Both the position numbers and the translations under genes were made by a program. Below, piece after piece: positions 1 to 64,000 of a stretch of 64,000 bases of DNA (position 1 is its first letter; each line of letters opens with the position of its first letter). The stretch is from the NCBI GenBank assembly GCA_024137785.1, contig JAHRHZ010000023.1, forward strand, positions 3,630,507-3,694,506, written 5' to 3'. The notes below the pieces were generated by a model. That model saw nothing but the letters and a program-made list of their open reading frames with translations, was not told the DNA's origin and ran no database searches. The DNA is from Ginglymostoma cirratum. Taxonomy: Eukaryota.

Positions 1-369
1 GGTCTAGGCCCGAAACGTGAGCTTTCCTGCTCCTCTGATGCTGCTTGGCCTGCTGTGTTCATCCAGCTCTACACCTTGTTTATCAAAGAGAAACGTCACT
101 TCCTTTTATCGAATTTAAGACACTTATCCAAATGGTCGAGATATAAGCTGGATATTACATGCTCCCATGGGCTGTGTTTTGGGTGGGAGGGCTGTGTGAT
201 TTGAGGGAGTTTGACTAGGCCATTAAATTCCCCCTCAGCACTGAGGGTGGCCCCTTCTCCCGGGTAGGGGTGAATATTCCATATGGAGCTCATTTAGCAC
301 CTACGGCCCTCCCCCATCCATGTGCCGTGGCTGTCATTGAGCTTCCAACATTGAAATTCAGAAACCAGG

Positions 370-1160
370 AGCTGGAGTAGGCCATCCAGCCCTTCGAGCT
401 TACTCTGCCATTCAATATGACCGTGGCTGATTCGCCACCTCAACGTGATATTCCCATTTCCTCTCCATATCCCATAATGCCTTTAAAATCTTACATTGAA
501 TAAAGGGAGGAGATAAATCCAATGACTTGGCCTCCAGTGCCTCGTGTGGTGGTGTATTCCACAGGGTCGCTCCCCTCAGAATGAAGTAATGATTCCTCAT
601 CTTAGTCCAAACTGCTGTCGATATTTTCTAATGAAGTTGTTCAGGGATGTTGTGACACACCTCAGGAGCAGGTGGGAAGAAAACACATGCTTCCTGGTTC
701 AGAGGTGAGTGGACAACCACTGCACTACAACAGCCCCTCCTAAAGACCCTGCATCCTGAGACTGTGTGCCCTGGTGCTAGACCCCCAAACCAGGGGAAGC
801 ATCCTCCCTGCATCTAGTCTGCTTGGCCCTCTAGAAATTTTATACATTTCAAACAGATCTCCTCTAGTTATTCTAGACTCTAGCGGACACAGGTCCAGTC
901 CTCTCTTCCTCCTGATAAAACGAATCTCTCCTCACAAAGCAGTCCTACCATCATTGGCATCAGCCTAGCGAACCTCCTGCTGCACTCCCTCTACATCCCC
1001 GCTTAGGTAGGGAGACCAAAACTGTGTGTAATATTCCAGGTGTGGTCTCACCAAGGCCCTGTATCACTGTAGGAGGACGTTCCAACTTCTGAACAACAAT
1101 GCTCTTGCAATGAAGGCCAATATGCCATTTCCCACTGGCCAGGTGGTTAGCTGCCAACTT
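370..1160 (-). mobile_element. Decayed CR1-type LINE 3' portion, with a short SINE nested at ~621-735
   Basis: Antisense similarity to the 10630-11847 element (e.g. ATATTCCAGGTGTGGTCTCACCAAGGCC). Confidence 0.7.
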
Positions 1161-1755
1161 CTCTTCCAGTGCTTGGGGATGGGGGTGTTTCTCTTCAATT
1201 ACTCTGTTCAGTTAATCCCACACACCCCCATTCTTTCCCCTGTTTAAAAAAAAAGTCAATTTATAAACAGCATTGAGTAGATTTCAGAACATCATAAAAG
1301 TTGTGCGTAAATAAAAGCAAAATGCTGCAGACGCCAGAAATCTGAAACAGACGCTGAGCATGTTGGATAAACTCAACAACTCTGGCAGCATCTGGGGAGA
1401 GAGAAACCAAGATAATGATTTGAGTCTGATAAGGCTTCTTTGGAGTTTGGAAGAAAATTCATGTCAGACTCGAAACGTTGATTCTGCATTCTCTCCACAG
1501 ATGCTGCCAGACCTGCTGAGTTTCACCAGCACTTTCTGCGTTTACGAAGCCATGAATGGCCCTGTTTTGTTGTTAATGATGTTCTCGGATGTATTATTAG
1601 AGTGAAAGAGAACCAGAAAAGACATTCTTAGCTTCATTGCTTTGCTAAGAACAGCATTTTTGGGTTCTTGTGAAATGTGGAATCCCTTTACAACGTCTCC
1701 AACGCACAATGTACGTTTTGTTTAAATGCACTTTTCTCTCTCTCCTGCTTCGAAG

Positions 1756-1844
1756 GATTTGGCTGCTGCAGAACGTTCTCGCCGTCATGCTGAGCAGGAG
1801 AAGGAGGAGCTTGCTGAGGAGTTGGCAGGGAATGTCTCTGGAAA
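1756..1844 (+). CDS. MYH11: MYH11 rod-domain exon ([30 protein letters not shown])
   Basis: Pyrimidine tract + AAG acceptor, GTATGT donor; 89 nt, phase 0->2; peptide closely resembles human MYH11 [30 protein letters not shown]. Confidence 0.93.
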
Positions 1845-2297
1845 GTATGTAACAGGAAGATCCTCACTCTTTTTCTTCTTGCTAAAGTGATATTTTCTCA
1901 TGACCCTTTAACCTATCTGCCACCTTCAGGGATCTGTGGACAAGCATCCCAAGATCCTTCAGTTCCTCTGAGCTTCCAAGTGTTCATTGAGTACTCCCTT
2001 GACTTGTTACTACTTGCAAAGTGCATCACCTCACATTTATCAGGGCTCAATTCCATCCATCACTGATCTGCCAGTGGTGATTGTAACAATGTCAGCCAGG
2101 GTGGACTTCATAGAATATGAGCTCCCTGATTGAGCTGTTAATCTGGTCCACTCAGGGAGTCCTGGCTGACAGATAAGAACAGGAGTGTCAGAGGTTTTGC
2201 TCACTATGAGACCTGGCTCTGAGGGAGCTGGATCCATGTCAAGGACTCTCCACGTGTAAATAAAGGGTCTCTTAGTAATGGGATACCAGCCTCTGTG

Positions 2298-2511
2298 GAA
2301 CCAAAACAAAGTTGCTGAAAAAGCTCAGCAGGTCTGACACCATCTGTGAAGGAGAAAACAGAGTTAATGTTTCGGGTCCGGTGACCCTTCCTCAGAACCT
2401 CAGAACCCAGTTCTGAGGAAGGGTCACCCAACCCGAAACGTTAACTCTGTTTTCTCCTTCGCAGATGCTGTCAGACCTGCTGAGCTTTTCCAGCAACTTT
2501 GTTTTTGTTCC
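2298..2511. mobile_element. PLE-derived fold-back element, family A (also ~5890-6220, 8650-8750, 9076-9180, 15598-16193, 30560-30750; older variants ~1315-1545, 17625-17735, 19283-19375)
   Basis: ~100-bp near-perfect inverted arms (GCTGGAAAAGCTCAGCAGGTCTG...GAGTTAACGTTTCGGGTCCGGTGACCCTTCCTCAGAAC) with a hammerhead core at each inner end. Confidence 0.8.
2409..2446 (+). ncRNA. Minimal type-I hammerhead ribozyme motif
   Basis: AGTT-CTGAGGA-A-GGGT(CACCCA)ACCC-GAAA-CG-TT-AACT. Confidence 0.65.
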
Positions 2512-2875
2512 AGCTCTGGAGTTAGTTCAATACACATCTGACCAATCCCTCTACATCCGCCTGTAACCTAACATCTACCTCCTGACTGTCAACCACCCGG
2601 CCAATCTCTGTGTCATCTGCAAACTTACTTACTATCCTCCGATACATTTTTCTGATGCATCAAATCAAAAGTACTTTCTGGAGTGCAATTTCAGATGAGA
2701 AGAATGTCAATATCTGAACCAGAAAGTAAATGGCTTCCCCCGTGTCTCCTGAAATATAAAGATCAGTTGCACTGAGCAAGGGTGTAGAGCACACCGTGTG
2801 CTTTCTGTAGGTGCAGTTTGTGACCCTGTATGATCAGGGAAACACTAATCCAGCTGCATTGTTAAAACATTGCAG

Positions 2876-2999
2876 GTCTGCACTTCTGGATGAGAAACGG
2901 CGTCTGGAGACTAGAATATCACAGATGGAGGAAGAGCTGGAAGAGGAGCAGGGCAACATGGAAACACTGAATGATCGTCTCAGGAAAGTTGTACAGCAG
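2876..2999 (+). CDS. MYH11: MYH11 rod exon ([41 protein letters not shown])
   Basis: TGCAG acceptor, GTAAGA donor; 124 nt, phase-compatible with neighbours; myosin-II coiled-coil sequence. Confidence 0.95.
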
Positions 3000-5611
3000 G
3001 TAAGAAACTCAAACCCACGTTCACCTCGCTGAGCCTTACAGCTGCTGGCTATGATCCCATAAAGCAGTTACATGTACTGTGCATAATCTGGGTGATGTCA
3101 AAGGTTTCAAGGATCAGTTACTTGAACATAAGATTAATATACACATTGTAGATAGCTACTCACAAACTAAATATTGCGAACATCACGCAGAAATGTCTGG
3201 CAACAAGTTAGATAGAAATGAAATGACAGTGTCCTTCTCAGAGTGGTGGGACTGGTACATAGTAACACATACCATTGTGATTGATCTGTGTTCACAAGAC
3301 AACAGCCCAGTCTGTGCAGAGATAGTAGGAACTGCCAATGCTGGAGAATCTGAGATAACACACTGTGGAGCTGGAGGAACACAGCAGGCCGGGCAGCATC
3401 AGAGGAGCAGGAAAGCTAACGTTTCGGGTCAGGACCCTTCTTTCCTGACCTGAGACGTCAGCTTTCCTGCTCCTCTGATGCAGTCTGTACTGTGTCTTTG
3501 TGCAAAAGCTTGTAAGGTGGTTGTCTCCAGTCTCATGGCTTAGTACAAGGCAAGCAGCTCCCTGTTAGAAATTGTATTTCTATTCTAAACAGCGACACTC
3601 GTAATTCAGACAGACTGCCATTTTATAAGAACAGTTATTTGTAATATGTTCCCTGTGCTTGACTGGCCCATAAAACTGCACTCTTTGGGTGAAGCAGTTT
3701 AATTGCTGTTTCAGTTCAGATTTCTCATTTTGAGTGGAAAGTGCATCCAGGCCAGCATTTATTTCCCATCCCTAATTGCCCCAGAGAGCAGTTAAGGTTT
3801 GACCACATTTCTGTGTGTCTGGAGTCACATGTAGGGCAGTCCAGGTAAGGATGGCAGTTTCCTTCCCTAAAGGACATCAGTGAGCCAGATGGGGTTTTAT
3901 CCTGTCAACTGGCAACAATTTCATGGTCATTATTAGACTTTTAATTTCAGATTTTTTTTTTTACTTGAATTAAAAATTTCACCGTCTGCTGTGGCAGGAT
4001 TCAAACACAGGTCCCCAAAACATTATCCGGGTCTCTGGATTAACAGTCAAGTCTCGGCACCACTATGCTGTCTGCCTCCCTTTCATTCCCCAGAAAACTA
4101 TCACGTTGACGTGTCTGTGGTTTCCAACCCCAGAACAAGTTGTCTCAACGGCAGCAACCAGAGACTTCTCACAGCGGCCACCAGATGTCACACTACACAG
4201 GTCCGGAGCACCGGCTCAAAGCAGGAAGCAGCTGCAATAGTACTGAATATAGAACTAGAGATAGTGGGAACTGCCGATGCTGGAGAATCTGAGATAACAA
4301 AGTGTAGAGCTGGATGAACACAGCAGGTTTCAGGTTTCTGAGGAAGGGTCCAGACCCGAAACGTCAGCTTTCCTGCTCCTCTGATGCTGCTTGGCCAGCT
4401 GTGTTCATCCAGCTCTACACCTTGTTATCTCTGAATACAGAACTACATTTGTTTACCAACACAGCCTTCCCAATTTCCTAGCCAGCAATAATACACACCA
4501 ACAACTAAAATCACCTTTCTTCCACTGCTTCCTGCAACATGCAGGTAAGGTGACCATAGGGCTGGTCCCTCATTAGAGAGAGGCAGCTGGTGGTGGTTTC
4601 ATCTGAGGGTTACCACACCTCAGGCAAGGGGAGAGGTTGAGAAGGAGACTCCCACATGGTAATCTACAACAATCCTATTAATGAGTCACAAGGCAGCAAA
4701 CTTCCCCTGGATGAAAGAGTTTGGAGGTAGGTGAATAATCTCCTGAAGTGACATGAAAATGAAAGATTGTGTGAAGATTGTATCTATTCTCCAATTAGTT
4801 AATTCAAACACCAACCATTCTAGTAGAGCCTAAAGGAGGTGACAGCCTAGTGGTATTATCAATGGACTGTTAATCCAGAGAACCAGGTTCTGGATTTTTT
4901 TCCTATTCATTTTTGGGATGTGGGCGTCACTGTCTGGACCAGCATTTCTTGCCCATCTCTAGCTGCCCTTGAAAAGGTGGGGGTGAGCTGCCTTCTTGAA
5001 CTGGTGCAGTCCACCTGCTGCAGGTTGACCCACAATGCCATTTGGGAGGGAATTCCAGGATTTTGACCCAGTGACGGTGAAGGAACTTTTTTTTAATTCA
5101 TCCAGGGGATGAGGGCATCGCTGACCAGGCAACATTTATTGCCCATCCCTAATTGCCCAGAGAGCAGTTAGGAGTCAACCACACTGCTATGGGTCTGGAG
5201 TCACGTGTAGGCCAGGCCAGGTCAAGTAAGGATGGCAGTTTCCTTCCCTAAAGGACATTAGTGAACCAGATGGGTTTTTGCTAACAATTGGCAATGGATT
5301 CACGGTCATCATTAGACTCTTAATTCCAGATATTTATTGAATTCAAATTCCACCATCTGTTGTGGTAGGATCCAAATTGGCACCAAATCCACAAGCATCC
5401 ACTCCCCCCAGCACAGACACTCAGTAGTAGCAGTGTGTACTATCTACAAGATGCATTGCAGAAATTCACCAAAGATCCTCAGACAGCACCTTCCAAACCC
5501 ATGACCACTTCCATCTAGAAGGACAAAGGCAGCAAATACATGGGAACACCAGCCCTGGCAAGTTCCTCTCCAAACCACTCACCATCCTGACTTGGAAATA
5601 TATCACCAAAT

Positions 5612-6293
5612 GGGTGAGGCAATGGTCTAGTGGTATAATTGCTGGATTGTCAATCCAGAGACCCATATAACGTTCTGGGGACCCAGGTTTGAATCCTGCC
5701 ATGGCAGGATAATAAAATCAGTAAAAGTCTGGACTAAGAGTCTAACGATGACCATTACTAACTGTTGAGGAAAACCCACTAATGTCCTTTAGGGAAGGAA
5801 ACTGCCATCCTTACCTGGTCTGACCTATATGTGACTCCAGACCCACGACAATGTGGTTGACTCTTAAATGACGTCTGGGCAATTAGGGAAGAGAAATAGG
5901 AGTCAATGTTTCAGGTCTCATGACCTTTCCTCAGAACTGATGGTAGCTAGGGAAATATCAGTTTATATGCAGAAGATAGGGTGGGAGGAGGGGCTCAGGT
6001 GTAAACAATAGGCGGGAATAGAGCCCAAAGAAAGAGAAGAGCAGTTGGACAGTCCAACCAACATTTTTCCATCTACCATCAGTCCTGAAGAAGGGTTGCC
6101 AGACCCAAAGCATTAACTCTGATTTCTCTTCATGGACGCTGCCAAACCTTCTGAGCTTTTCCAGCAACTTTTGTTTCCCTTCCTGATTTACAGCATCTGC
6201 AGTTCTTTCGGTTTTTATTGTGGGCAACTAGGGATGGGCAATAAATGCTGGCCTAGCCAGTGACACCCTCACCCTATGAATGACTTTTTTAAA
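5612..6293 (+). mobile_element. DeuSINE-like SINE split by a fold-back PLE insertion (5890-6220)
   Basis: SINE resumes after duplicated TGGGCAA(T/C)TAGGGA (5876-5889 and 6221-6234). Confidence 0.75.
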
Positions 6294-6634
6294 ATAGCAA
6301 GACAATTACTCACTGTCTAGTGCTGAGACCATCCTTTTACAGTTGGATTCCCAGAGCTCATGTCTTATGGATTAAATTTTGGACGTAAAACCTCAGCACA
6401 TTGTCTGCTAAATTCTCCTTTAAAATAAATGCTTGCACCATCTGGGGAAACACCAAAACCCATATTGCGATTCCGGCTGCAGGCTAAAGCTGGAGGGTTT
6501 AACAAACATCAGCAGGTTTCTCAGGCAGTTGTTAAGTAAGTTTGGAAAAGTTCAAAGAACTCCAAGCCAATTGAGATGAGCCTCCGGTTTTCCTGAGGTT
6601 GTAAATTCTGACAACATTTCTTTCTGGTTGTTAG

Positions 6635-6843
6635 TCAGAGCAGCTATCGAACGAGCTGGCTGCCGAGCGCAGCGCAAACCAGAAGAATGAGAGTGCTCGC
6701 CAGCAACTTGAGAGGCAGAACAAGGAGCTGAAGGCCAAGCTGCAAGAAATGGAAGGGACTGTCAAGTCCAAGTTCAAATCGACCATAACCGCCCTGGAGT
6801 CAAAGATTGCCCAGTTGGAAGAACAACTGGAGGCTGAAGTAAA
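6635..6843 (+). CDS. MYH11: MYH11 rod exon ([70 protein letters not shown])
   Basis: TTAG acceptor, GTAAGA donor; 209 nt open frame; [16 protein letters not shown] and VKSKFKSTI match MYH11; not in ORF track. Confidence 0.95.
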
Positions 6844-7267
6844 GTAAGAACAAATCCAGAATAATCATCCTTTCCCTTGTTCAGTTGTCTTTACATACTT
6901 GCAGGTTCTGAACTACTTTTTGTGTATCTTGTAGCAATGACCAGGAATGATGAATCCAAAATGGTCTAACATGTTAATGCTGTGGCTTTAAGATATCTCA
7001 GATTGCCCTTAGATTGTCACGACAAGCATTAAGGCTTTCATAGTGAAGGATCATCAGTACAAATATCCATCAGGTCATTAATATATTGGGTTTACTCTCT
7101 CTCAGTGAGAGTATCCTCTGGGACTAAGACAACTTTGCAGTCTGTGATATGATTGTGGTATTGTGGTGTAGTGGTAGTTTCCCTGCCTCTGGGGCAAGGA
7201 GGCCTAGGTTCAACTCTCTGACCAGGTTGATTAGGAAACCCACATTGTGTTTATTAGTTACCATGTG

Positions 7268-7611
7268 GGGAGGTGATGGCCTAGTGGTAATTATCGCCGA
7301 AATATTAATCCTGAGACCCAGATAATGACCTGGGGACCTGGTTTGAATCCTGCCACGGCAGATGGTGGAATTTGAATGTAATTTTAAAACACAATGACTG
7401 TGAATCCATTGTCAATTGTTGGAAAAAACCCATCTTGTTCACTAATGACCTTTAGGGAAGGAAACTGCCATCCTTACTTGGTCTGGTCTGGTCTATGTGT
7501 AACTCCAGACCCACAGCAACGTGGTTGGCCCTTAACTGCGCTCTGAGCAATTAGGGATGGGCAATAAATGTTGCCTGGCCAGTGATACCCTCATCCTGTG
7601 AGTGAATAAAA
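7268..7611 (+). mobile_element. DeuSINE/SacSINE1-like tRNA-derived SINE
   Basis: TGGCCTAGTGG A-box, GGTTTGAATCC B-box, core CCTTTAGGGAAGGAAACTGCCATCCTTAC...ACTCCAGACCCACAGCAA. Confidence 0.75.
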
Positions 7612-8102
7612 GGATATTATGAGACACAGTATCCCTTAGGTGCTTCTGGTTCCTGTACGTTGCACTTATCTGCAAAGTACCTGCAAAGAAAGATTACAAC
7701 CACAGCACTGTATTCCAGGTGGACTATAAATATCAAGTCCAGTAGTTCACTGGGCAGCTCTGATTTGGCAACTGTGTGAATTTTCACAAACTGTATTGGC
7801 TTTGGTTTTATGGTTTGTCTGTTTAAGCCATTATGGGATTAAGTCGTCTGCTTCCCTGTGTATTTTTCCCACAGATCTCTATCTCTACAGATTGTCCACA
7901 TGAATAGCCTGTTTTAATAAGACTTTAAATTGGTATTCGGACTAAATAGCAGGTTATGTTTTGGAATCCTGATGTAATTAATGTGGATACAGTTGTGTCT
8001 AAAACCAGACAGATTGATCCACTGAAACTGGTACAGGACTTATCACTGAAACTTATCACTAGGATGATGTTTAAATGATCAGTTTCATGCGTTACTTCTT
8101 AG

Positions 8103-8211
8103 GGAAAAGCAAGCGACCACCAAGGCAACTCGCCGTACAGAGAAGAAACTGAAAGAGATCCTGTTGCAGTTGGAAGATGAGAGAAGACATGGAGAGCAGT
8201 ATAAAGAACAG
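8103..8211 (+). CDS. MYH11: MYH11 rod exon ([36 protein letters not shown])
   Basis: CTTCTTAG acceptor, GTAGAC donor; 109 nt; [20 protein letters not shown] motif. Confidence 0.95.
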
Positions 8212-8852
8212 GTAGACCTTTGGACTCTCAGAGAGAGAGAGAAAGAAAAGACTTGCACATATACCACCCCGTCCCTGGCCTTTGAATACCCTCGATACAG
8301 GCAGGACAGTGTCTTTCTTGTGAATGGACTAAAGATTGATATCAGAACTGTAGGTTATCAAATTTGCAAATGATCAAACAAGTTTCATTTGTATTGAAGT
8401 TAGGAACATTTCCAAAGACAGAAGCACTGTTAGAGTGAGCCATTTCATTAACTATATTTCCTGACCTTTCTCGTACAAGACTTAACAATATGAGATATTG
8501 CCAGCTATTGGGCCAGTGAAGGTTCATTAGGATGATCCCTGACATGGAGGAGTTGTCTTATGAGCAAAGCCCAAACAGGTTGGACTGTACTCACTGGAGT
8601 TTAGAAGAATGAGAGGTGATCTCATTAAAACGTATGGGATTCTTAAGGGACAAAAACAGAAATTGCTGGAAAAGCTCAGCAGGTCTGGCAGCATCTGTGG
8701 AGAGAAAATAGAGTTAACGTTTCAGGTCCAGTGACCCTCCTTCAGAACTGATTGTAGCTAGAAAATGTTGATTTTATGCAGAAGATTGGGTGGGGGGATG
8801 GGGGAAGGAGAAAATGATGGGTGGAGATAGAGCCCAAAGACAGAGATGTTGG

Positions 8853-9470
8853 CCACGGAACACCCAGTCTGAGGGCCCAAACACAGTGCTTTACCTGCAC
8901 TTCACCCAGTCTTGTCGACAGCATTTGCTGCTCACAGTGTGGTCCCCTCTACGTTGGAGAAATGAAGGTGACCGTTTCACAAACAGCTACATTTTATCCG
9001 CGAAAAAGACCCTGAGTTTCCTGTTGCCTGCCACTTTAACACACCACCCTGTTCCCTGGCCAACTTCTCTATCTCAGGAACAAAAACAGAAGTTGCTGGA
9101 AAAGCTCAGCAGGTCTAGCAGCATCTGTGAAGTAAAATATCAGAGTTAACATTTTGGATTCGGTGACCCTTCCTCAGAACTTGCTGCAGTGCTCCAGCGA
9201 AGCTCAGTGCAAGCTGGAAGAACAACACTTCATTTTCGACTTGGACTCAATATCGAGTTCAATAATTTTAGGACTGGAGGCACCTTCTCCAATGTTCTTA
9301 CCCCAACCCCTATACAACACTTTGTTATCACATAGTCTGCTATCACACAATACACATTGTTAGCTACTAACAGTCTCCATTAGCAATCATTCATTCTCCC
9401 AGACTGATCATTATCCAATCCTTTGTCTGTCCAACTGTTCTTCTCTCTCTTTGGGCTCTATCCCTGTCGA
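8853..9470 (+). mobile_element. Family-A PLE internal remnant with GIY-YIG-like peptide, interrupted by another family-A arm
   Basis: QCFTCTSPSLVDSICCSQCGPLYVGEMK and EAQCKLEEQHFIFDL in ORF track; ~9420-9460 is inverted relative to PLE arm sequence at ~6020-6055 and ~8825-8840. Confidence 0.65.
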
Positions 9471-9867
9471 TCATACCTCAGTGAGCATCACAGATATTAA
9501 ATACATGGAACACATGAAGCTCATAGGATCATACGATACAGGACAGGACCTTTAGACTCGATCCTGTCCTGCCAAAGTTGCTGAATTTGTATGATTGATA
9601 CATATTAAACTAAATCTAGACTTGTCCAATCTACTATAGGTAAATTTTTAATGATGGGACATGTCTTAATTTCTGCAAAAAGTCCCTCTGGAACTGACAG
9701 TGAACCTATAAAAATGTGGACTATCATTCCTTTAGATTTTAGTTATTGTTGAATATTTTGAGAAAACAAAACACTCAAATAATACTTTTCCTTACTTAAT
9801 CTTTCTGCCCTTTTTATTTCCTTAATCCCTTAATCTTTCCTTCCATGTATTTCCCTTTCTGTACTTA

Positions 9868-10280
9868 GTCATACAGCCGGAACAGATCCTTCGGTCCAAC
9901 CAGTCCGTGCTGACCACATCCTCAAACTAAACCAGTCCCACTTACCTGTGTTTGGCCCATATCCCTCTAAACCTTTCCTTTTCACGCCCTTATCCAAACG
10001 TCTTTTAAACATTGTAACTATACCTCCATCCACCACTCTCTCTGGCAGTTCATTCCACACATGAACCACTCTCTGTAAAATGGTTGCGCCTCATGTCCTT
10101 TTTAGAACTTTCTCCTCTCACTTTAAAAATATGCCCATTGGTTTTGAACTCCTTTACTCACCTTCTAATTTTATAAATCTCAATAATGTCACCCCTCAAC
10201 CCCCTGTGCTCCTGTGAAAAAAGTCCTAGCCTATCCAGCCTCTCCTTATAACTCAAACCCTCCATTCCTAGTAATATCCC
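9868..10280 (-). mobile_element. CR1-type LINE 3' end
   Basis: VHVWNELPERVVDGG...FKRRLDK...GLEGYGPN peptide plus 3' tail. Confidence 0.8.
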
Positions 10281-10629
10281 TTGATTTCACATTAGGTTCA
10301 ATATTCCAACCAACGCTTCCTGGTTCAGGCTCTCCACTGCTCATTAATGATTCTGATTGGTTTAAAGAGGGATGCAGTTCCCTGACCTGGTAGAGATCTC
10401 CTGTGGAGGATGACGTACCATTTTCGGCTTTCCAGTTTACAGCAAATCTGAGTGCAGCAGTCCCAAGGACAGTCAGTGGAGAAATTATACATGTGTAACA
10501 AAGGGCTGGTAACTGCTCACATGCCTCCGAGTCAAATCTAGCCCATACATATCTCCGCTAAAGAGGCCGCCCTTCACCTGCTGTAATTTACCTACCTGTC
10601 CTGAAAGGAATGATCAACACTTTTAAGAA

Positions 10630-11847
10630 GGTGACTAAACAGGTGGATGAGGGTAAAGCGGTTGGTGTGGTGTGTATGGATTTCAGTAAAGCATTTGATA
10701 AGGTTCCCCACGGTAGGCTATTGCAGAAAATTCGGAGGCATGGGATTGAGGGTGATTTAACGGTTTGGATCAGAAATTGGCTAGCTGTAAGAAGACAGAG
10801 GGTGGTGGTTGAAGGGAAATGTTCATCCTGGAGTTCAGTTACTAGTGGTATACCACAAGGATCTGTTTTGGGGCCACTGCTGTTTGTCATTTTTATAAAT
10901 GACCTGGATGAGGGCGTAGAAGGATGGGTTAGTAAATTTGCGGATGACACTAAAGTCAGTGGAGTTGTGGATAGTGCGGAAGGATGTTGCAGGTTACAGA
11001 GGGACATAGATAAGCTGCACAGCTGGGCTGAGAGGTGGCAAATGGAGTTTAATGTGGAAAAGTGTGAGGTGATTCACTTTGGAAGGAGTAACAGGAATAC
11101 AGAGTACTGGGCTAATGGTAAGATTCTTGGTAGTGTGGACGAGCAGAGAGATCTTGGTGTCCATGCGCATAGATCCTTGAAAGTTGCCACCCAGGTTGAT
11201 AGGATTGTTAAGAAGGCGTACGGTGTGTTAGGTTTTATTGGTAGAGGGATTCAGTTTCGGAGCCGTGAGGTCGTGTTGCAGCTGTACAAAACTCTGGTGC
11301 GGCCGCACTTGGAGTATTGCGTACAGTTCTGGTCGCCGCATTATAGGAAGGATGTGGAAGCATTGGAAAGGGTCCAGAGGAGATTTACCAGGATGTTGCC
11401 TGGTATGGAGGGAAGATCTTATGAGGAAAGGCTGAGGGACTTGAGGCTGTTTTCGTTAGAGAGAAGAAGGTTAAGAGGTGACTTAATAGAGACATACAAG
11501 ATGATCAGAGGATTAGATAGGGTGGACAGTGAGAGCTTTTTTCCTCGGATGGTGACGGCTAGCACAAGGGGACATAGCTTTAAACTGAGGGGTGATAGAT
11601 ATAGGACAGATGTCAGAGGTAGGTTCTTTACTCAGAGAGTAGCAAAGGCGTGGAATGCCTTGCTTGCAGCAGTAGTAGACTCGCCAACTTTAAGGGCATT
11701 TAAATGGTCGTTGGATAAACATATGGATGATAATGGAATAGTGTAGGTTAGATGGGCTTCACATTGGTTTCACAGGTCGGCGCAACATCGAGGGCCGAAG
11801 GGCTTATACTGCGCTGTTATGTTCTATGTTCTATGTTCTATGTCCTA
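10630..11847 (+). mobile_element. Young 5'-truncated CR1/HER1-type LINE (ORF2 reverse-transcriptase C-terminal part)
   Basis: Uninterrupted ORF 10610-11746 with DFSKAFDKV, GIPQGSVLGP, KFADDTK and LVRPHLEYC motifs; (TTCTATG)n tail; TTTTAAGAA duplicated at 10621-10629 and 11848-11856. Confidence 0.95.
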
Positions 11848-12045
11848 TTTTAAGAACTATTTAGATGATCACTTGAAGTGCCATAACGTACAAGGCTACA
11901 GACTAAGTGCTGCAAAATGGGAATAGATGGGTCCTTGATGACCAGCACAAACATGATGGGCCAAAGGGCCTCTTACCATGCTGTAAAACTCTATGACTCT
12001 TCTCTAAATAATGTTTTCCCAAGAGTGTATGTGTCACTGTGTGAA

Positions 12046-12272
12046 TGCAGTGATTGGAACCAGGTGGATCTTATTGACTGTGATCCTTGATTGGGGCTGT
12101 TAAGCAGTGCCAATCAGGGAGTCCAGGCTGACAGATATAAACAGGAGTGTTAGAAAGTCTCCTCGTTTCTAGGGACCGACTCCAAGCTGGCTAGTCACAG
12201 TCAATGTACTATGCACATGTAAATAAAGGGTGACTTGGTGATGGGATACCAGCCTCAATGCAGTTATTTCAG
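12046..12272 (+). mobile_element. Solo-LTR-like element
   Basis: GATATAAA TATA-like motif, AATAAA at 12222-12227, ends TTATTTCA; homologous to 2082-2529. Confidence 0.55.
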
Positions 12273-12349
12273 TGCGAAAGATGTGTGTTCACAAGGTTGC
12301 CGCAGTAACATGTAAAATATATTAACACACGTTATTTTTGACACCAAAG

Positions 12350-12522
12350 GCAGAGAAAAGTAATTCGCGAATGAAGCAACTGAAGCGGCAGCTGGAAGAG
12401 GCTGAGGAGGAATCTCAGAGGATCAATGCCGCTCGGCGCAAACTCCAGCGAGAGCTGGAAGAGGCCACGGAGATGAATGAAGCCATGAGCCGTGAATGTA
12501 ACACACTGAAGAACAAACTCAG
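12350..12522 (+). CDS. MYH11: MYH11 last rod exon ([58 protein letters not shown])
   Basis: AAAG acceptor, GTAAAT donor; 173 nt; [26 protein letters not shown] motif. Confidence 0.95.
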
Positions 12523-13765
12523 GTAAATGCAACAACCCAGCCAATCTCCCAAAGGGGGAATTCGGTTGTGAGGGTCTCGGCCTACTAGCCTCTCCACAGT
12601 ACGGGAATTTCCCCATGTTGCTTGCTTGCTGAGACTTTATGTTTGATGGGATGTGGGCGTTACTGGCTAGGACAGGGCTTCTGGCTCATCCCTAACCTCC
12701 CTGCAACTGAATGGCTTGCTGGGGGCCAATGTCAGGGCACAGTTAAGAATCGACCCCATTGCTATGATTTTATCCATTTGCTTTTGGTGGGGACAGAGAA
12801 ACAGAAAGCAATTTACCAGTCTTCATCATTATCCCATGATCCGTGCTGCAAATTCCAGGATTAGGCTAAGGACAGATCAGCAGGAGAAAAAGGACATGTT
12901 GTTCTTAGTGTGTCCATAATGCCAGCAAGGCCTCAGTAATTGCCCAGTCCTAGTTACCCCTGTATGGGGTAATGGTGAGTCTTACCAAGTGAGCAGCTTG
13001 TCAGGACACTTCAGGGGTCATTAGGATCAACTAACAGTGTAGACCCAAGTTACACATAGACCCAGTAAATGGATAAATCCCGTTTCCAGGGACATTGGTG
13101 ACCTGGTTAACTTTTTATGACAATACATTGGCTTTAATGGCCTGTTTATTGGCTTTTACACTTTTTTTTCTGCATTACTACTTCTAAACCCTAATAGATT
13201 AGTTGAATTGGATTTCATAACTAGCTACGCTGTATTTGAACCCTCTGGATCTTTCATACTAGTTACAGAACCATCACATTCACAGATATTCAAAAATTGT
13301 TGGCCTGACGAAAACCTCAAAGCCCAGTGTAATACAGGCATAAACTCTACATGATCTCATTACAACATTTCAAAGACATTTGGATAGGGACATGAATAGG
13401 AAAGGTTTAGGGGGATATGGGCCAAACACAGGCAAGTGGGACTACTTCAGTTTAGGAAACCTGGTCAGCATAGATGAGTTAGACCATACCGTATGACTCC
13501 GTAACACTTCAGACTGAGTTCATTAAATATCACTGTGTATATTACCAACAGCTAAAGAACTGTTCCCTAACATAGAATAGATTTTACAATGGCTTTTCCC
13601 CCTCAATTTATTGCTATCTGCAGGATTTCACTTCGTAAGAGTCAGAGAGCGTTCTGTTTGTAGACCTCTGCTCAACATGTGCTCGCTCTGATTATTCTTT
13701 GTATTGAGAGTTATTTATAATAGGAATGATTTGTAACCGTGAGGGAAATCTTGTCTTTATTACAG

Positions 13766-13798
13766 AAGTGCACATGAACCTGCTCAGTGAATGCCCAG
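13766..13798 (+). CDS. MYH11: MYH11 SM2-type alternative micro-exon: (R)SAHEPAQ-stop (TGA at 13788-13790)
   Basis: TCTTTATTACAG acceptor, CAG|GTACCA donor; correct phase after ...KLR; ends Q-TGA-x8, like the mammalian 39-nt SM2 exon (GPPPQETSQ*). Confidence 0.8.
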
Positions 13799-15656
13799 GT
13801 ACCAATCCGCAGCTACGCAACTTTTAGTATTGCTCAAACTTCCAGCTCTTTTCCTCCTTAAGTACTGACACAAGGTTTCTGAAAACTCTGAAGGCTGAAG
13901 ACAAGTATCAGAATTAAAACAAAAGAAACAAGTGATGTAAAGACAGAAGAGCCACAGGATGTGATTTATATGCAACTTAGTAGATAGTGAGGGCTCAGGG
14001 AGATATAAATCTTATCTCATGGCTCTTCATCCTACATTCTCTTTATACCACATGTTAGATAAAACAGGAAACAAATTGTAACATTTCATGGACAGACAGT
14101 ACTGAATTTCAAATTGTTCCTGGTATGTTCACGCCTAACTATATTTTCTCCAACTGTGAAATACATTCCATGGAAATAATATTACATGTGGTATAAGTAA
14201 CTGGAACAGAAGTTCTAATAGATACAGAATAAACAGCTTAACACTTAATATTGCTGTGCAGATGCAGCAGAATGTGCAACTTCGATATGTACTCAAGGCT
14301 GTCACTAACAGTTTGTGCTTCATTTGACAAGACCCTGACACTGCCGAATCCTCAAAGATTTGTGAATCTTATTGTAGCCTTGATTGTGTTTTTTTTTTCC
14401 CTTACTCCTCACTCCTCAGACCTCACCCACATTTTGTTCACAGCTCACCTGCAATGGAGAGTTGGGAGCATGCACAGCTGTAGGCAAAGTGAGAATTCGG
14501 AGAAGTGAAGATCACCCAGTGGACCATTTCGACTCCTTTATTTTATCACATATAGGATTTGGGGAAACCAGCCACAAGTCAAACCATCTCCTTACCATCC
14601 CATAGCACAATGGGCCACAAATCACTGTAAAGTACAGTTATATGATCTTTTACTACATCAGCAGTCACTAAGGCATTTCTAAAAGCAAAACTCTGCGGCA
14701 GTTAAGGGGTCGACCCAGTCTGCTTTATTAATTCTAAGCTACAGAGCCGTTTTACTTTCAGAAGCCCTTTGAGGATGGTATGAATAATCAATTTAGCAGT
14801 TTCAACCAGATTACTTTTTTAAAAAATATATTTTTCATTCTTCATAAATTCAACAAAAATGAGACGTTGATTAAAAAGTTGATAGAGACGGATATTTTAT
14901 AATTTATTCTCATCACTTGGTCCTCAAAGGGTTAACGAAACAGACGTACAATAGGAAGCATGGCTATGGCATATTCACAAAAGATATTGTTATTTAAGGG
15001 CACACAGTGGCTGCAAACAAACTTATGGTGTTTGCTTAAACTGAATAACTGAGAATTTTGATATTAGCAGTATATTTTATGCCCATTTTAAGCTTATCAA
15101 CTGTTCACAACAGATCATCAGAGCCATGAAGTAATTAGTGCCCAGTTTATTTTCACACCGAAGCACAATTGAGGCACACTCACTGATGCTGTTTTATCTA
15201 ACTCCACTTCTTTGTAGAATTAAATTGCTTGAATAGACGTATAGACGATGCATTTATTAGGTTTTAAAAATATCCAGAAATAGCCCTACCTAGCCATTGG
15301 TACCCCAAGCATGTGTAGTTTCAAAGCACATCTATTTGCATGTTTGAAGTCACAATAGTAATTTGTCATAGGATAATCACTGTCAGCCAAGTGGGAAGAC
15401 TGCAATCGGACTGGTCATGGTTCCCACATTGATGGCAAGGGCTAGAGATTTAAATCAAAAATAGAATGTTTACCTCTCACCCACAATCTGTGTGCTGAAC
15501 ATGCAACGAAAAAGTAGTAGCTAGTTTCATGGAGAGATCACTAAGATTGACATTAGAAGTCAGGCCCTGACAGCAACAAACTACAATCCCTCATTACAAA
15601 AACAAAGCTGCTGGAAAAGCTCAGCAGGTCTGGCAGCATCTGTGAAGGAGAAAACA

Positions 15657-15696
15657 GAGTTAACGTTTCGGGTCCGGTGACCCTTCCTCAGAACTC
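15657..15696 (-). ncRNA. Minimal type-I hammerhead ribozyme motif (best-preserved copy)
   Basis: GAGTT-CTGAGGA-A-GGGTC(ACCG)GACCC-GAAA-CG-TT-AACTC: 5-bp stem I, 5-bp stem II, palindromic ACGT in place of stem III. Confidence 0.7.
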
Positions 15697-15697
15697 A

Positions 15698-16097
15698 NNN
15701 NNNNNNNNNNNNNNNNNNNNNNNNNNNNNNNNNNNNNNNNNNNNNNNNNNNNNNNNNNNNNNNNNNNNNNNNNNNNNNNNNNNNNNNNNNNNNNNNNNNN
15801 NNNNNNNNNNNNNNNNNNNNNNNNNNNNNNNNNNNNNNNNNNNNNNNNNNNNNNNNNNNNNNNNNNNNNNNNNNNNNNNNNNNNNNNNNNNNNNNNNNNN
15901 NNNNNNNNNNNNNNNNNNNNNNNNNNNNNNNNNNNNNNNNNNNNNNNNNNNNNNNNNNNNNNNNNNNNNNNNNNNNNNNNNNNNNNNNNNNNNNNNNNNN
16001 NNNNNNNNNNNNNNNNNNNNNNNNNNNNNNNNNNNNNNNNNNNNNNNNNNNNNNNNNNNNNNNNNNNNNNNNNNNNNNNNNNNNNNNNNNNNNNNNN
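15698..16097. other. Assembly gap (400 N)
   Basis: N run. Confidence 0.99.
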
Positions 16098-16547
16098 TTT
16101 TCTCCTTCACAGATGCTGCCAGACCTGCTGAGCTTTTCCAGCAACTTTGTTTTTGTTCCTGATTTACAGCATCCGCAGTTCTTTCGATTTCAGCCTTCAT
16201 TACAAGGTTTCTTTAATTATAAAATGCTGCATCATTTAAAGAGAATTCACACACGTCACAATCTATCTACCTAAATTTTACAATCGTCCACAGGCACCTT
16301 TTTAGTTGTGGAAGGCTGGAAGGTAGTTAATCTGAAAACATTCCTTGTTAGTATCGTTTAAACCAGCAGACACCTTTCTCATAGTTGAGAATCTCAAGTA
16401 GTTGGGAGACCTACATCCATCTAGCGCATCATTGGCTGTTGATGGATTGCGCACCTCTTTACATTAAAAGTCGATAGAGAGTTGTTTGCAGGGGTCATCA
16501 AGTTTTGACTTTTGCTGCTTGCTAACATGCTGCATCCCTTGGTGTAG

Positions 16548-16689
16548 ACGGGGAAACGAGCCGATGTTGAGTGGAACACGGAGATCTGGTGGCAGACGCG
16601 GAGTAATCGATAACACCTCACTGGAGAACTCTGATGAAGATGCTGGAGGACGAGATGCAGACTTCAATGGTACAAAACCAAATGAATAA
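16548..16689 (+). CDS. MYH11: MYH11 terminal exon, SM1 non-helical tailpiece (RGNEPMLSGTRRSGGRRGVIDNTSLENSDEDAGGRDADFNGTKPNE*)
   Basis: GCTAAC branch point at 16521, TAG acceptor; RGNE...RRSGGRR...RDADFNGTK distinguishes MYH11 SM1 from MYH9/MYH10. Confidence 0.95.
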
Positions 16690-17360
16690 CGACCGAATAA
16701 TTACGGTATAGATAAGGGGGGAAAGTGATTTGAAAAACATTCAAAAAAAAAGTCACACTCTTACGTTACTAACAGGGCACTTTTTTCCCATTTATAAAGG
16801 TTACTTGTTCACGATTTAAAACAAATTACTTTCACGTGCATGTGGGCGAAACTATTTTATTTTACTAAATATTTTACATGTATCAGTTTCAAAAGATATG
16901 CTAGCATTTAAAATATATTGTAAAAATGAAATGTTAAAATATGTAACTCTTACGTGCACTGCCTGGATGGGTTAGGATTTTAAAAATGGTATTTTGTTGC
17001 GAAACCATAAATGCAAATAGCACCAAAAATATAAAAGTTCACTCTTCCCTTCCCAAAAGGATTTGGTCCTATTCAGTAGTGCGATGTAATCAGAGATGTG
17101 TGGTGCCCTTTGTTTTCATAGGAAGAGCCAAGTACATTACTGTACCATTTACAACACATTCACAATACACCAGATAACTGCAACACCAGTCACATCGTTC
17201 CATACAATTGCTTTATTCAGCCACATGAACTACTGGATTTGAAAATAAACTACTGTTTGCGGTAACATATTCATAACATGCTAAACTTAGTCCGCAAAGA
17301 GTTTCTGAAATTGTTTATGATCCACTATCACAAATAAAGGAATTTGTATCACAATTTCAA
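16690..17360 (+). terminator. MYH11: MYH11 3'UTR with candidate poly(A) signals AATAAA at 17244-17249 and 17333-17338
   Basis: AT-rich, repeat-free sequence after the stop; two AATAAA hexamers, the second followed by T/GT-rich sequence. Confidence 0.6.
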
Positions 17361-18154
17361 GCCTTATTTTTAATTTTTGCAAATGCACATCTGTATCTGC
17401 AGGTTTTCTTCAGATAGCTATCATCTGAACAGAGTAATAAGTCAGAATGGAATTTCACAGGAACTTGGTATCTCAACTCAAACAGTCCTTGAGACACAAG
17501 AAAGCACATTGCCTGCATGACATCCTGGGTTGGATTCAGCCAAGCTCAACCTAATCAAGTGCTTTTCCTTTTTGCCAACTGAGAGTCATCAATCCAGCCA
17601 ATCTCACTCGGAATGAGAGAGAGCAAAAGACAAAAATATGCTGGAAATCACAGTGGGTCAGTCAGCATCCATGGAGAGGGGGTAAGCTAATGTTTCGAGT
17701 CTAGATGTGATTTCCAGCATCTGCAGTAATTTGCTCCTACCTGGAGAGCACAAAACACTGAGCCAAAATTTCATACTAAACCGGTACTTGGAGAATCTCA
17801 CGTAGTGTGTTGACACAGTGATTGGGAAACTGGAGTTTCTGGATTTCCTCACATTGTACAGAATAAGGACTGGGACAGCTAGAGATACTGTTAAAAAACC
17901 TGCTCAGACCTATTATGTCTGGGGCTTGTGGGACCTGAACCTGGACCTGGACCTTCAGGCCCAGAATCATGGACATTTCCACTGCACCACAGAAATATTT
18001 GTAATCAACCATAGACATGTTACAATGCACCCCGGGCGGAGGTGGGACTTGAACTTCTAAACCAGAGCAGGAATACTACCACAAGACACCAATACTTGCT
18101 GGCGTAGGTACTTTGAAACATCCGTACACAGATACGTAAAAAATAAATGCAGCA

Positions 18155-18364
18155 AGGATCAGTTAGTTGGCCAGATGGCTTACACTACAGAGTGAAAACA
18201 ACAATGTGGGTTCAACTCCTGCTCCAGCCGAGGTTACCACAAAGGACTCTCCTCAACTTCTCCCCTTGTCTAAGGCAAGGTGACTCTCAGATTAAACCAC
18301 CACAAGTCCTCTGTCTCTAATGAGACAGCAGGCCCATGGTCTGGTAGGACTATGGTAACTTCAC
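18155..18364 (+). mobile_element. Unnamed SINE-like repeat (antisense copy ~4545-4660)
   Basis: GGGTTCAACTCC B-box-like motif; CAGATTAAACCACCAC...CTAATGAG shared with the 4545 copy. Confidence 0.5.
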
Positions 18365-18877
18365 ATCCTTTTGCATGAATATAATTACGTGTTTACGTGC
18401 AGTTGCAACATTTTGGCTGTCACTTTATGGACTTTATTGCTCCAACTATTTTGGGATATGTCTGCACTGGAATTGTGACTGAAAATAATGATATTGCTCC
18501 AACTATTGCAAAACAACAGGAGAGATAAATGCTTCTGCTGTTCTCCCAGTCTGAGCATTTAAAAGTGATTGAGTTTTTAACGGCACAGGAAGAGGCCATT
18601 CAGCCCATTGTATCCACATGGCCATCCAACATCCAACACTCAGCCTGTTGCCTTCAATGCTGTGGCATTTCAAATGCTCGTGTGAATAATTCTTAAATGT
18701 TTTAAGAGTTTCTGCCTCAACCACACTTTCAAGCAGTGATGACCAGATACTTTAAATCTTCTGGGTGAAAATATTCTTCCTTAAGTTCGCTGTAAAACTA
18801 CAGCTTCTCACATTCAAACTGTATCCCCTGGTTAGTTAATCCCTTGAATAAGGAGAAACATTTTTCCCTGTCACTCC

Positions 18878-19230
18878 TTTATTCATTCAGGGGATGAATG
18901 TGTCACTAGCTAGGTGGCATTTATTGCCCATCCCTAATTGCCCAGAGGGCAGTTCAGAGTCAACCACATTGCTGTGGGTCTGGAGTCACATGTAGGCCAG
19001 ATCAGGTGAGGATGGCAGTTTCCTTCCCTAAAGGGGATTAGTGAAACAGGTGGATTTTTCCCCAATAATCAACAATGGATTCATGGTCATCATTAGACTC
19101 TTAATTCCAGATAATTAATGAATTCAAATTCCACCATCTGCCGTGGCAAGATTTGAACCTGGATCCCCAGAACATTACCCGGGTCTCTGGATTAACAGTC
19201 TAGTGATCATACCATTAGGCCATCGCCGCC
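18878..19230 (-). mobile_element. DeuSINE-like SINE (further copies ~3748-4080, 5090-5370, 33283-33607, 51400-51724 on -; ~25060-25335, 56910-57262, 63871-64000 on +)
   Basis: Reverse complement of the 7268-7611 family. Confidence 0.75.
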
Positions 19231-22200
19231 CCTCATTGCCCCTCAGAACTTTGTACACTTCAATCAGGCCCTCATATCAAAGCTGATGGAATCACCAAGA
19301 CTCGAAACATTAGCTTGCTTTCTCTCCACAGATGCTGCCTGACCTGCTGTGATTTCCAGCAGTTTTTGTTTTCAATATTAGAACGTACCTGCAACTATAT
19401 AGATTCAGAGTTTGAATTTTAAGATGGTGTCAGTGTTATGGATAATAACAAAAGAATGAAACATAACAAACAGGGGCTTGGGTTTGCTTCACTTTCCCAA
19501 CCCCATGAATAAATGAGGTGGAGAGTAAACTCTTCACTGACTGTTTGGGACATTGGTCACATTGCAGGGTTTCTGACAAAAAAAAAAAAAAAAAAAAAAA
19601 AAATCGGTGTCCAAACAAGGTTGTCCTTTAAAGCAGCAGCCTTGGTGGGTTATTTTAAAGGAATATGGTTGCCCAAACTGAAAAGCGTGGAGTTTATTTT
19701 GTAGTCTATGTAAGAAACACAACCACAAGCAATTCTGCAGGACAGGGATTTATATTGGACTTTGGAACGCTGCTAAATGGTCTGTCTTATACCTGAAGTA
19801 ATAAGCAAGCCATATCAAAATGACACTCCTTCACTCATTTCAAACCCAAAGCTGTCAAGCAATAGCTGACGGGTGGAATTTTGTAGGGGGTTTGATCAAT
19901 ATAGGGTATGACAGGAAATTTGACAGAATTTGGTGAGAAATTATGTGAGGCCCATTGCAACATCAGGAGGAACTCACTGTATCTTTTATCTTCTTTCCAC
20001 TGCTACCACTGTGTGGGTGTGTGGGTGTGTACCTGCTACCCTGGCAGCTCCATGACCCTACACCTTGGGGCAATCCAGTGTACCTGGTGTGGGTGAGGGT
20101 GGTACCAGGCTGGTTACTGGAAGACAAGGGCTGACCATGGCTCAGGACACCATTGCAAAACACCCCCTGTCTGATGTGGGGCACTGATACAGTGCTCCCA
20201 GGATAGGGACAGGGTAGGGGGTGGGGTTACTGAAGGTGTGGTCCCACTGCTCAGGGTTGGGGGACATCCTCTAGACAATGGGGTGGGGTGGGGTGGGGTG
20301 GAGTGGAGTGGAAGACACCATCTTGGTGAGCTGTGCTCTTCACCACCAAAGTAGGCAATATGAGAGGCACTGAGAAACTGGGTGGGGAGTGGGAACAGTC
20401 TTCCAGGGAGGGGGCTGAGCGGGCTGGTGAGGGCACTAGGGACCAGGAAAGAACTGAGCTGTATCAGGCACTACGAACCGGACAGGAGCCGAGTGCCACA
20501 CAGCTCAGGTGGAGGAGAGCTGGATGTAACAGATCACCATGGAGTGTAAAATGTCACTGGGGACAATGGTGCTCACAGGGAGGGGGTGAATGTCAGTCTG
20601 CGGTCACTGTGTGCTCACTTACTGCGTTGTAGTGAATAAAAGCTGGTGCTTGGGATGGTCTGCTTTTCCTGCGATATCCCCCTCTGACGGACAGCGACAG
20701 GATTCAGATCTCCAGTGGGGACAGGGGACAGGGGACAGGGCAGCTATGACTTACTCAGGGTATTCAGACAGGAGAACAAAATGTTCTGGAGAAGAGCCGT
20801 ATCAGACTCAAAACATTAATTCAGCCTTGGTGGTATTTTATTTTAATTCAGCGTTAAGACGGGATACAGCTATGGACACGTAGACCATGGGGCCTGGTAG
20901 TTAAACAGTGACAAGGGTGAGGGAGTGTCAGTAGTGCCAGCTCTGTGCCATGGACGGTGCAGCTTCACAGCTACATGCCAGCACATTGCCAATGGGGGCC
21001 AGCGCTGGACACTAACACTCATCCAGGTGCGTAGGGGCCTTTGAAAGATGAGGCAAGCACAAGGGATGCTGGCCTTTTGGTCGACGTTCACAAAGACAGT
21101 TGTTGGATAGGGCTTGAATCAGGTGAGGGGGCACGGTGGGTAGTTAGGCAAGGAGAGAGATCTTGCTGTGAGAAACCCTCCGTGAAACTTGACAAAACCA
21201 ACACTTGGCCAATAACAATGCAGGGATCAAGCTGATGTTTCAGGGCAAAAAACAGCATTTCGAAGTTGCCAATCTTCTTTATGGAAAGCATCAGTCAGCT
21301 TGTAGAGGAGGGCGCTCCTTCTGACCAATACCCTATTTACCATCCTCCATGAACTTCAATTCACCCAAATCTCCCTGTATCACAGAGGCAGAGTTCCAGA
21401 AGTACAGTGGTGTACAGGGAGGCCATGCAGCCTAGCACATCTGAACTGGCTTGCTAAGCACTTTAACAAATGTGAATCACCTGCCTTTTTCCTGCAAACC
21501 TGCACATTTGTTTAAATTTAAACAATCAATCAGCCGATGCCTTAAACTCCTGCCTGAGCTAACGCCTCCAAATTTCATATTTCCACCAAGTGGCAGCTCG
21601 GAGCCACCTCTATCCTAAATTAACATTTTGATCCGTGTGTCCATATGTCTGTGACTCACCTCTACCCATTTCCAAGGTCTGCTCTACCCTCCAATCCACC
21701 ACGATCCCAGTGATCTCCCACTTCTGGCCTCTTGCATTCACCCGGTTTTAATTATTCCACAGCCTCAACTGCCAGGACAGGGGGTCATAGTCAGAGAGAT
21801 TAACAGGCCCTTCAGCCCATCAAGTCTGCACTGGCCATTTAAATAAAAACCCTCCAAACTATTCCAACCCTAATTTTGCAGCAGCTGGCTGTAGGCTTGC
21901 AGGCCTTGGCATCACAAGTGCACACCTGTCTGGAAGTTCCTCCTGAAACTTTTCCATCTCCCGCTCTTTAAAGCTACCCTTTGATCAGTAACATCTTATG
22001 TCACTCCATGTCGACCTTGCTTGATAACACTGCCTGGGCAGTGCGACTCCCCTTGTAAACACGGTAAGATATCCTATCCAAACACAGCGTGCTGTTGCTG
22101 CTTTCATCACTGACAACAGCCACTCTTAAAGCCAGTTACACGCAGGTGTAGTGGAGGAGCAGGTGCGAAAAGACAAGGAATTAGTCATTAAATTCCAAGT

Positions 22201-22902
22201 ATAACAGCAGATAGTAGAGTATAAACCCAAACTAACAAATGATCTCTGTAACTGATCATAACTCTAAAATTGTTATGATGGCTACTGGTAAAATTGGCCA
22301 AGCTCAGATTTCCCTCGGTACCAAACAGTAACATAGCAGCTCATTGATCAGTCAAACACAACCAGCAGTAAAATGGGTTTAACATCCCAATATTCCAATA
22401 GTATAGGATTTGGTCAGTCACCGCAGTCAGTGATCTCTCAACCCCCAAGTCTTCTGGTCTCTGCTTATGTGAAGCTCAAACAGAGGGTAGGAACCAGGGA
22501 GACTGGGGGTCAGGGAGAGAATGAGATGGGGTGGGGGGGGTGCAGGAAATGAGGTTGTAGATTTGCTTGCTGAGCTGGTGTGTTTGATTGCAGACATTTC
22601 ATCACCCTGCTGGGTAACAAAATCTTCTCAAAAACTTTGGAGGGGGCAATGCAATGGAGAGAGAATGGCTTTGGGGGGTAAATCCAGACCTGGAGGACCC
22701 AGTTTCAAAAAGGAGCTTCTCATTAAAGATAAAGATGAGGAAAATTTTATTGGAAGCATTGGATCGCTACCCCTGAAAGCAATGGAAACCAGGTCATTTG
22801 AATTCAAAGGGGGAGTTGCACAAGATTTTTAATCTACAAACAAGTCAGGTTTTATGGGGGCAAATAGGAAAGTACAGGGAGGTCAGAGACAGCTCAGCAA
22901 CC

Positions 22903-24025
22903 ATAGAGTTATAGAGATGTACAGCATGGAAACAGACCCTTCAGTCCAACTTGACTATGCCTAGCAGATATCTTAAATTAATCTTGTCCTATTTGCCAGC
23001 ATTTGGCCCATATCACTCTAAATCCTTCCTATTCATGTACACATCCAGATGCCTGTTAAATGTTGTAATTGTACCAGCCTCCACCACTTCCTCTAGCAGC
23101 TCATTCCACACACGCACCACCCTCTGTTTGAAAAAGTTACTCCTCAGGTCCTTTTTAAATCTTTCCCCCTTTCACTTTAAACTTCATATCCTCTAGTTTT
23201 GGACTCTCCCACCCTCAGAAAAAGACCTTGGCTTTTCACCCTATTCATGCCCCTCATGATTTTATAAATCTCTATAAAAGGTCATCCCTCAGCCTTAGAC
23301 ACTCCAGGGAAAATAGCCCAAGCCTATTCAGCCTCTCCCTATAAGCTCAAAGGCTCCAAACCCTGGCAACATTCTTGTAAATCTTTTCTAAACCCTTTCA
23401 AGTTTCACAACATCCATCCTATAGCAGGGAGACCAGAACCACATGCAGTATTCCAAAAGTGGCCTAACCAGTGTCCTGTACAGCCACAACATGACATCCC
23501 AACTCATATACGCAATGCACTGACTAATAAAGGCAAGTCTACCAAACACCACCTTCACTATAACACATTTCACATCTCCCAATTCTGAAGAAGGGTCCCG
23601 ACCCCAAATGTCAACATTCCTGCTCCTCTGATGCTGCCTGACCTGCTGTGTTCCTCTAGCTCCACACTGTGTTATCTTGGACTCCAGCATCTGCAGCTCT
23701 TGCTATCTCTGGACTTTCTTCACTAACCTATCCACCTGCAACTCCACTTTCAAGGAGCTGTGAGCCTGTACTCCAAGGTCTCTTTGTTCAGCAACATCTC
23801 CCCAGGACCTTACCATTAAGTGTATAAGTCCTGCCCCGATTTGTCCTCGCAAAATGCATTTATCTAAATTAAACTCCACTTGGCAATCCTTGGCCCATCT
23901 GATCAAGGTCCCATTGTACTCAGAGCACAGAAAGTTTTATCCACTACACCAGTTTTGATGTCATCTGCAAACTTACTAATCATACCTCCTATATTGACAT
24001 CCAAATCATTTATACAAAATGACAA
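22903..24025 (-). mobile_element. Decayed CR1-type LINE, interrupted by a PLE-derived insertion at ~23560-23710
   Basis: LYRTLVRPLLEYC, WAKDCQVEFNLDKC and EQRDLGV remnants in ORF track; CR1 3' tail at the left end. Confidence 0.85.
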
Positions 24026-26328
24026 AAAAAATGATCTTATTGAATGGCAGAGCAGGTTTAAGGGCTCTAATGTCTATTCCTGTTTTAAAAAATTGAACTC
24101 AATCCAAGGCTAGAGCTCGCTCAAACATAAATATTCCAACTGATCTCAACAAATTCTCAAACTGATGAGTATTAAAGATTTAAGAATTCAGTTAGGCTGC
24201 TATAAGAGAAAAATAATGACCATAAATTAGCTCACCTGGGAACATTTCCCAGCTAAAAGATGTGAAGACGATTGATATAGACTAGAACACAAGATAAAAA
24301 TTAACAAGAAAATAAGGGATAGGAAACAAGAAGAAATTAAAAGAAAATCAAAGCTCAACAGAATTAACAACATTAGATAAATATATTAGGGAGAGGAGAA
24401 TTGTAACCTCCCAGGGCCTGAGAGAATACATCACAGGATCCTGAAGTAGTGATGGAGGAAACTGAGGCGCCAGAGATTTTGTATCTCTTTGGAAGATCAT
24501 GGAGGGGCTGAAGGGCTCAGAGTTTGGTAACTGGATTTTTTGTTTTGAAAAAAGGCAGAGATGATCACTGTACAAAGTTTTAAGGACAAAAAAAAGCATG
24601 ACATTGTGCCTATGGGCTTTACAAAAGCTCTTTATTAGTCTATCATGATAGATTATACAGAAGATTAAAAGGGTGGCAAGCTGGGATAATTGATGAAAAG
24701 GGAGGAAAAGTTTGGGTGTTTCTTCTACCACACCATGCACCCCCCCCTTCCCCCGCCCAACCCCTCAGAGCTGAATTATGAATGCGCTCCAGGATCCTGT
24801 TCCTAGACACAGCTCAAAATCACTTCCAAATCCAAGTCATGAATCTGCACTTTGAAATCAAAAATGCTTTTGATATTTCAGGATAGCAAGTTGGTGGTGT
24901 GGTGGCATGGTTTGGGTGGGGGTGGGGGTATGTGGTGAAGGGGGAATGGAGTGTAGTGTAGTCAGTCAAAAGGAGGACTGCTACAAATTACAAGTCGACA
25001 GTTACAAGCATTCAGAATGAATGAAGACTGTGATAAAATGGGAAAGGTCACTGAACTAGTAAACTAGAGGACAAGACACAGGTGAGAGTTTAAATCCTAC
25101 TATTTGAAACTTTGTCACTACTTCCATTAGTAAAGTCTAGAATTGAAACTACCATTGATCATACAAAATGCTATCTGGTTCACTGATGCTCTTAGAGCAT
25201 AAATGCCATCTTTACCTGGTGTAGCCTGCACGCAACTCCAGACCAATGGGGTTGACTTTTAACTGCCCTCTTTGAGAAGGCCAAGGAAGTCACTCATTTC
25301 AGGGGCAATCAATAGTGTCACCCACATCTCATGAAACGATACAAAATGTGTAAGGTTTAGAAGAGCCACCAGGGAATTAAATTCCTTGACAAATTCACTT
25401 CTGGGGCAGGTAATAGATGTAGAACTTACAACAGCATTCAGCCACTGGATTGGCAAATGAAGCTAAAGGAGTCCTGTGGATTATAGTGCACTGGCTGATA
25501 ATGGATCGGGTTCAGTACAAAGGCACTCCATGAAGTGTCCACTTACGCAAGAGCTTCACTCCATCCTGAGCCGCGCAACTCAATTAGTCCAAGATGCACA
25601 AATCCAGCACAGCGAAACACCATTTGTCCTGCTTCAACTCTGTCCTTTGAGGCTTAGAATAATCTCAGTGTTTACAGTTCAGTCTGAGAGCATACGTCTA
25701 CATTAAGTGCCAGCTCACTGAAAAAAAAAAATCAATTCAAAGCACAATGCTAGATTTTTAAAAAAAACTTTAAAACAAAATCTTTGAACGATGCAGACAT
25801 AACAAAGTGTGGAGCTGGAGGAACACAGCTGGCCAGGCAGCATTAGAGGAACAGGAAAGTTGATGTTTCGGGTCGGGATCTTTCTTGAAGAAACAATCAA
25901 CTTTCCTGCTCCTCTGATGCTGCCTGACCCTGTGTTCCTCCAGCTCCTTACTTTGTTATCTCTGCATCCAGCAGCTGCAGTTCTTACTATCTCTTTGAAT
26001 TATGCAGTCTGTTGTCGACTCCTGGTATTTCCTATTGACCTACAGAAAATGTTTTCATTTGCATCTTGTAAAAGTGCTAATAACCCTCTGGTTGGATATG
26101 CATTTCTTGCCAATATTCTCCCAACTGCTTTTCTAAAAATCATCGATTAATATTTGATGTGGCTCCAACATGGCCATTCTTTGGATTGAAATCCAATGAA
26201 GGTAAATTAGGTGATGAGAAAAATTACAATATAGCCCAATTCTATCCAACCACCATTAAAATTCTAGAATATGACTTTTATTCACTTACAGAACGTGGGT
26301 GCTGCTGGCTGGGCCAGCATTTATTTTA

Positions 26329-26686
26329 GGTGGCACGGTGGCTCAGTGATTAGCACTGCTGCTTCACAGCACCAAGGACTCAGGTTCAATTCCACCCTCG
26401 GGAGACTGTGTGTGGAGTTTGCACATTCTCCCCATCTGAGCATGTTTCTGCCAGGTGCTCTGGTTTCCTCCCACAGTCCAAAGATGTGGAGGTTAGGTGG
26501 ATTGGCCTGTAGTGTCCATGCCACATTAACTGTAGTGTCCAGGGGTGTGTAAATTAGGTGGATTAGACATTGAAAATGTCGGGTTACATGGAAAAGGTAT
26601 GGGGATAGGTCTGGGTGGGATGTTGCTTGGAGGGGCAGTGTGGACCTGTTGGGCCAAATGGTCTGTTTCCACACTGTAGGGATTCT
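26329..26686 (+). mobile_element. HE1/V-SINE-like tRNA-derived SINE
   Basis: A-box GTGGCTCAGTGATT, B-box GGTTCAATTCC, V-domain TGTGTGGAGTTTGCACATTCTCCCC, CR1-like tail. Confidence 0.8.
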
Positions 26687-27204
26687 AGGACGTCTCTAAA
26701 TGCCCCCACAGTGATGAACTGCCTTCTTGAACTGCTGCAGTCCATGGCTCTCAATGCCATTAGGAACACAGTCCCAGGATTTTGACCCAGCAAGTGAGTC
26801 AAATGGCAATATATTTTCAAGTCAGGATGGTGAGTGGCTTGGAGGGGAACTTGCAGGGGTTGGGGCTCCCATGTATCTGCTGCCCTTGTCCTTCTAGATG
26901 GGAGCAGTTGTGTGTTTGAAAGGTGCTGCTTTTGGAGCCTTGGTGAATTTAGACTAAGGACATGGAACTCAGATTTGTAACAGCCCCCAGCACAAGGCCA
27001 ATAAGTCAAAGGTTGGAGTTTGGATGAGACCAGAAATTGAGTCTGAAATGTTCTAACCTTTTAGGTTTAGTGTCTTCACCCACACGAACAAGACAGATGA
27101 AATGTCCAAGTGGCACTGAGATGTGGACATTATAACTATGATCTAAATTGTTGAAGAAACCCAAAATATATATTTTGTTAAAACTAGAATGATACAAAAA
27201 ACAT

Positions 27205-30086
27205 CACAAATGGTGAATGATCATTTTTATTTCAGTTGACTCAGTTGAGAGACGCACAATCAGATTACAGACAGATTGTAAATCCTGGATATGGCAACAT
27301 TTTATAGAAGCAAACATTGACCCAAATCTGGAATAGTATACAGTAAGTTAATTCCTACCCACAATTTCACAATGTAATGAAATGTGGCATCCCAGACAGG
27401 GTTATGATGGGTAAATCACAGACTGCCACGAAATGGCATGAAAACATTTGTACTTCCCCTTCTTTACCTCCTAGCAACCATCTTCACTTTTGCTTCCTGT
27501 CGCCAAGTCAAATCCAGGCATGTCTACGCCATTGTGTATTGCAAAAAAAAATCCTTTGCCACTAAATCACCATTATAACTAGCTTGCAACATGTCACCTT
27601 GTGATGATTTAAATAAGACAAAACAATCACAAGATGTGGCATGGATAATGGAAACGTCATAGGAAGCTGGGATTAAGGCACCATGCAGCAGTGCAGAGGA
27701 GTCAAAACATAGGCACCAGGCAGAAAATAAGAACTGGAAATGCTCCATTTTCCGACATGGAGAGCGATTACTAAAGTGTAAAACAAAACAACAGAATCTA
27801 CAACAGAGACAAAATATTAGTACATTCTGCATGGAGTCAAAATAAAATTCACAAAGGTACCAAAAATCTATCACTTGCTCAAAAGGAAGCACAGTCCAAT
27901 CTCAAAATCCCCACAAGAGACAGCGTCTGGGCCTAAGACTGGGTGGTCCTATACAAACCAGCTTGAATTGGGCAAATATACAAACAGCACAGTTCAGGGA
28001 ACAGAACCTCCTGGTGGATTTCCTCTAATTTTTATGCAGTTCAGGATTATAATAAAGTTCATGGTGATCCTAAATGCACTCTTTTGCTTTGGTTAATTAA
28101 CTTTTCTGACCAGAAAATATCACCCTCTTTCTGTGAGGCGTGGCTTTATCCCAGTAATAGATGTAGACAGACCTCCCCAAAGAAATTGAGCTGAGAAATA
28201 ATGTGCATCAGCTATTTGTTCACTGGTGCTAAAATTAAACAGTGAAGTGGCTCTTTCACTACCTAGAGAATAAAACAGACAAATGCATGTCCATCAGCAG
28301 CTAGTTAGATTATGCTTCCTCGGGATTAAGTCCGTAGATTAACCAGTTTTTCAGTAAATCAGGCATAGATCGACCACAGAATCCAAATAGGCTCTCCCAT
28401 AATTCAAAGGCACTAACGATCATTAAGGCACTATTCAGTCATTTTTTCTTTATCTACTTAACACTTCTACAAAGTCATTCTCAGCTCAAATATACCAATT
28501 CTAAAGAACTTCATAACTATCCTGTGTGACAGATTAAATGGATACTCAAACTGCTCTTACCAGCTTTAAACCTCACCCACTCCAACTGACTGAAGTCAAC
28601 TGACCTGCTGTACTTCCTTGTGTACTCTATTTAAAAAAAAAACAAGATGAGTTTCTCTTGGCAACCACATGAAAATTCTTCATTAAATTCTACTTTGTCA
28701 ATTTTTGAACCAATATCTCCAGATATAAGCAGTAACATATACAGAAACAGAACACTACACTGGTAGTATCAGAGCAGAGTTAAATTATACTTCACTCATG
28801 AAAGTGTCCTTGCAATGGTCATCATGGTATTTCAATTGTGAGCTAGACCTAGTAACGTGGCAATCACTTGAATATCTTTCTATTGCAAAGGGTTTTTTGT
28901 GAAACAATAAAAGTACTCTTGTTCAGCTTATATAGTAAAAGGATTGCATTTAAATGTTGTAACATTTCTACACACTCGAGTACACAGCAGTTTTTACATA
29001 AAGCAGAATTAAGGACAGGAATAATTTTGGAAACAGATAGGCATTTAAAAGCAAATGGAACAAACTTGGACTTTAAGATCTAACAAGATGGATGAACACT
29101 TAACAGAGCAAATATTTACAAAAGGTGAAAACAGAAGTATTGACTTATGCTTTCAAAGGCATGCAGAAAATAATTCAATTTGTTATACAAAGGCATGTGG
29201 ACTATACTACATATACAGAAATAAAAAAGTTGCATGTGAAATATGCAACTTCACAAGTTAATAAATGTAATTTTAACCTTGGCCAAAAAAGGGCCCCAAA
29301 ACGATACAGAACAGGTGCATTATTGTATCCAAACATTCTTGATACACGAGTTGTATGATGTTTGGGGAAAAGTAAATTGGTTAAGTGCTACACACCATTG
29401 AGGTTACCAATTCAAGGCTGATATAAATTAAACAGTAAAACGTGACAGAATTTTCAGTAGCTACAAATTGATAGGGAGCTACCTGTACTTTATCCCACCA
29501 TCTTTCAATGTCCCAGTGGTTACAATGGTGGATTACCGAACTTAATTTCAAATCGAAATTTTAAAAAAAAACACACCAAGAGGCCAAACCTCAAGCTACC
29601 AATTACTGAAAAGCCAAGTGAGTGAGCTCTAATTGGACAAAGTCCAATTTTCAAGAAATCAATTTCTTAAAATGGCTATTTTCCACAATGAGCCAGTTTC
29701 CCTGTGACTCTGCTAAAATTGTAATCACTGAAATGTAGCTCAAAACTCTAAGTGTGCAAAACTGAGACCAAAACTCCATCGTTAATTGCCAATTTCCAAA
29801 GATCCGACTACAAGTCCCTCCACTTAATGAGCTCTCCATTCCACTTCTCTAGTGGAATGGTGCTTCTAAATATAGTTTAAAATTTGGGCCAAGCACCTTC
29901 AATATGAAAGAAAAATCTACTTTTAGCTTTCGTTAGAAAAACTAATCTTCACCTTGCACTAGCAAAAAAAAAAAAAAATTTTAAAACAAACTTTTCATTT
30001 CACTAACATGTCTACTGAATGTTAGAGCTTGGTTTGGAAAAAAAATTCATTTAAAAACATTTTTTTAAAAAAAAGATTACCATGGT
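27205..30086 (-). terminator. NDE1: Probable ~2.9 kb NDE1 3'UTR; AATAAA at 27231-27226 (minus)
   Basis: Repeat-free AT-rich stretch after the stop; AATAAA followed by a GT/T-rich element (TTTGTGATGTTTTTTGT). Confidence 0.5.
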
Positions 30087-30180
30087 TCAAAGCAAGATTT
30101 TGACTACACCCTGAGGTGATGCAGTTGCTTGCGAATAGACCTTCGACGCAAGTGTCCCAAACTCCAGCCTTTTGGCTAAC
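30087..30180 (-). CDS. NDE1: NDE1 terminal coding exon (LAKRLEFGTLASKVYSQATASPQGVVKILL*), KMLL-type C-terminus
   Basis: TATTTCCAG acceptor; matches mammalian NDE1-KMLL LGKRLEFG...QGVVKMLL; spliced CDS totals 1032 nt in one frame. Confidence 0.93.
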
Positions 30181-30879
30181 CTGGAAATACAATGAAAATC
30201 AAAAAAATATTTGGAAGAGAGAGTGTGTGTGTCATTTGAGACAGGACATATACCGCTTGCCCGTATTTTATGCTTGAGGGGAACAGACGACCTTGGACCT
30301 ACAGTTCCCAAAACTGTCCGCCAGAGAAGATTTCCTCGCCTTATGTTGGGATCTGTTGATTGAGAGATTAATCGCCATAATTAGTGAACAACTCCAATCT
30401 TGTTCGCCATGCAACCACCAGGACAGGTGGTGGTAAAGCTGGGCGGATCTTGACCTTTTTCAGCCTAATAATTCCTATGTTGCATTAGTGACTTGAAGAC
30501 AAGAGACAAACAGAGCTGCGGATGTTGTAAACAAAAAACAAAAAAAAAAAAAACAAAAATACAAAACAAAATTGCTAGAAAAGCTCAGCAGGTCTGGCAG
30601 CATCTGTGAAGAGAAAGCAGAGTTAACGTTTTGGGTCCAGCGACCCTTTCTCAGAAGGAAGGTTCACTGGACCCGAAACGTTAACTCTACTTTCTCTCCA
30701 CAGATGCTGCTAGACCTGCTGAGATTTTCAAGTAACTTCTGTTTTTGTTCCCAACAATATCCATCACCATGCTCAGACTCTCAGGAACTTCAGACCCTAC
30801 TCACCACCACCACCACCATCCTGCCAGGTCAAGCCATCACCCCATTTGCAAATAGTTCCCAAACCAATTGTTTTTTTGA

Positions 30880-31510
30880 TCTCATTAATAGTTGAGAAGC
30901 ATCATCGGCTAGACAGGCACTTATTGACCTTCCAAACGTGCTGTGGAGGTACTTGTGGTGAGCTGACTTCTTGAACCCCTGCAGCCCACGTACTGCATGA
31001 ACACCCACAACACTATTAGGGAGGGGGTTCCAGGATTTTGACCCGGCAACACAGGTGATATATTTCCAAATCAGAATAGTGAGTGGCTCGGAGGGGAACA
31101 GGCAGGGGGTGGTGCTCCCATGTATCGGCTGCCCCTGTCCTTCCAGGAGAGGAAAAGAGGGGAGGATCAGGGATTTGAACAGTGCTCCTGAGGGAGACTT
31201 AGCAAATTGGTGCAGCACATCTGGCAGATATTGTGCAGATGAAAGGATTAAGTGTCCAAGGTACTAGATAGGGTGGGTTGATTTGTCCTAGGTGGTGCTG
31301 GAGATGCACCTATCCAGGCCAGTGGAGAATATTCCATCAAGCCTCACCAAGCCCCACCACTCCCTACCAAGTGGGGCCTTGTAGATCATGGACAACCTTT
31401 GGGAAGTCAGAAGGTGATTGCAGGATTCCTACTCACTGACCTGTTGCTCATAACTCAGTTAAGTATCAGGGCAATGGCAACCCATAGGATGTCAATGATG
31501 GGCGAGTCAG
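30880..31510 (-). mobile_element. 3' fragment of a second CR1/L2-type LINE family (other pieces ~4905-5085, 5380-5610, 26700-26950, 50860-51400, 52540-52790)
   Basis: Recurring motif GGATTTTGACCC...TCAGGATGGTGAGTGGCTTGGAGGGGAAC; VPQGSVLNPTIFS RT remnant near 51020. Confidence 0.65.
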
Positions 31511-32425
31511 TGATACTATGAGTATCATTTGCAACTTAAATCAACTTCAGTTTCAACATTGCCCGGATGCTACTTCCTGCAGGAGCAAGTAATATCCAAA
31601 AAACCATCCTATTCAAATTCAAAATTTCCTGGCCACTTGTTTTCTCTCTCTCTCTCGTGCAAAGGTTGCCTAACCAGTTCCACCTCCATAATATATTTTG
31701 CTTCTACTCCCATTTCAATGGGTCAGCCATTAAAAAACTCAACGTATCAGTTATGTATCATTTCTGAAGAAGGGTCTAGGCCCGAAATATCAGCCTTCCT
31801 GCTCGGCCTGCTGTGTTCATCCAGCTCTTCATCTTGTTATCTCCAATGTATCAGTTAATTGTGCTGAGCCAGTCCACTTCCCTTACGCCATTCTAAATAA
31901 CCTGCAGGTTATTCAGAGCTCTACCGAAAATTCCTATACTTTGCCAGGCCCTACTCAGCCATTACCTTCCCTTAGATGCATACCAACTCTAGGTCTTCAT
32001 GTCTTAAAAATATATCCTTATCCCTCCACACACCTCTCCATTGCTAATTCCTCTTGTACTCTTCTAATCTTGATGACGGAATCCTGAACGCATACTAGTA
32101 AGAGGCACCTAGGATCCAATCTCTGGGTTTACTTCAAAACATGATGCGAAACTTGGACCTGACCAATCTTTGGCATACTCCTTGTTTGACATTCATCTTT
32201 TTTTATACCTCCGAAGAGACTGTATTTAATGCAAATTGGTTTTGTTTTGATGAATTGGGCATCTTATAAATGCCTTTATAAGCACAGGCTGGAGTACTTA
32301 TTTGATCAAACTACAGAACAATATAGTCAGCTATTTAGCCAAGCACTTTAGCAGGATACAAGTGCAGTTCAGTTATAGTAGTTGCATTTCAAAATACTTC
32401 AAGTCTGTTAAATCATTTTACTAAC

Positions 32426-32580
32426 CCTTTGTCGTATTGGGGTAAATTGGCATTGGTTACCCTGTTATCATTGTTGTCTTTTATTGCACAGTTTCCGTTC
32501 TGAGTGGATGACAAAGTTGCACGATTTGGAGATTGATCCCAAACAAAATTCCTACAGGATGCAAGTTTGGACTCCAGAGC
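32426..32580 (-). CDS. NDE1: NDE1 coding exon 7 (ALESKLASCRNFVWDQSPNRATLSSTQNGNCAIKDNNDNRVTNANLPQYDKG)
   Basis: TTTTTACAG acceptor, GTTAGT donor; 155 nt; ALESKLASCRN...DQSPNR matches NDE1. Confidence 0.94.
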
Positions 32581-33959
32581 CTGTAAAAAGACAAAGTGCA
32601 AAATTTATTAAATGTTTACCTCAATGTTTACTACAAACACAATCTTACAAATCAAGCATTGGCTTGAAGTCAGTTTCCAACAGTTGTAGCTAACAGCACT
32701 CATGTTTGTCAAACATTAATTACAAGGAGGTCATTCTTCCTCTCAAGTCTGCTCTACCATTTCACAAATTCATGGCTAATTTAATACCACTCCTGCCCAC
32801 CACTCAACTCTGACTCTCTTGTCAATTAAGAATCTGACTCCCACTTAAAATTATTCAATGACCCCCAACGTCCACTGCCTGGAGACAATGTCTCCCAGAC
32901 CAAACAATCCTGGAGGAAAAGATTCTCAACTTCATCTGAAGTGGGAAACATTTTTTTTTTTAAAAAAAGCTGTTCTAGTCTGTCACTTAAGGGGAAACAT
33001 CCCCTCACTATCCACTCTGTCAATTCCCTTCAGGATCATGTTTTTCAAAAAGAACATCTTATTTCTCAAAACTCCAGTGGACACAGGTCTAACTTCTCCA
33101 ACCTTTTCACAGAACAAGTGAACCTTCCAAACTAATGTTATGTCCATCCAATTGCAAACATCCTGATTTTCATATTCCAATTCCCTTGTAATAAACTACA
33201 ACATTCCAGCTTCCTTCCTGAGGGCTTGCTGCAGCTACATACTAACTTTGTGATTCGCGTATAACGACACCTAGTTTTTCCCTTAATTCATTCATGGAAT
33301 GTGGATGCCGCCAGATTGCCCAATTATGGATTTACAATAAATGGTCTAAGGGCAGTTAAGAGTTAACCACATTATTATGGACCTGGAGTCACATTGAACA
33401 GGTAAGAATGGCAGAATTCCCTCCCTAAAAGGCATTAGGGAACTAGATAAAAATAATCGAGATAAATCTGGAATTAAAAAAACTATAGTTTTTATTGAAT
33501 TCAAAATTTCAACATCTGCCATTGGTGGGATTTGAACATGGACCCCAGAACAACGGCCTGCGGTTCTGGTTTACTAATCCAGCAACACTACAGTACACCA
33601 CTGCCTCGGTTTTACAATCTCTCCATTTGAACTACAGCTTCTCCATTCTTTCTGCCATATTCATATTTTTCTAGGCTATACTCCAGCTGCCAATTTTTGC
33701 CTACTCACTTCATCTAATCCCTTTGTAACCTACGTCCTCTTCACTTTTCTATTTGTGTGTCAAATTTAGCAACTATAAATCTGGTTCCTTCATCTGAGTC
33801 ATTTACATAGATTGTGAATAGCTGAGGCCCCAACACAAATAGAGATATCTCATTGGTTACAGCTTACCACTCTGAAAATTACCTATTTTCCCTGCGTTCC
33901 AGTCAACCAATGTCTTATCCACAATAACATCCTTTCCCGACTCCACTTCATGAGTTCTT

Positions 33960-34700
33960 TGAAGGTTTTAGCAAAGATATGTAGCTCGGGTCGTGGGTGA
34001 GGTTTTGACTTGCTCGGCCTTGTTCAGACGTTTCTTCACCATGCTAGGTAATATCATCAGTGAGACCTTCAATGAAGCAATGTTGTTCTACTCCACTTAG
34101 AATTTATACTGTCCGGTCTGTTATGGCAAGTAATGTCATTTCTAGTTTTGTTCTGTATAAGTTTGTATATGGGGTCCAATTCTATATGATTGTTGATTGA
34201 AGCATGGGTGGAGAATTAGTTTTGATTTCAATTCGTAGTGATCGTAGGAGTTTACAAAATACCGTTGCAATGACTGCCACAAACATTACATCAGACAGAC
34301 GGGAAGGACCTCCTAGCCATCAGAATACACTAACATTAGCTAGCAGCAAAACGACACAACGAACTTTCCTTAATATCAGTACACTAGGACAACGAAGGCC
34401 ATCAGTTTAACCAGGATAACGTAACCATCGCAGCCCAAGCCAACCATAGACACACACGGGAATTCCTAGAGGCATGGCTCTCAACCCATAATGCAATCAC
34501 CAAACATACAAACTGGACCTCATATACAAACCCATAAAGTACAAAACCAGAAAGGACATTACTCACCATAACAGACTGTACAGTATAAATTCCAAGCGGA
34601 GTAGGACATCGTTTTATCAGAGGCCTCACTGATGATGTTACTTAGCATGGCGATGAAGTGTCTGAATGAAAACAAGCCAGCTCGCCGAGCAAGTCAACAA
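33960..34700 (+). mobile_element. Penelope-like element, family C, with inverted ends and GIY-YIG remnant
   Basis: GVYKIP / CNDCHKHYIRQTGR and EGHQFNQDNVTIAAQANHRHTREFLEAWLS peptides; ~34005-34200 inverted versus ~34490-34697; hammerhead core in each arm. Confidence 0.75.
34024..34063 (-). ncRNA. Minimal hammerhead ribozyme motif, family C
   Basis: TCA-CTGATGA-TATTACC(TAGCAT)GGTGAA-GAAA-CG-TC-TGA; unrelated flanks but same core. Confidence 0.6.
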
Positions 34701-36955
34701 TTTCATGAGCTCTTATCTTGTGTAATTATCTTTGATGTAACACCGTGCCAAAATGCCTTTTTGAAAGCCAAGCAAATCACGTCTACAAGACGCTCTTTAT
34801 CCACATTCCTTAATCCGTGAACTCCAGCCAAACAATTTTCCTTTCACGCACCATGTGGACTCTGCCTAATTGCATCAAGATTTTCCAAAATGCTCTGCTA
34901 CAACCTTGGTGAATAGTACATCCAAATCATGCTTCAGACTCAACATTGGAATTTATACATTAGCACAAAGCTGTATACTCACCCACTAAACACAGCAGAT
35001 AAAAAGTCACTGCTTTCAAGAGCAAGTGATTTTTTTTTGTTACAGACAGGACCAGTCATTCCTGGCAAACAAGCTCTGACAGAAAAAGGCTGAATATGTG
35101 CAATCTCATTTCTTTAGAAGTTCCTGTGTTGATGATACATTAAAAGTATTTTTGTGTTTCTATCACATATCTTACCCCTTTAATTTATCTTCTGCACATG
35201 ATTTAAATCTAAATTTATACTCTCGGTAACAATTCAGATTCTTTGATCCAATTGGTTGAAGGACCATGCTATTGCGTGTGTGGTGCAGTTTCCCTGCAGA
35301 GAGCACAGTGCCAGTTCAGACATCCACAGCAACAAGTTACTGCTAAATAAATAGGCTGTGCCGAGTCTTTGGCCAGCTGTCAGCATCATGATGAGACAGA
35401 GCTGCCCCTTCACTCATTGCATAATCTGGGCCACAGAATCCAATATGCTAAATGTCTCATGTCAAGTCATCTTGTCAAATAACACTACAAGCTGTTCAAT
35501 ACTGACAGAGAAATTTTCCAAGTTTCACATTTCACAAAAAAAAAGTGGCTCAGTTTCTTAATCATATCACTCCAAAGGTGTCCAAATTTAAACTGTGGCT
35601 TTCTCTCAACTTGTTACTTTTTTTTTAAGAAACAGCCTAATGTGGGGCAGGTTAAAGCTCAATTGATCAAGACAGCCACTGCACATTAGCACATCTAAGA
35701 ATGTCAGTGAAAACAGTCAAGTCCAGTGAATATGCACAGATAAGTACATCACTACCTATTCATAAGCAAATAGCAATAAAAATTAAAATGAATAGCAGCC
35801 TACATCAAAAGTCTTATGGGGAGAACAAAATACAATGTATTTCTTCTTAAAAGTGTTTGCAGTACCGAGGACAAACACATTTATATCAATCTTCAACAGG
35901 CCCATGCCCAAGGAGACCAAATGCAAAGCTCCAAGAACATGTAAGCACACTATTTGCTTAAACTCAACAAATATTGACTGCCACTCTCTTTCCCATGGTA
36001 ATGCCTTGACCAGTCAACGTGCCTGGTTTCAAATGTAAAGCCTGGAGGTTAACAGCCATTGTTAACTGCTGCTTTCTCCGTAGCTAAGCTCTTACCAGAG
36101 TCTACCTCGCCAACCAGTGCTTGGTTCACATATGGTATTTTTTCCACATTTTGCAAAAAAAAAAAAAAAGTTCTGTCGAGTGCAAGATGAGAAACAAAAC
36201 TATTCTGTTTACTGCAACCTACCTTCACTGGTCAGTATATACACTGGCATTCCTACAATGTCAAACTGTAAGACTGGCCATATCAGTAATCTCAAATAAG
36301 GCCTGAGCCATTTGGTCGATAGACAAATTCAATGCAGAAATCAGGTACATTAAAGCCATCCTGCAGGATAACAGCAACCCCAATAAGATCATTTCTTTAT
36401 GATCTTATGAACATCCCATGAACAGCCCTGAAAAGTGGTCCCTTTGGATTCCAAAGACTATTCTACTTCAGGTAGTCTCCCAAAGCTTTCAGCAAACTGA
36501 AGTTAGCTGTCTCCCTCTCTACTACCATACAAAAGCAACATGAGCGGCAAATGCCACGAACAGATTGCTGCAATCAAGCCAAAAAGGCATTCTGCCTGTC
36601 GCAAGTGGGATGCATGAATTGCAGGGCTGGTGCAATGGCAGGTATGTAGACAAATTACCATTCTGCCAGTCTTCGCATATCAGACAGCAGATCCTTTAGG
36701 TTGTTGGTACAAGGTACTGACCGTACGCAACCTGCATACACCTGCAAGGCTTGTGTCAGTGTGCAAAAGTGGCTGCGATTTCATAATTGGACAACAATTG
36801 CTGGACAATGCTGAGTGCATGACAACCTACTCCAACAATCAATTTATCATAGTCATTTGGCTTGCAGTGCATTATACTCGCACGCACTGGGAGTTTTGTA
36901 TTTTTATATACAGGTCCTGGTTCTTTGCAGTCAGAAAGGAAATGTACATAAACTA

Positions 36956-37111
36956 GAGATAACAAGGTGTGAAGCTAGATGAACACAGCAGGCCAAGCAA
37001 CATCATAGGAACAGGAAAGCTTGACGTTTCGGGCCTAGACCCTTCATCAGAAAATCAGCTCCACACCCCGTTATCTCAGATTCTCCAGCATCTGCAGTAC
37101 CTATTATCTCT
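36956..37111. mobile_element. PLE-derived fold-back element, family B (also ~1-83, 3318-3480, 4258-4430, 23560-23710, 25797-25991, 31754-31843, 53926-54003, 57375-57444, 57776-58510)
   Basis: Consensus GAGATAACAAGG..GAGCTGGATGAACACAGCAGGCCAAGCAGCATC..GACGTTTCGGGCCTAGACCCTTC; perfect 15-bp TSD AATGTACATAAACTA (36941-36955 / 37112-37126). Confidence 0.8.
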
Positions 37112-38927
37112 AATGTACATAAACTACACCTGTTTTAATCCTACAAATCCGCTTGTTCACGTTTCAGGGCAATGTCTTGAGCAGAGTCAATTTGTCTGGT
37201 TAAAAATTTAAAGTAAACTCTGGCAGTTGACTGTCAATCATCTTTAAGTGCTGCATTATCCATGCCAATGCCTCTATCATTTAGTCAGCACATGACTCAA
37301 AATAGAAATGTTGGTTTCTCCCTTAAGTTGGTTCTTTTTTTAAAAACACACATCAGGATCATACACAGGATGAAAAGCTTTGCTGAAGTGCATTTTTTTT
37401 CAGCAACACAAATTATCTAATGTAAGTTGAACACCATGTCTACACGTTAATACCCTGCTCCATTGTGTCCATGCAGAAAAGTTATAAAGGTGCTAGCATT
37501 TGCAAACCAAGCCTTTGGCTTTCCTTTGATATACTTTTCTTATGGTTTGATGTGACCAATGTCCTTGGGGCAGCCAAAAGGATTATGCTACATATGCTTG
37601 GAAGCAGGAAAGGCAAAGACTCTCAGTTTGAGTTCCAAAAACTTGACAAAGTTAGAAAGCTGGACCTTGAACAGTCAAGGCACTGAAGGAATCCAGAGAT
37701 CAGGCACTAGTGAGAACCTGACTTAATATTGCTGCTGTCATTGTGTGGCTGAAGAAAACTTGTAGGAAAGGTAAAGAAGGATTCCAAATTTTGGAGGCAG
37801 GAAGGACTGGGACAAGATGTATAGTTACACCTCAACAGCTGGGATCAGTGTCCTTAAATTAATTTAAAACCTCTTCTTAACAACAGGAGGAGCACGAGAT
37901 AATTAGAAGATACGGAGAGTGGAGAAACAAACTGCACTGCAATCCTAAAGGACTCAGAAATCGGTGAAAATACAAGCTGTGCATGTTCTCCAATACACAA
38001 AGTATTGTCACATGGGGTTATAATGGAATGTCAATAACCAAGCTGTGAATCAGACACAGGAGAGTTGAGAATTTAACATCACGCACTACACGCTGCCTTT
38101 AGGAAAGATAAGGGCAGAGCAGTATTGAACAGAAATATGGTTATATCACTAGAGAAAAATTATTACTTCAGGGATGAAGACAGAAGCAGTGTGGTTGAAA
38201 TTAGGAGATCAAATACACCTAAGTGAATACAAAAGAGCAAATATTGGTAAAGACAGAAGTACCTACATAAAATGGGGGCCCAGGGGTGGTGGTGGTGGGC
38301 GAGAGAACAAAAGGGAGAGAGAACGTTCTTAAAATCAGCATATTTTCAATTGGTTAGTGAAGTGGGAGCATGGCACCTTTTTTCAGTGGGGAGTGCACTT
38401 AGGGAAACTAAAAGGGGTCACATCATCAGATCTGGAGTGCGTACGAAAAAGATTGCAAGGAACAAATGGAAAGACGACTGACTTTGGAAGAGGGGCTGTG
38501 CTCAGGAAATTGGCAAGACGACAGGTAGTAGTTCAGGTACAACCTTAACACATTCTTGCAATGGAAGGGCAAAGCCACAGTTCCAGGTGACTAAATAGCA
38601 TCAGATTATAATTATATTAAAAACAGCTTTCGATAATGTCAGATTAATAACTTTGTACAGAACTAAACTGTATTATTTTCTTCCGTGCATCAGTATTCAG
38701 GATGAAGAATACATTTAGCCGAGGTACCAATTGAGAATTAAGCATTTGTTTTCACAATGTTGGATGCTGTTGTTTTATAAAAGGAGAAGGTTGTAAATAG
38801 GTTTGATAAGCTAAAACAACAATGGGACTTAAGAGGTCAGTAGATTCAAAGTGGAAAAGCAGTCACCCATTCCAGTGGGGACATATCTAATTTACGCCCC
38901 TAGAGTAGCGAGTGGGTTTAGCAGAAA

Positions 38928-39902
38928 GAGATAAAAAGGTACTGCAGATGCTGGAGAATCTGAGATAACAAGGCATGGGGCTGGATGAACACAGCAGGTC
39001 AAGCAGCATCATAAGAGCAGGAAAACTTGACGTTTCGGGCCTAGACCCTTCATCAGAACTGGGGGAGGGGAAGAGGGTTCTGAAATAAATAGGGAGAGAG
39101 GGGGAGGCGGATAGAGGATGGATAGAGGAGAGGATAGGTGGAGAGGAGGCAGACAAGTCGAAGAGGCGGGGACGGAGCCAGTAAAGGTGAGTGTAGGTGG
39201 GGGGGTAGGGAGGAGATAGGTCAGTCCAGGGAGGACAGACAGGTCAAGGGGGCAGGATAATGTTAGTAGATAGGAGATGGGGGTGTGGCTTGAGGTGGGA
39301 GGAAGAACAGGTTAGGGAGGCGGAGATGAGCTGGGCTGGTTTTGGGATGCGGTTGGGGGAGGGGAGATTTTGAAGCTTGTGAAATCCACATTGATGCCAT
39401 TGGGCTGCAGGGTTCCCAGGCTGAATATGATTTGCTGTCCCTGCAGCCTTCAGGTGGCATCGCAGGAGGCCCAGGATGGACATGTCGTCTGAGGAATTTG
39501 GGGGGGGGGGTGTGGAAAGAGTTGAAATGGTTCACGACTGGGAGGTGCAGTTGTTTGTTGCGAACTGAGCACAGGTGTTCTGCAAAGCAGTCATCTCCTA
39601 TCTACTAGGATCATCCCGCCCCCTTGACCTGTCCGTCCTCCCTGGACTGACCTATCTCCTCCCTACCCCCCCACCTACACTCACCTTTACTGGCTCCATC
39701 CCCGCCTCTTCGACCTGTCTGTCTCCTCTCCACCTAGCCTCTCCTCTATCCGCCTCCCCCTCTCTCCCTATTTATTTCAGAACCCTCTTCCCCTCCCCCA
39801 TTTCTGATGAAGAGGAGTCTAGGCCCGAAACGTCAAGTTTTCCTGCTCCTATGATGCTGCTGGGCCTGCTGTGTTCATCCAGCCCCACGCCTTGTTATCT
39901 CA
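38928..39902 (-). mobile_element. 5'-truncated Penelope-like retroelement (family B) with ~300-bp inverted pseudo-LTR and GIY-YIG C-terminal remnant
   Basis: Minus-strand peptides DCFAEHLCSVRNKQLHLPVVNHFNS, DDMSILGLL and QQIIFSLGTLQPNGINVDFTSF; TSD GGTTTAGCAGAAA (38915-38927 / 39903-39915). Confidence 0.8.
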
Positions 39903-41149
39903 GGTTTAGCAGAAACTTTGGTTACTATCTTCCAATTCTCAGGACTGGAGGATTGAAAAGAATGAAAGAGATGAATCCGTCAACTGCTCAGTGTTGGGAA
40001 AACTGGAAATTAATATCAGACTAAAGTGATTATCACCTGATACCTAACATGAGCAAATTAATGACAAAACATTTATTAAAAAGGGAAATTTTGTTTGACA
40101 GTTCTTTATGATGGAATAATGGAGAGAGGGCATTTGATGCACATGTGGACTTATAAAAAGGTACTTAATAAAACATATCACATTAAACTAGTTAGTATAA
40201 TTGAATTCCCATTTGACTAGGAAGGGCAACGGTAATGAAATTCACAGAATCATTAAAAGGTAAAGTTGCCACTGTCCCAGAGGAGGAAAAACAGCTCGGT
40301 ACTGGAATTAAAACTGATCAGCGCTGCTGGAAACACGTAAAGATTGATTAGAAGAGCTGATCTAAAACACAGGGCACATTGTCTTGTCAGATGAAGAGCC
40401 ATTTTCAAAATAGGAATATTTACTGTCATCCAAGCACTTTAGTGGAGGAGACAGCAATTAATTTGCACACAAAGACCTTAATTTCAATCACACTAGTGAC
40501 AACAGAAAACAAGTCAAAGATTTAATTCTGCTCCGAGCAATATCACGATCCTAAAACAATGGATGTTTTACAGTTTGGAAGTAGCCCAAGAGAAAACGAA
40601 CAAAGAAGATACATATTAAATCACCTGGGTTTATGGTCCCATTGCCTCAATTCCAAAGTAAAGAGACAAATGTTACTGGTATCTGCACGTTAAAACATGG
40701 TATCTGTGATGTTCTGGAGATGAAAACTCCCAAAGATGTCAAGTGGGACAGGAAAATGGTTTTGAGATGGCAGCAGTGCATGGTACTGCCACTGGGGTGG
40801 GGGCTGTGTAATTTCCATAGTTAGTTAGCATGCTGGGAACTAGAGGATGAAAATGGAATTTTAAGCTCTGACACAGAGGCAGGGATTTCCTTGAAGACTT
40901 CCATGTGTAGCATAATTGTTGAAGAGAAGTTTAAACTTCTCAGGCAGTTGGTGTGTGGGTCTGTGAAGTGAAGAGATCCCACAGCACATCTTTTCGGATA
41001 CATTATTGCAATCAAGCAAACTGTGCCGATAAGGAAGGACACTTAGTCTTGCTCTAGGACCTCTTTGCATTCTTGTGGCTTATTAATCCTAATTGTATAG
41101 GCCATTAGGGTATAGTTATGTCACCATTTAAGAAACAGCTAGTGACAAG

Positions 41150-41260
41150 ACTCTTGTGGTGCAGTGGTAGTGTCCCACCTCTGGACCAGAGGACCTAGGT
41201 TCAAGTATCATCTGATCAGGTGACGTGCAATAACATCTCCAAACAGGTTGATCAGGAAAT
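41150..41260 (+). mobile_element. Short (~110 bp) tRNA-headed SINE (other copies ~621-735(-), 7160-7240, 43478-43580, 44515-44625, 44648-44750, 48795-48885)
   Basis: GTGGTGCAGTGGTAG A-box, GGTTCAAGT B-box, shared tail ATAACATCTC..AACAGGTTGAT. Confidence 0.65.
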
Positions 41261-43089
41261 GCCTAGCAATCAGTGACGACTGAAGCAGTGAACTAAGCTG
41301 ATTGAGAAACGAGCAATAAGTTTTTGTCAAGTGGCAGAATATTTGCAGAAAAACAATATTAGCAAGTTGTCACAGGACACTGGCGTACAAAAATTGTGAC
41401 AAGATAATAATTTATTACATTTTAAAAATACTGTACATGACCTCTATAAGTTTACAACACAGCCAAAAAATACTGTGTACCCAACTTCCATAAATTTACA
41501 AGAAACCCACAGTAAAGCAATGACTCAAAGCTGGATATAAAAACTTTGCATCAGTGGCAAGTGACAAGTCCAGCCTATCACAAAATGCATAGTGAAATCT
41601 TTGAGCTGTTGTATGGTTACTATTATGCTTCAAGATAAATATCAATTATTATCTGAATTTCAGGTATGAGTGTATGATAGCAGGATAAAGCAAATCCTTC
41701 GGAGCCAACATAAAATATCAAAAAATTAAACAAGGATATCTCAATTTATCAAGCTATTATGTTTGATTATCAAAACCACAACTGTTTAACGTGACATTCT
41801 CATCTTAATGTGTCCATCAATACTTAGTATCTAGATTAGGCAGTGAAATAAACCTAGATTAAATAAACACAGCAATTTTTCAAGAGTCTACATTCAGATA
41901 AAGCAAGATCCCCCAATCAGAACTCATCAGTTCCAGTGATTATCCACTTCCTTTGAGAACACAATTGTCCCCTTTGAAACCGCAGTGCCAAAGTGGGGGT
42001 GGGGGGGGATAAAGAGAAGAAAAACAAAATCAGTGGATTTTGCTTCAAGGTGGCACTGCGCTTACCATGCTGAAGTGTTTTCTGCCAAATGAAAGGCCAA
42101 CAACATTTGTGAACATGATACAAGGGGAAACAGAAGCTGCATTCTTCAGGAAAATAAAGCACTGCAAATAATATAAACAGCCCAAATGGTATCTGTCGGA
42201 AACCAACGGGTAAGACCATTAGTTTCGGCCAAACTCAATTAATAAAAGTTGCCGCATACAAGTGGCTGGAAAATCTTCAATTGAAACAAAAAATTGCATG
42301 CAGTAGAGTGACAACAGGAAAAAAAAACAGAAAATGTGGATGTACACAAATATTTCTTTTCTCTAGTTTAAAAAAAAAGTACCCCAAAGAACAACTCCAA
42401 TGAAATTGTATAACACTCTGGACAAAAATCGATTGTCAGAGCCTGACATTAAATAACCCATAAACAACTTGACACAAACTTCAGTTAGCGCTTAGAAAGT
42501 AAGAAATGCCTCCTGAATTTCACATGGATCAAACACACTATAGATACAAAAGCAAAGCATCAACCGATTCGTAAATACCAAGTTTACTGAATTGGGTCAG
42601 CCAATTTTCACAAGCAGCCAGGAGAGAAAAAGGTTCCTTGTTTCAGCTAGATTGAGGCAAGCTTTCCTTATCATTTGCCATATCATAAAAAGGAGAAATA
42701 AGTGATAAACAAGTCATAGACATTTCAGCAAAGCAGCACCGCAGGAAAATGCTGAATTCAGGTGATAAGATCGTGATGTGAAACTAGCAGACACTTGATC
42801 ATTTTTTTTAGACCTACAAGAATAGGATAAAAACAGCACTTTCCTCTGGTCAGTTCCCAAGTGAATACAAAATTAGTAAATGACTTGCAAACATACCTCA
42901 GTGCTTCAGATTTCAGGAATAATTCAAACAGTAGTGAGAGTCTGATTTTATTCGGTGCAGAATAGCTAGTTTCTCTCAAAGGACTCATTTCTGTACAATT
43001 CAATGTAAAAACTTATTGAGGCCAGGAATGAGAGTGAGGGAGCTTAGAAACCCACAGAATGCTGCACTTAAAAATGCTGCAATCCTTAC

Positions 43090-43172
43090 CCCAACTTTCC
43101 TAAGCAAGTCTCCCACTATGTTAAGTGCAGATATCCTGGCTGATGGAGTCAGAGGGCTGCCAGTGTAACCAT
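43090..43172 (-). CDS. NDE1: NDE1 coding exon 6 ([28 protein letters not shown])
   Basis: TTTCTAG acceptor, GTAAGG donor; 83 nt; [21 protein letters not shown] motif. Confidence 0.95.
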
Positions 43173-45136
43173 CTAGAAACGAAAAAATTCAATATAAATA
43201 ATTCCACTTAAGACTAGTTAACATTTGTGTCCAAGTAAAAGAAAACTGAGATTTTAAAAAAAAAACCATTGTGGAACAACACAACACCCTTGGAAACAAG
43301 CCAATATTGTTCACTTTGATGAAGTAGGCCATTTGACCAACAAAGCTTATCCTTACATCAAACCCCACATATCCCCATTAAAGCAGAGAACTGCTGCACA
43401 GAGAAACCACACCAAGGACTACTTCAGTCAGAATCAGGTCAGGTGACAGTGGGTAAAGATGTTTACATATCCTCTTCTTGTGATGTAGTGGTAGCGTCTC
43501 TACCTTTGTGCCAGGAGATCCGGGCTCAAGTCCCACCTGCTCAAAAGGGTATGCAATAATATCTCCAAATAGCTTGATTTTCACTACAGCCAACAGACTG
43601 AACAGCAGAATGGCTGCAATCAGAAACTAGGCAATAACTAAACACCACGAGCAATACAAAACAGATTCTTATATTACTTTTGGCAAATTGTGTTCCTCCC
43701 AGAATTGCTTTTTTTTTGCTTTACAGGCCAGGTACAATTTTTTTTCCAAAAATCCTAAGTTGATCATTTTAGAAGTAGGTAAAGTTGCTCTGCCTATGAA
43801 ACGGAGTTTAACAGCTCACTCTGTCCTGCACCTTATTGTTACCGATTGCCCTGCAATTGTAAGTTTTTTAACCTTGGTCCCTAAAGATCCCACTGTATAT
43901 TGTGGTTTTTCAGAATTCATCTGTACAACATGTTTAACAGAATCAAAAAGCAATCTTAGCCCCTGCTCACAATTGCTAATTCTGTTGCCTCAATTCAAAT
44001 TATGGCTCACTACTAGGTTGATCAGGGTCACTCAGTGCTACAATAATTATATGTACAAATTGGTCTTTTCAATGGGAAACTACTCTTCAAGTTTGCCCTT
44101 CTGTTGGTCAAATCAAGGCCAGTTCTGTTGTCAATGTGAGGGGTTTGCACACTGAGAAATGAAATGCTTCCTAATGTAGGTACCTAGATGCAGCATTTAG
44201 CACAGGCAGTTTCAGTGTAAAGATAATTCTACTTAGCCCATTATGCATTATCAAGCTGCCAAGCATTTCCCCATCTCCCTCATATGGCTCCTGCCACAGC
44301 ACCCACCCACAGCCCAATTACACTCAGCTTGTGCTTCTCTGAGCAATTGCAAATTGGTACCAGATTTGTGACACTTTATAATACAGGCCCAGGGTAATGG
44401 CTCTTTGTTCTCGAGGTATGATTCACGCTTAGGGTCTTGTTCTGTCTAGACATGCAAGAGGTCCTGGGCCCAAATCCTGGACATGCCCAGATGTCTTTAA
44501 AAACAAAAGGGCTGTTTTGTGGTGCAGCTGTTGTGTCTCTACCCCTGGGCTGAAGGGCCTGGGTTCAAATCCCACCTGCTCCACAGTCATGTTATAATAT
44601 CTCTAAACAGGTTGATTAGAAAAATTAGTATAATAGAGGGTCAAGCACTCTGGTGGCACAGTGGTAATCTCTCTCTGAGCCAGAAGGCCTCAGCTCAAGT
44701 CCTATCTGGTCCGGGGTTGTGTAATAATATGACCATCAGATTCAATTAAAAAAATTGTTTTAATTCGGACATTAGCTGGCAGAAGGTGGAATGCCCTTCA
44801 GAGGATCAGTGCAGACTTGATGGGCCTAAATGGCCTGCAGGAATTCTATGAAACCAGGTGGGATTGGAATTTCATTGCCGAATTCAGGTTTGAGAAGCCA
44901 GTGTCTGCCCACTGTGCCAAGTAGTTCACCAGATGAGTTTTATAACCCCCACCCCAACAATAAATCCTCAAAATCAGATTTGCTTCCCTCAAATTAATTT
45001 ACTCCCATTTCTAGAGTCAGTCATGTTTCTGTAGACTGATTTTGTATGAGGTTTGACACAAGGCAGCCAATATCAGAAAACTCCAGATCACTTCAAAATA
45101 TAATTTTAAACACTGTTTAATAACATGGATGACTAC

Positions 45137-45310
45137 CTTTTGTGAACATGGCAGGTGTGGGGAACCCACTGCTGGGTCCTTTACAGATCAGTGGGGTCAA
45201 AGGCATCGTCGCAGATGTTTGGGCTGTTGCATTTTCAAAATCTGAAGAAGTGCTTGTGGGTTTCCTGATTGAATCTGGCTTCTGCTGTACGGCCAATTCT
45301 TGTCTCAGAT
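45137..45310 (-). CDS. NDE1: NDE1 coding exon 5 (DLRQELAVQQKPDSIRKPTSTSSDFENATAQTSATMPLTPLICKGPSSGFPTPAMFTK)
   Basis: TTCCAG acceptor after a 108-nt intron, GTAGTC donor; 174 nt; DLRQELAVQQK then S/T/P-rich linker. Confidence 0.92.
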
Positions 45311-45404
45311 CTGGAAGCAAACATTAAAAATTTTTTTGGCACTAATGACAAAAAAAGCAAACCTTTGCAAACATTTAACTGTACATCCACAGCAGTTTTT
45401 CTCA

Positions 45405-45584
<180 letters not shown>

Positions 45585-45876
45585 TCAAAAAGGGAGTCAG
45601 ATACACATCACTGCAAGCACAAAGATTTTTACCACACTTTACCACAACATTCTAAAGAAGAAATGTTGTTTTGTTATTGATCTCCAATCTCAAGCAGTCT
45701 CACAAGATGCTCTGGAATTATTTTTTCAAAAATGCTTTGAAAATGTCAACTGTCATGTTAATATTTGCAAAAGGTTTAGATTCTTAATTTTATAATTCAG
45801 AAGTTACAAAATTGTACGCACGTGGGGCTGTGGCTCATCCTGTCTGACCCAGTGCCACTGCTCACCACTAAATGTA

Positions 45877-46310
45877 AACCATAAAACCATAAGACACAGG
45901 AGCAGAAATTAGGCCATTCGGCCCATCGGGTCTGCTCCATCATTCAATCACGGCTGATAAGTTTCTCAACCCCACTCTCCCTGTAACCTTTGATCCCCTT
46001 GAAAATCAAAAATGCCTCTGTCTTAAATATACAGAATGAATTGGCCTCTACAGCCCTCTATGTCAAGAATTCTGAAGATTCACCACTCTCTGGCTGAAGA
46101 AGTTTCTCTCTATCTCTGTTCTAAAGGGTCTTCCCTTTACTCCAAGGCTGTGCCCTTGGGTCCTAGTCTCTCCTACCAATGGAAACATTTTCCCAACATC
46201 CACTCTGTCCAGGTTGTTCAGTATTCTGTAAGTTTCAATGAGATCCACCCCGCACCATTCCTTCTAAACTGCACAGAGGAGAGACCCAGAGTCCTCAAAT
46301 GTTCCTCATT
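45877..46310 (-). mobile_element. CR1-type LINE 3' end
   Basis: DLIETYRILNNLDRVD...RNFFSQRVVN peptide; repeated AAACCAT tail. Confidence 0.8.
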
Positions 46311-46628
46311 TAAACTAATTTAAACTTCAAGTGTATACTGGAAATTTGAAAACAATCCTCACTTTCACAAAAGTAACAGTCAATATTTCATGACTGAAAT
46401 ATAGCCAGTTTGCAACAGCCCACAATTGCTCGGTGCATAAAAACTTGATTAGATAGGGATCTTAACCAGCCAACATCAGAACCAGAAATCAACCGAATTA
46501 CACATTCCACAATTCAAAAGGTTTTTGGCTCTTCATTCATAACTTTCAAAAGCAAGTGAGTTAGCTGCCAGGTCTTTATTTTACAGTAACAATTAATGCT
46601 GGTGCTTATGTTGTAGGATGACAATTCA

Positions 46629-46941
46629 GGGTGGCACGGTAGCTCAGTGGTTAGCACCAGGGACCCGGGTTTGATTCCAGCCTTGGGCGACTGTGTGTGT
46701 GGAATTTGCACATTCTCCCAGTCTGTGCAGGTTTCTGCCAGATGCTCCAGTTTCCTCCCACAGTCCAAAGACGTGCAGGTTAGGTGGATTGGCCATAAAT
46801 TGTCCAGGGGTATGTAAATTAGGTGGATTAGATATGGGAAATGCAGAGGCAGTGGGGGATGGCTCTGGGTGAGATGTTCTTCGGAGGGGCAGTGTGGACT
46901 CGTTGTGCCAAGTGGCCTGTTTCCACTCTGTAGGGATTCTA
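46629..46941 (+). mobile_element. HE1/V-SINE-like SINE
   Basis: Same head, V-domain and tail as 26329-26686. Confidence 0.8.
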
Positions 46942-48278
46942 TGTGGGGCTAACAGGGGCATGGATTATTAAACAATATATACAAAATAGTTTTATCCTTG
47001 ATTAGCAGAACGTGATGACTGAAGCACAACTCCAGCCATAGCCATCAATTTGCGCATCCTTCCAACATACACCAATAGCAGGCGGTGAGAGTGGGAAGAA
47101 AGTTGGAACCTCTACTAGCACCATCCATAGTTCCTGGGTACAACATGCATGTCACTGCAACTGTCTCGAAGTGAAACATTCCACCAACACTAGGTGTAGT
47201 TAACCCAGTTTGTTCATAAAATTTGTTATGTTGTGTGACTACATAAACTGATCGCCTTTGCTTTTAGGAGCAGAGGAGGAGGAGTAGGCCATTCAGCCCA
47301 CCATTCTAAACAATCACAGTACAAACTGCTTCACACAAGAAGTTCCAAATTTAAGTTTATCCATTACTCATAACGTAGCTCAGCCCAAATCTCCTTCAAA
47401 TGTTTACTCCAATAAAAGTTTTGATCACTCACTGTCTTCTCAATCATATTGCGGTCACAGCTCACAAAATATTTCATCAAGATCAGAACATTAATCAATT
47501 CTAATCCTAATTCTTTCCTCATTTGACAGATCAAAAATCAAGTACAGCCTGTTCCCTTGCCAGTTTTAAACAGACTATTCCAGGAAGCGATGCTGAATAA
47601 ATTAGAAAAATCATGCCTTCACCACTTGAGCTATGGTTCTGTGAAAATCACCCAATATAGCTCTGTTATGTTACAGATTTCCTTCATCCTCACCAACCCC
47701 CAGACAGTTATCACCACTAGCAAGAGACCGGAAGAACAATTCCAGCCACACAGTCTTGCATCGCTTCCTGTCCCTTAGTTCTACCCACAATGTTTCCACT
47801 GTCTAAGCATCCTTGTCCTTCCTACAGCTGTATATCATATTAATAGTTATCCATGCCTTTCACAGTCCTCTGTGAAGTGATATGGCTTGGAATGTTTAGC
47901 TCCCACTCCTGCCCAACTTGTGATGACCAAGTGTCTTCAGGTTGCACTGCAACTTTGAAGTAAAACTAGTGCCTTAATTCATTTATCATCTACCTGCATT
48001 TCTGTGTACCATGGAATGGGCATTGTACATTATATAAAATGATTATATTTATGTATAAATAAAACAAAAAATTTGATATGTTACATGCAACACAAGGATA
48101 GTATGGGGAAACTGGAACCAAGTTAGGAGATCAGTCATGATCTAATGAACTAGCAGAAGAGGTTTCAAGAGGCTGATTGGCCTGCTCTTATGCAACATGA
48201 CCTGCTTATCTCATACAGTTGCTTGCTGATGCTCACTGCGTTGTATTGTACCACCGAAATTTCAAAGTAATACATTAC

Positions 48279-48427
48279 CTTTTAGCTCGTTCCAAGTCAT
48301 CATTTGCTTGTTCTAATTCTCGGATGTATTTCTGCAGCTGGTCTTTAATTGCAGTGGTCTCAGCCAGCTCATCCTGCAGCATAGTAATCCGTTTATAATT
48401 CTCTGAATGGTGCTCCTCTAACTTCTC
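48279..48427 (-). CDS. NDE1: NDE1 coding exon 3 ([50 protein letters not shown])
   Basis: TTTTCAG acceptor, GTAATG donor; 149 nt; [25 protein letters not shown] coiled coil (LIS1-binding region). Confidence 0.96.
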
Positions 48428-49114
48428 CTGAAAATTCAATGCCAGAATCAGATCGAGTTAGGAACTGAAATGAAGACAAGTTTCACAGTACAGAGAGAGC
48501 TGATCTACTTTCAGCCCAAAACATACAATTTCCAACGACATCCCTTTGCCCCGAGACACAAAGGATGCTGCAGGAAAACATCAACTTCACCATCCAACCA
48601 AAAGGTAATCATTTGGATCAGATTTCAGACAACTGCTACCTTCCTTCGGGCCATACTCACTGCAACGATTTCTTTGAGAGAAAGACTGCAATTTAAAAAT
48701 TAAATTATGTAGCAACATAGAGCAACATTCTCAAATCCACTGAATTTGAGACAGAGTTGTACATTTTACAAACATACTAAATTGACAAGGGTGCTCTGAT
48801 GGCATAACGGTGGCACCTCCACTTGGGTTCAAGTCCCACCTGGTCCAGAAGTAGATTATAACATCTCCAAACAGGCTGATTAAAATTAAATTGACAAAAC
48901 AGACAAGAGCAGTTTGCTTGATCAAGCCTACCCCCACAGTGATGGCTGGAGCAGGAGGATAACTTTGCTTCAAACCTCACAATTTACGCGTCAGTTTATC
49001 GAGTACAGAGAATGAACTATAGAGAGAGTGTTTTCCTTCAATGATGAAGAGGTGAATTAATTTTATCGTTGTTTGCAAAATTCCTCCTTGGTATTTAATC
49101 CTATTATAATTGGT

Positions 49115-49575
49115 GGAAAGGGTGCAAAAAGATTTACAAGGATGTTACCGAGACTGGAGGGTTTGAGTTATAAAAAGGAGGGACTGGGACCTTTGCTTAA
49201 AAACTGGAGCACAGGGGATCAAGGTGTGAACTTACAGGTTTATAAAAATCATGACAGGCATAGATAAGGTGAATAGTAAAAGGTATTTTCCCTCGGGTAA
49301 GGGAGTTCAAAACTGGAGGGCATAGGTTTAAAGTGAGGAGAAAGATTTAAAAGGGACTGGAGGGCAAGCTTTTTCTACAAAAAAGTTGGTTTGTATACAG
49401 AATGCACTGCCAGAAGTGGTAGAGGCAGGTACAGTTAAAAGACATCTGGACAGGTACATGAATACGAAGGGTCTAGAGGGATATGAGCCAAAGGCAGTCA
49501 AGCCTAGTTCAGTTTAGGAATCCCTGTTAGCATGGACGAATTGGGCCAAAGTGTCTGTTCGATGCTGTATGACCT
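49115..49575 (+). mobile_element. CR1-type LINE 3' end
   Basis: KRFTRMLPRLEGLSY remnant and CR1 3'UTR. Confidence 0.75.
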
Positions 49576-50100
49576 TACAACATTTTAACATTCTTGTCTC
49601 AGACAGTATTTAGGAGAAGACCAATATGCACTGAATTGAGAGAGTTCAAACCATTGCTGTGAATTCAAAATCAATGCTCACTAATAATTCTGAAAGCCAA
49701 ATCCTTCAATCAGCCATTCCATCAACCCAAAGGCAACCAAAGACTCATTTATAATCGGTTAGTGTGCAGTTTACTTTCCCTAAAGCGTGTTCAGACAGAA
49801 ACAATCTTAGACAACTGCTGTGAACAACAAATGCAAGTAATTTGCACTGATCAGGTGAACAAGAAAGTGGCAAATAGAATCCAACCCAGAGAAGCATGAG
49901 AAGATGCATGTGGGGAGGTCCAACAAGTCAAATGCATACACAATAACTGGGAGGATACTGAAGAGATCGATGAAGTGAGGGCCTTGGATTGCTAAAACGT
50001 TGCTATTACATTCCTTCATTTACTGAGACATTGAATACAAGAGCAGGGAAGTTATACTTGAGCTCTATAACAGATCAGTTCGGCCACAACAGTGCAATTT

Positions 50101-50398
50101 CATAGAATCCCTACGGTGTAGAAATATGCCCTTCAGCCCAACAAGGCCACAGTGACCCTCAGAGCATCCCAGCCAGACCTATCCCCCTATAACCCACTTA
50201 ATCTATACATCCCTGAATACTATGGCCAAGTTAGCATCGTCAATCCACCGCACCTGCACGTCTTTGGACTGTGGGAGGAAACCCACACAGACACAGGGAG
50301 AACGGGCAAACTTCACACAGACAGTCACCCGAGGGTGGAATTAAACCTGGGTTCCTGGTGCCGAGGCAGCAGTGCTAACCACTGAACCACTGTGCTGC
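50101..50398 (-). mobile_element. HE1/V-SINE-like SINE nested in a CR1 fragment
   Basis: Reverse complement of the 26329 family. Confidence 0.75.
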
Positions 50399-53300
50399 CT
50401 GATCATCCTAATTCAAAGGATGCAAAGGCACCTAAAAAAGGTACAAAGACCATTTACAATGACATTGCCCGCACTGGAAAATTGCAGCTTACCCAAGGAA
50501 AGATTGAATAGTCAGGGCTGTTTTCTGGGAACAGAGGAAGAAGAGGGGAGATTTGATTCAGGTGCAAAGATTGAGGGGGGTCTGAAGACAGTGGTTTGGG
50601 AAGGACTTAATTTCATTATCACAGGGGTCAGTAACTAAGAGGGAGTAGATTAAAAGTGAATGGTTGTATGATTGAAGGGGAGGTAAGGAAACACTATTTC
50701 TCACCCACAAGGTGCAAGGGTTGTGAAATAACCACCTGAATTTTTTTTTTAAAAAAGGGTAAATTAGAGAAAACCTCAAGTTGTCGCCTACATCAGCCTG
50801 TAGACTCCAGGAACACAGACCAAGTGTTAGAAAATGAGATAAGGCTGAGTAGCTCTTCCTGAAGTGAACTCCAGACGTGAGGAAAGAGTGCTAGCTTTTA
50901 ACATCAAGGCTGCAGATGACAGAGTGTGGCATCCAGGAGTCAATAGAAATGTCCACTGGTTGGTGTCAGACCTAGCACAAAAGGCTGGAGGCCAACAATC
51001 CAAGGACATCACTGCAAGAGTTCCACAGGGCAGTGTCCTTAACCCAACCATCTTCAGCCGCTTCAATGATTCTCCTTTTGTGATCGGTCAGAAGCAGGAT
51101 ATTCACTGATGTCCAGCATTATTTGCAACTTCTTAAATTCCGAAGCAACCCTTGTCCCAATGCAACAAAACCTGGGACTTTATCCAGGCTCGGGCTGACA
51201 AATGGCAAACAACATCATACCACACAACTGCCAGACAATGACCATTTCCAACAAGAGAGAATCTAACCATCACCTCTTGACAGTCAATGGTATTACCATC
51301 AATGAACATCCACTATCAACATCATGGAAGATACATTGAGCAGAAGTTGATAGACCAGATCAAAGGCTGGGAATTCTGTGCTAACCCAAGTTAATGTTTT
51401 TTAATTCAAGGTGCTATTGGCGAGGCCAGCATTTACTAACCATCCCAGGGGGCAGTAAGAGTCAACCACATTGCTGTGGGTCTGGAGTCACGTAGTCCAA
51501 ACCAGGTAAGGATAGCAGTTTCCTTCCCTGAAGGATGTTAGTGAACCAGATGGATATTTCCAGCAATCGACAGTGGATTCATGGTCATCATTAAGCTCTT
51601 AATTCCAGATTTTTTTTTTTATTCCACCATCTTCCATGGCAGGATTTGAAACCAGGTCCCTAGAACACGATATGAGTCTCTGGATTAACAATCCAGTGAT
51701 AATACCACTAGGTCGCCACCTCCCTGGGAGGCACCCTCAAGAGTCTGATAGAAGACCTCTTCACTTGCCTGATGAGTCCAACTCCAAGTTCAAGCTCATT
51801 GCTGTTCAAAGACATTTCTTGCTGAAAGTTATGCTTCAATGAATTAGATTCCTTTCCTACAACAGCACCCAACTCTCACCCAATCCTCAGCAGATGGATG
51901 GAGAGTATGGCCTAGCTTCCCAAACCTTCACCCAGAGGATACCAATTACCAGTACGGTTAGGCAAGAGGATTTTACTATATTCAGAACATTACATTCAGA
52001 ATAGACTTTCTAAAGAAAATAATTCCTTAAAAGCACCCTGAAGCTGATAACAAAAGATAACTTGGTGAGAGTAGTTACTGAAATTAGACCATCTCAAACT
52101 AGCTTTCAAACCGTGCATCACCTGCCAAGAAAAGCTATACAAATAGTTCAAACACACCGTTACATCCAAGCCTCTTTCTTTCAAAAGCTTCCAATTTCAC
52201 ACGGCATCCCACCACCAGCGCCATTCCCACTAGTGCAGGTCTTCCAGATTCACTTCTGTAACCACTTCCAAAATAGCTCACAGCAAACTAGGTCAAGGCC
52301 ACAGCCACCAGGGAGATCTTGTGGCTTCCTATCAGGGCTTCCTCTTAATGCTGCAGCTGAACTCAAACATTGAGAGGATCAGAAAAACAAAGTATAAGTT
52401 ACATTTTCAACCCCCATTGTTAGACGCATTTATATTTCAAAACACTAAAAACTTAAAATCCCAGTGAAAATAGATACTGAAGAGGGCTTCACCTCACCAG
52501 ACATCAGATGACAGACTTTGCAGAAAAGTTGAGGATGCAGCAGGGCAGCAGATACATGGGAACATCACCCCCTGCAAGGCCCCTCCAAGCCACTCACCAT
52601 CCTGACTCGGAAATCTATCATAGGTCCCTTAGTGTCACTGGATCAAAATCCTGGAATTCCCTCCCCAACAGCATTGTGGGGGCATGAACCACAATGAATT
52701 AACAAGGCAGCTCACCACTACCTATGGGGCAACTCAGGGTGGACAAAGTATGTTGGTCTGTAGAGCATTCAGATCTCGTGAAAGAATCAGAAATATTCAA
52801 CCCTCTTTCTACATTTCCAGAGATAAAATAATTTGTACCCGGTAATCTTATATTTACATCAGATCACTCATGAAATATTAGGTCAGTCATGGATTACTCA
52901 TGGTTACTTTAAAATTGAGTGGTGTTCAAATATTCTGTAGTGGATACACTGGGGTAGGAACGGAAGTAATGATATGCTGTCCTTACTGAAGGAATAGTTC
53001 ATGAGATACATTTAAATTCCTATATTCCTTCTACATATGCAATTTTGAATTTCTTTTCCACTTGACAAAACCTCTTGTTCACTTCCCAATATGTTTGATG
53101 TCAGTTCGTTACAGAAGTGTCCCATCATCTACAGAAGATTTACCACATGTTCCAGGTGCTCTCTCAATACGATGCCTGGGTCCCAACTGCTGGTGATTTG
53201 AAGTTAGGGTGAAGTGCTGCCACCAGTCCCCAAAGCTATCCTAAGGGTAACTGTAGTGGAAAGTAGGCCACAAGTAAGTCTCAGCAGGAGGTTTCTGCCT

Positions 53301-56300
53301 TAGATAACAATACACAGTTTATTACATCACAGTTACCGGTTTGTTGTTACATTAACTCGAAGGAGAATTAGTTAGCACTAACCAGACGAGTAGAGAACAT
53401 GCATGTGCCCCCATCAGGGCACAGTGCCAGAATCCAACTTATCCAACAGCAACTGCCAGGAGTCCAGAACGTTGCCACAACCTGCCCTAGTCTCCATCAT
53501 GTCCCATCTCAATCAATCAACCTCTTCACAACATACTCCCCAAAGGGAACTCAGTTTAATCTTCAATTGGCTGTGAATAGGGTGCCAGATTGAGGCCTCA
53601 AATTATCCTCATTCCTCTCACTATTAATCCTGTACTGAGCCGAGACTCTAAATAACTGTTAGCAGCTGCTTCCTTGCTCAATTCTTGAGATGTTCACTGA
53701 TTCGTCATTTTACAAACAGCTTTTCCTCAAAGTCAGTGGGATTATTACAGACTGGAAAAAGGACAGTTTGGCAGCTTTGTTGCATTTTTGCACTATTGTA
53801 CAACATTCATGCATTTTCCCTTCATACCTTCCAAAATTCTGTTCTCAAACCATTATTATTTTGGGTTTATAAATTTTTCTTTTATATTCCAGTGGCTGAG
53901 ACAAATGTATAGTACAACATTGGAAAGAGACAACACAGTGTGGAGCTGGAATAATACAGCAGGTCAGGTAGCATCAGTGGGGAGGAACACAGCAGGCCAG
54001 CAGCTTCATTTGGTGCCCAATTACCTTTAACCACAGCACCCTCAGCTCAATTATCAGACACCTCACTAACATTCTACCTGCAGTGTTAAACAATCAATAA
54101 TCGTTAAAACATTCTTATTTGAACAGTGGTGCTCACAGATGTTATTCTACAATAACAAATATTAAAAGACAAATTATTTTGTATCTTCCACATCCTCTTT
54201 TTCCCATCCTATCCCAGAAAGTAAATGATCTGTGCATGATTGTTACAGGAACATAGACTGATGTACAACTAAAATACTATATGCTGGCAAAAGATGTGAA
54301 GCTGAAGACAAAATTTTACATGAGAGAAGATCATGAGCACTCTCACCCCCTCCTTCACCTCCAACTTCCTGCACATACCAAAGCCAAAAATCTGTCAATT
54401 TAAAATACAAGACTCCAACAGTTAACCAAAATATCAAGACAGCAATTCACCAGATATCTACAGAAACATAATGCGTCTCAGTTGCTTTTTTTTTTTAAAC
54501 TGACATCCAGTTTTAAGGATTGCATCCATTTATTTGAAGCTTGCTGCCAACAGCAAGATCCTAAGGGGCGGTTTGTGTGCGCGCGTGCGTGGAGAAGAGG
54601 GAGGGAAGGGACACCGACTTGCATTCTTGATGAATTAAAATTTCAAAGTGTTTCACAGGAAAGAGATATCATAGGACAGGTGGTTTTCAAGCCCAGCCTT
54701 CAACAGCAGTGCCTCTGAAGTAAATACCACGCAGCACACCAAAGTCAAACATTGACATGCTGAGAAACTGAAACGTTCCTGACAACCTTTACAGAAACAA
54801 ACTCATTTTAATACAGCTGGCTTGTATGGAATTTTCCCAGGCAGTGGAAAGTTGGTAGCACAAAGGTAAATTGTTGCAAACCGTAATGCACCATTGTTTT
54901 ATGGTCATTATGTCAGCTATAAGATCATACAATATACAAACAAGGCAATCTCTATGCTCGGACTGCAAGTAACTAGTCGAGAACCACTTCAAAAAAGAAG
55001 CGTTGAATTTTAAACTTTTTTTTCAGGGAGTCGGGAGCAAAACAAAAATGCGTTCGGGACAATGGTGAATTGCTGCTGTTTTGTTTCGTAACAGAAATGG
55101 CAAACTGAATCCAAAATAATCTCAATTCTACCTATTCTGGATCATTTCTATTTTTCCCCAATGACCAAAATTATATAATTCAGCAGTGAATATTCTTTAA
55201 AATTTAGTTTGTCACATCAGATGATGCACATTCCCATGGATGCACTTGCCAAAACCTCTCTGTCCTGCTTTAGAAAAGGATACTCTTTAAGCTGATTAAT
55301 TAACCAAAATTTTTATTCTTAAATTAGACAGACTTAAAAAGTACGGAGAACCAGTAAGGCGGTGGATAAATCAATGCAAAAAACAAAACAAACTAGGTTT
55401 TCCATCAAGTATTGTAGAATCTAACCAGAATAGTTGCTTCACTATAGCCTCTTTTCTCTTTTATGCTACACTCACACTCACACGGTAGCACGATCACAAA
55501 ACATTCATAAACAGCCAAAATGCAACAGGAAAAGAAAAACATGTATTAGGCAATACACGATGGAGCAATTTTTTTGAATTGCATCAACTCACACTGCTCC
55601 ACTACTACTACACAAATTACTACTTGCAATGCATCAAGGAGACAAATATTGTTCAAAGTAACCTCCCCAGTTACCAGATATTAGCCAAGGGGCATTCTAC
55701 AGTAGTGATGGAATGTGTTCTTCACAGTTCAATTAAAAACATTAAAGTATCAGATATCCTAGTTGCAATACAGTTAGTCAAAGCATTATACAACTTCCAG
55801 ATGTCTTAAGCAATTTCTATATTTTGCAGCTCTAACAGAGCATTTGTTCAATTTCAACAACAAAAAAAAAATTGTTCCCACTTGGAAATTGAGAGCCCCC
55901 CGAAAAGCACAAACATGCTTCCAGCTGACAGCACAGCAGAAGATTCAAACAATGGTTTCCCTGTTTCCTCAGACATTTGTTTGCACTCAGTCTTCAGAAA
56001 GAAAGCAAGTGTCCTGGTCCTGCTTTAGAAAAGGATACTCTTTAGAGCTGATTAATTAGCCAAAAGTTAGCAAGTTTAGCACAAAGTACCTTTCAGCAGA
56101 GATAGAATTTGCGATAACGCTCACCTCAGAGAGGGTCTACAAATTAAAACCAGAAACTAAGCAGGCTCACCAGGAAAACAGGTCCATTTAAAATTCTGAG
56201 TGAATGCTTAGAACAGAAAAGTCAGTAAATATTCATGTTATAACTTAATATTCAAATTCATAAATGATTCGAAAAACTTCAACCCATCAACAGTGACAAA

Positions 56301-57487
56301 AACCATTAACAACCTCAACTTGTGCCAAAAACAAAACCACTGCCACAAAATAAACCTACTGCACACCTATGCCAGCATGAATGGGCAGCTAGCCTGTTTA
56401 AACTGGGTAAAATCCTGCCAGGTTAAATTGAACACATTACTGACGCTATGATCTTTTTCCCTGGCTAGACAATACCACCAATGTGCAGCGATTAGAAGAT
56501 ACAACTGAAGGATGAGGAGGCGGGGGAGAATCTAAGCATTTAACGTCTTCAATTGGATGCAAATTTTCTACTGACATAAGGGGCCCACTGCCTGAGTAAT
56601 TGCCCCAATACAAAATGGAATATTGGAGAGAGGGTCACTAAACCTTTCATAAGCAAACAAAAAGGTTCTCCCCATCCGCAGTTTATAAACACTTCTGAAG
56701 TAAACAGTTTAAAAAAAAACAAAATCGCCATTTCAATGTGGTTCTAGTTTGTAATGTTTACGCTCACTCTAGCAGTAGAAATATGTTGCCCATTAGTGTG
56801 GGCACAGTAAATCATCATCCACTACTTGCATCATAAAGAGTGTAAAATAAGCCTTTCAACTACTTGGACATCGTTTACCAAAATATCAGGCCAACCTGCA
56901 TCCGTCTAAGGCAGTGACATTGTAGTAATATCACTCGATTAGTAATCCATAGACCCAGGCAGATGCCCTCGAGAATCAGTTTCAAACCGTTGAGCTTGTG
57001 GAATTTAAACCTAATTAACGAAACATGGAAAATAAAAGCTGGTCTTGGTAACTATAACATGAAACTACCTATCTGGTTCATTAACATCCTTTAGGAGAAA
57101 GAAATCTGCCCCTCTTAACTGGTCTGATCTACATATGAATCCAGATTTATTATAATGTGGCTCACTCTGAACTGGCCCAGCTAGCCATCCAGTTCAAAGG
57201 CAATTGGGAATGGACAAATGCTAGCTTTGCCACAGGCATGATATCCTATGAAAGGATAAAAAAAAAACACAGACACCAAGTCTCCAAGATGTTCCAGTCA
57301 TCAATACAGAAGAACCCTCCCTTCCTGTTACAAGTATTGCAACAACATAGATAAAGCAGCTACTTCAACAACATGGGGCTACTTCATCCAGCCCCATGCT
57401 TGTTATCTCGGATTCTCCAGCATCTGCAGTACCTTTTATCTCCTCTACTTCAACAACATTTTGCGATTACATTTTCCATTCATGTAC

Positions 57488-57641
57488 CTTAAACAAGTCA
57501 AGTTCCACGCGGAGACGATTGTTGTCTGACAGCAAGTCTCGATTTCTGCTTTCAGCATGTTCAAGCTGAGTTTCCAGTTCTGCTTCTAATTCACGGCTTC
57601 CTTCCTGGAACTCGATTAGCTCTTCCCGAGTATTCTGTGCA
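57488..57641 (-). CDS. NDE1: NDE1 coding exon 2 ([51 protein letters not shown])
   Basis: TAG acceptor, GTACAT donor; 154 nt; [13 protein letters not shown] and RNRDLLS.NNRLR match NDE1. Confidence 0.95.
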
Positions 57642-57976
57642 CTAATGGTGGGATCAAAATAACGTCAATCATTTTTAACGTCAATCTTTTTTAACATTTT
57701 GAATTTCCCCAACATCTTGAGCAAAACTAGGGTCTGTAACTACAAGATAACCACTAACAAATCTAAGAATTAAGGAATAGTAGGAACTGCAGATGCTGGA
57801 GAATCTGAGATAACAAGGAGCAGAGCTGGATGAACACAGCAGGCCAAGCAGCATCAGAGGAGCACGAAAGCTGACGTTTCGGGCCTAGACCCTTCTTCAG
57901 AAAAATTGGCTTGCTGTGTTCATCCAGCGCTACACCTTGTTATATCAGATTGTCCAGCATCTGCAGTTCCTACTAT

Positions 57977-58376
57977 NNNNNNNNNNNNNNNNNNNNNNNN
58001 NNNNNNNNNNNNNNNNNNNNNNNNNNNNNNNNNNNNNNNNNNNNNNNNNNNNNNNNNNNNNNNNNNNNNNNNNNNNNNNNNNNNNNNNNNNNNNNNNNNN
58101 NNNNNNNNNNNNNNNNNNNNNNNNNNNNNNNNNNNNNNNNNNNNNNNNNNNNNNNNNNNNNNNNNNNNNNNNNNNNNNNNNNNNNNNNNNNNNNNNNNNN
58201 NNNNNNNNNNNNNNNNNNNNNNNNNNNNNNNNNNNNNNNNNNNNNNNNNNNNNNNNNNNNNNNNNNNNNNNNNNNNNNNNNNNNNNNNNNNNNNNNNNNN
58301 NNNNNNNNNNNNNNNNNNNNNNNNNNNNNNNNNNNNNNNNNNNNNNNNNNNNNNNNNNNNNNNNNNNNNNNNNNNN
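57977..58376. other. Assembly gap (400 N)
   Basis: N run. Confidence 0.99.
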
Positions 58377-58378
58377 CG

Positions 58379-58414
58379 TTTTCTGAAGAAGGGTCTAGGC
58401 CCGAAACGTCAGCT
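58379..58414 (+). ncRNA. Minimal hammerhead ribozyme motif, family B (similar at ~39027-39060(-), 4335-4368(+), 37020-37052(-), 57870-57902(-))
   Basis: CTGAAGA-A-GGGT(CTAG)GCCC-GAAA-CG-TC; stem I is weak in this copy. Confidence 0.55.
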
Positions 58415-58966
58415 TTCCTGCTCCTCTGATGCTGCTTGGCCTGCTGTGTTCATCCAGCTCTGCACCTTGTTATCTCAGATTCTCCAGCATCTGCAGTTCC
58501 TACTATCTCTAATAAAGCATTAAGCCATTTTACCCAGAGAGACTGCAATATGAAACCACAGGAAGAAACTTTACAGTGATCTTTTCAAAGGAATCAATAA
58601 GCGAGGTAGACAGAATGGAATGAAGACAGAGTTGGATGAAGACTGGTGGCAGAAGTTTAATCTAGAGTTTATGCACCAGCACACACCATTTAAGTTGAAT
58701 GGCCTGTTTACACACTGAAAAATTATGTTAAAATATTTCAATTGCAGAGTCAGTAATTAACCATTTATAAAACAAGTTAAAGTATCAGTTAGTTGCAAGA
58801 AACAGATAGTGCAGGGCATTACATTTGTGTAAAAAGTGATTAGAACTTTTACACATGGATATCAGCTTTTAGCTTTACATATTCAAAGTGTTCTATTTGT
58901 AAATATTCACAATAACCAAACTGAGCCCCACATTTTCTAATTAGTACATCCTTGTTCTGTACTTAC

Positions 58967-59052
58967 CAGTGTTGGTACTTTAGAGCAAGATCTTTCCAAT
59001 AAGCAATTTCATCCTCAACGGATTCGAAAGCCATTGTTTCCAAATCATCCAT
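58967..59052 (-). CDS. NDE1: NDE1 first coding exon (MDDLETMAFESVEDEIAYWKDLALKYQH)
   Basis: GCAATGG start context, acceptor near 59075, GTAAGT donor; 86 coding nt; YWKDLA motif of the NudE family. Confidence 0.93.
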
Positions 59053-60517
59053 TGCAACAGGTCCAAATTTGCTGTCTACATTCAAACAGAAAGCAATATA
59101 TATCACACACTATTCAAGTTCAGTAAAGATATTTGCCTGAAAAATACAAGCAGTCATGCGAAAGCTAATTTTTTTTTTTCCATTCTCAGGCCAGCCTAGC
59201 ATAGAGTCAGTCCTCCCCACATCCATGTGATGTACAGCTATTATATAGCTGGCATTAAATACCAGGGATAATCTCAAACAACTCTGACATGTTGTAGCGT
59301 GTTTCCTTTTCTTTTAAACTTGAAGGTCTAAGACTGTGACAACAGCTTTAGTAATTTGATCATTACTAAGCTCCCAAAAAAATAAAGCCCTCCTTTGTCA
59401 CACTCTAGCTGTGAACATAAAGGCTTAATGCAATGAAGGATCAAATGATAGCTTTGCTGGTATGGCTTGAGTAATGCATAAAGTCATTTTCATAAATCAA
59501 GAAAATGCCAGAGTACGATTAAAAAAAATATTTTGCTTTGAAAGAAAGCACATTTCTAGCTATTCTACCCGATCACTTTCTGTGTGAACAAACGCACAAC
59601 GCAAATAAGTCTTTCTGACATAGACTGTGGCACTGGTAAATTCATCACTCTACCTGATACAAAAGTCATAAAAAGGGTCTTTAATACTTTTCAAGATAGG
59701 TACAGAATTTTTATGAAAGTGGTAGGCAGAGCACAAGGCCACCTCAGCAGAGGTGCGTGTGCATGTGCATGTGCGTGAAAAAACAAACAGTCCTTAGAAA
59801 CCTTAACGTCTCTTGGCTCGGGCTTCTTTGTTGATATTCAACAGGTTGGCATCTTGGGCCTTATTAATTACACACTGAGTAAAGGCCAATAATGATGTTC
59901 AGTACAAGGCAAACTAAATGTGATCTCAAGCTAAAGTAATGGGCAAAGGGAGGGTGACCCTCCCACCTCCCTGCAGACATCGGTCAGAGCTACTCAAATA
60001 AGGTGACTAGTGGAAGGGAACCAACCAATCCCCAGAAATAAAGTACATCAACACTCATACGGAGACAGGGGGTGGTCCTCATCAAGAACTGCCTTGTCCA
60101 GATAACCAGAAAGTTTGGGGAAGAGTTTCCTAACTCTTTACCTACTCAGTCTAATGGTCCTACCACAGCTACAGACCAAAAACTATATGCCAGCCATTCA
60201 TTGGCCACCCAGGATCAGTCAGCCACACTCACCTGTTACAGGTTGTATGCTCCTATCTATTTAGCTTTTGCATCAGATCTACACTAAGTTCCTTAATAAA
60301 CTATCTTAAAATCACTCAAGTTCTCAATCACGTTTTTGGGTAATCTATGAATTGTGAACCTTAAAAAGCTTACAAATGGTACAAAGCTAATGCAAAGATA
60401 GAACTGAAGTTGTGCTAACCCAATCATGATAACCTGCAGGTATCATTTCTCAAAAGTACTAATTTTGTGGGTGGAGACATTGGACAATCAGCAGGATTGA
60501 GTCTATATATATTTATG

Positions 60518-60685
60518 ATGGGGAGGTGCCAGTGTTGGACTGGGTGGACAAGGTCAGAAATCACACGATGCAGTGTTCCGTACGCTTCTTTCTCACTTCA
60601 CCCAAAGGAGCAATGCTTCAAAAGCTCGTGTTTTCAAATAAACCTGTTGGACTTTAACCTAGTGTCGTGCAATTTCTGACTTCAC
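60518..60685. mobile_element. Degenerate fold-back PLE-like element, family D
   Basis: Inverted ends GTCAGAAATCACACGA / TCGTGCAATTTCTGAC; eroded hammerhead-like AAGGAGCAATGCTTCAAAAGCT; flanking ATA(T/C)ATTTATG repeat (60507-60517 / 60686-60696). Confidence 0.5.
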
Positions 60686-60844
60686 ATACATTTATGTTTA
60701 ACATTTTACTTAACTACACTACTTTATAAAGATGTTAAAACCTGATGGTTGTAAGGAAAAAGAATCATCCTCCAAATGCAATTCTGCCTTTCAGAGCAAC
60801 TCAAAAATCAATTTGCATCACAAATAAATAGGGTGGGTATGGCA

Positions 60845-61435
60845 GTGTTTAGCATGCTTGCCTTCATTGCTCAGACCTTTGAGTAAACGAGTTGGGGCAT
60901 CATGTCAAGTTTGTACAGTACATTGGTGAGACTTATTCTGGAGTAGTGTGTCCAGTTCTGGGTCTCGCTGTGATAGGAAGGATATTATTAAGCTGGAGAG
61001 GGCTCAAAAGAGATTTATCAGCACGTTGCCAGGAATGGAGGGTAAGAGTTATAAGGAGAAGCTGGGACATTTTTCCACTGGAGCATAGGAGGTTGAGATG
61101 CGACCCGATAGCAGCTTCCAAGGTCATGAGAGGTACAGATAAGGTGAATGGCAGGTGTCTTTTCCCTGGGGTGAGGGATTTCAAGACGAGATGAGAGGAG
61201 AAAGATTTTAAAAAGACTGAGGGGTAACACAGTAGTTCATGTGTGGTATGAACTGTTAAAGGAAGTGGTAGATGCAGGTACAGTTACAATGTTTAAAAGA
61301 CATTTGGATAGGTACATGAATAAGAAAGATTTGGAAGGATATGGGCCAAGCACAGGCAGGTGGGACTAATTTAGTTTGGATTATGTTCCGCACAGACTGG
61401 TTGGACTGAGGGTCTGTTTCCATGCTGTATGATTC
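60845..61435 (+). mobile_element. CR1-type LINE 3' end
   Basis: Degenerate ORF2 C-terminus (LEHRRLRCD) plus 3'UTR similar to other copies. Confidence 0.75.
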
Positions 61436-64000
61436 TTAAAAAAAAAACAAAGACCCATTGCTTTAAACATTAATAAGTAGGTAACACTGTGGGACGTATT
61501 GGTGCATTAATTGCTCTCCTTTAACATTTCAAAGTAGAAAAATACCTCTCTTGTCCCCAAGTAAACATTATTTCACATATTGTTCCCTATTGAATACTTT
61601 TTTTGCTTTGTTTTGATTCTTATTTGGTATGATTCTCAATATACCACGGGCAAGTGTGTGAAATAATGCGGAAACCAGACCGTAAGCATCAACTGACGAG
61701 ACATCACAAAGTCAAGCCCAGTGCAAGTTGTCCATTTTTCCCAGCAAGATCTTACGTTAGCGACCACGAGCAACAGCTTTAACCAGGGAGCACTTAAGTC
61801 AAAGTAGCGCAGTGAGAACAACATATCACAGACCAGGAATTAAATCGAGCACATTACGTCCTTTAGGCTCTACATTACAACACACCATCACTATACTAAC
61901 TGTGCAAATCTTCAGTATACACGTTAATTAAAAACTCTGAAGTGAGACTCTCAGGCATGAATACATAAGATCTGAAGAAATTTGCACTCTTAAAAAGAAA
62001 CTGCAGTTTTGTTGAACGTTCCCAGATTTTAGAAAACTGACTGACCGATGACTAAAGAGCTGACTAAACCCGAGACCTACTCACCACAAGGTCAGGCTGA
62101 GAATGATGTCAAAACAAGAGGGGATAAAACTATTTTTAAAATGTTGCAATGGTGGAAAATCTCTTCACATTTTGAAAAAAAAAAGGAAGAGAAGCTGATA
62201 GGACAGTCTTAAATATGGAAAAATTCAAACATTTATATAGCTACTGAAAGCATCCATTCGACTTCTATTCCATTAGAGAGGGAAAACAGAGGAAAGGAGG
62301 GACAAAAATAAAAGGAAACAAATTAAAAGTCAGACCAAGGGAATAAAGGAACATATGACTCATGATGTAATAGTACCAAGATATGACTGAAATCTGGTTA
62401 GAGTTTAGGCTGCCAAGAATTCTTGGCAAAACTTGTGATGTAGATGAATAATATAAAAATAGAACATAGGATACAGGAAACAAGGCTGACAGCATGAAAG
62501 ACCAGAGAGAAGAGAAGGAAAAAAATAGCAGCAATAGGCAAGAGGAACAAAATATGAATAGTCAAGTTTTGAGCAAATGGACATTCGTGAAGATCAGTGG
62601 ATATCAGAAGAAGCGAGAGTCAACATGGATAAACAAAGCGCTGGTTGAAAAGTTAGACCTGGAGATGAGAAGCACACGCATGGAAGCTGCATCTTTGTGT
62701 AGACGAGGGAGGAAGATCCAATGACTGATGCTGAGGCGGGGGGCTGGGTGAAGATGAGAAGCAATTATCAGGGTGCACCAGTCACATTAATACGGACACA
62801 GTAACATCACCTCCTGTCTCTGTTGTCCATTCAGCAGCTTGGCAGTGAAGGAATTCAACACCGTCAAAGATGTAGGTGTCAAACTAGATAAATGCTGTCG
62901 GAGACACCAATAAAAGTTTAGCGATGTTGTGAAAGAGTTGAGGAATATAATTTGGCCAAGTGGAGAGAGTGTATGCGTTGATTGAGCACAGGAAGTACCT
63001 TGCCTCTGAATGAGATCTCTGTGATACAGGACACAAGAGTTTGACGATTAAACTGATGGGATAAAATGCAAAGAATGCAACAATCAGATTAAGGAAACTT
63101 TTAAGTGGGGGTTTAAAATTACCATTTCGAATATAGAAACCAAGGAAAATCTCACTGATAATGTGATATTTGCAGAGGTAAGACCCAAACAGAACTTCAA
63201 AGTGGGTTTTAAAGTAAACTAACAAATAACACAGAATATTACAAGCCTACTAACCGAGCCAACCCAATTTCAGGACTGCATACCCATGTCATGTTTATTT
63301 CCACACTAATGTCTAGAAAGGGTGACTCAAATGATCCTGAAATCAACCTCTGCTAATCCTGCCAGGAACATACAGTGGAATCCACTCAAAACAGGAGGTG
63401 ATGGCACTCTTTTCCAGTTTAGCAATCCGAAACAGCCTGCTTATCCTCATACCTGTGATATTACATTACAGTTTGTGGGGCCCTGCATCTCCCACTGGGG
63501 ACCAGTTCTAAAATTTTGCACTTGTCCTTTCTTCAGGAGTAGCTGGATTTTTTGACAACTTTATTTTAAACCAAAGGCATGCAGTTTGAGCAACATTAAA
63601 AAGTAACTTTATTCATTCCACGTAATCAAGCCATTAAATACCAAAAAGAATCCTGCACTGCAAGCTACAGATACTGATAAACAACCTTTTAAATTAGTCA
63701 AATGAAACATTTTACCATATTTATTATGACAACGCATTCCTTCAAAACAAACTTTAAAAGCTTTATATTTTAAGGCATTTCTAAAGGGTCTCACAAGACA
63801 TACAAATTCCATTCCATTGAGCACCTCCAACTACTGGTATGATCATACAGAGAGATCCATCAGCAACAGGAGATGATGGTGTGGTGGTAATGTCACTGGA
63901 CAAAATAACACAGCTCATGGTCTGGAGTGTGGATTCAAACTATCACACAACAGATGGTGACATTTTAATTAAAACAGAATGAGAAAGCTAAGACTACTGG

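Follow-up and report, generated by a model that had tools for sequence, protein, structure and literature searches.

The minimal hammerhead ribozymes of metazoan Penelope-like retroelements (PLEs) combine a type-I core with one extra nucleotide between A9 and position 10.1, a G10.1–C11.1 pair, a palindromic 15.2–16.2 step and no loop III. They lie in pseudo-LTRs, mostly as solitary copies or as opposite-strand pairs 100–700 bp apart, and were reported to show no activity as monomers and low activity as dimers (Cervera and de la Pena 2014, PMC4209133). With its own descriptor, that study counted about 4,000 copies in coelacanth and 9,000 in Xenopus tropicalis. The EN+ PLEs encode a C-terminal GIY-YIG domain followed by the 3′ UTR and the pseudo-LTR, leave inverted, 5′-truncated pseudo-LTRs and, in Neptune and Nematis elements, have a CX2-5CxxC linker ahead of the endonuclease; canonical hammerheads are missing from Naiad PLEs, which are nevertheless successful (PMC8557442). 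For Poseidon of Anolis carolinensis (PAc), biochemistry shows protein-assisted cleavage that is dispensable for insertion: the motif cleaves and C3G/G8C rescues it, catalytic mutants insert unimpaired in vitro, and uncut RNA is the main template in vitro (Frangieh 2024, PMC11167929). Non-LTR retrozymes, which are defined as tandem arrays, carry a type-I hammerhead of PLE pseudo-LTR origin and are reported from one chondrichthyan genome (bioRxiv 10.64898/2026.07.22.740005).

In a 64,000-nucleotide stretch of the genome of the shark Ginglymostoma cirratum (hereafter the window), every sequence feature of the PLE minimal hammerheads of PMC4209133 is present, with cleavage being predicted, and the pseudo-LTR position, the predominance of solitary copies and the opposite-strand pairs are shared as well. 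The differences are that the host is a shark, which that study does not appear to list, that the copy number is about ten times the 9,000 of Xenopus tropicalis, though by a different descriptor, and that stem II (4–6 bp) and stem I (2–4 bp) are shorter than in its Schistosoma families. The order of GIY-YIG domain, 3′ UTR and pseudo-LTR and the inverted, 5′-truncated copies are those of EN+ PLEs. With PAc, the shark copies share a hammerhead within the pseudo-LTR, an apparently uncut template and the lack of RNA-seq ends at the cut, but they are known from sequence and models rather than from biochemistry. With non-LTR retrozymes they share the ribozyme type, the PLE pseudo-LTR origin and a chondrichthyan host, but they occur singly or head-to-head. 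Our literature search found no shark-specific description of PLE hammerheads; one supplement of PMC4209133 and those of the 2026 preprint could list sharks.

Very probably, the motifs are minimal hammerheads of type I that belong to the pseudo-LTR ends of PLEs from three lineages; they are likely maintained by selection in source elements only, likely decay neutrally once inserted and are predicted to be mostly inactive in host pre-mRNAs. The observations behind this reading are the motif itself, the upstream GIY-YIG end, the inverted layout, target-site duplications, copy numbers, the decay pattern and the host strand.

Hammerhead cores and host genes in the window

Our strict descriptor combined CTGANGA, one nucleotide, a stem II of at least 4 bp with a Watson–Crick first pair, GAAA, a complementary 15.2–16.2 pair, T and H, and placed no requirement on stem I. 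Eight motifs of the window satisfy it (cores at 2413+, 4338+, 31764+, 58383+, 57900−, 39056−, 37050− and 15691−) versus none in each of 100 dinucleotide shuffles. All eight have the one extra nucleotide before stem II and the G10.1–C11.1 pair, which is kept as G–C in 50 of 64 family B and 20 of 48 family A sample copies. Stem I reaches at least 3 bp in three of the eight and is just 2 bp in five family B copies of the window. A search with profiles built from genomic copies raises the number of pseudo-LTR fragments to 37 (14 of family A, 18 of B, 3 of C and 2 of D), and the core is spanned by 19 A/B copies, two C copies and an eroded D copy, so the "well over a dozen" intact or eroded cores claimed by the initial annotation hold. 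A search of the window against Rfam, with E up to 10, gave 17 matches, none of them to a hammerhead family, a silence that fits motifs without a stem-loop III.

On re-reading, the layouts and coordinates of 15657–15696(−), 2409–2446(+), 58383–58410(+), 39060–39027(−), 34063–34024(−) and the eroded copy at ~60600 are as first described. Some details did not stand. The family C example at 34063–34024(−) is not intact: it has A–A instead of G–C as its first stem II pair and fails the strict descriptor; the two family B examples, credited with a paired stem I, form only 2 bp each; and the fifth pair of GAGTT/AACTC is no family feature, being paired in 5 of 20 family A loci. The strict core CUGANGA…GAAA with U16.1 and H17 is absent from the cited family C and D copies. 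We rejected a look-alike, CTGATG…GGAAAC at 3880(−) and 7442(+), that has no A9 and no ACGU/AGCU-H end or cleavage triplet. It belongs to another abundant repeat of the window (3774–4081, 5092–5371, 7394–7611, 18878–19233 and 51437–51726).

The + strand exons match a myosin tail, closest to myosin-11 and including the last exon, and open frames on the − strand match a NudE-family gene, in agreement with the host genes named at the outset. We take the latter, from synteny with MYH11, to be NDE1 rather than NDEL1.

16546..16686 (+), last coding exon of the myosin-11-like host gene
near 1726–1887, 2811–3029, 6635–6844, 8068–8370, 12326–12523 and 13766–13798 (+), other myosin-11-like exons
57470..57664 (−), exon of the NudE-family host gene
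near 58966–59109, 48278–48457, 45405–45584, 45120–45323, 43003–43188 and 32416–32604 (−), other NudE-family exons, open frames

In an unstranded, fragmented poly(A) library, 41 reads splice 13798 to 16546. Coverage falls after ~17,400 and, repeats aside, is about 1 or less as far as ~22,700, and a second plateau at ~26,800–29,400 is likely the NDE1 3′ UTR. A second read run yielded 30 and 14 reads, which were not informative. The splice and the coverage plateaus place the 15657–15696(−) hammerhead antisense in the last MYH11 intron, beyond the apparent 3′ end of NDE1. The exon at 13766–13798(+), 33 nt long, carries a stop codon and is the one those 41 reads join to the last MYH11 exon. It resembles the exon of the SM2 (short-tail) isoform in mammalian MYH11, which suggests that an SM2-like splice choice exists in sharks.

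The hammerhead-bearing insertions of the window, with their orientation relative to these genes, are as follows.

15657..15696 (−), intact family A minimal type-I hammerhead with stem I of 5 bp, stem II of 5 bp, ACGU palindrome and GUU site, antisense to MYH11 and predicted to be cut between 15662 and 15661
15593..16188, family A pseudo-LTR arms inserted head-to-head in the last MYH11 intron and flanked by a 9-bp direct repeat; the + arm reads N at its ribozyme part
2293..2531, family A fold-back pair with arms 93% complementary over 103 nt; + arm intact (core 2413), sense in MYH11; − arm has lost G16.2
4257..4444, family B insertion; the intact + arm (core 4338) has a stem I of 2 bp and is sense in MYH11, and the ribozyme is missing from the short inverted arm
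8634..9250, two eroded family A copies (−) with broken GIY-YIG fragments (+)
31759..31857 (+), family B copy with TA instead of CG at 15.2–16.2, which keeps the palindrome; flanked by a 10-bp direct repeat and antisense to NDE1
33955..34707, Penelope/Poseidon-type pair of family C in head-to-head layout, with erosion in both ribozymes: 34063–34024(−) with A10.1–A11.1, 34629(+) with GAAG and TG; each downstream of a GIY-YIG frame end
36944..37114, family B insertion flanked by a 15-bp target-site duplication; the − arm (core 37050) is intact, has a stem I of 3 bp and lies sense in NDE1
38930..39928, head-to-head insertion of family B, flanked by a 13-bp target-site duplication; the intact − arm (core 39056) is sense in NDE1 and follows the 3′ UTR and the GIY-YIG C-terminus (~39312–39450, −); + arm eroded
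57775..58513, head-to-head pair of family B whose arms show 98% complementarity across 128 nt; the two cores are intact, the one at 57900(−) sense in NDE1 and the one at 58383(+) antisense; stem I 2 bp
60516..60688, family D pseudo-LTR pair; + arm core destroyed, AGCU palindrome and stem I′ remaining

Pseudo-LTR lineages of Penelope-like elements

Whether in the window or elsewhere in the genome, every family sits downstream of a gene end that encodes GIY-YIG. This context and the core features bear out the earlier attribution to minimal type-I hammerheads of PLEs whose stem III is palindromic, and we identify all four families, by their sequence surroundings, as pseudo-LTR ends of PLEs. In the window, the family B copy 39056(−) and both family C copies come after the end of a GIY-YIG reading frame. 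At genomic loci of families B, A and C, the frames match the Pfam GIY-YIG domain with E values of 1e-4 to 2e-3 and scores that do not exceed the curated cut-off; the family B frame does so at its end (1e-4 to 9e-4), and the A and C matches are weak. At locus L191 a reverse transcriptase (RT) match (E 9e-4) lies upstream, with RT and GIY-YIG in consecutive broken frames. The longer homologues of the family B frame (n=87) are mostly RTs, with or without a GIY-YIG annotation; those with both are single proteins, and the closest homologue is a bamboo-shark protein (67% over half the query).

The family D pseudo-LTR lies on the same strand, 490–890 nt downstream, in all nine loci picked by their GIY-YIG gene end, which was judged by motifs rather than by Pfam in loci retrieved with an inverted gene-end fragment. 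Directly upstream of the pseudo-LTR, no open reading frame on its strand was seen in the first 15 loci of family D. In this family (L246–L254) a CA-microsatellite tract directly follows the GIY-YIG stop, and a gap of 500–900 nt then precedes the ribozyme. The CX4CX2C linker is present in B and D loci and absent from the family C locus L074, which covers the region. Judged solely by this linker motif, A, B and D resemble Neptune-type and C resembles Penelope/Poseidon-type EN+ PLEs (PMC8557442), family A being placed by its likeness to B because the linker was not read in frame there. Among six extended loci we saw no intact full-length element, and none was read with two pseudo-LTRs. Family B copies lie within or abut family D elements at L038, L045, L039, L247 and L251, which hints that PLEs insert into each other.

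The families had been called unrelated. Families A and B are alignable downstream of the ribozyme with a z of 8.7, above all 1000 shuffles, and their stem II differs by a single one-sided U–A/U–G change; the remaining five family pairs fall within their shuffle range in the same alignment test. By sequence, A and B are thus related subfamilies, and we count three lineages rather than four unrelated ones. The proposed ACGU palindrome of stem III (15.1–16.1, no loop III) is found in A, B and C, but D has AGCU.

Across the genome, exact pattern matches number at least 38,817 (B 31,575, A 6,885, C 213 and D 144), and reversed controls give none. A sample of 152 evenly spaced 10-kb stretches, with 755,504 readable bases, holds 28 strict motifs, 19 of them with a stem I of at least 3 bp. 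Scaled up, this amounts to about 80,000 strict motifs in readable DNA (95% range 53,000–116,000), from a sample that may be biased, as about half of the sampled DNA reads N, and that contained 12 exact family B matches against 11 expected. The very large repertoire first suspected is therefore borne out in number. Scaling up from the window would nevertheless overstate it, since intact motifs are about three times denser there (8 in 63 kb) than in the sample (28 in 756 kb of readable DNA).

Of 224 A/B copies in the sample and the window, 104 belong to head-to-head pairs; neighbours within 1.5 kb are head-to-head in 52 cases, tail-to-tail in 11 and on the same strand in 12, and the window shows no tandem arrays of ribozymes. 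Direct repeats of 7–15 bp, the shortest of which may be due to chance, flank 9 of the 13 window insertions tested. Head-to-head inverted pseudo-LTRs are a described PLE layout (PMC3846280, PMC8557442).

Decay of inserted copies and the host pre-mRNAs

The initial annotation had proposed comparing core and flanks across genomic copies. Core changes outside CpGs are fewer than the base-matched flank expectation in both families (37 versus 53 in A, 11 versus 28 in B), and the same holds with an indel-free flank block (39 versus 55 and 12 versus 21); simulated ascertainment and alignment bias accounts for only 5–6%. Between the arms of head-to-head pairs, by comparison, the core differs at 15 of 190 sites versus 14.3 expected, a small comparison that covers the 24 of 52 pairs with enough shared coverage and assumes that both arms stem from one insertion. 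Counting all 52 pairs without matching, a coarser approach, yields a lower rate in the core, 0.085 versus 0.129 (p 0.036). Decay of the core after insertion is thus likely neutral, at the flank rate, although the matter is not closed.

The catalytic centre holds two CpGs, kept in 14 of 48 and 13 of 45 family A copies and in 46 and 44 of 64 family B copies. Among core-spanning copies the motif is intact in 2 of 48 (A), 30 of 64 (B), 1 of 10 (C) and 0 of 1 (D). The pattern fits selection in source elements followed by neutral decay. In 31764–31791(+) both bases of the 15.2–16.2 CpG have changed, from CG to TA, restoring a palindrome (AUAU); double deamination can imitate a compensatory change in these ribozymes.

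Copies transcribed within MYH11 and NDE1 had been suggested to cleave these pre-mRNAs by trans-dimerisation. More broadly, intact intronic copies might cut host pre-mRNA in trans or in cis over a few kilobases, possibly aided by PLE protein, with effects on MYH11, NDE1 and numerous further genes. Five intact copies are indeed sense, in both genes (2413 and 4338 in MYH11; 57900, 39056 and 37050 in NDE1), among them two same-strand pairs spaced by about 2 kb (2413/4338 and 39056/37050); poly(A) RNA is rich in family B, with 30,754 of 12.9 million records on one 2.8-kb stretch; and the 15657–15696(−) sequence is predicted to form a double hammerhead within 5.5 kcal/mol of its best dimer. That copy, however, is antisense to MYH11, 58383(+) is antisense to NDE1, and for four of the five intact sense copies the same RNA carries, less than 1 kb upstream, an antisense copy that matches almost perfectly, with predicted duplexes of −60 to −76 kcal/mol versus −1 to −11 for the double hammerheads of the same copies (energies that omit tertiary contacts). 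The exception is 37050(−), the only intact sense copy without an antisense partner to its ribozyme within 1.5 kb, yet the double hammerheads of family B, 37050 included, are predicted to lie about 30 kcal/mol above the best dimer.

The wider record also speaks against host cleavage. Fragments in the window have no strand bias relative to the host (13 sense, 16 antisense), the core decays between arms in a neutral-looking manner, and the published minimal hammerheads cleave poorly even as dimers (PMC4209133). The ends of poly(A) reads do not pile up at the cut site, and at no place do a fifth of the molecules begin or end, either in family B (about 6,900 reads deep) or at the 15657–15696(−) copy, which is weak evidence given the fragmented library, and 85% of the family B records continue into unlike sequence, as passenger copies would. 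The copies in host pre-mRNAs are likely mostly inactive, being decayed, oriented the wrong way or predicted to be folded shut, and we consider cleavage of the host unlikely. Slightly more doubtful still is a scenario in which tens of thousands of intact hammerheads sharing ACGU are transcribed and, with PLE protein, unsequestered sense copies such as 37050(−) cut host pre-mRNAs; if it were true, pairing with the abundant family RNA would amount to a transposon-driven load of RNA cleavage on host genes.

A domesticated intronic hammerhead of the RECK type is ruled against by the antisense orientation of 15657–15696(−) and by the neutral decay between arms. In the predicted monomer fold of family B, for example of 37050(−) and 39056(−), CUGAUG of the core and CGUCA at the cut site pair into an inactive hairpin, which could be a built-in off state.

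Hammerhead motif, probable template and copy ends

All search patterns imposed stem II, and the family D pattern imposed stem I as well; since these stems were built into the searches, stem I of A and C offers the sole non-circular test of pairing. There, 51 of 60 cells are paired in A and 46 of 60 in C, and every slid control is lower (best 40 and 29). Across lineages the catalytic positions are fixed, and the pairs around them vary: 2.1–1.1 is U–A, A–U or C–G, 2.2–1.2 is U–A, C–G or A–U, and 15.2–16.2 is C–G or G–C. Within family C (20 loci, L066–L085), the stem I pair 2.3–1.3 is U–A in three loci and G–C in four, a two-sided change; many of these pairs are broken, probably by CpG decay.

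If the motif were non-catalytic in these elements and conserved as a hammerhead-like promoter or protein-binding signal, the weak stem I of family B would be accommodated, as would the unimpaired insertion of anole catalytic mutants in vitro (PMC11167929) and the success of Naiad PLEs lacking canonical hammerheads (PMC8557442). Such a signal is nevertheless hard to reconcile with the retention of all catalytic positions in three lineages while stems I, II and III change two-sidedly, and the anole motif does cleave, with rescue by C3G/G8C (PMC11167929). We hold this possibility, too, to be improbable.

Copies often start 1–7 nt before C3 (26 of 75 in A and 19 of 80 in B, in the first 100 stretches and the window); 11 of 75 and 13 of 80 run at least 20 nt upstream of C3, and 2 and 11 end at an N or a stretch edge. 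Only 5 of 224 A/B copies start within 2 nt of the predicted cut. A cluster of family B starts 3–6 nt past the cut site was considered as a cleavage footprint and proved to consist of N edges, stretch edges and deletions. The template was likely uncut, with its 5′ end just before the ribozyme, although the shared 5′ start could have a cause other than the start of the element RNA.

Least probable of all is that the short copies are a non-autonomous, retrozyme-like family spreading via ribozyme-cut circular RNA rather than truncated by-products of full PLEs: most copies are 100–150 bp long with a common 5′ start, and non-LTR retrozymes derived from PLE pseudo-LTRs are described in one chondrichthyan (bioRxiv 10.64898/2026.07.22.740005), yet retrozymes are tandem arrays and only 12 of 75 neighbours here are on the same strand, the copy ends are not at the cut site, and short and long copies have the same pseudo-LTR sequence, many reaching into the GIY-YIG frame.

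We return to the reading of pseudo-LTR ends from three PLE lineages, pasted across the genome as short, often head-to-head insertions. The element RNA may start a few nucleotides before the core and be reverse-transcribed uncut, which would give the shared 5′ start. Cleavage after GUC or GUU would occur only as a double hammerhead joined via ACGU or AGCU, probably aided by the element protein, as published for other PLEs. Selection likely keeps the motif intact only in source elements that are copying, and inserted copies likely decay neutrally, CpG deamination at C11.1–G12 and C15.2–G16.2 then turning genomic copies off.

The shark motifs are real members of the already known kind of PLE hammerhead, and mostly passive relics. 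With about 80,000 strict motifs in readable DNA, this genome offers a large natural sample in which to ask what the function of PLE hammerheads is. The copies answer part of it, in that the core is selected in source elements and not visibly after insertion. The insertion ends point to an uncut template that starts just before the ribozyme, in agreement with the anole result in vitro.
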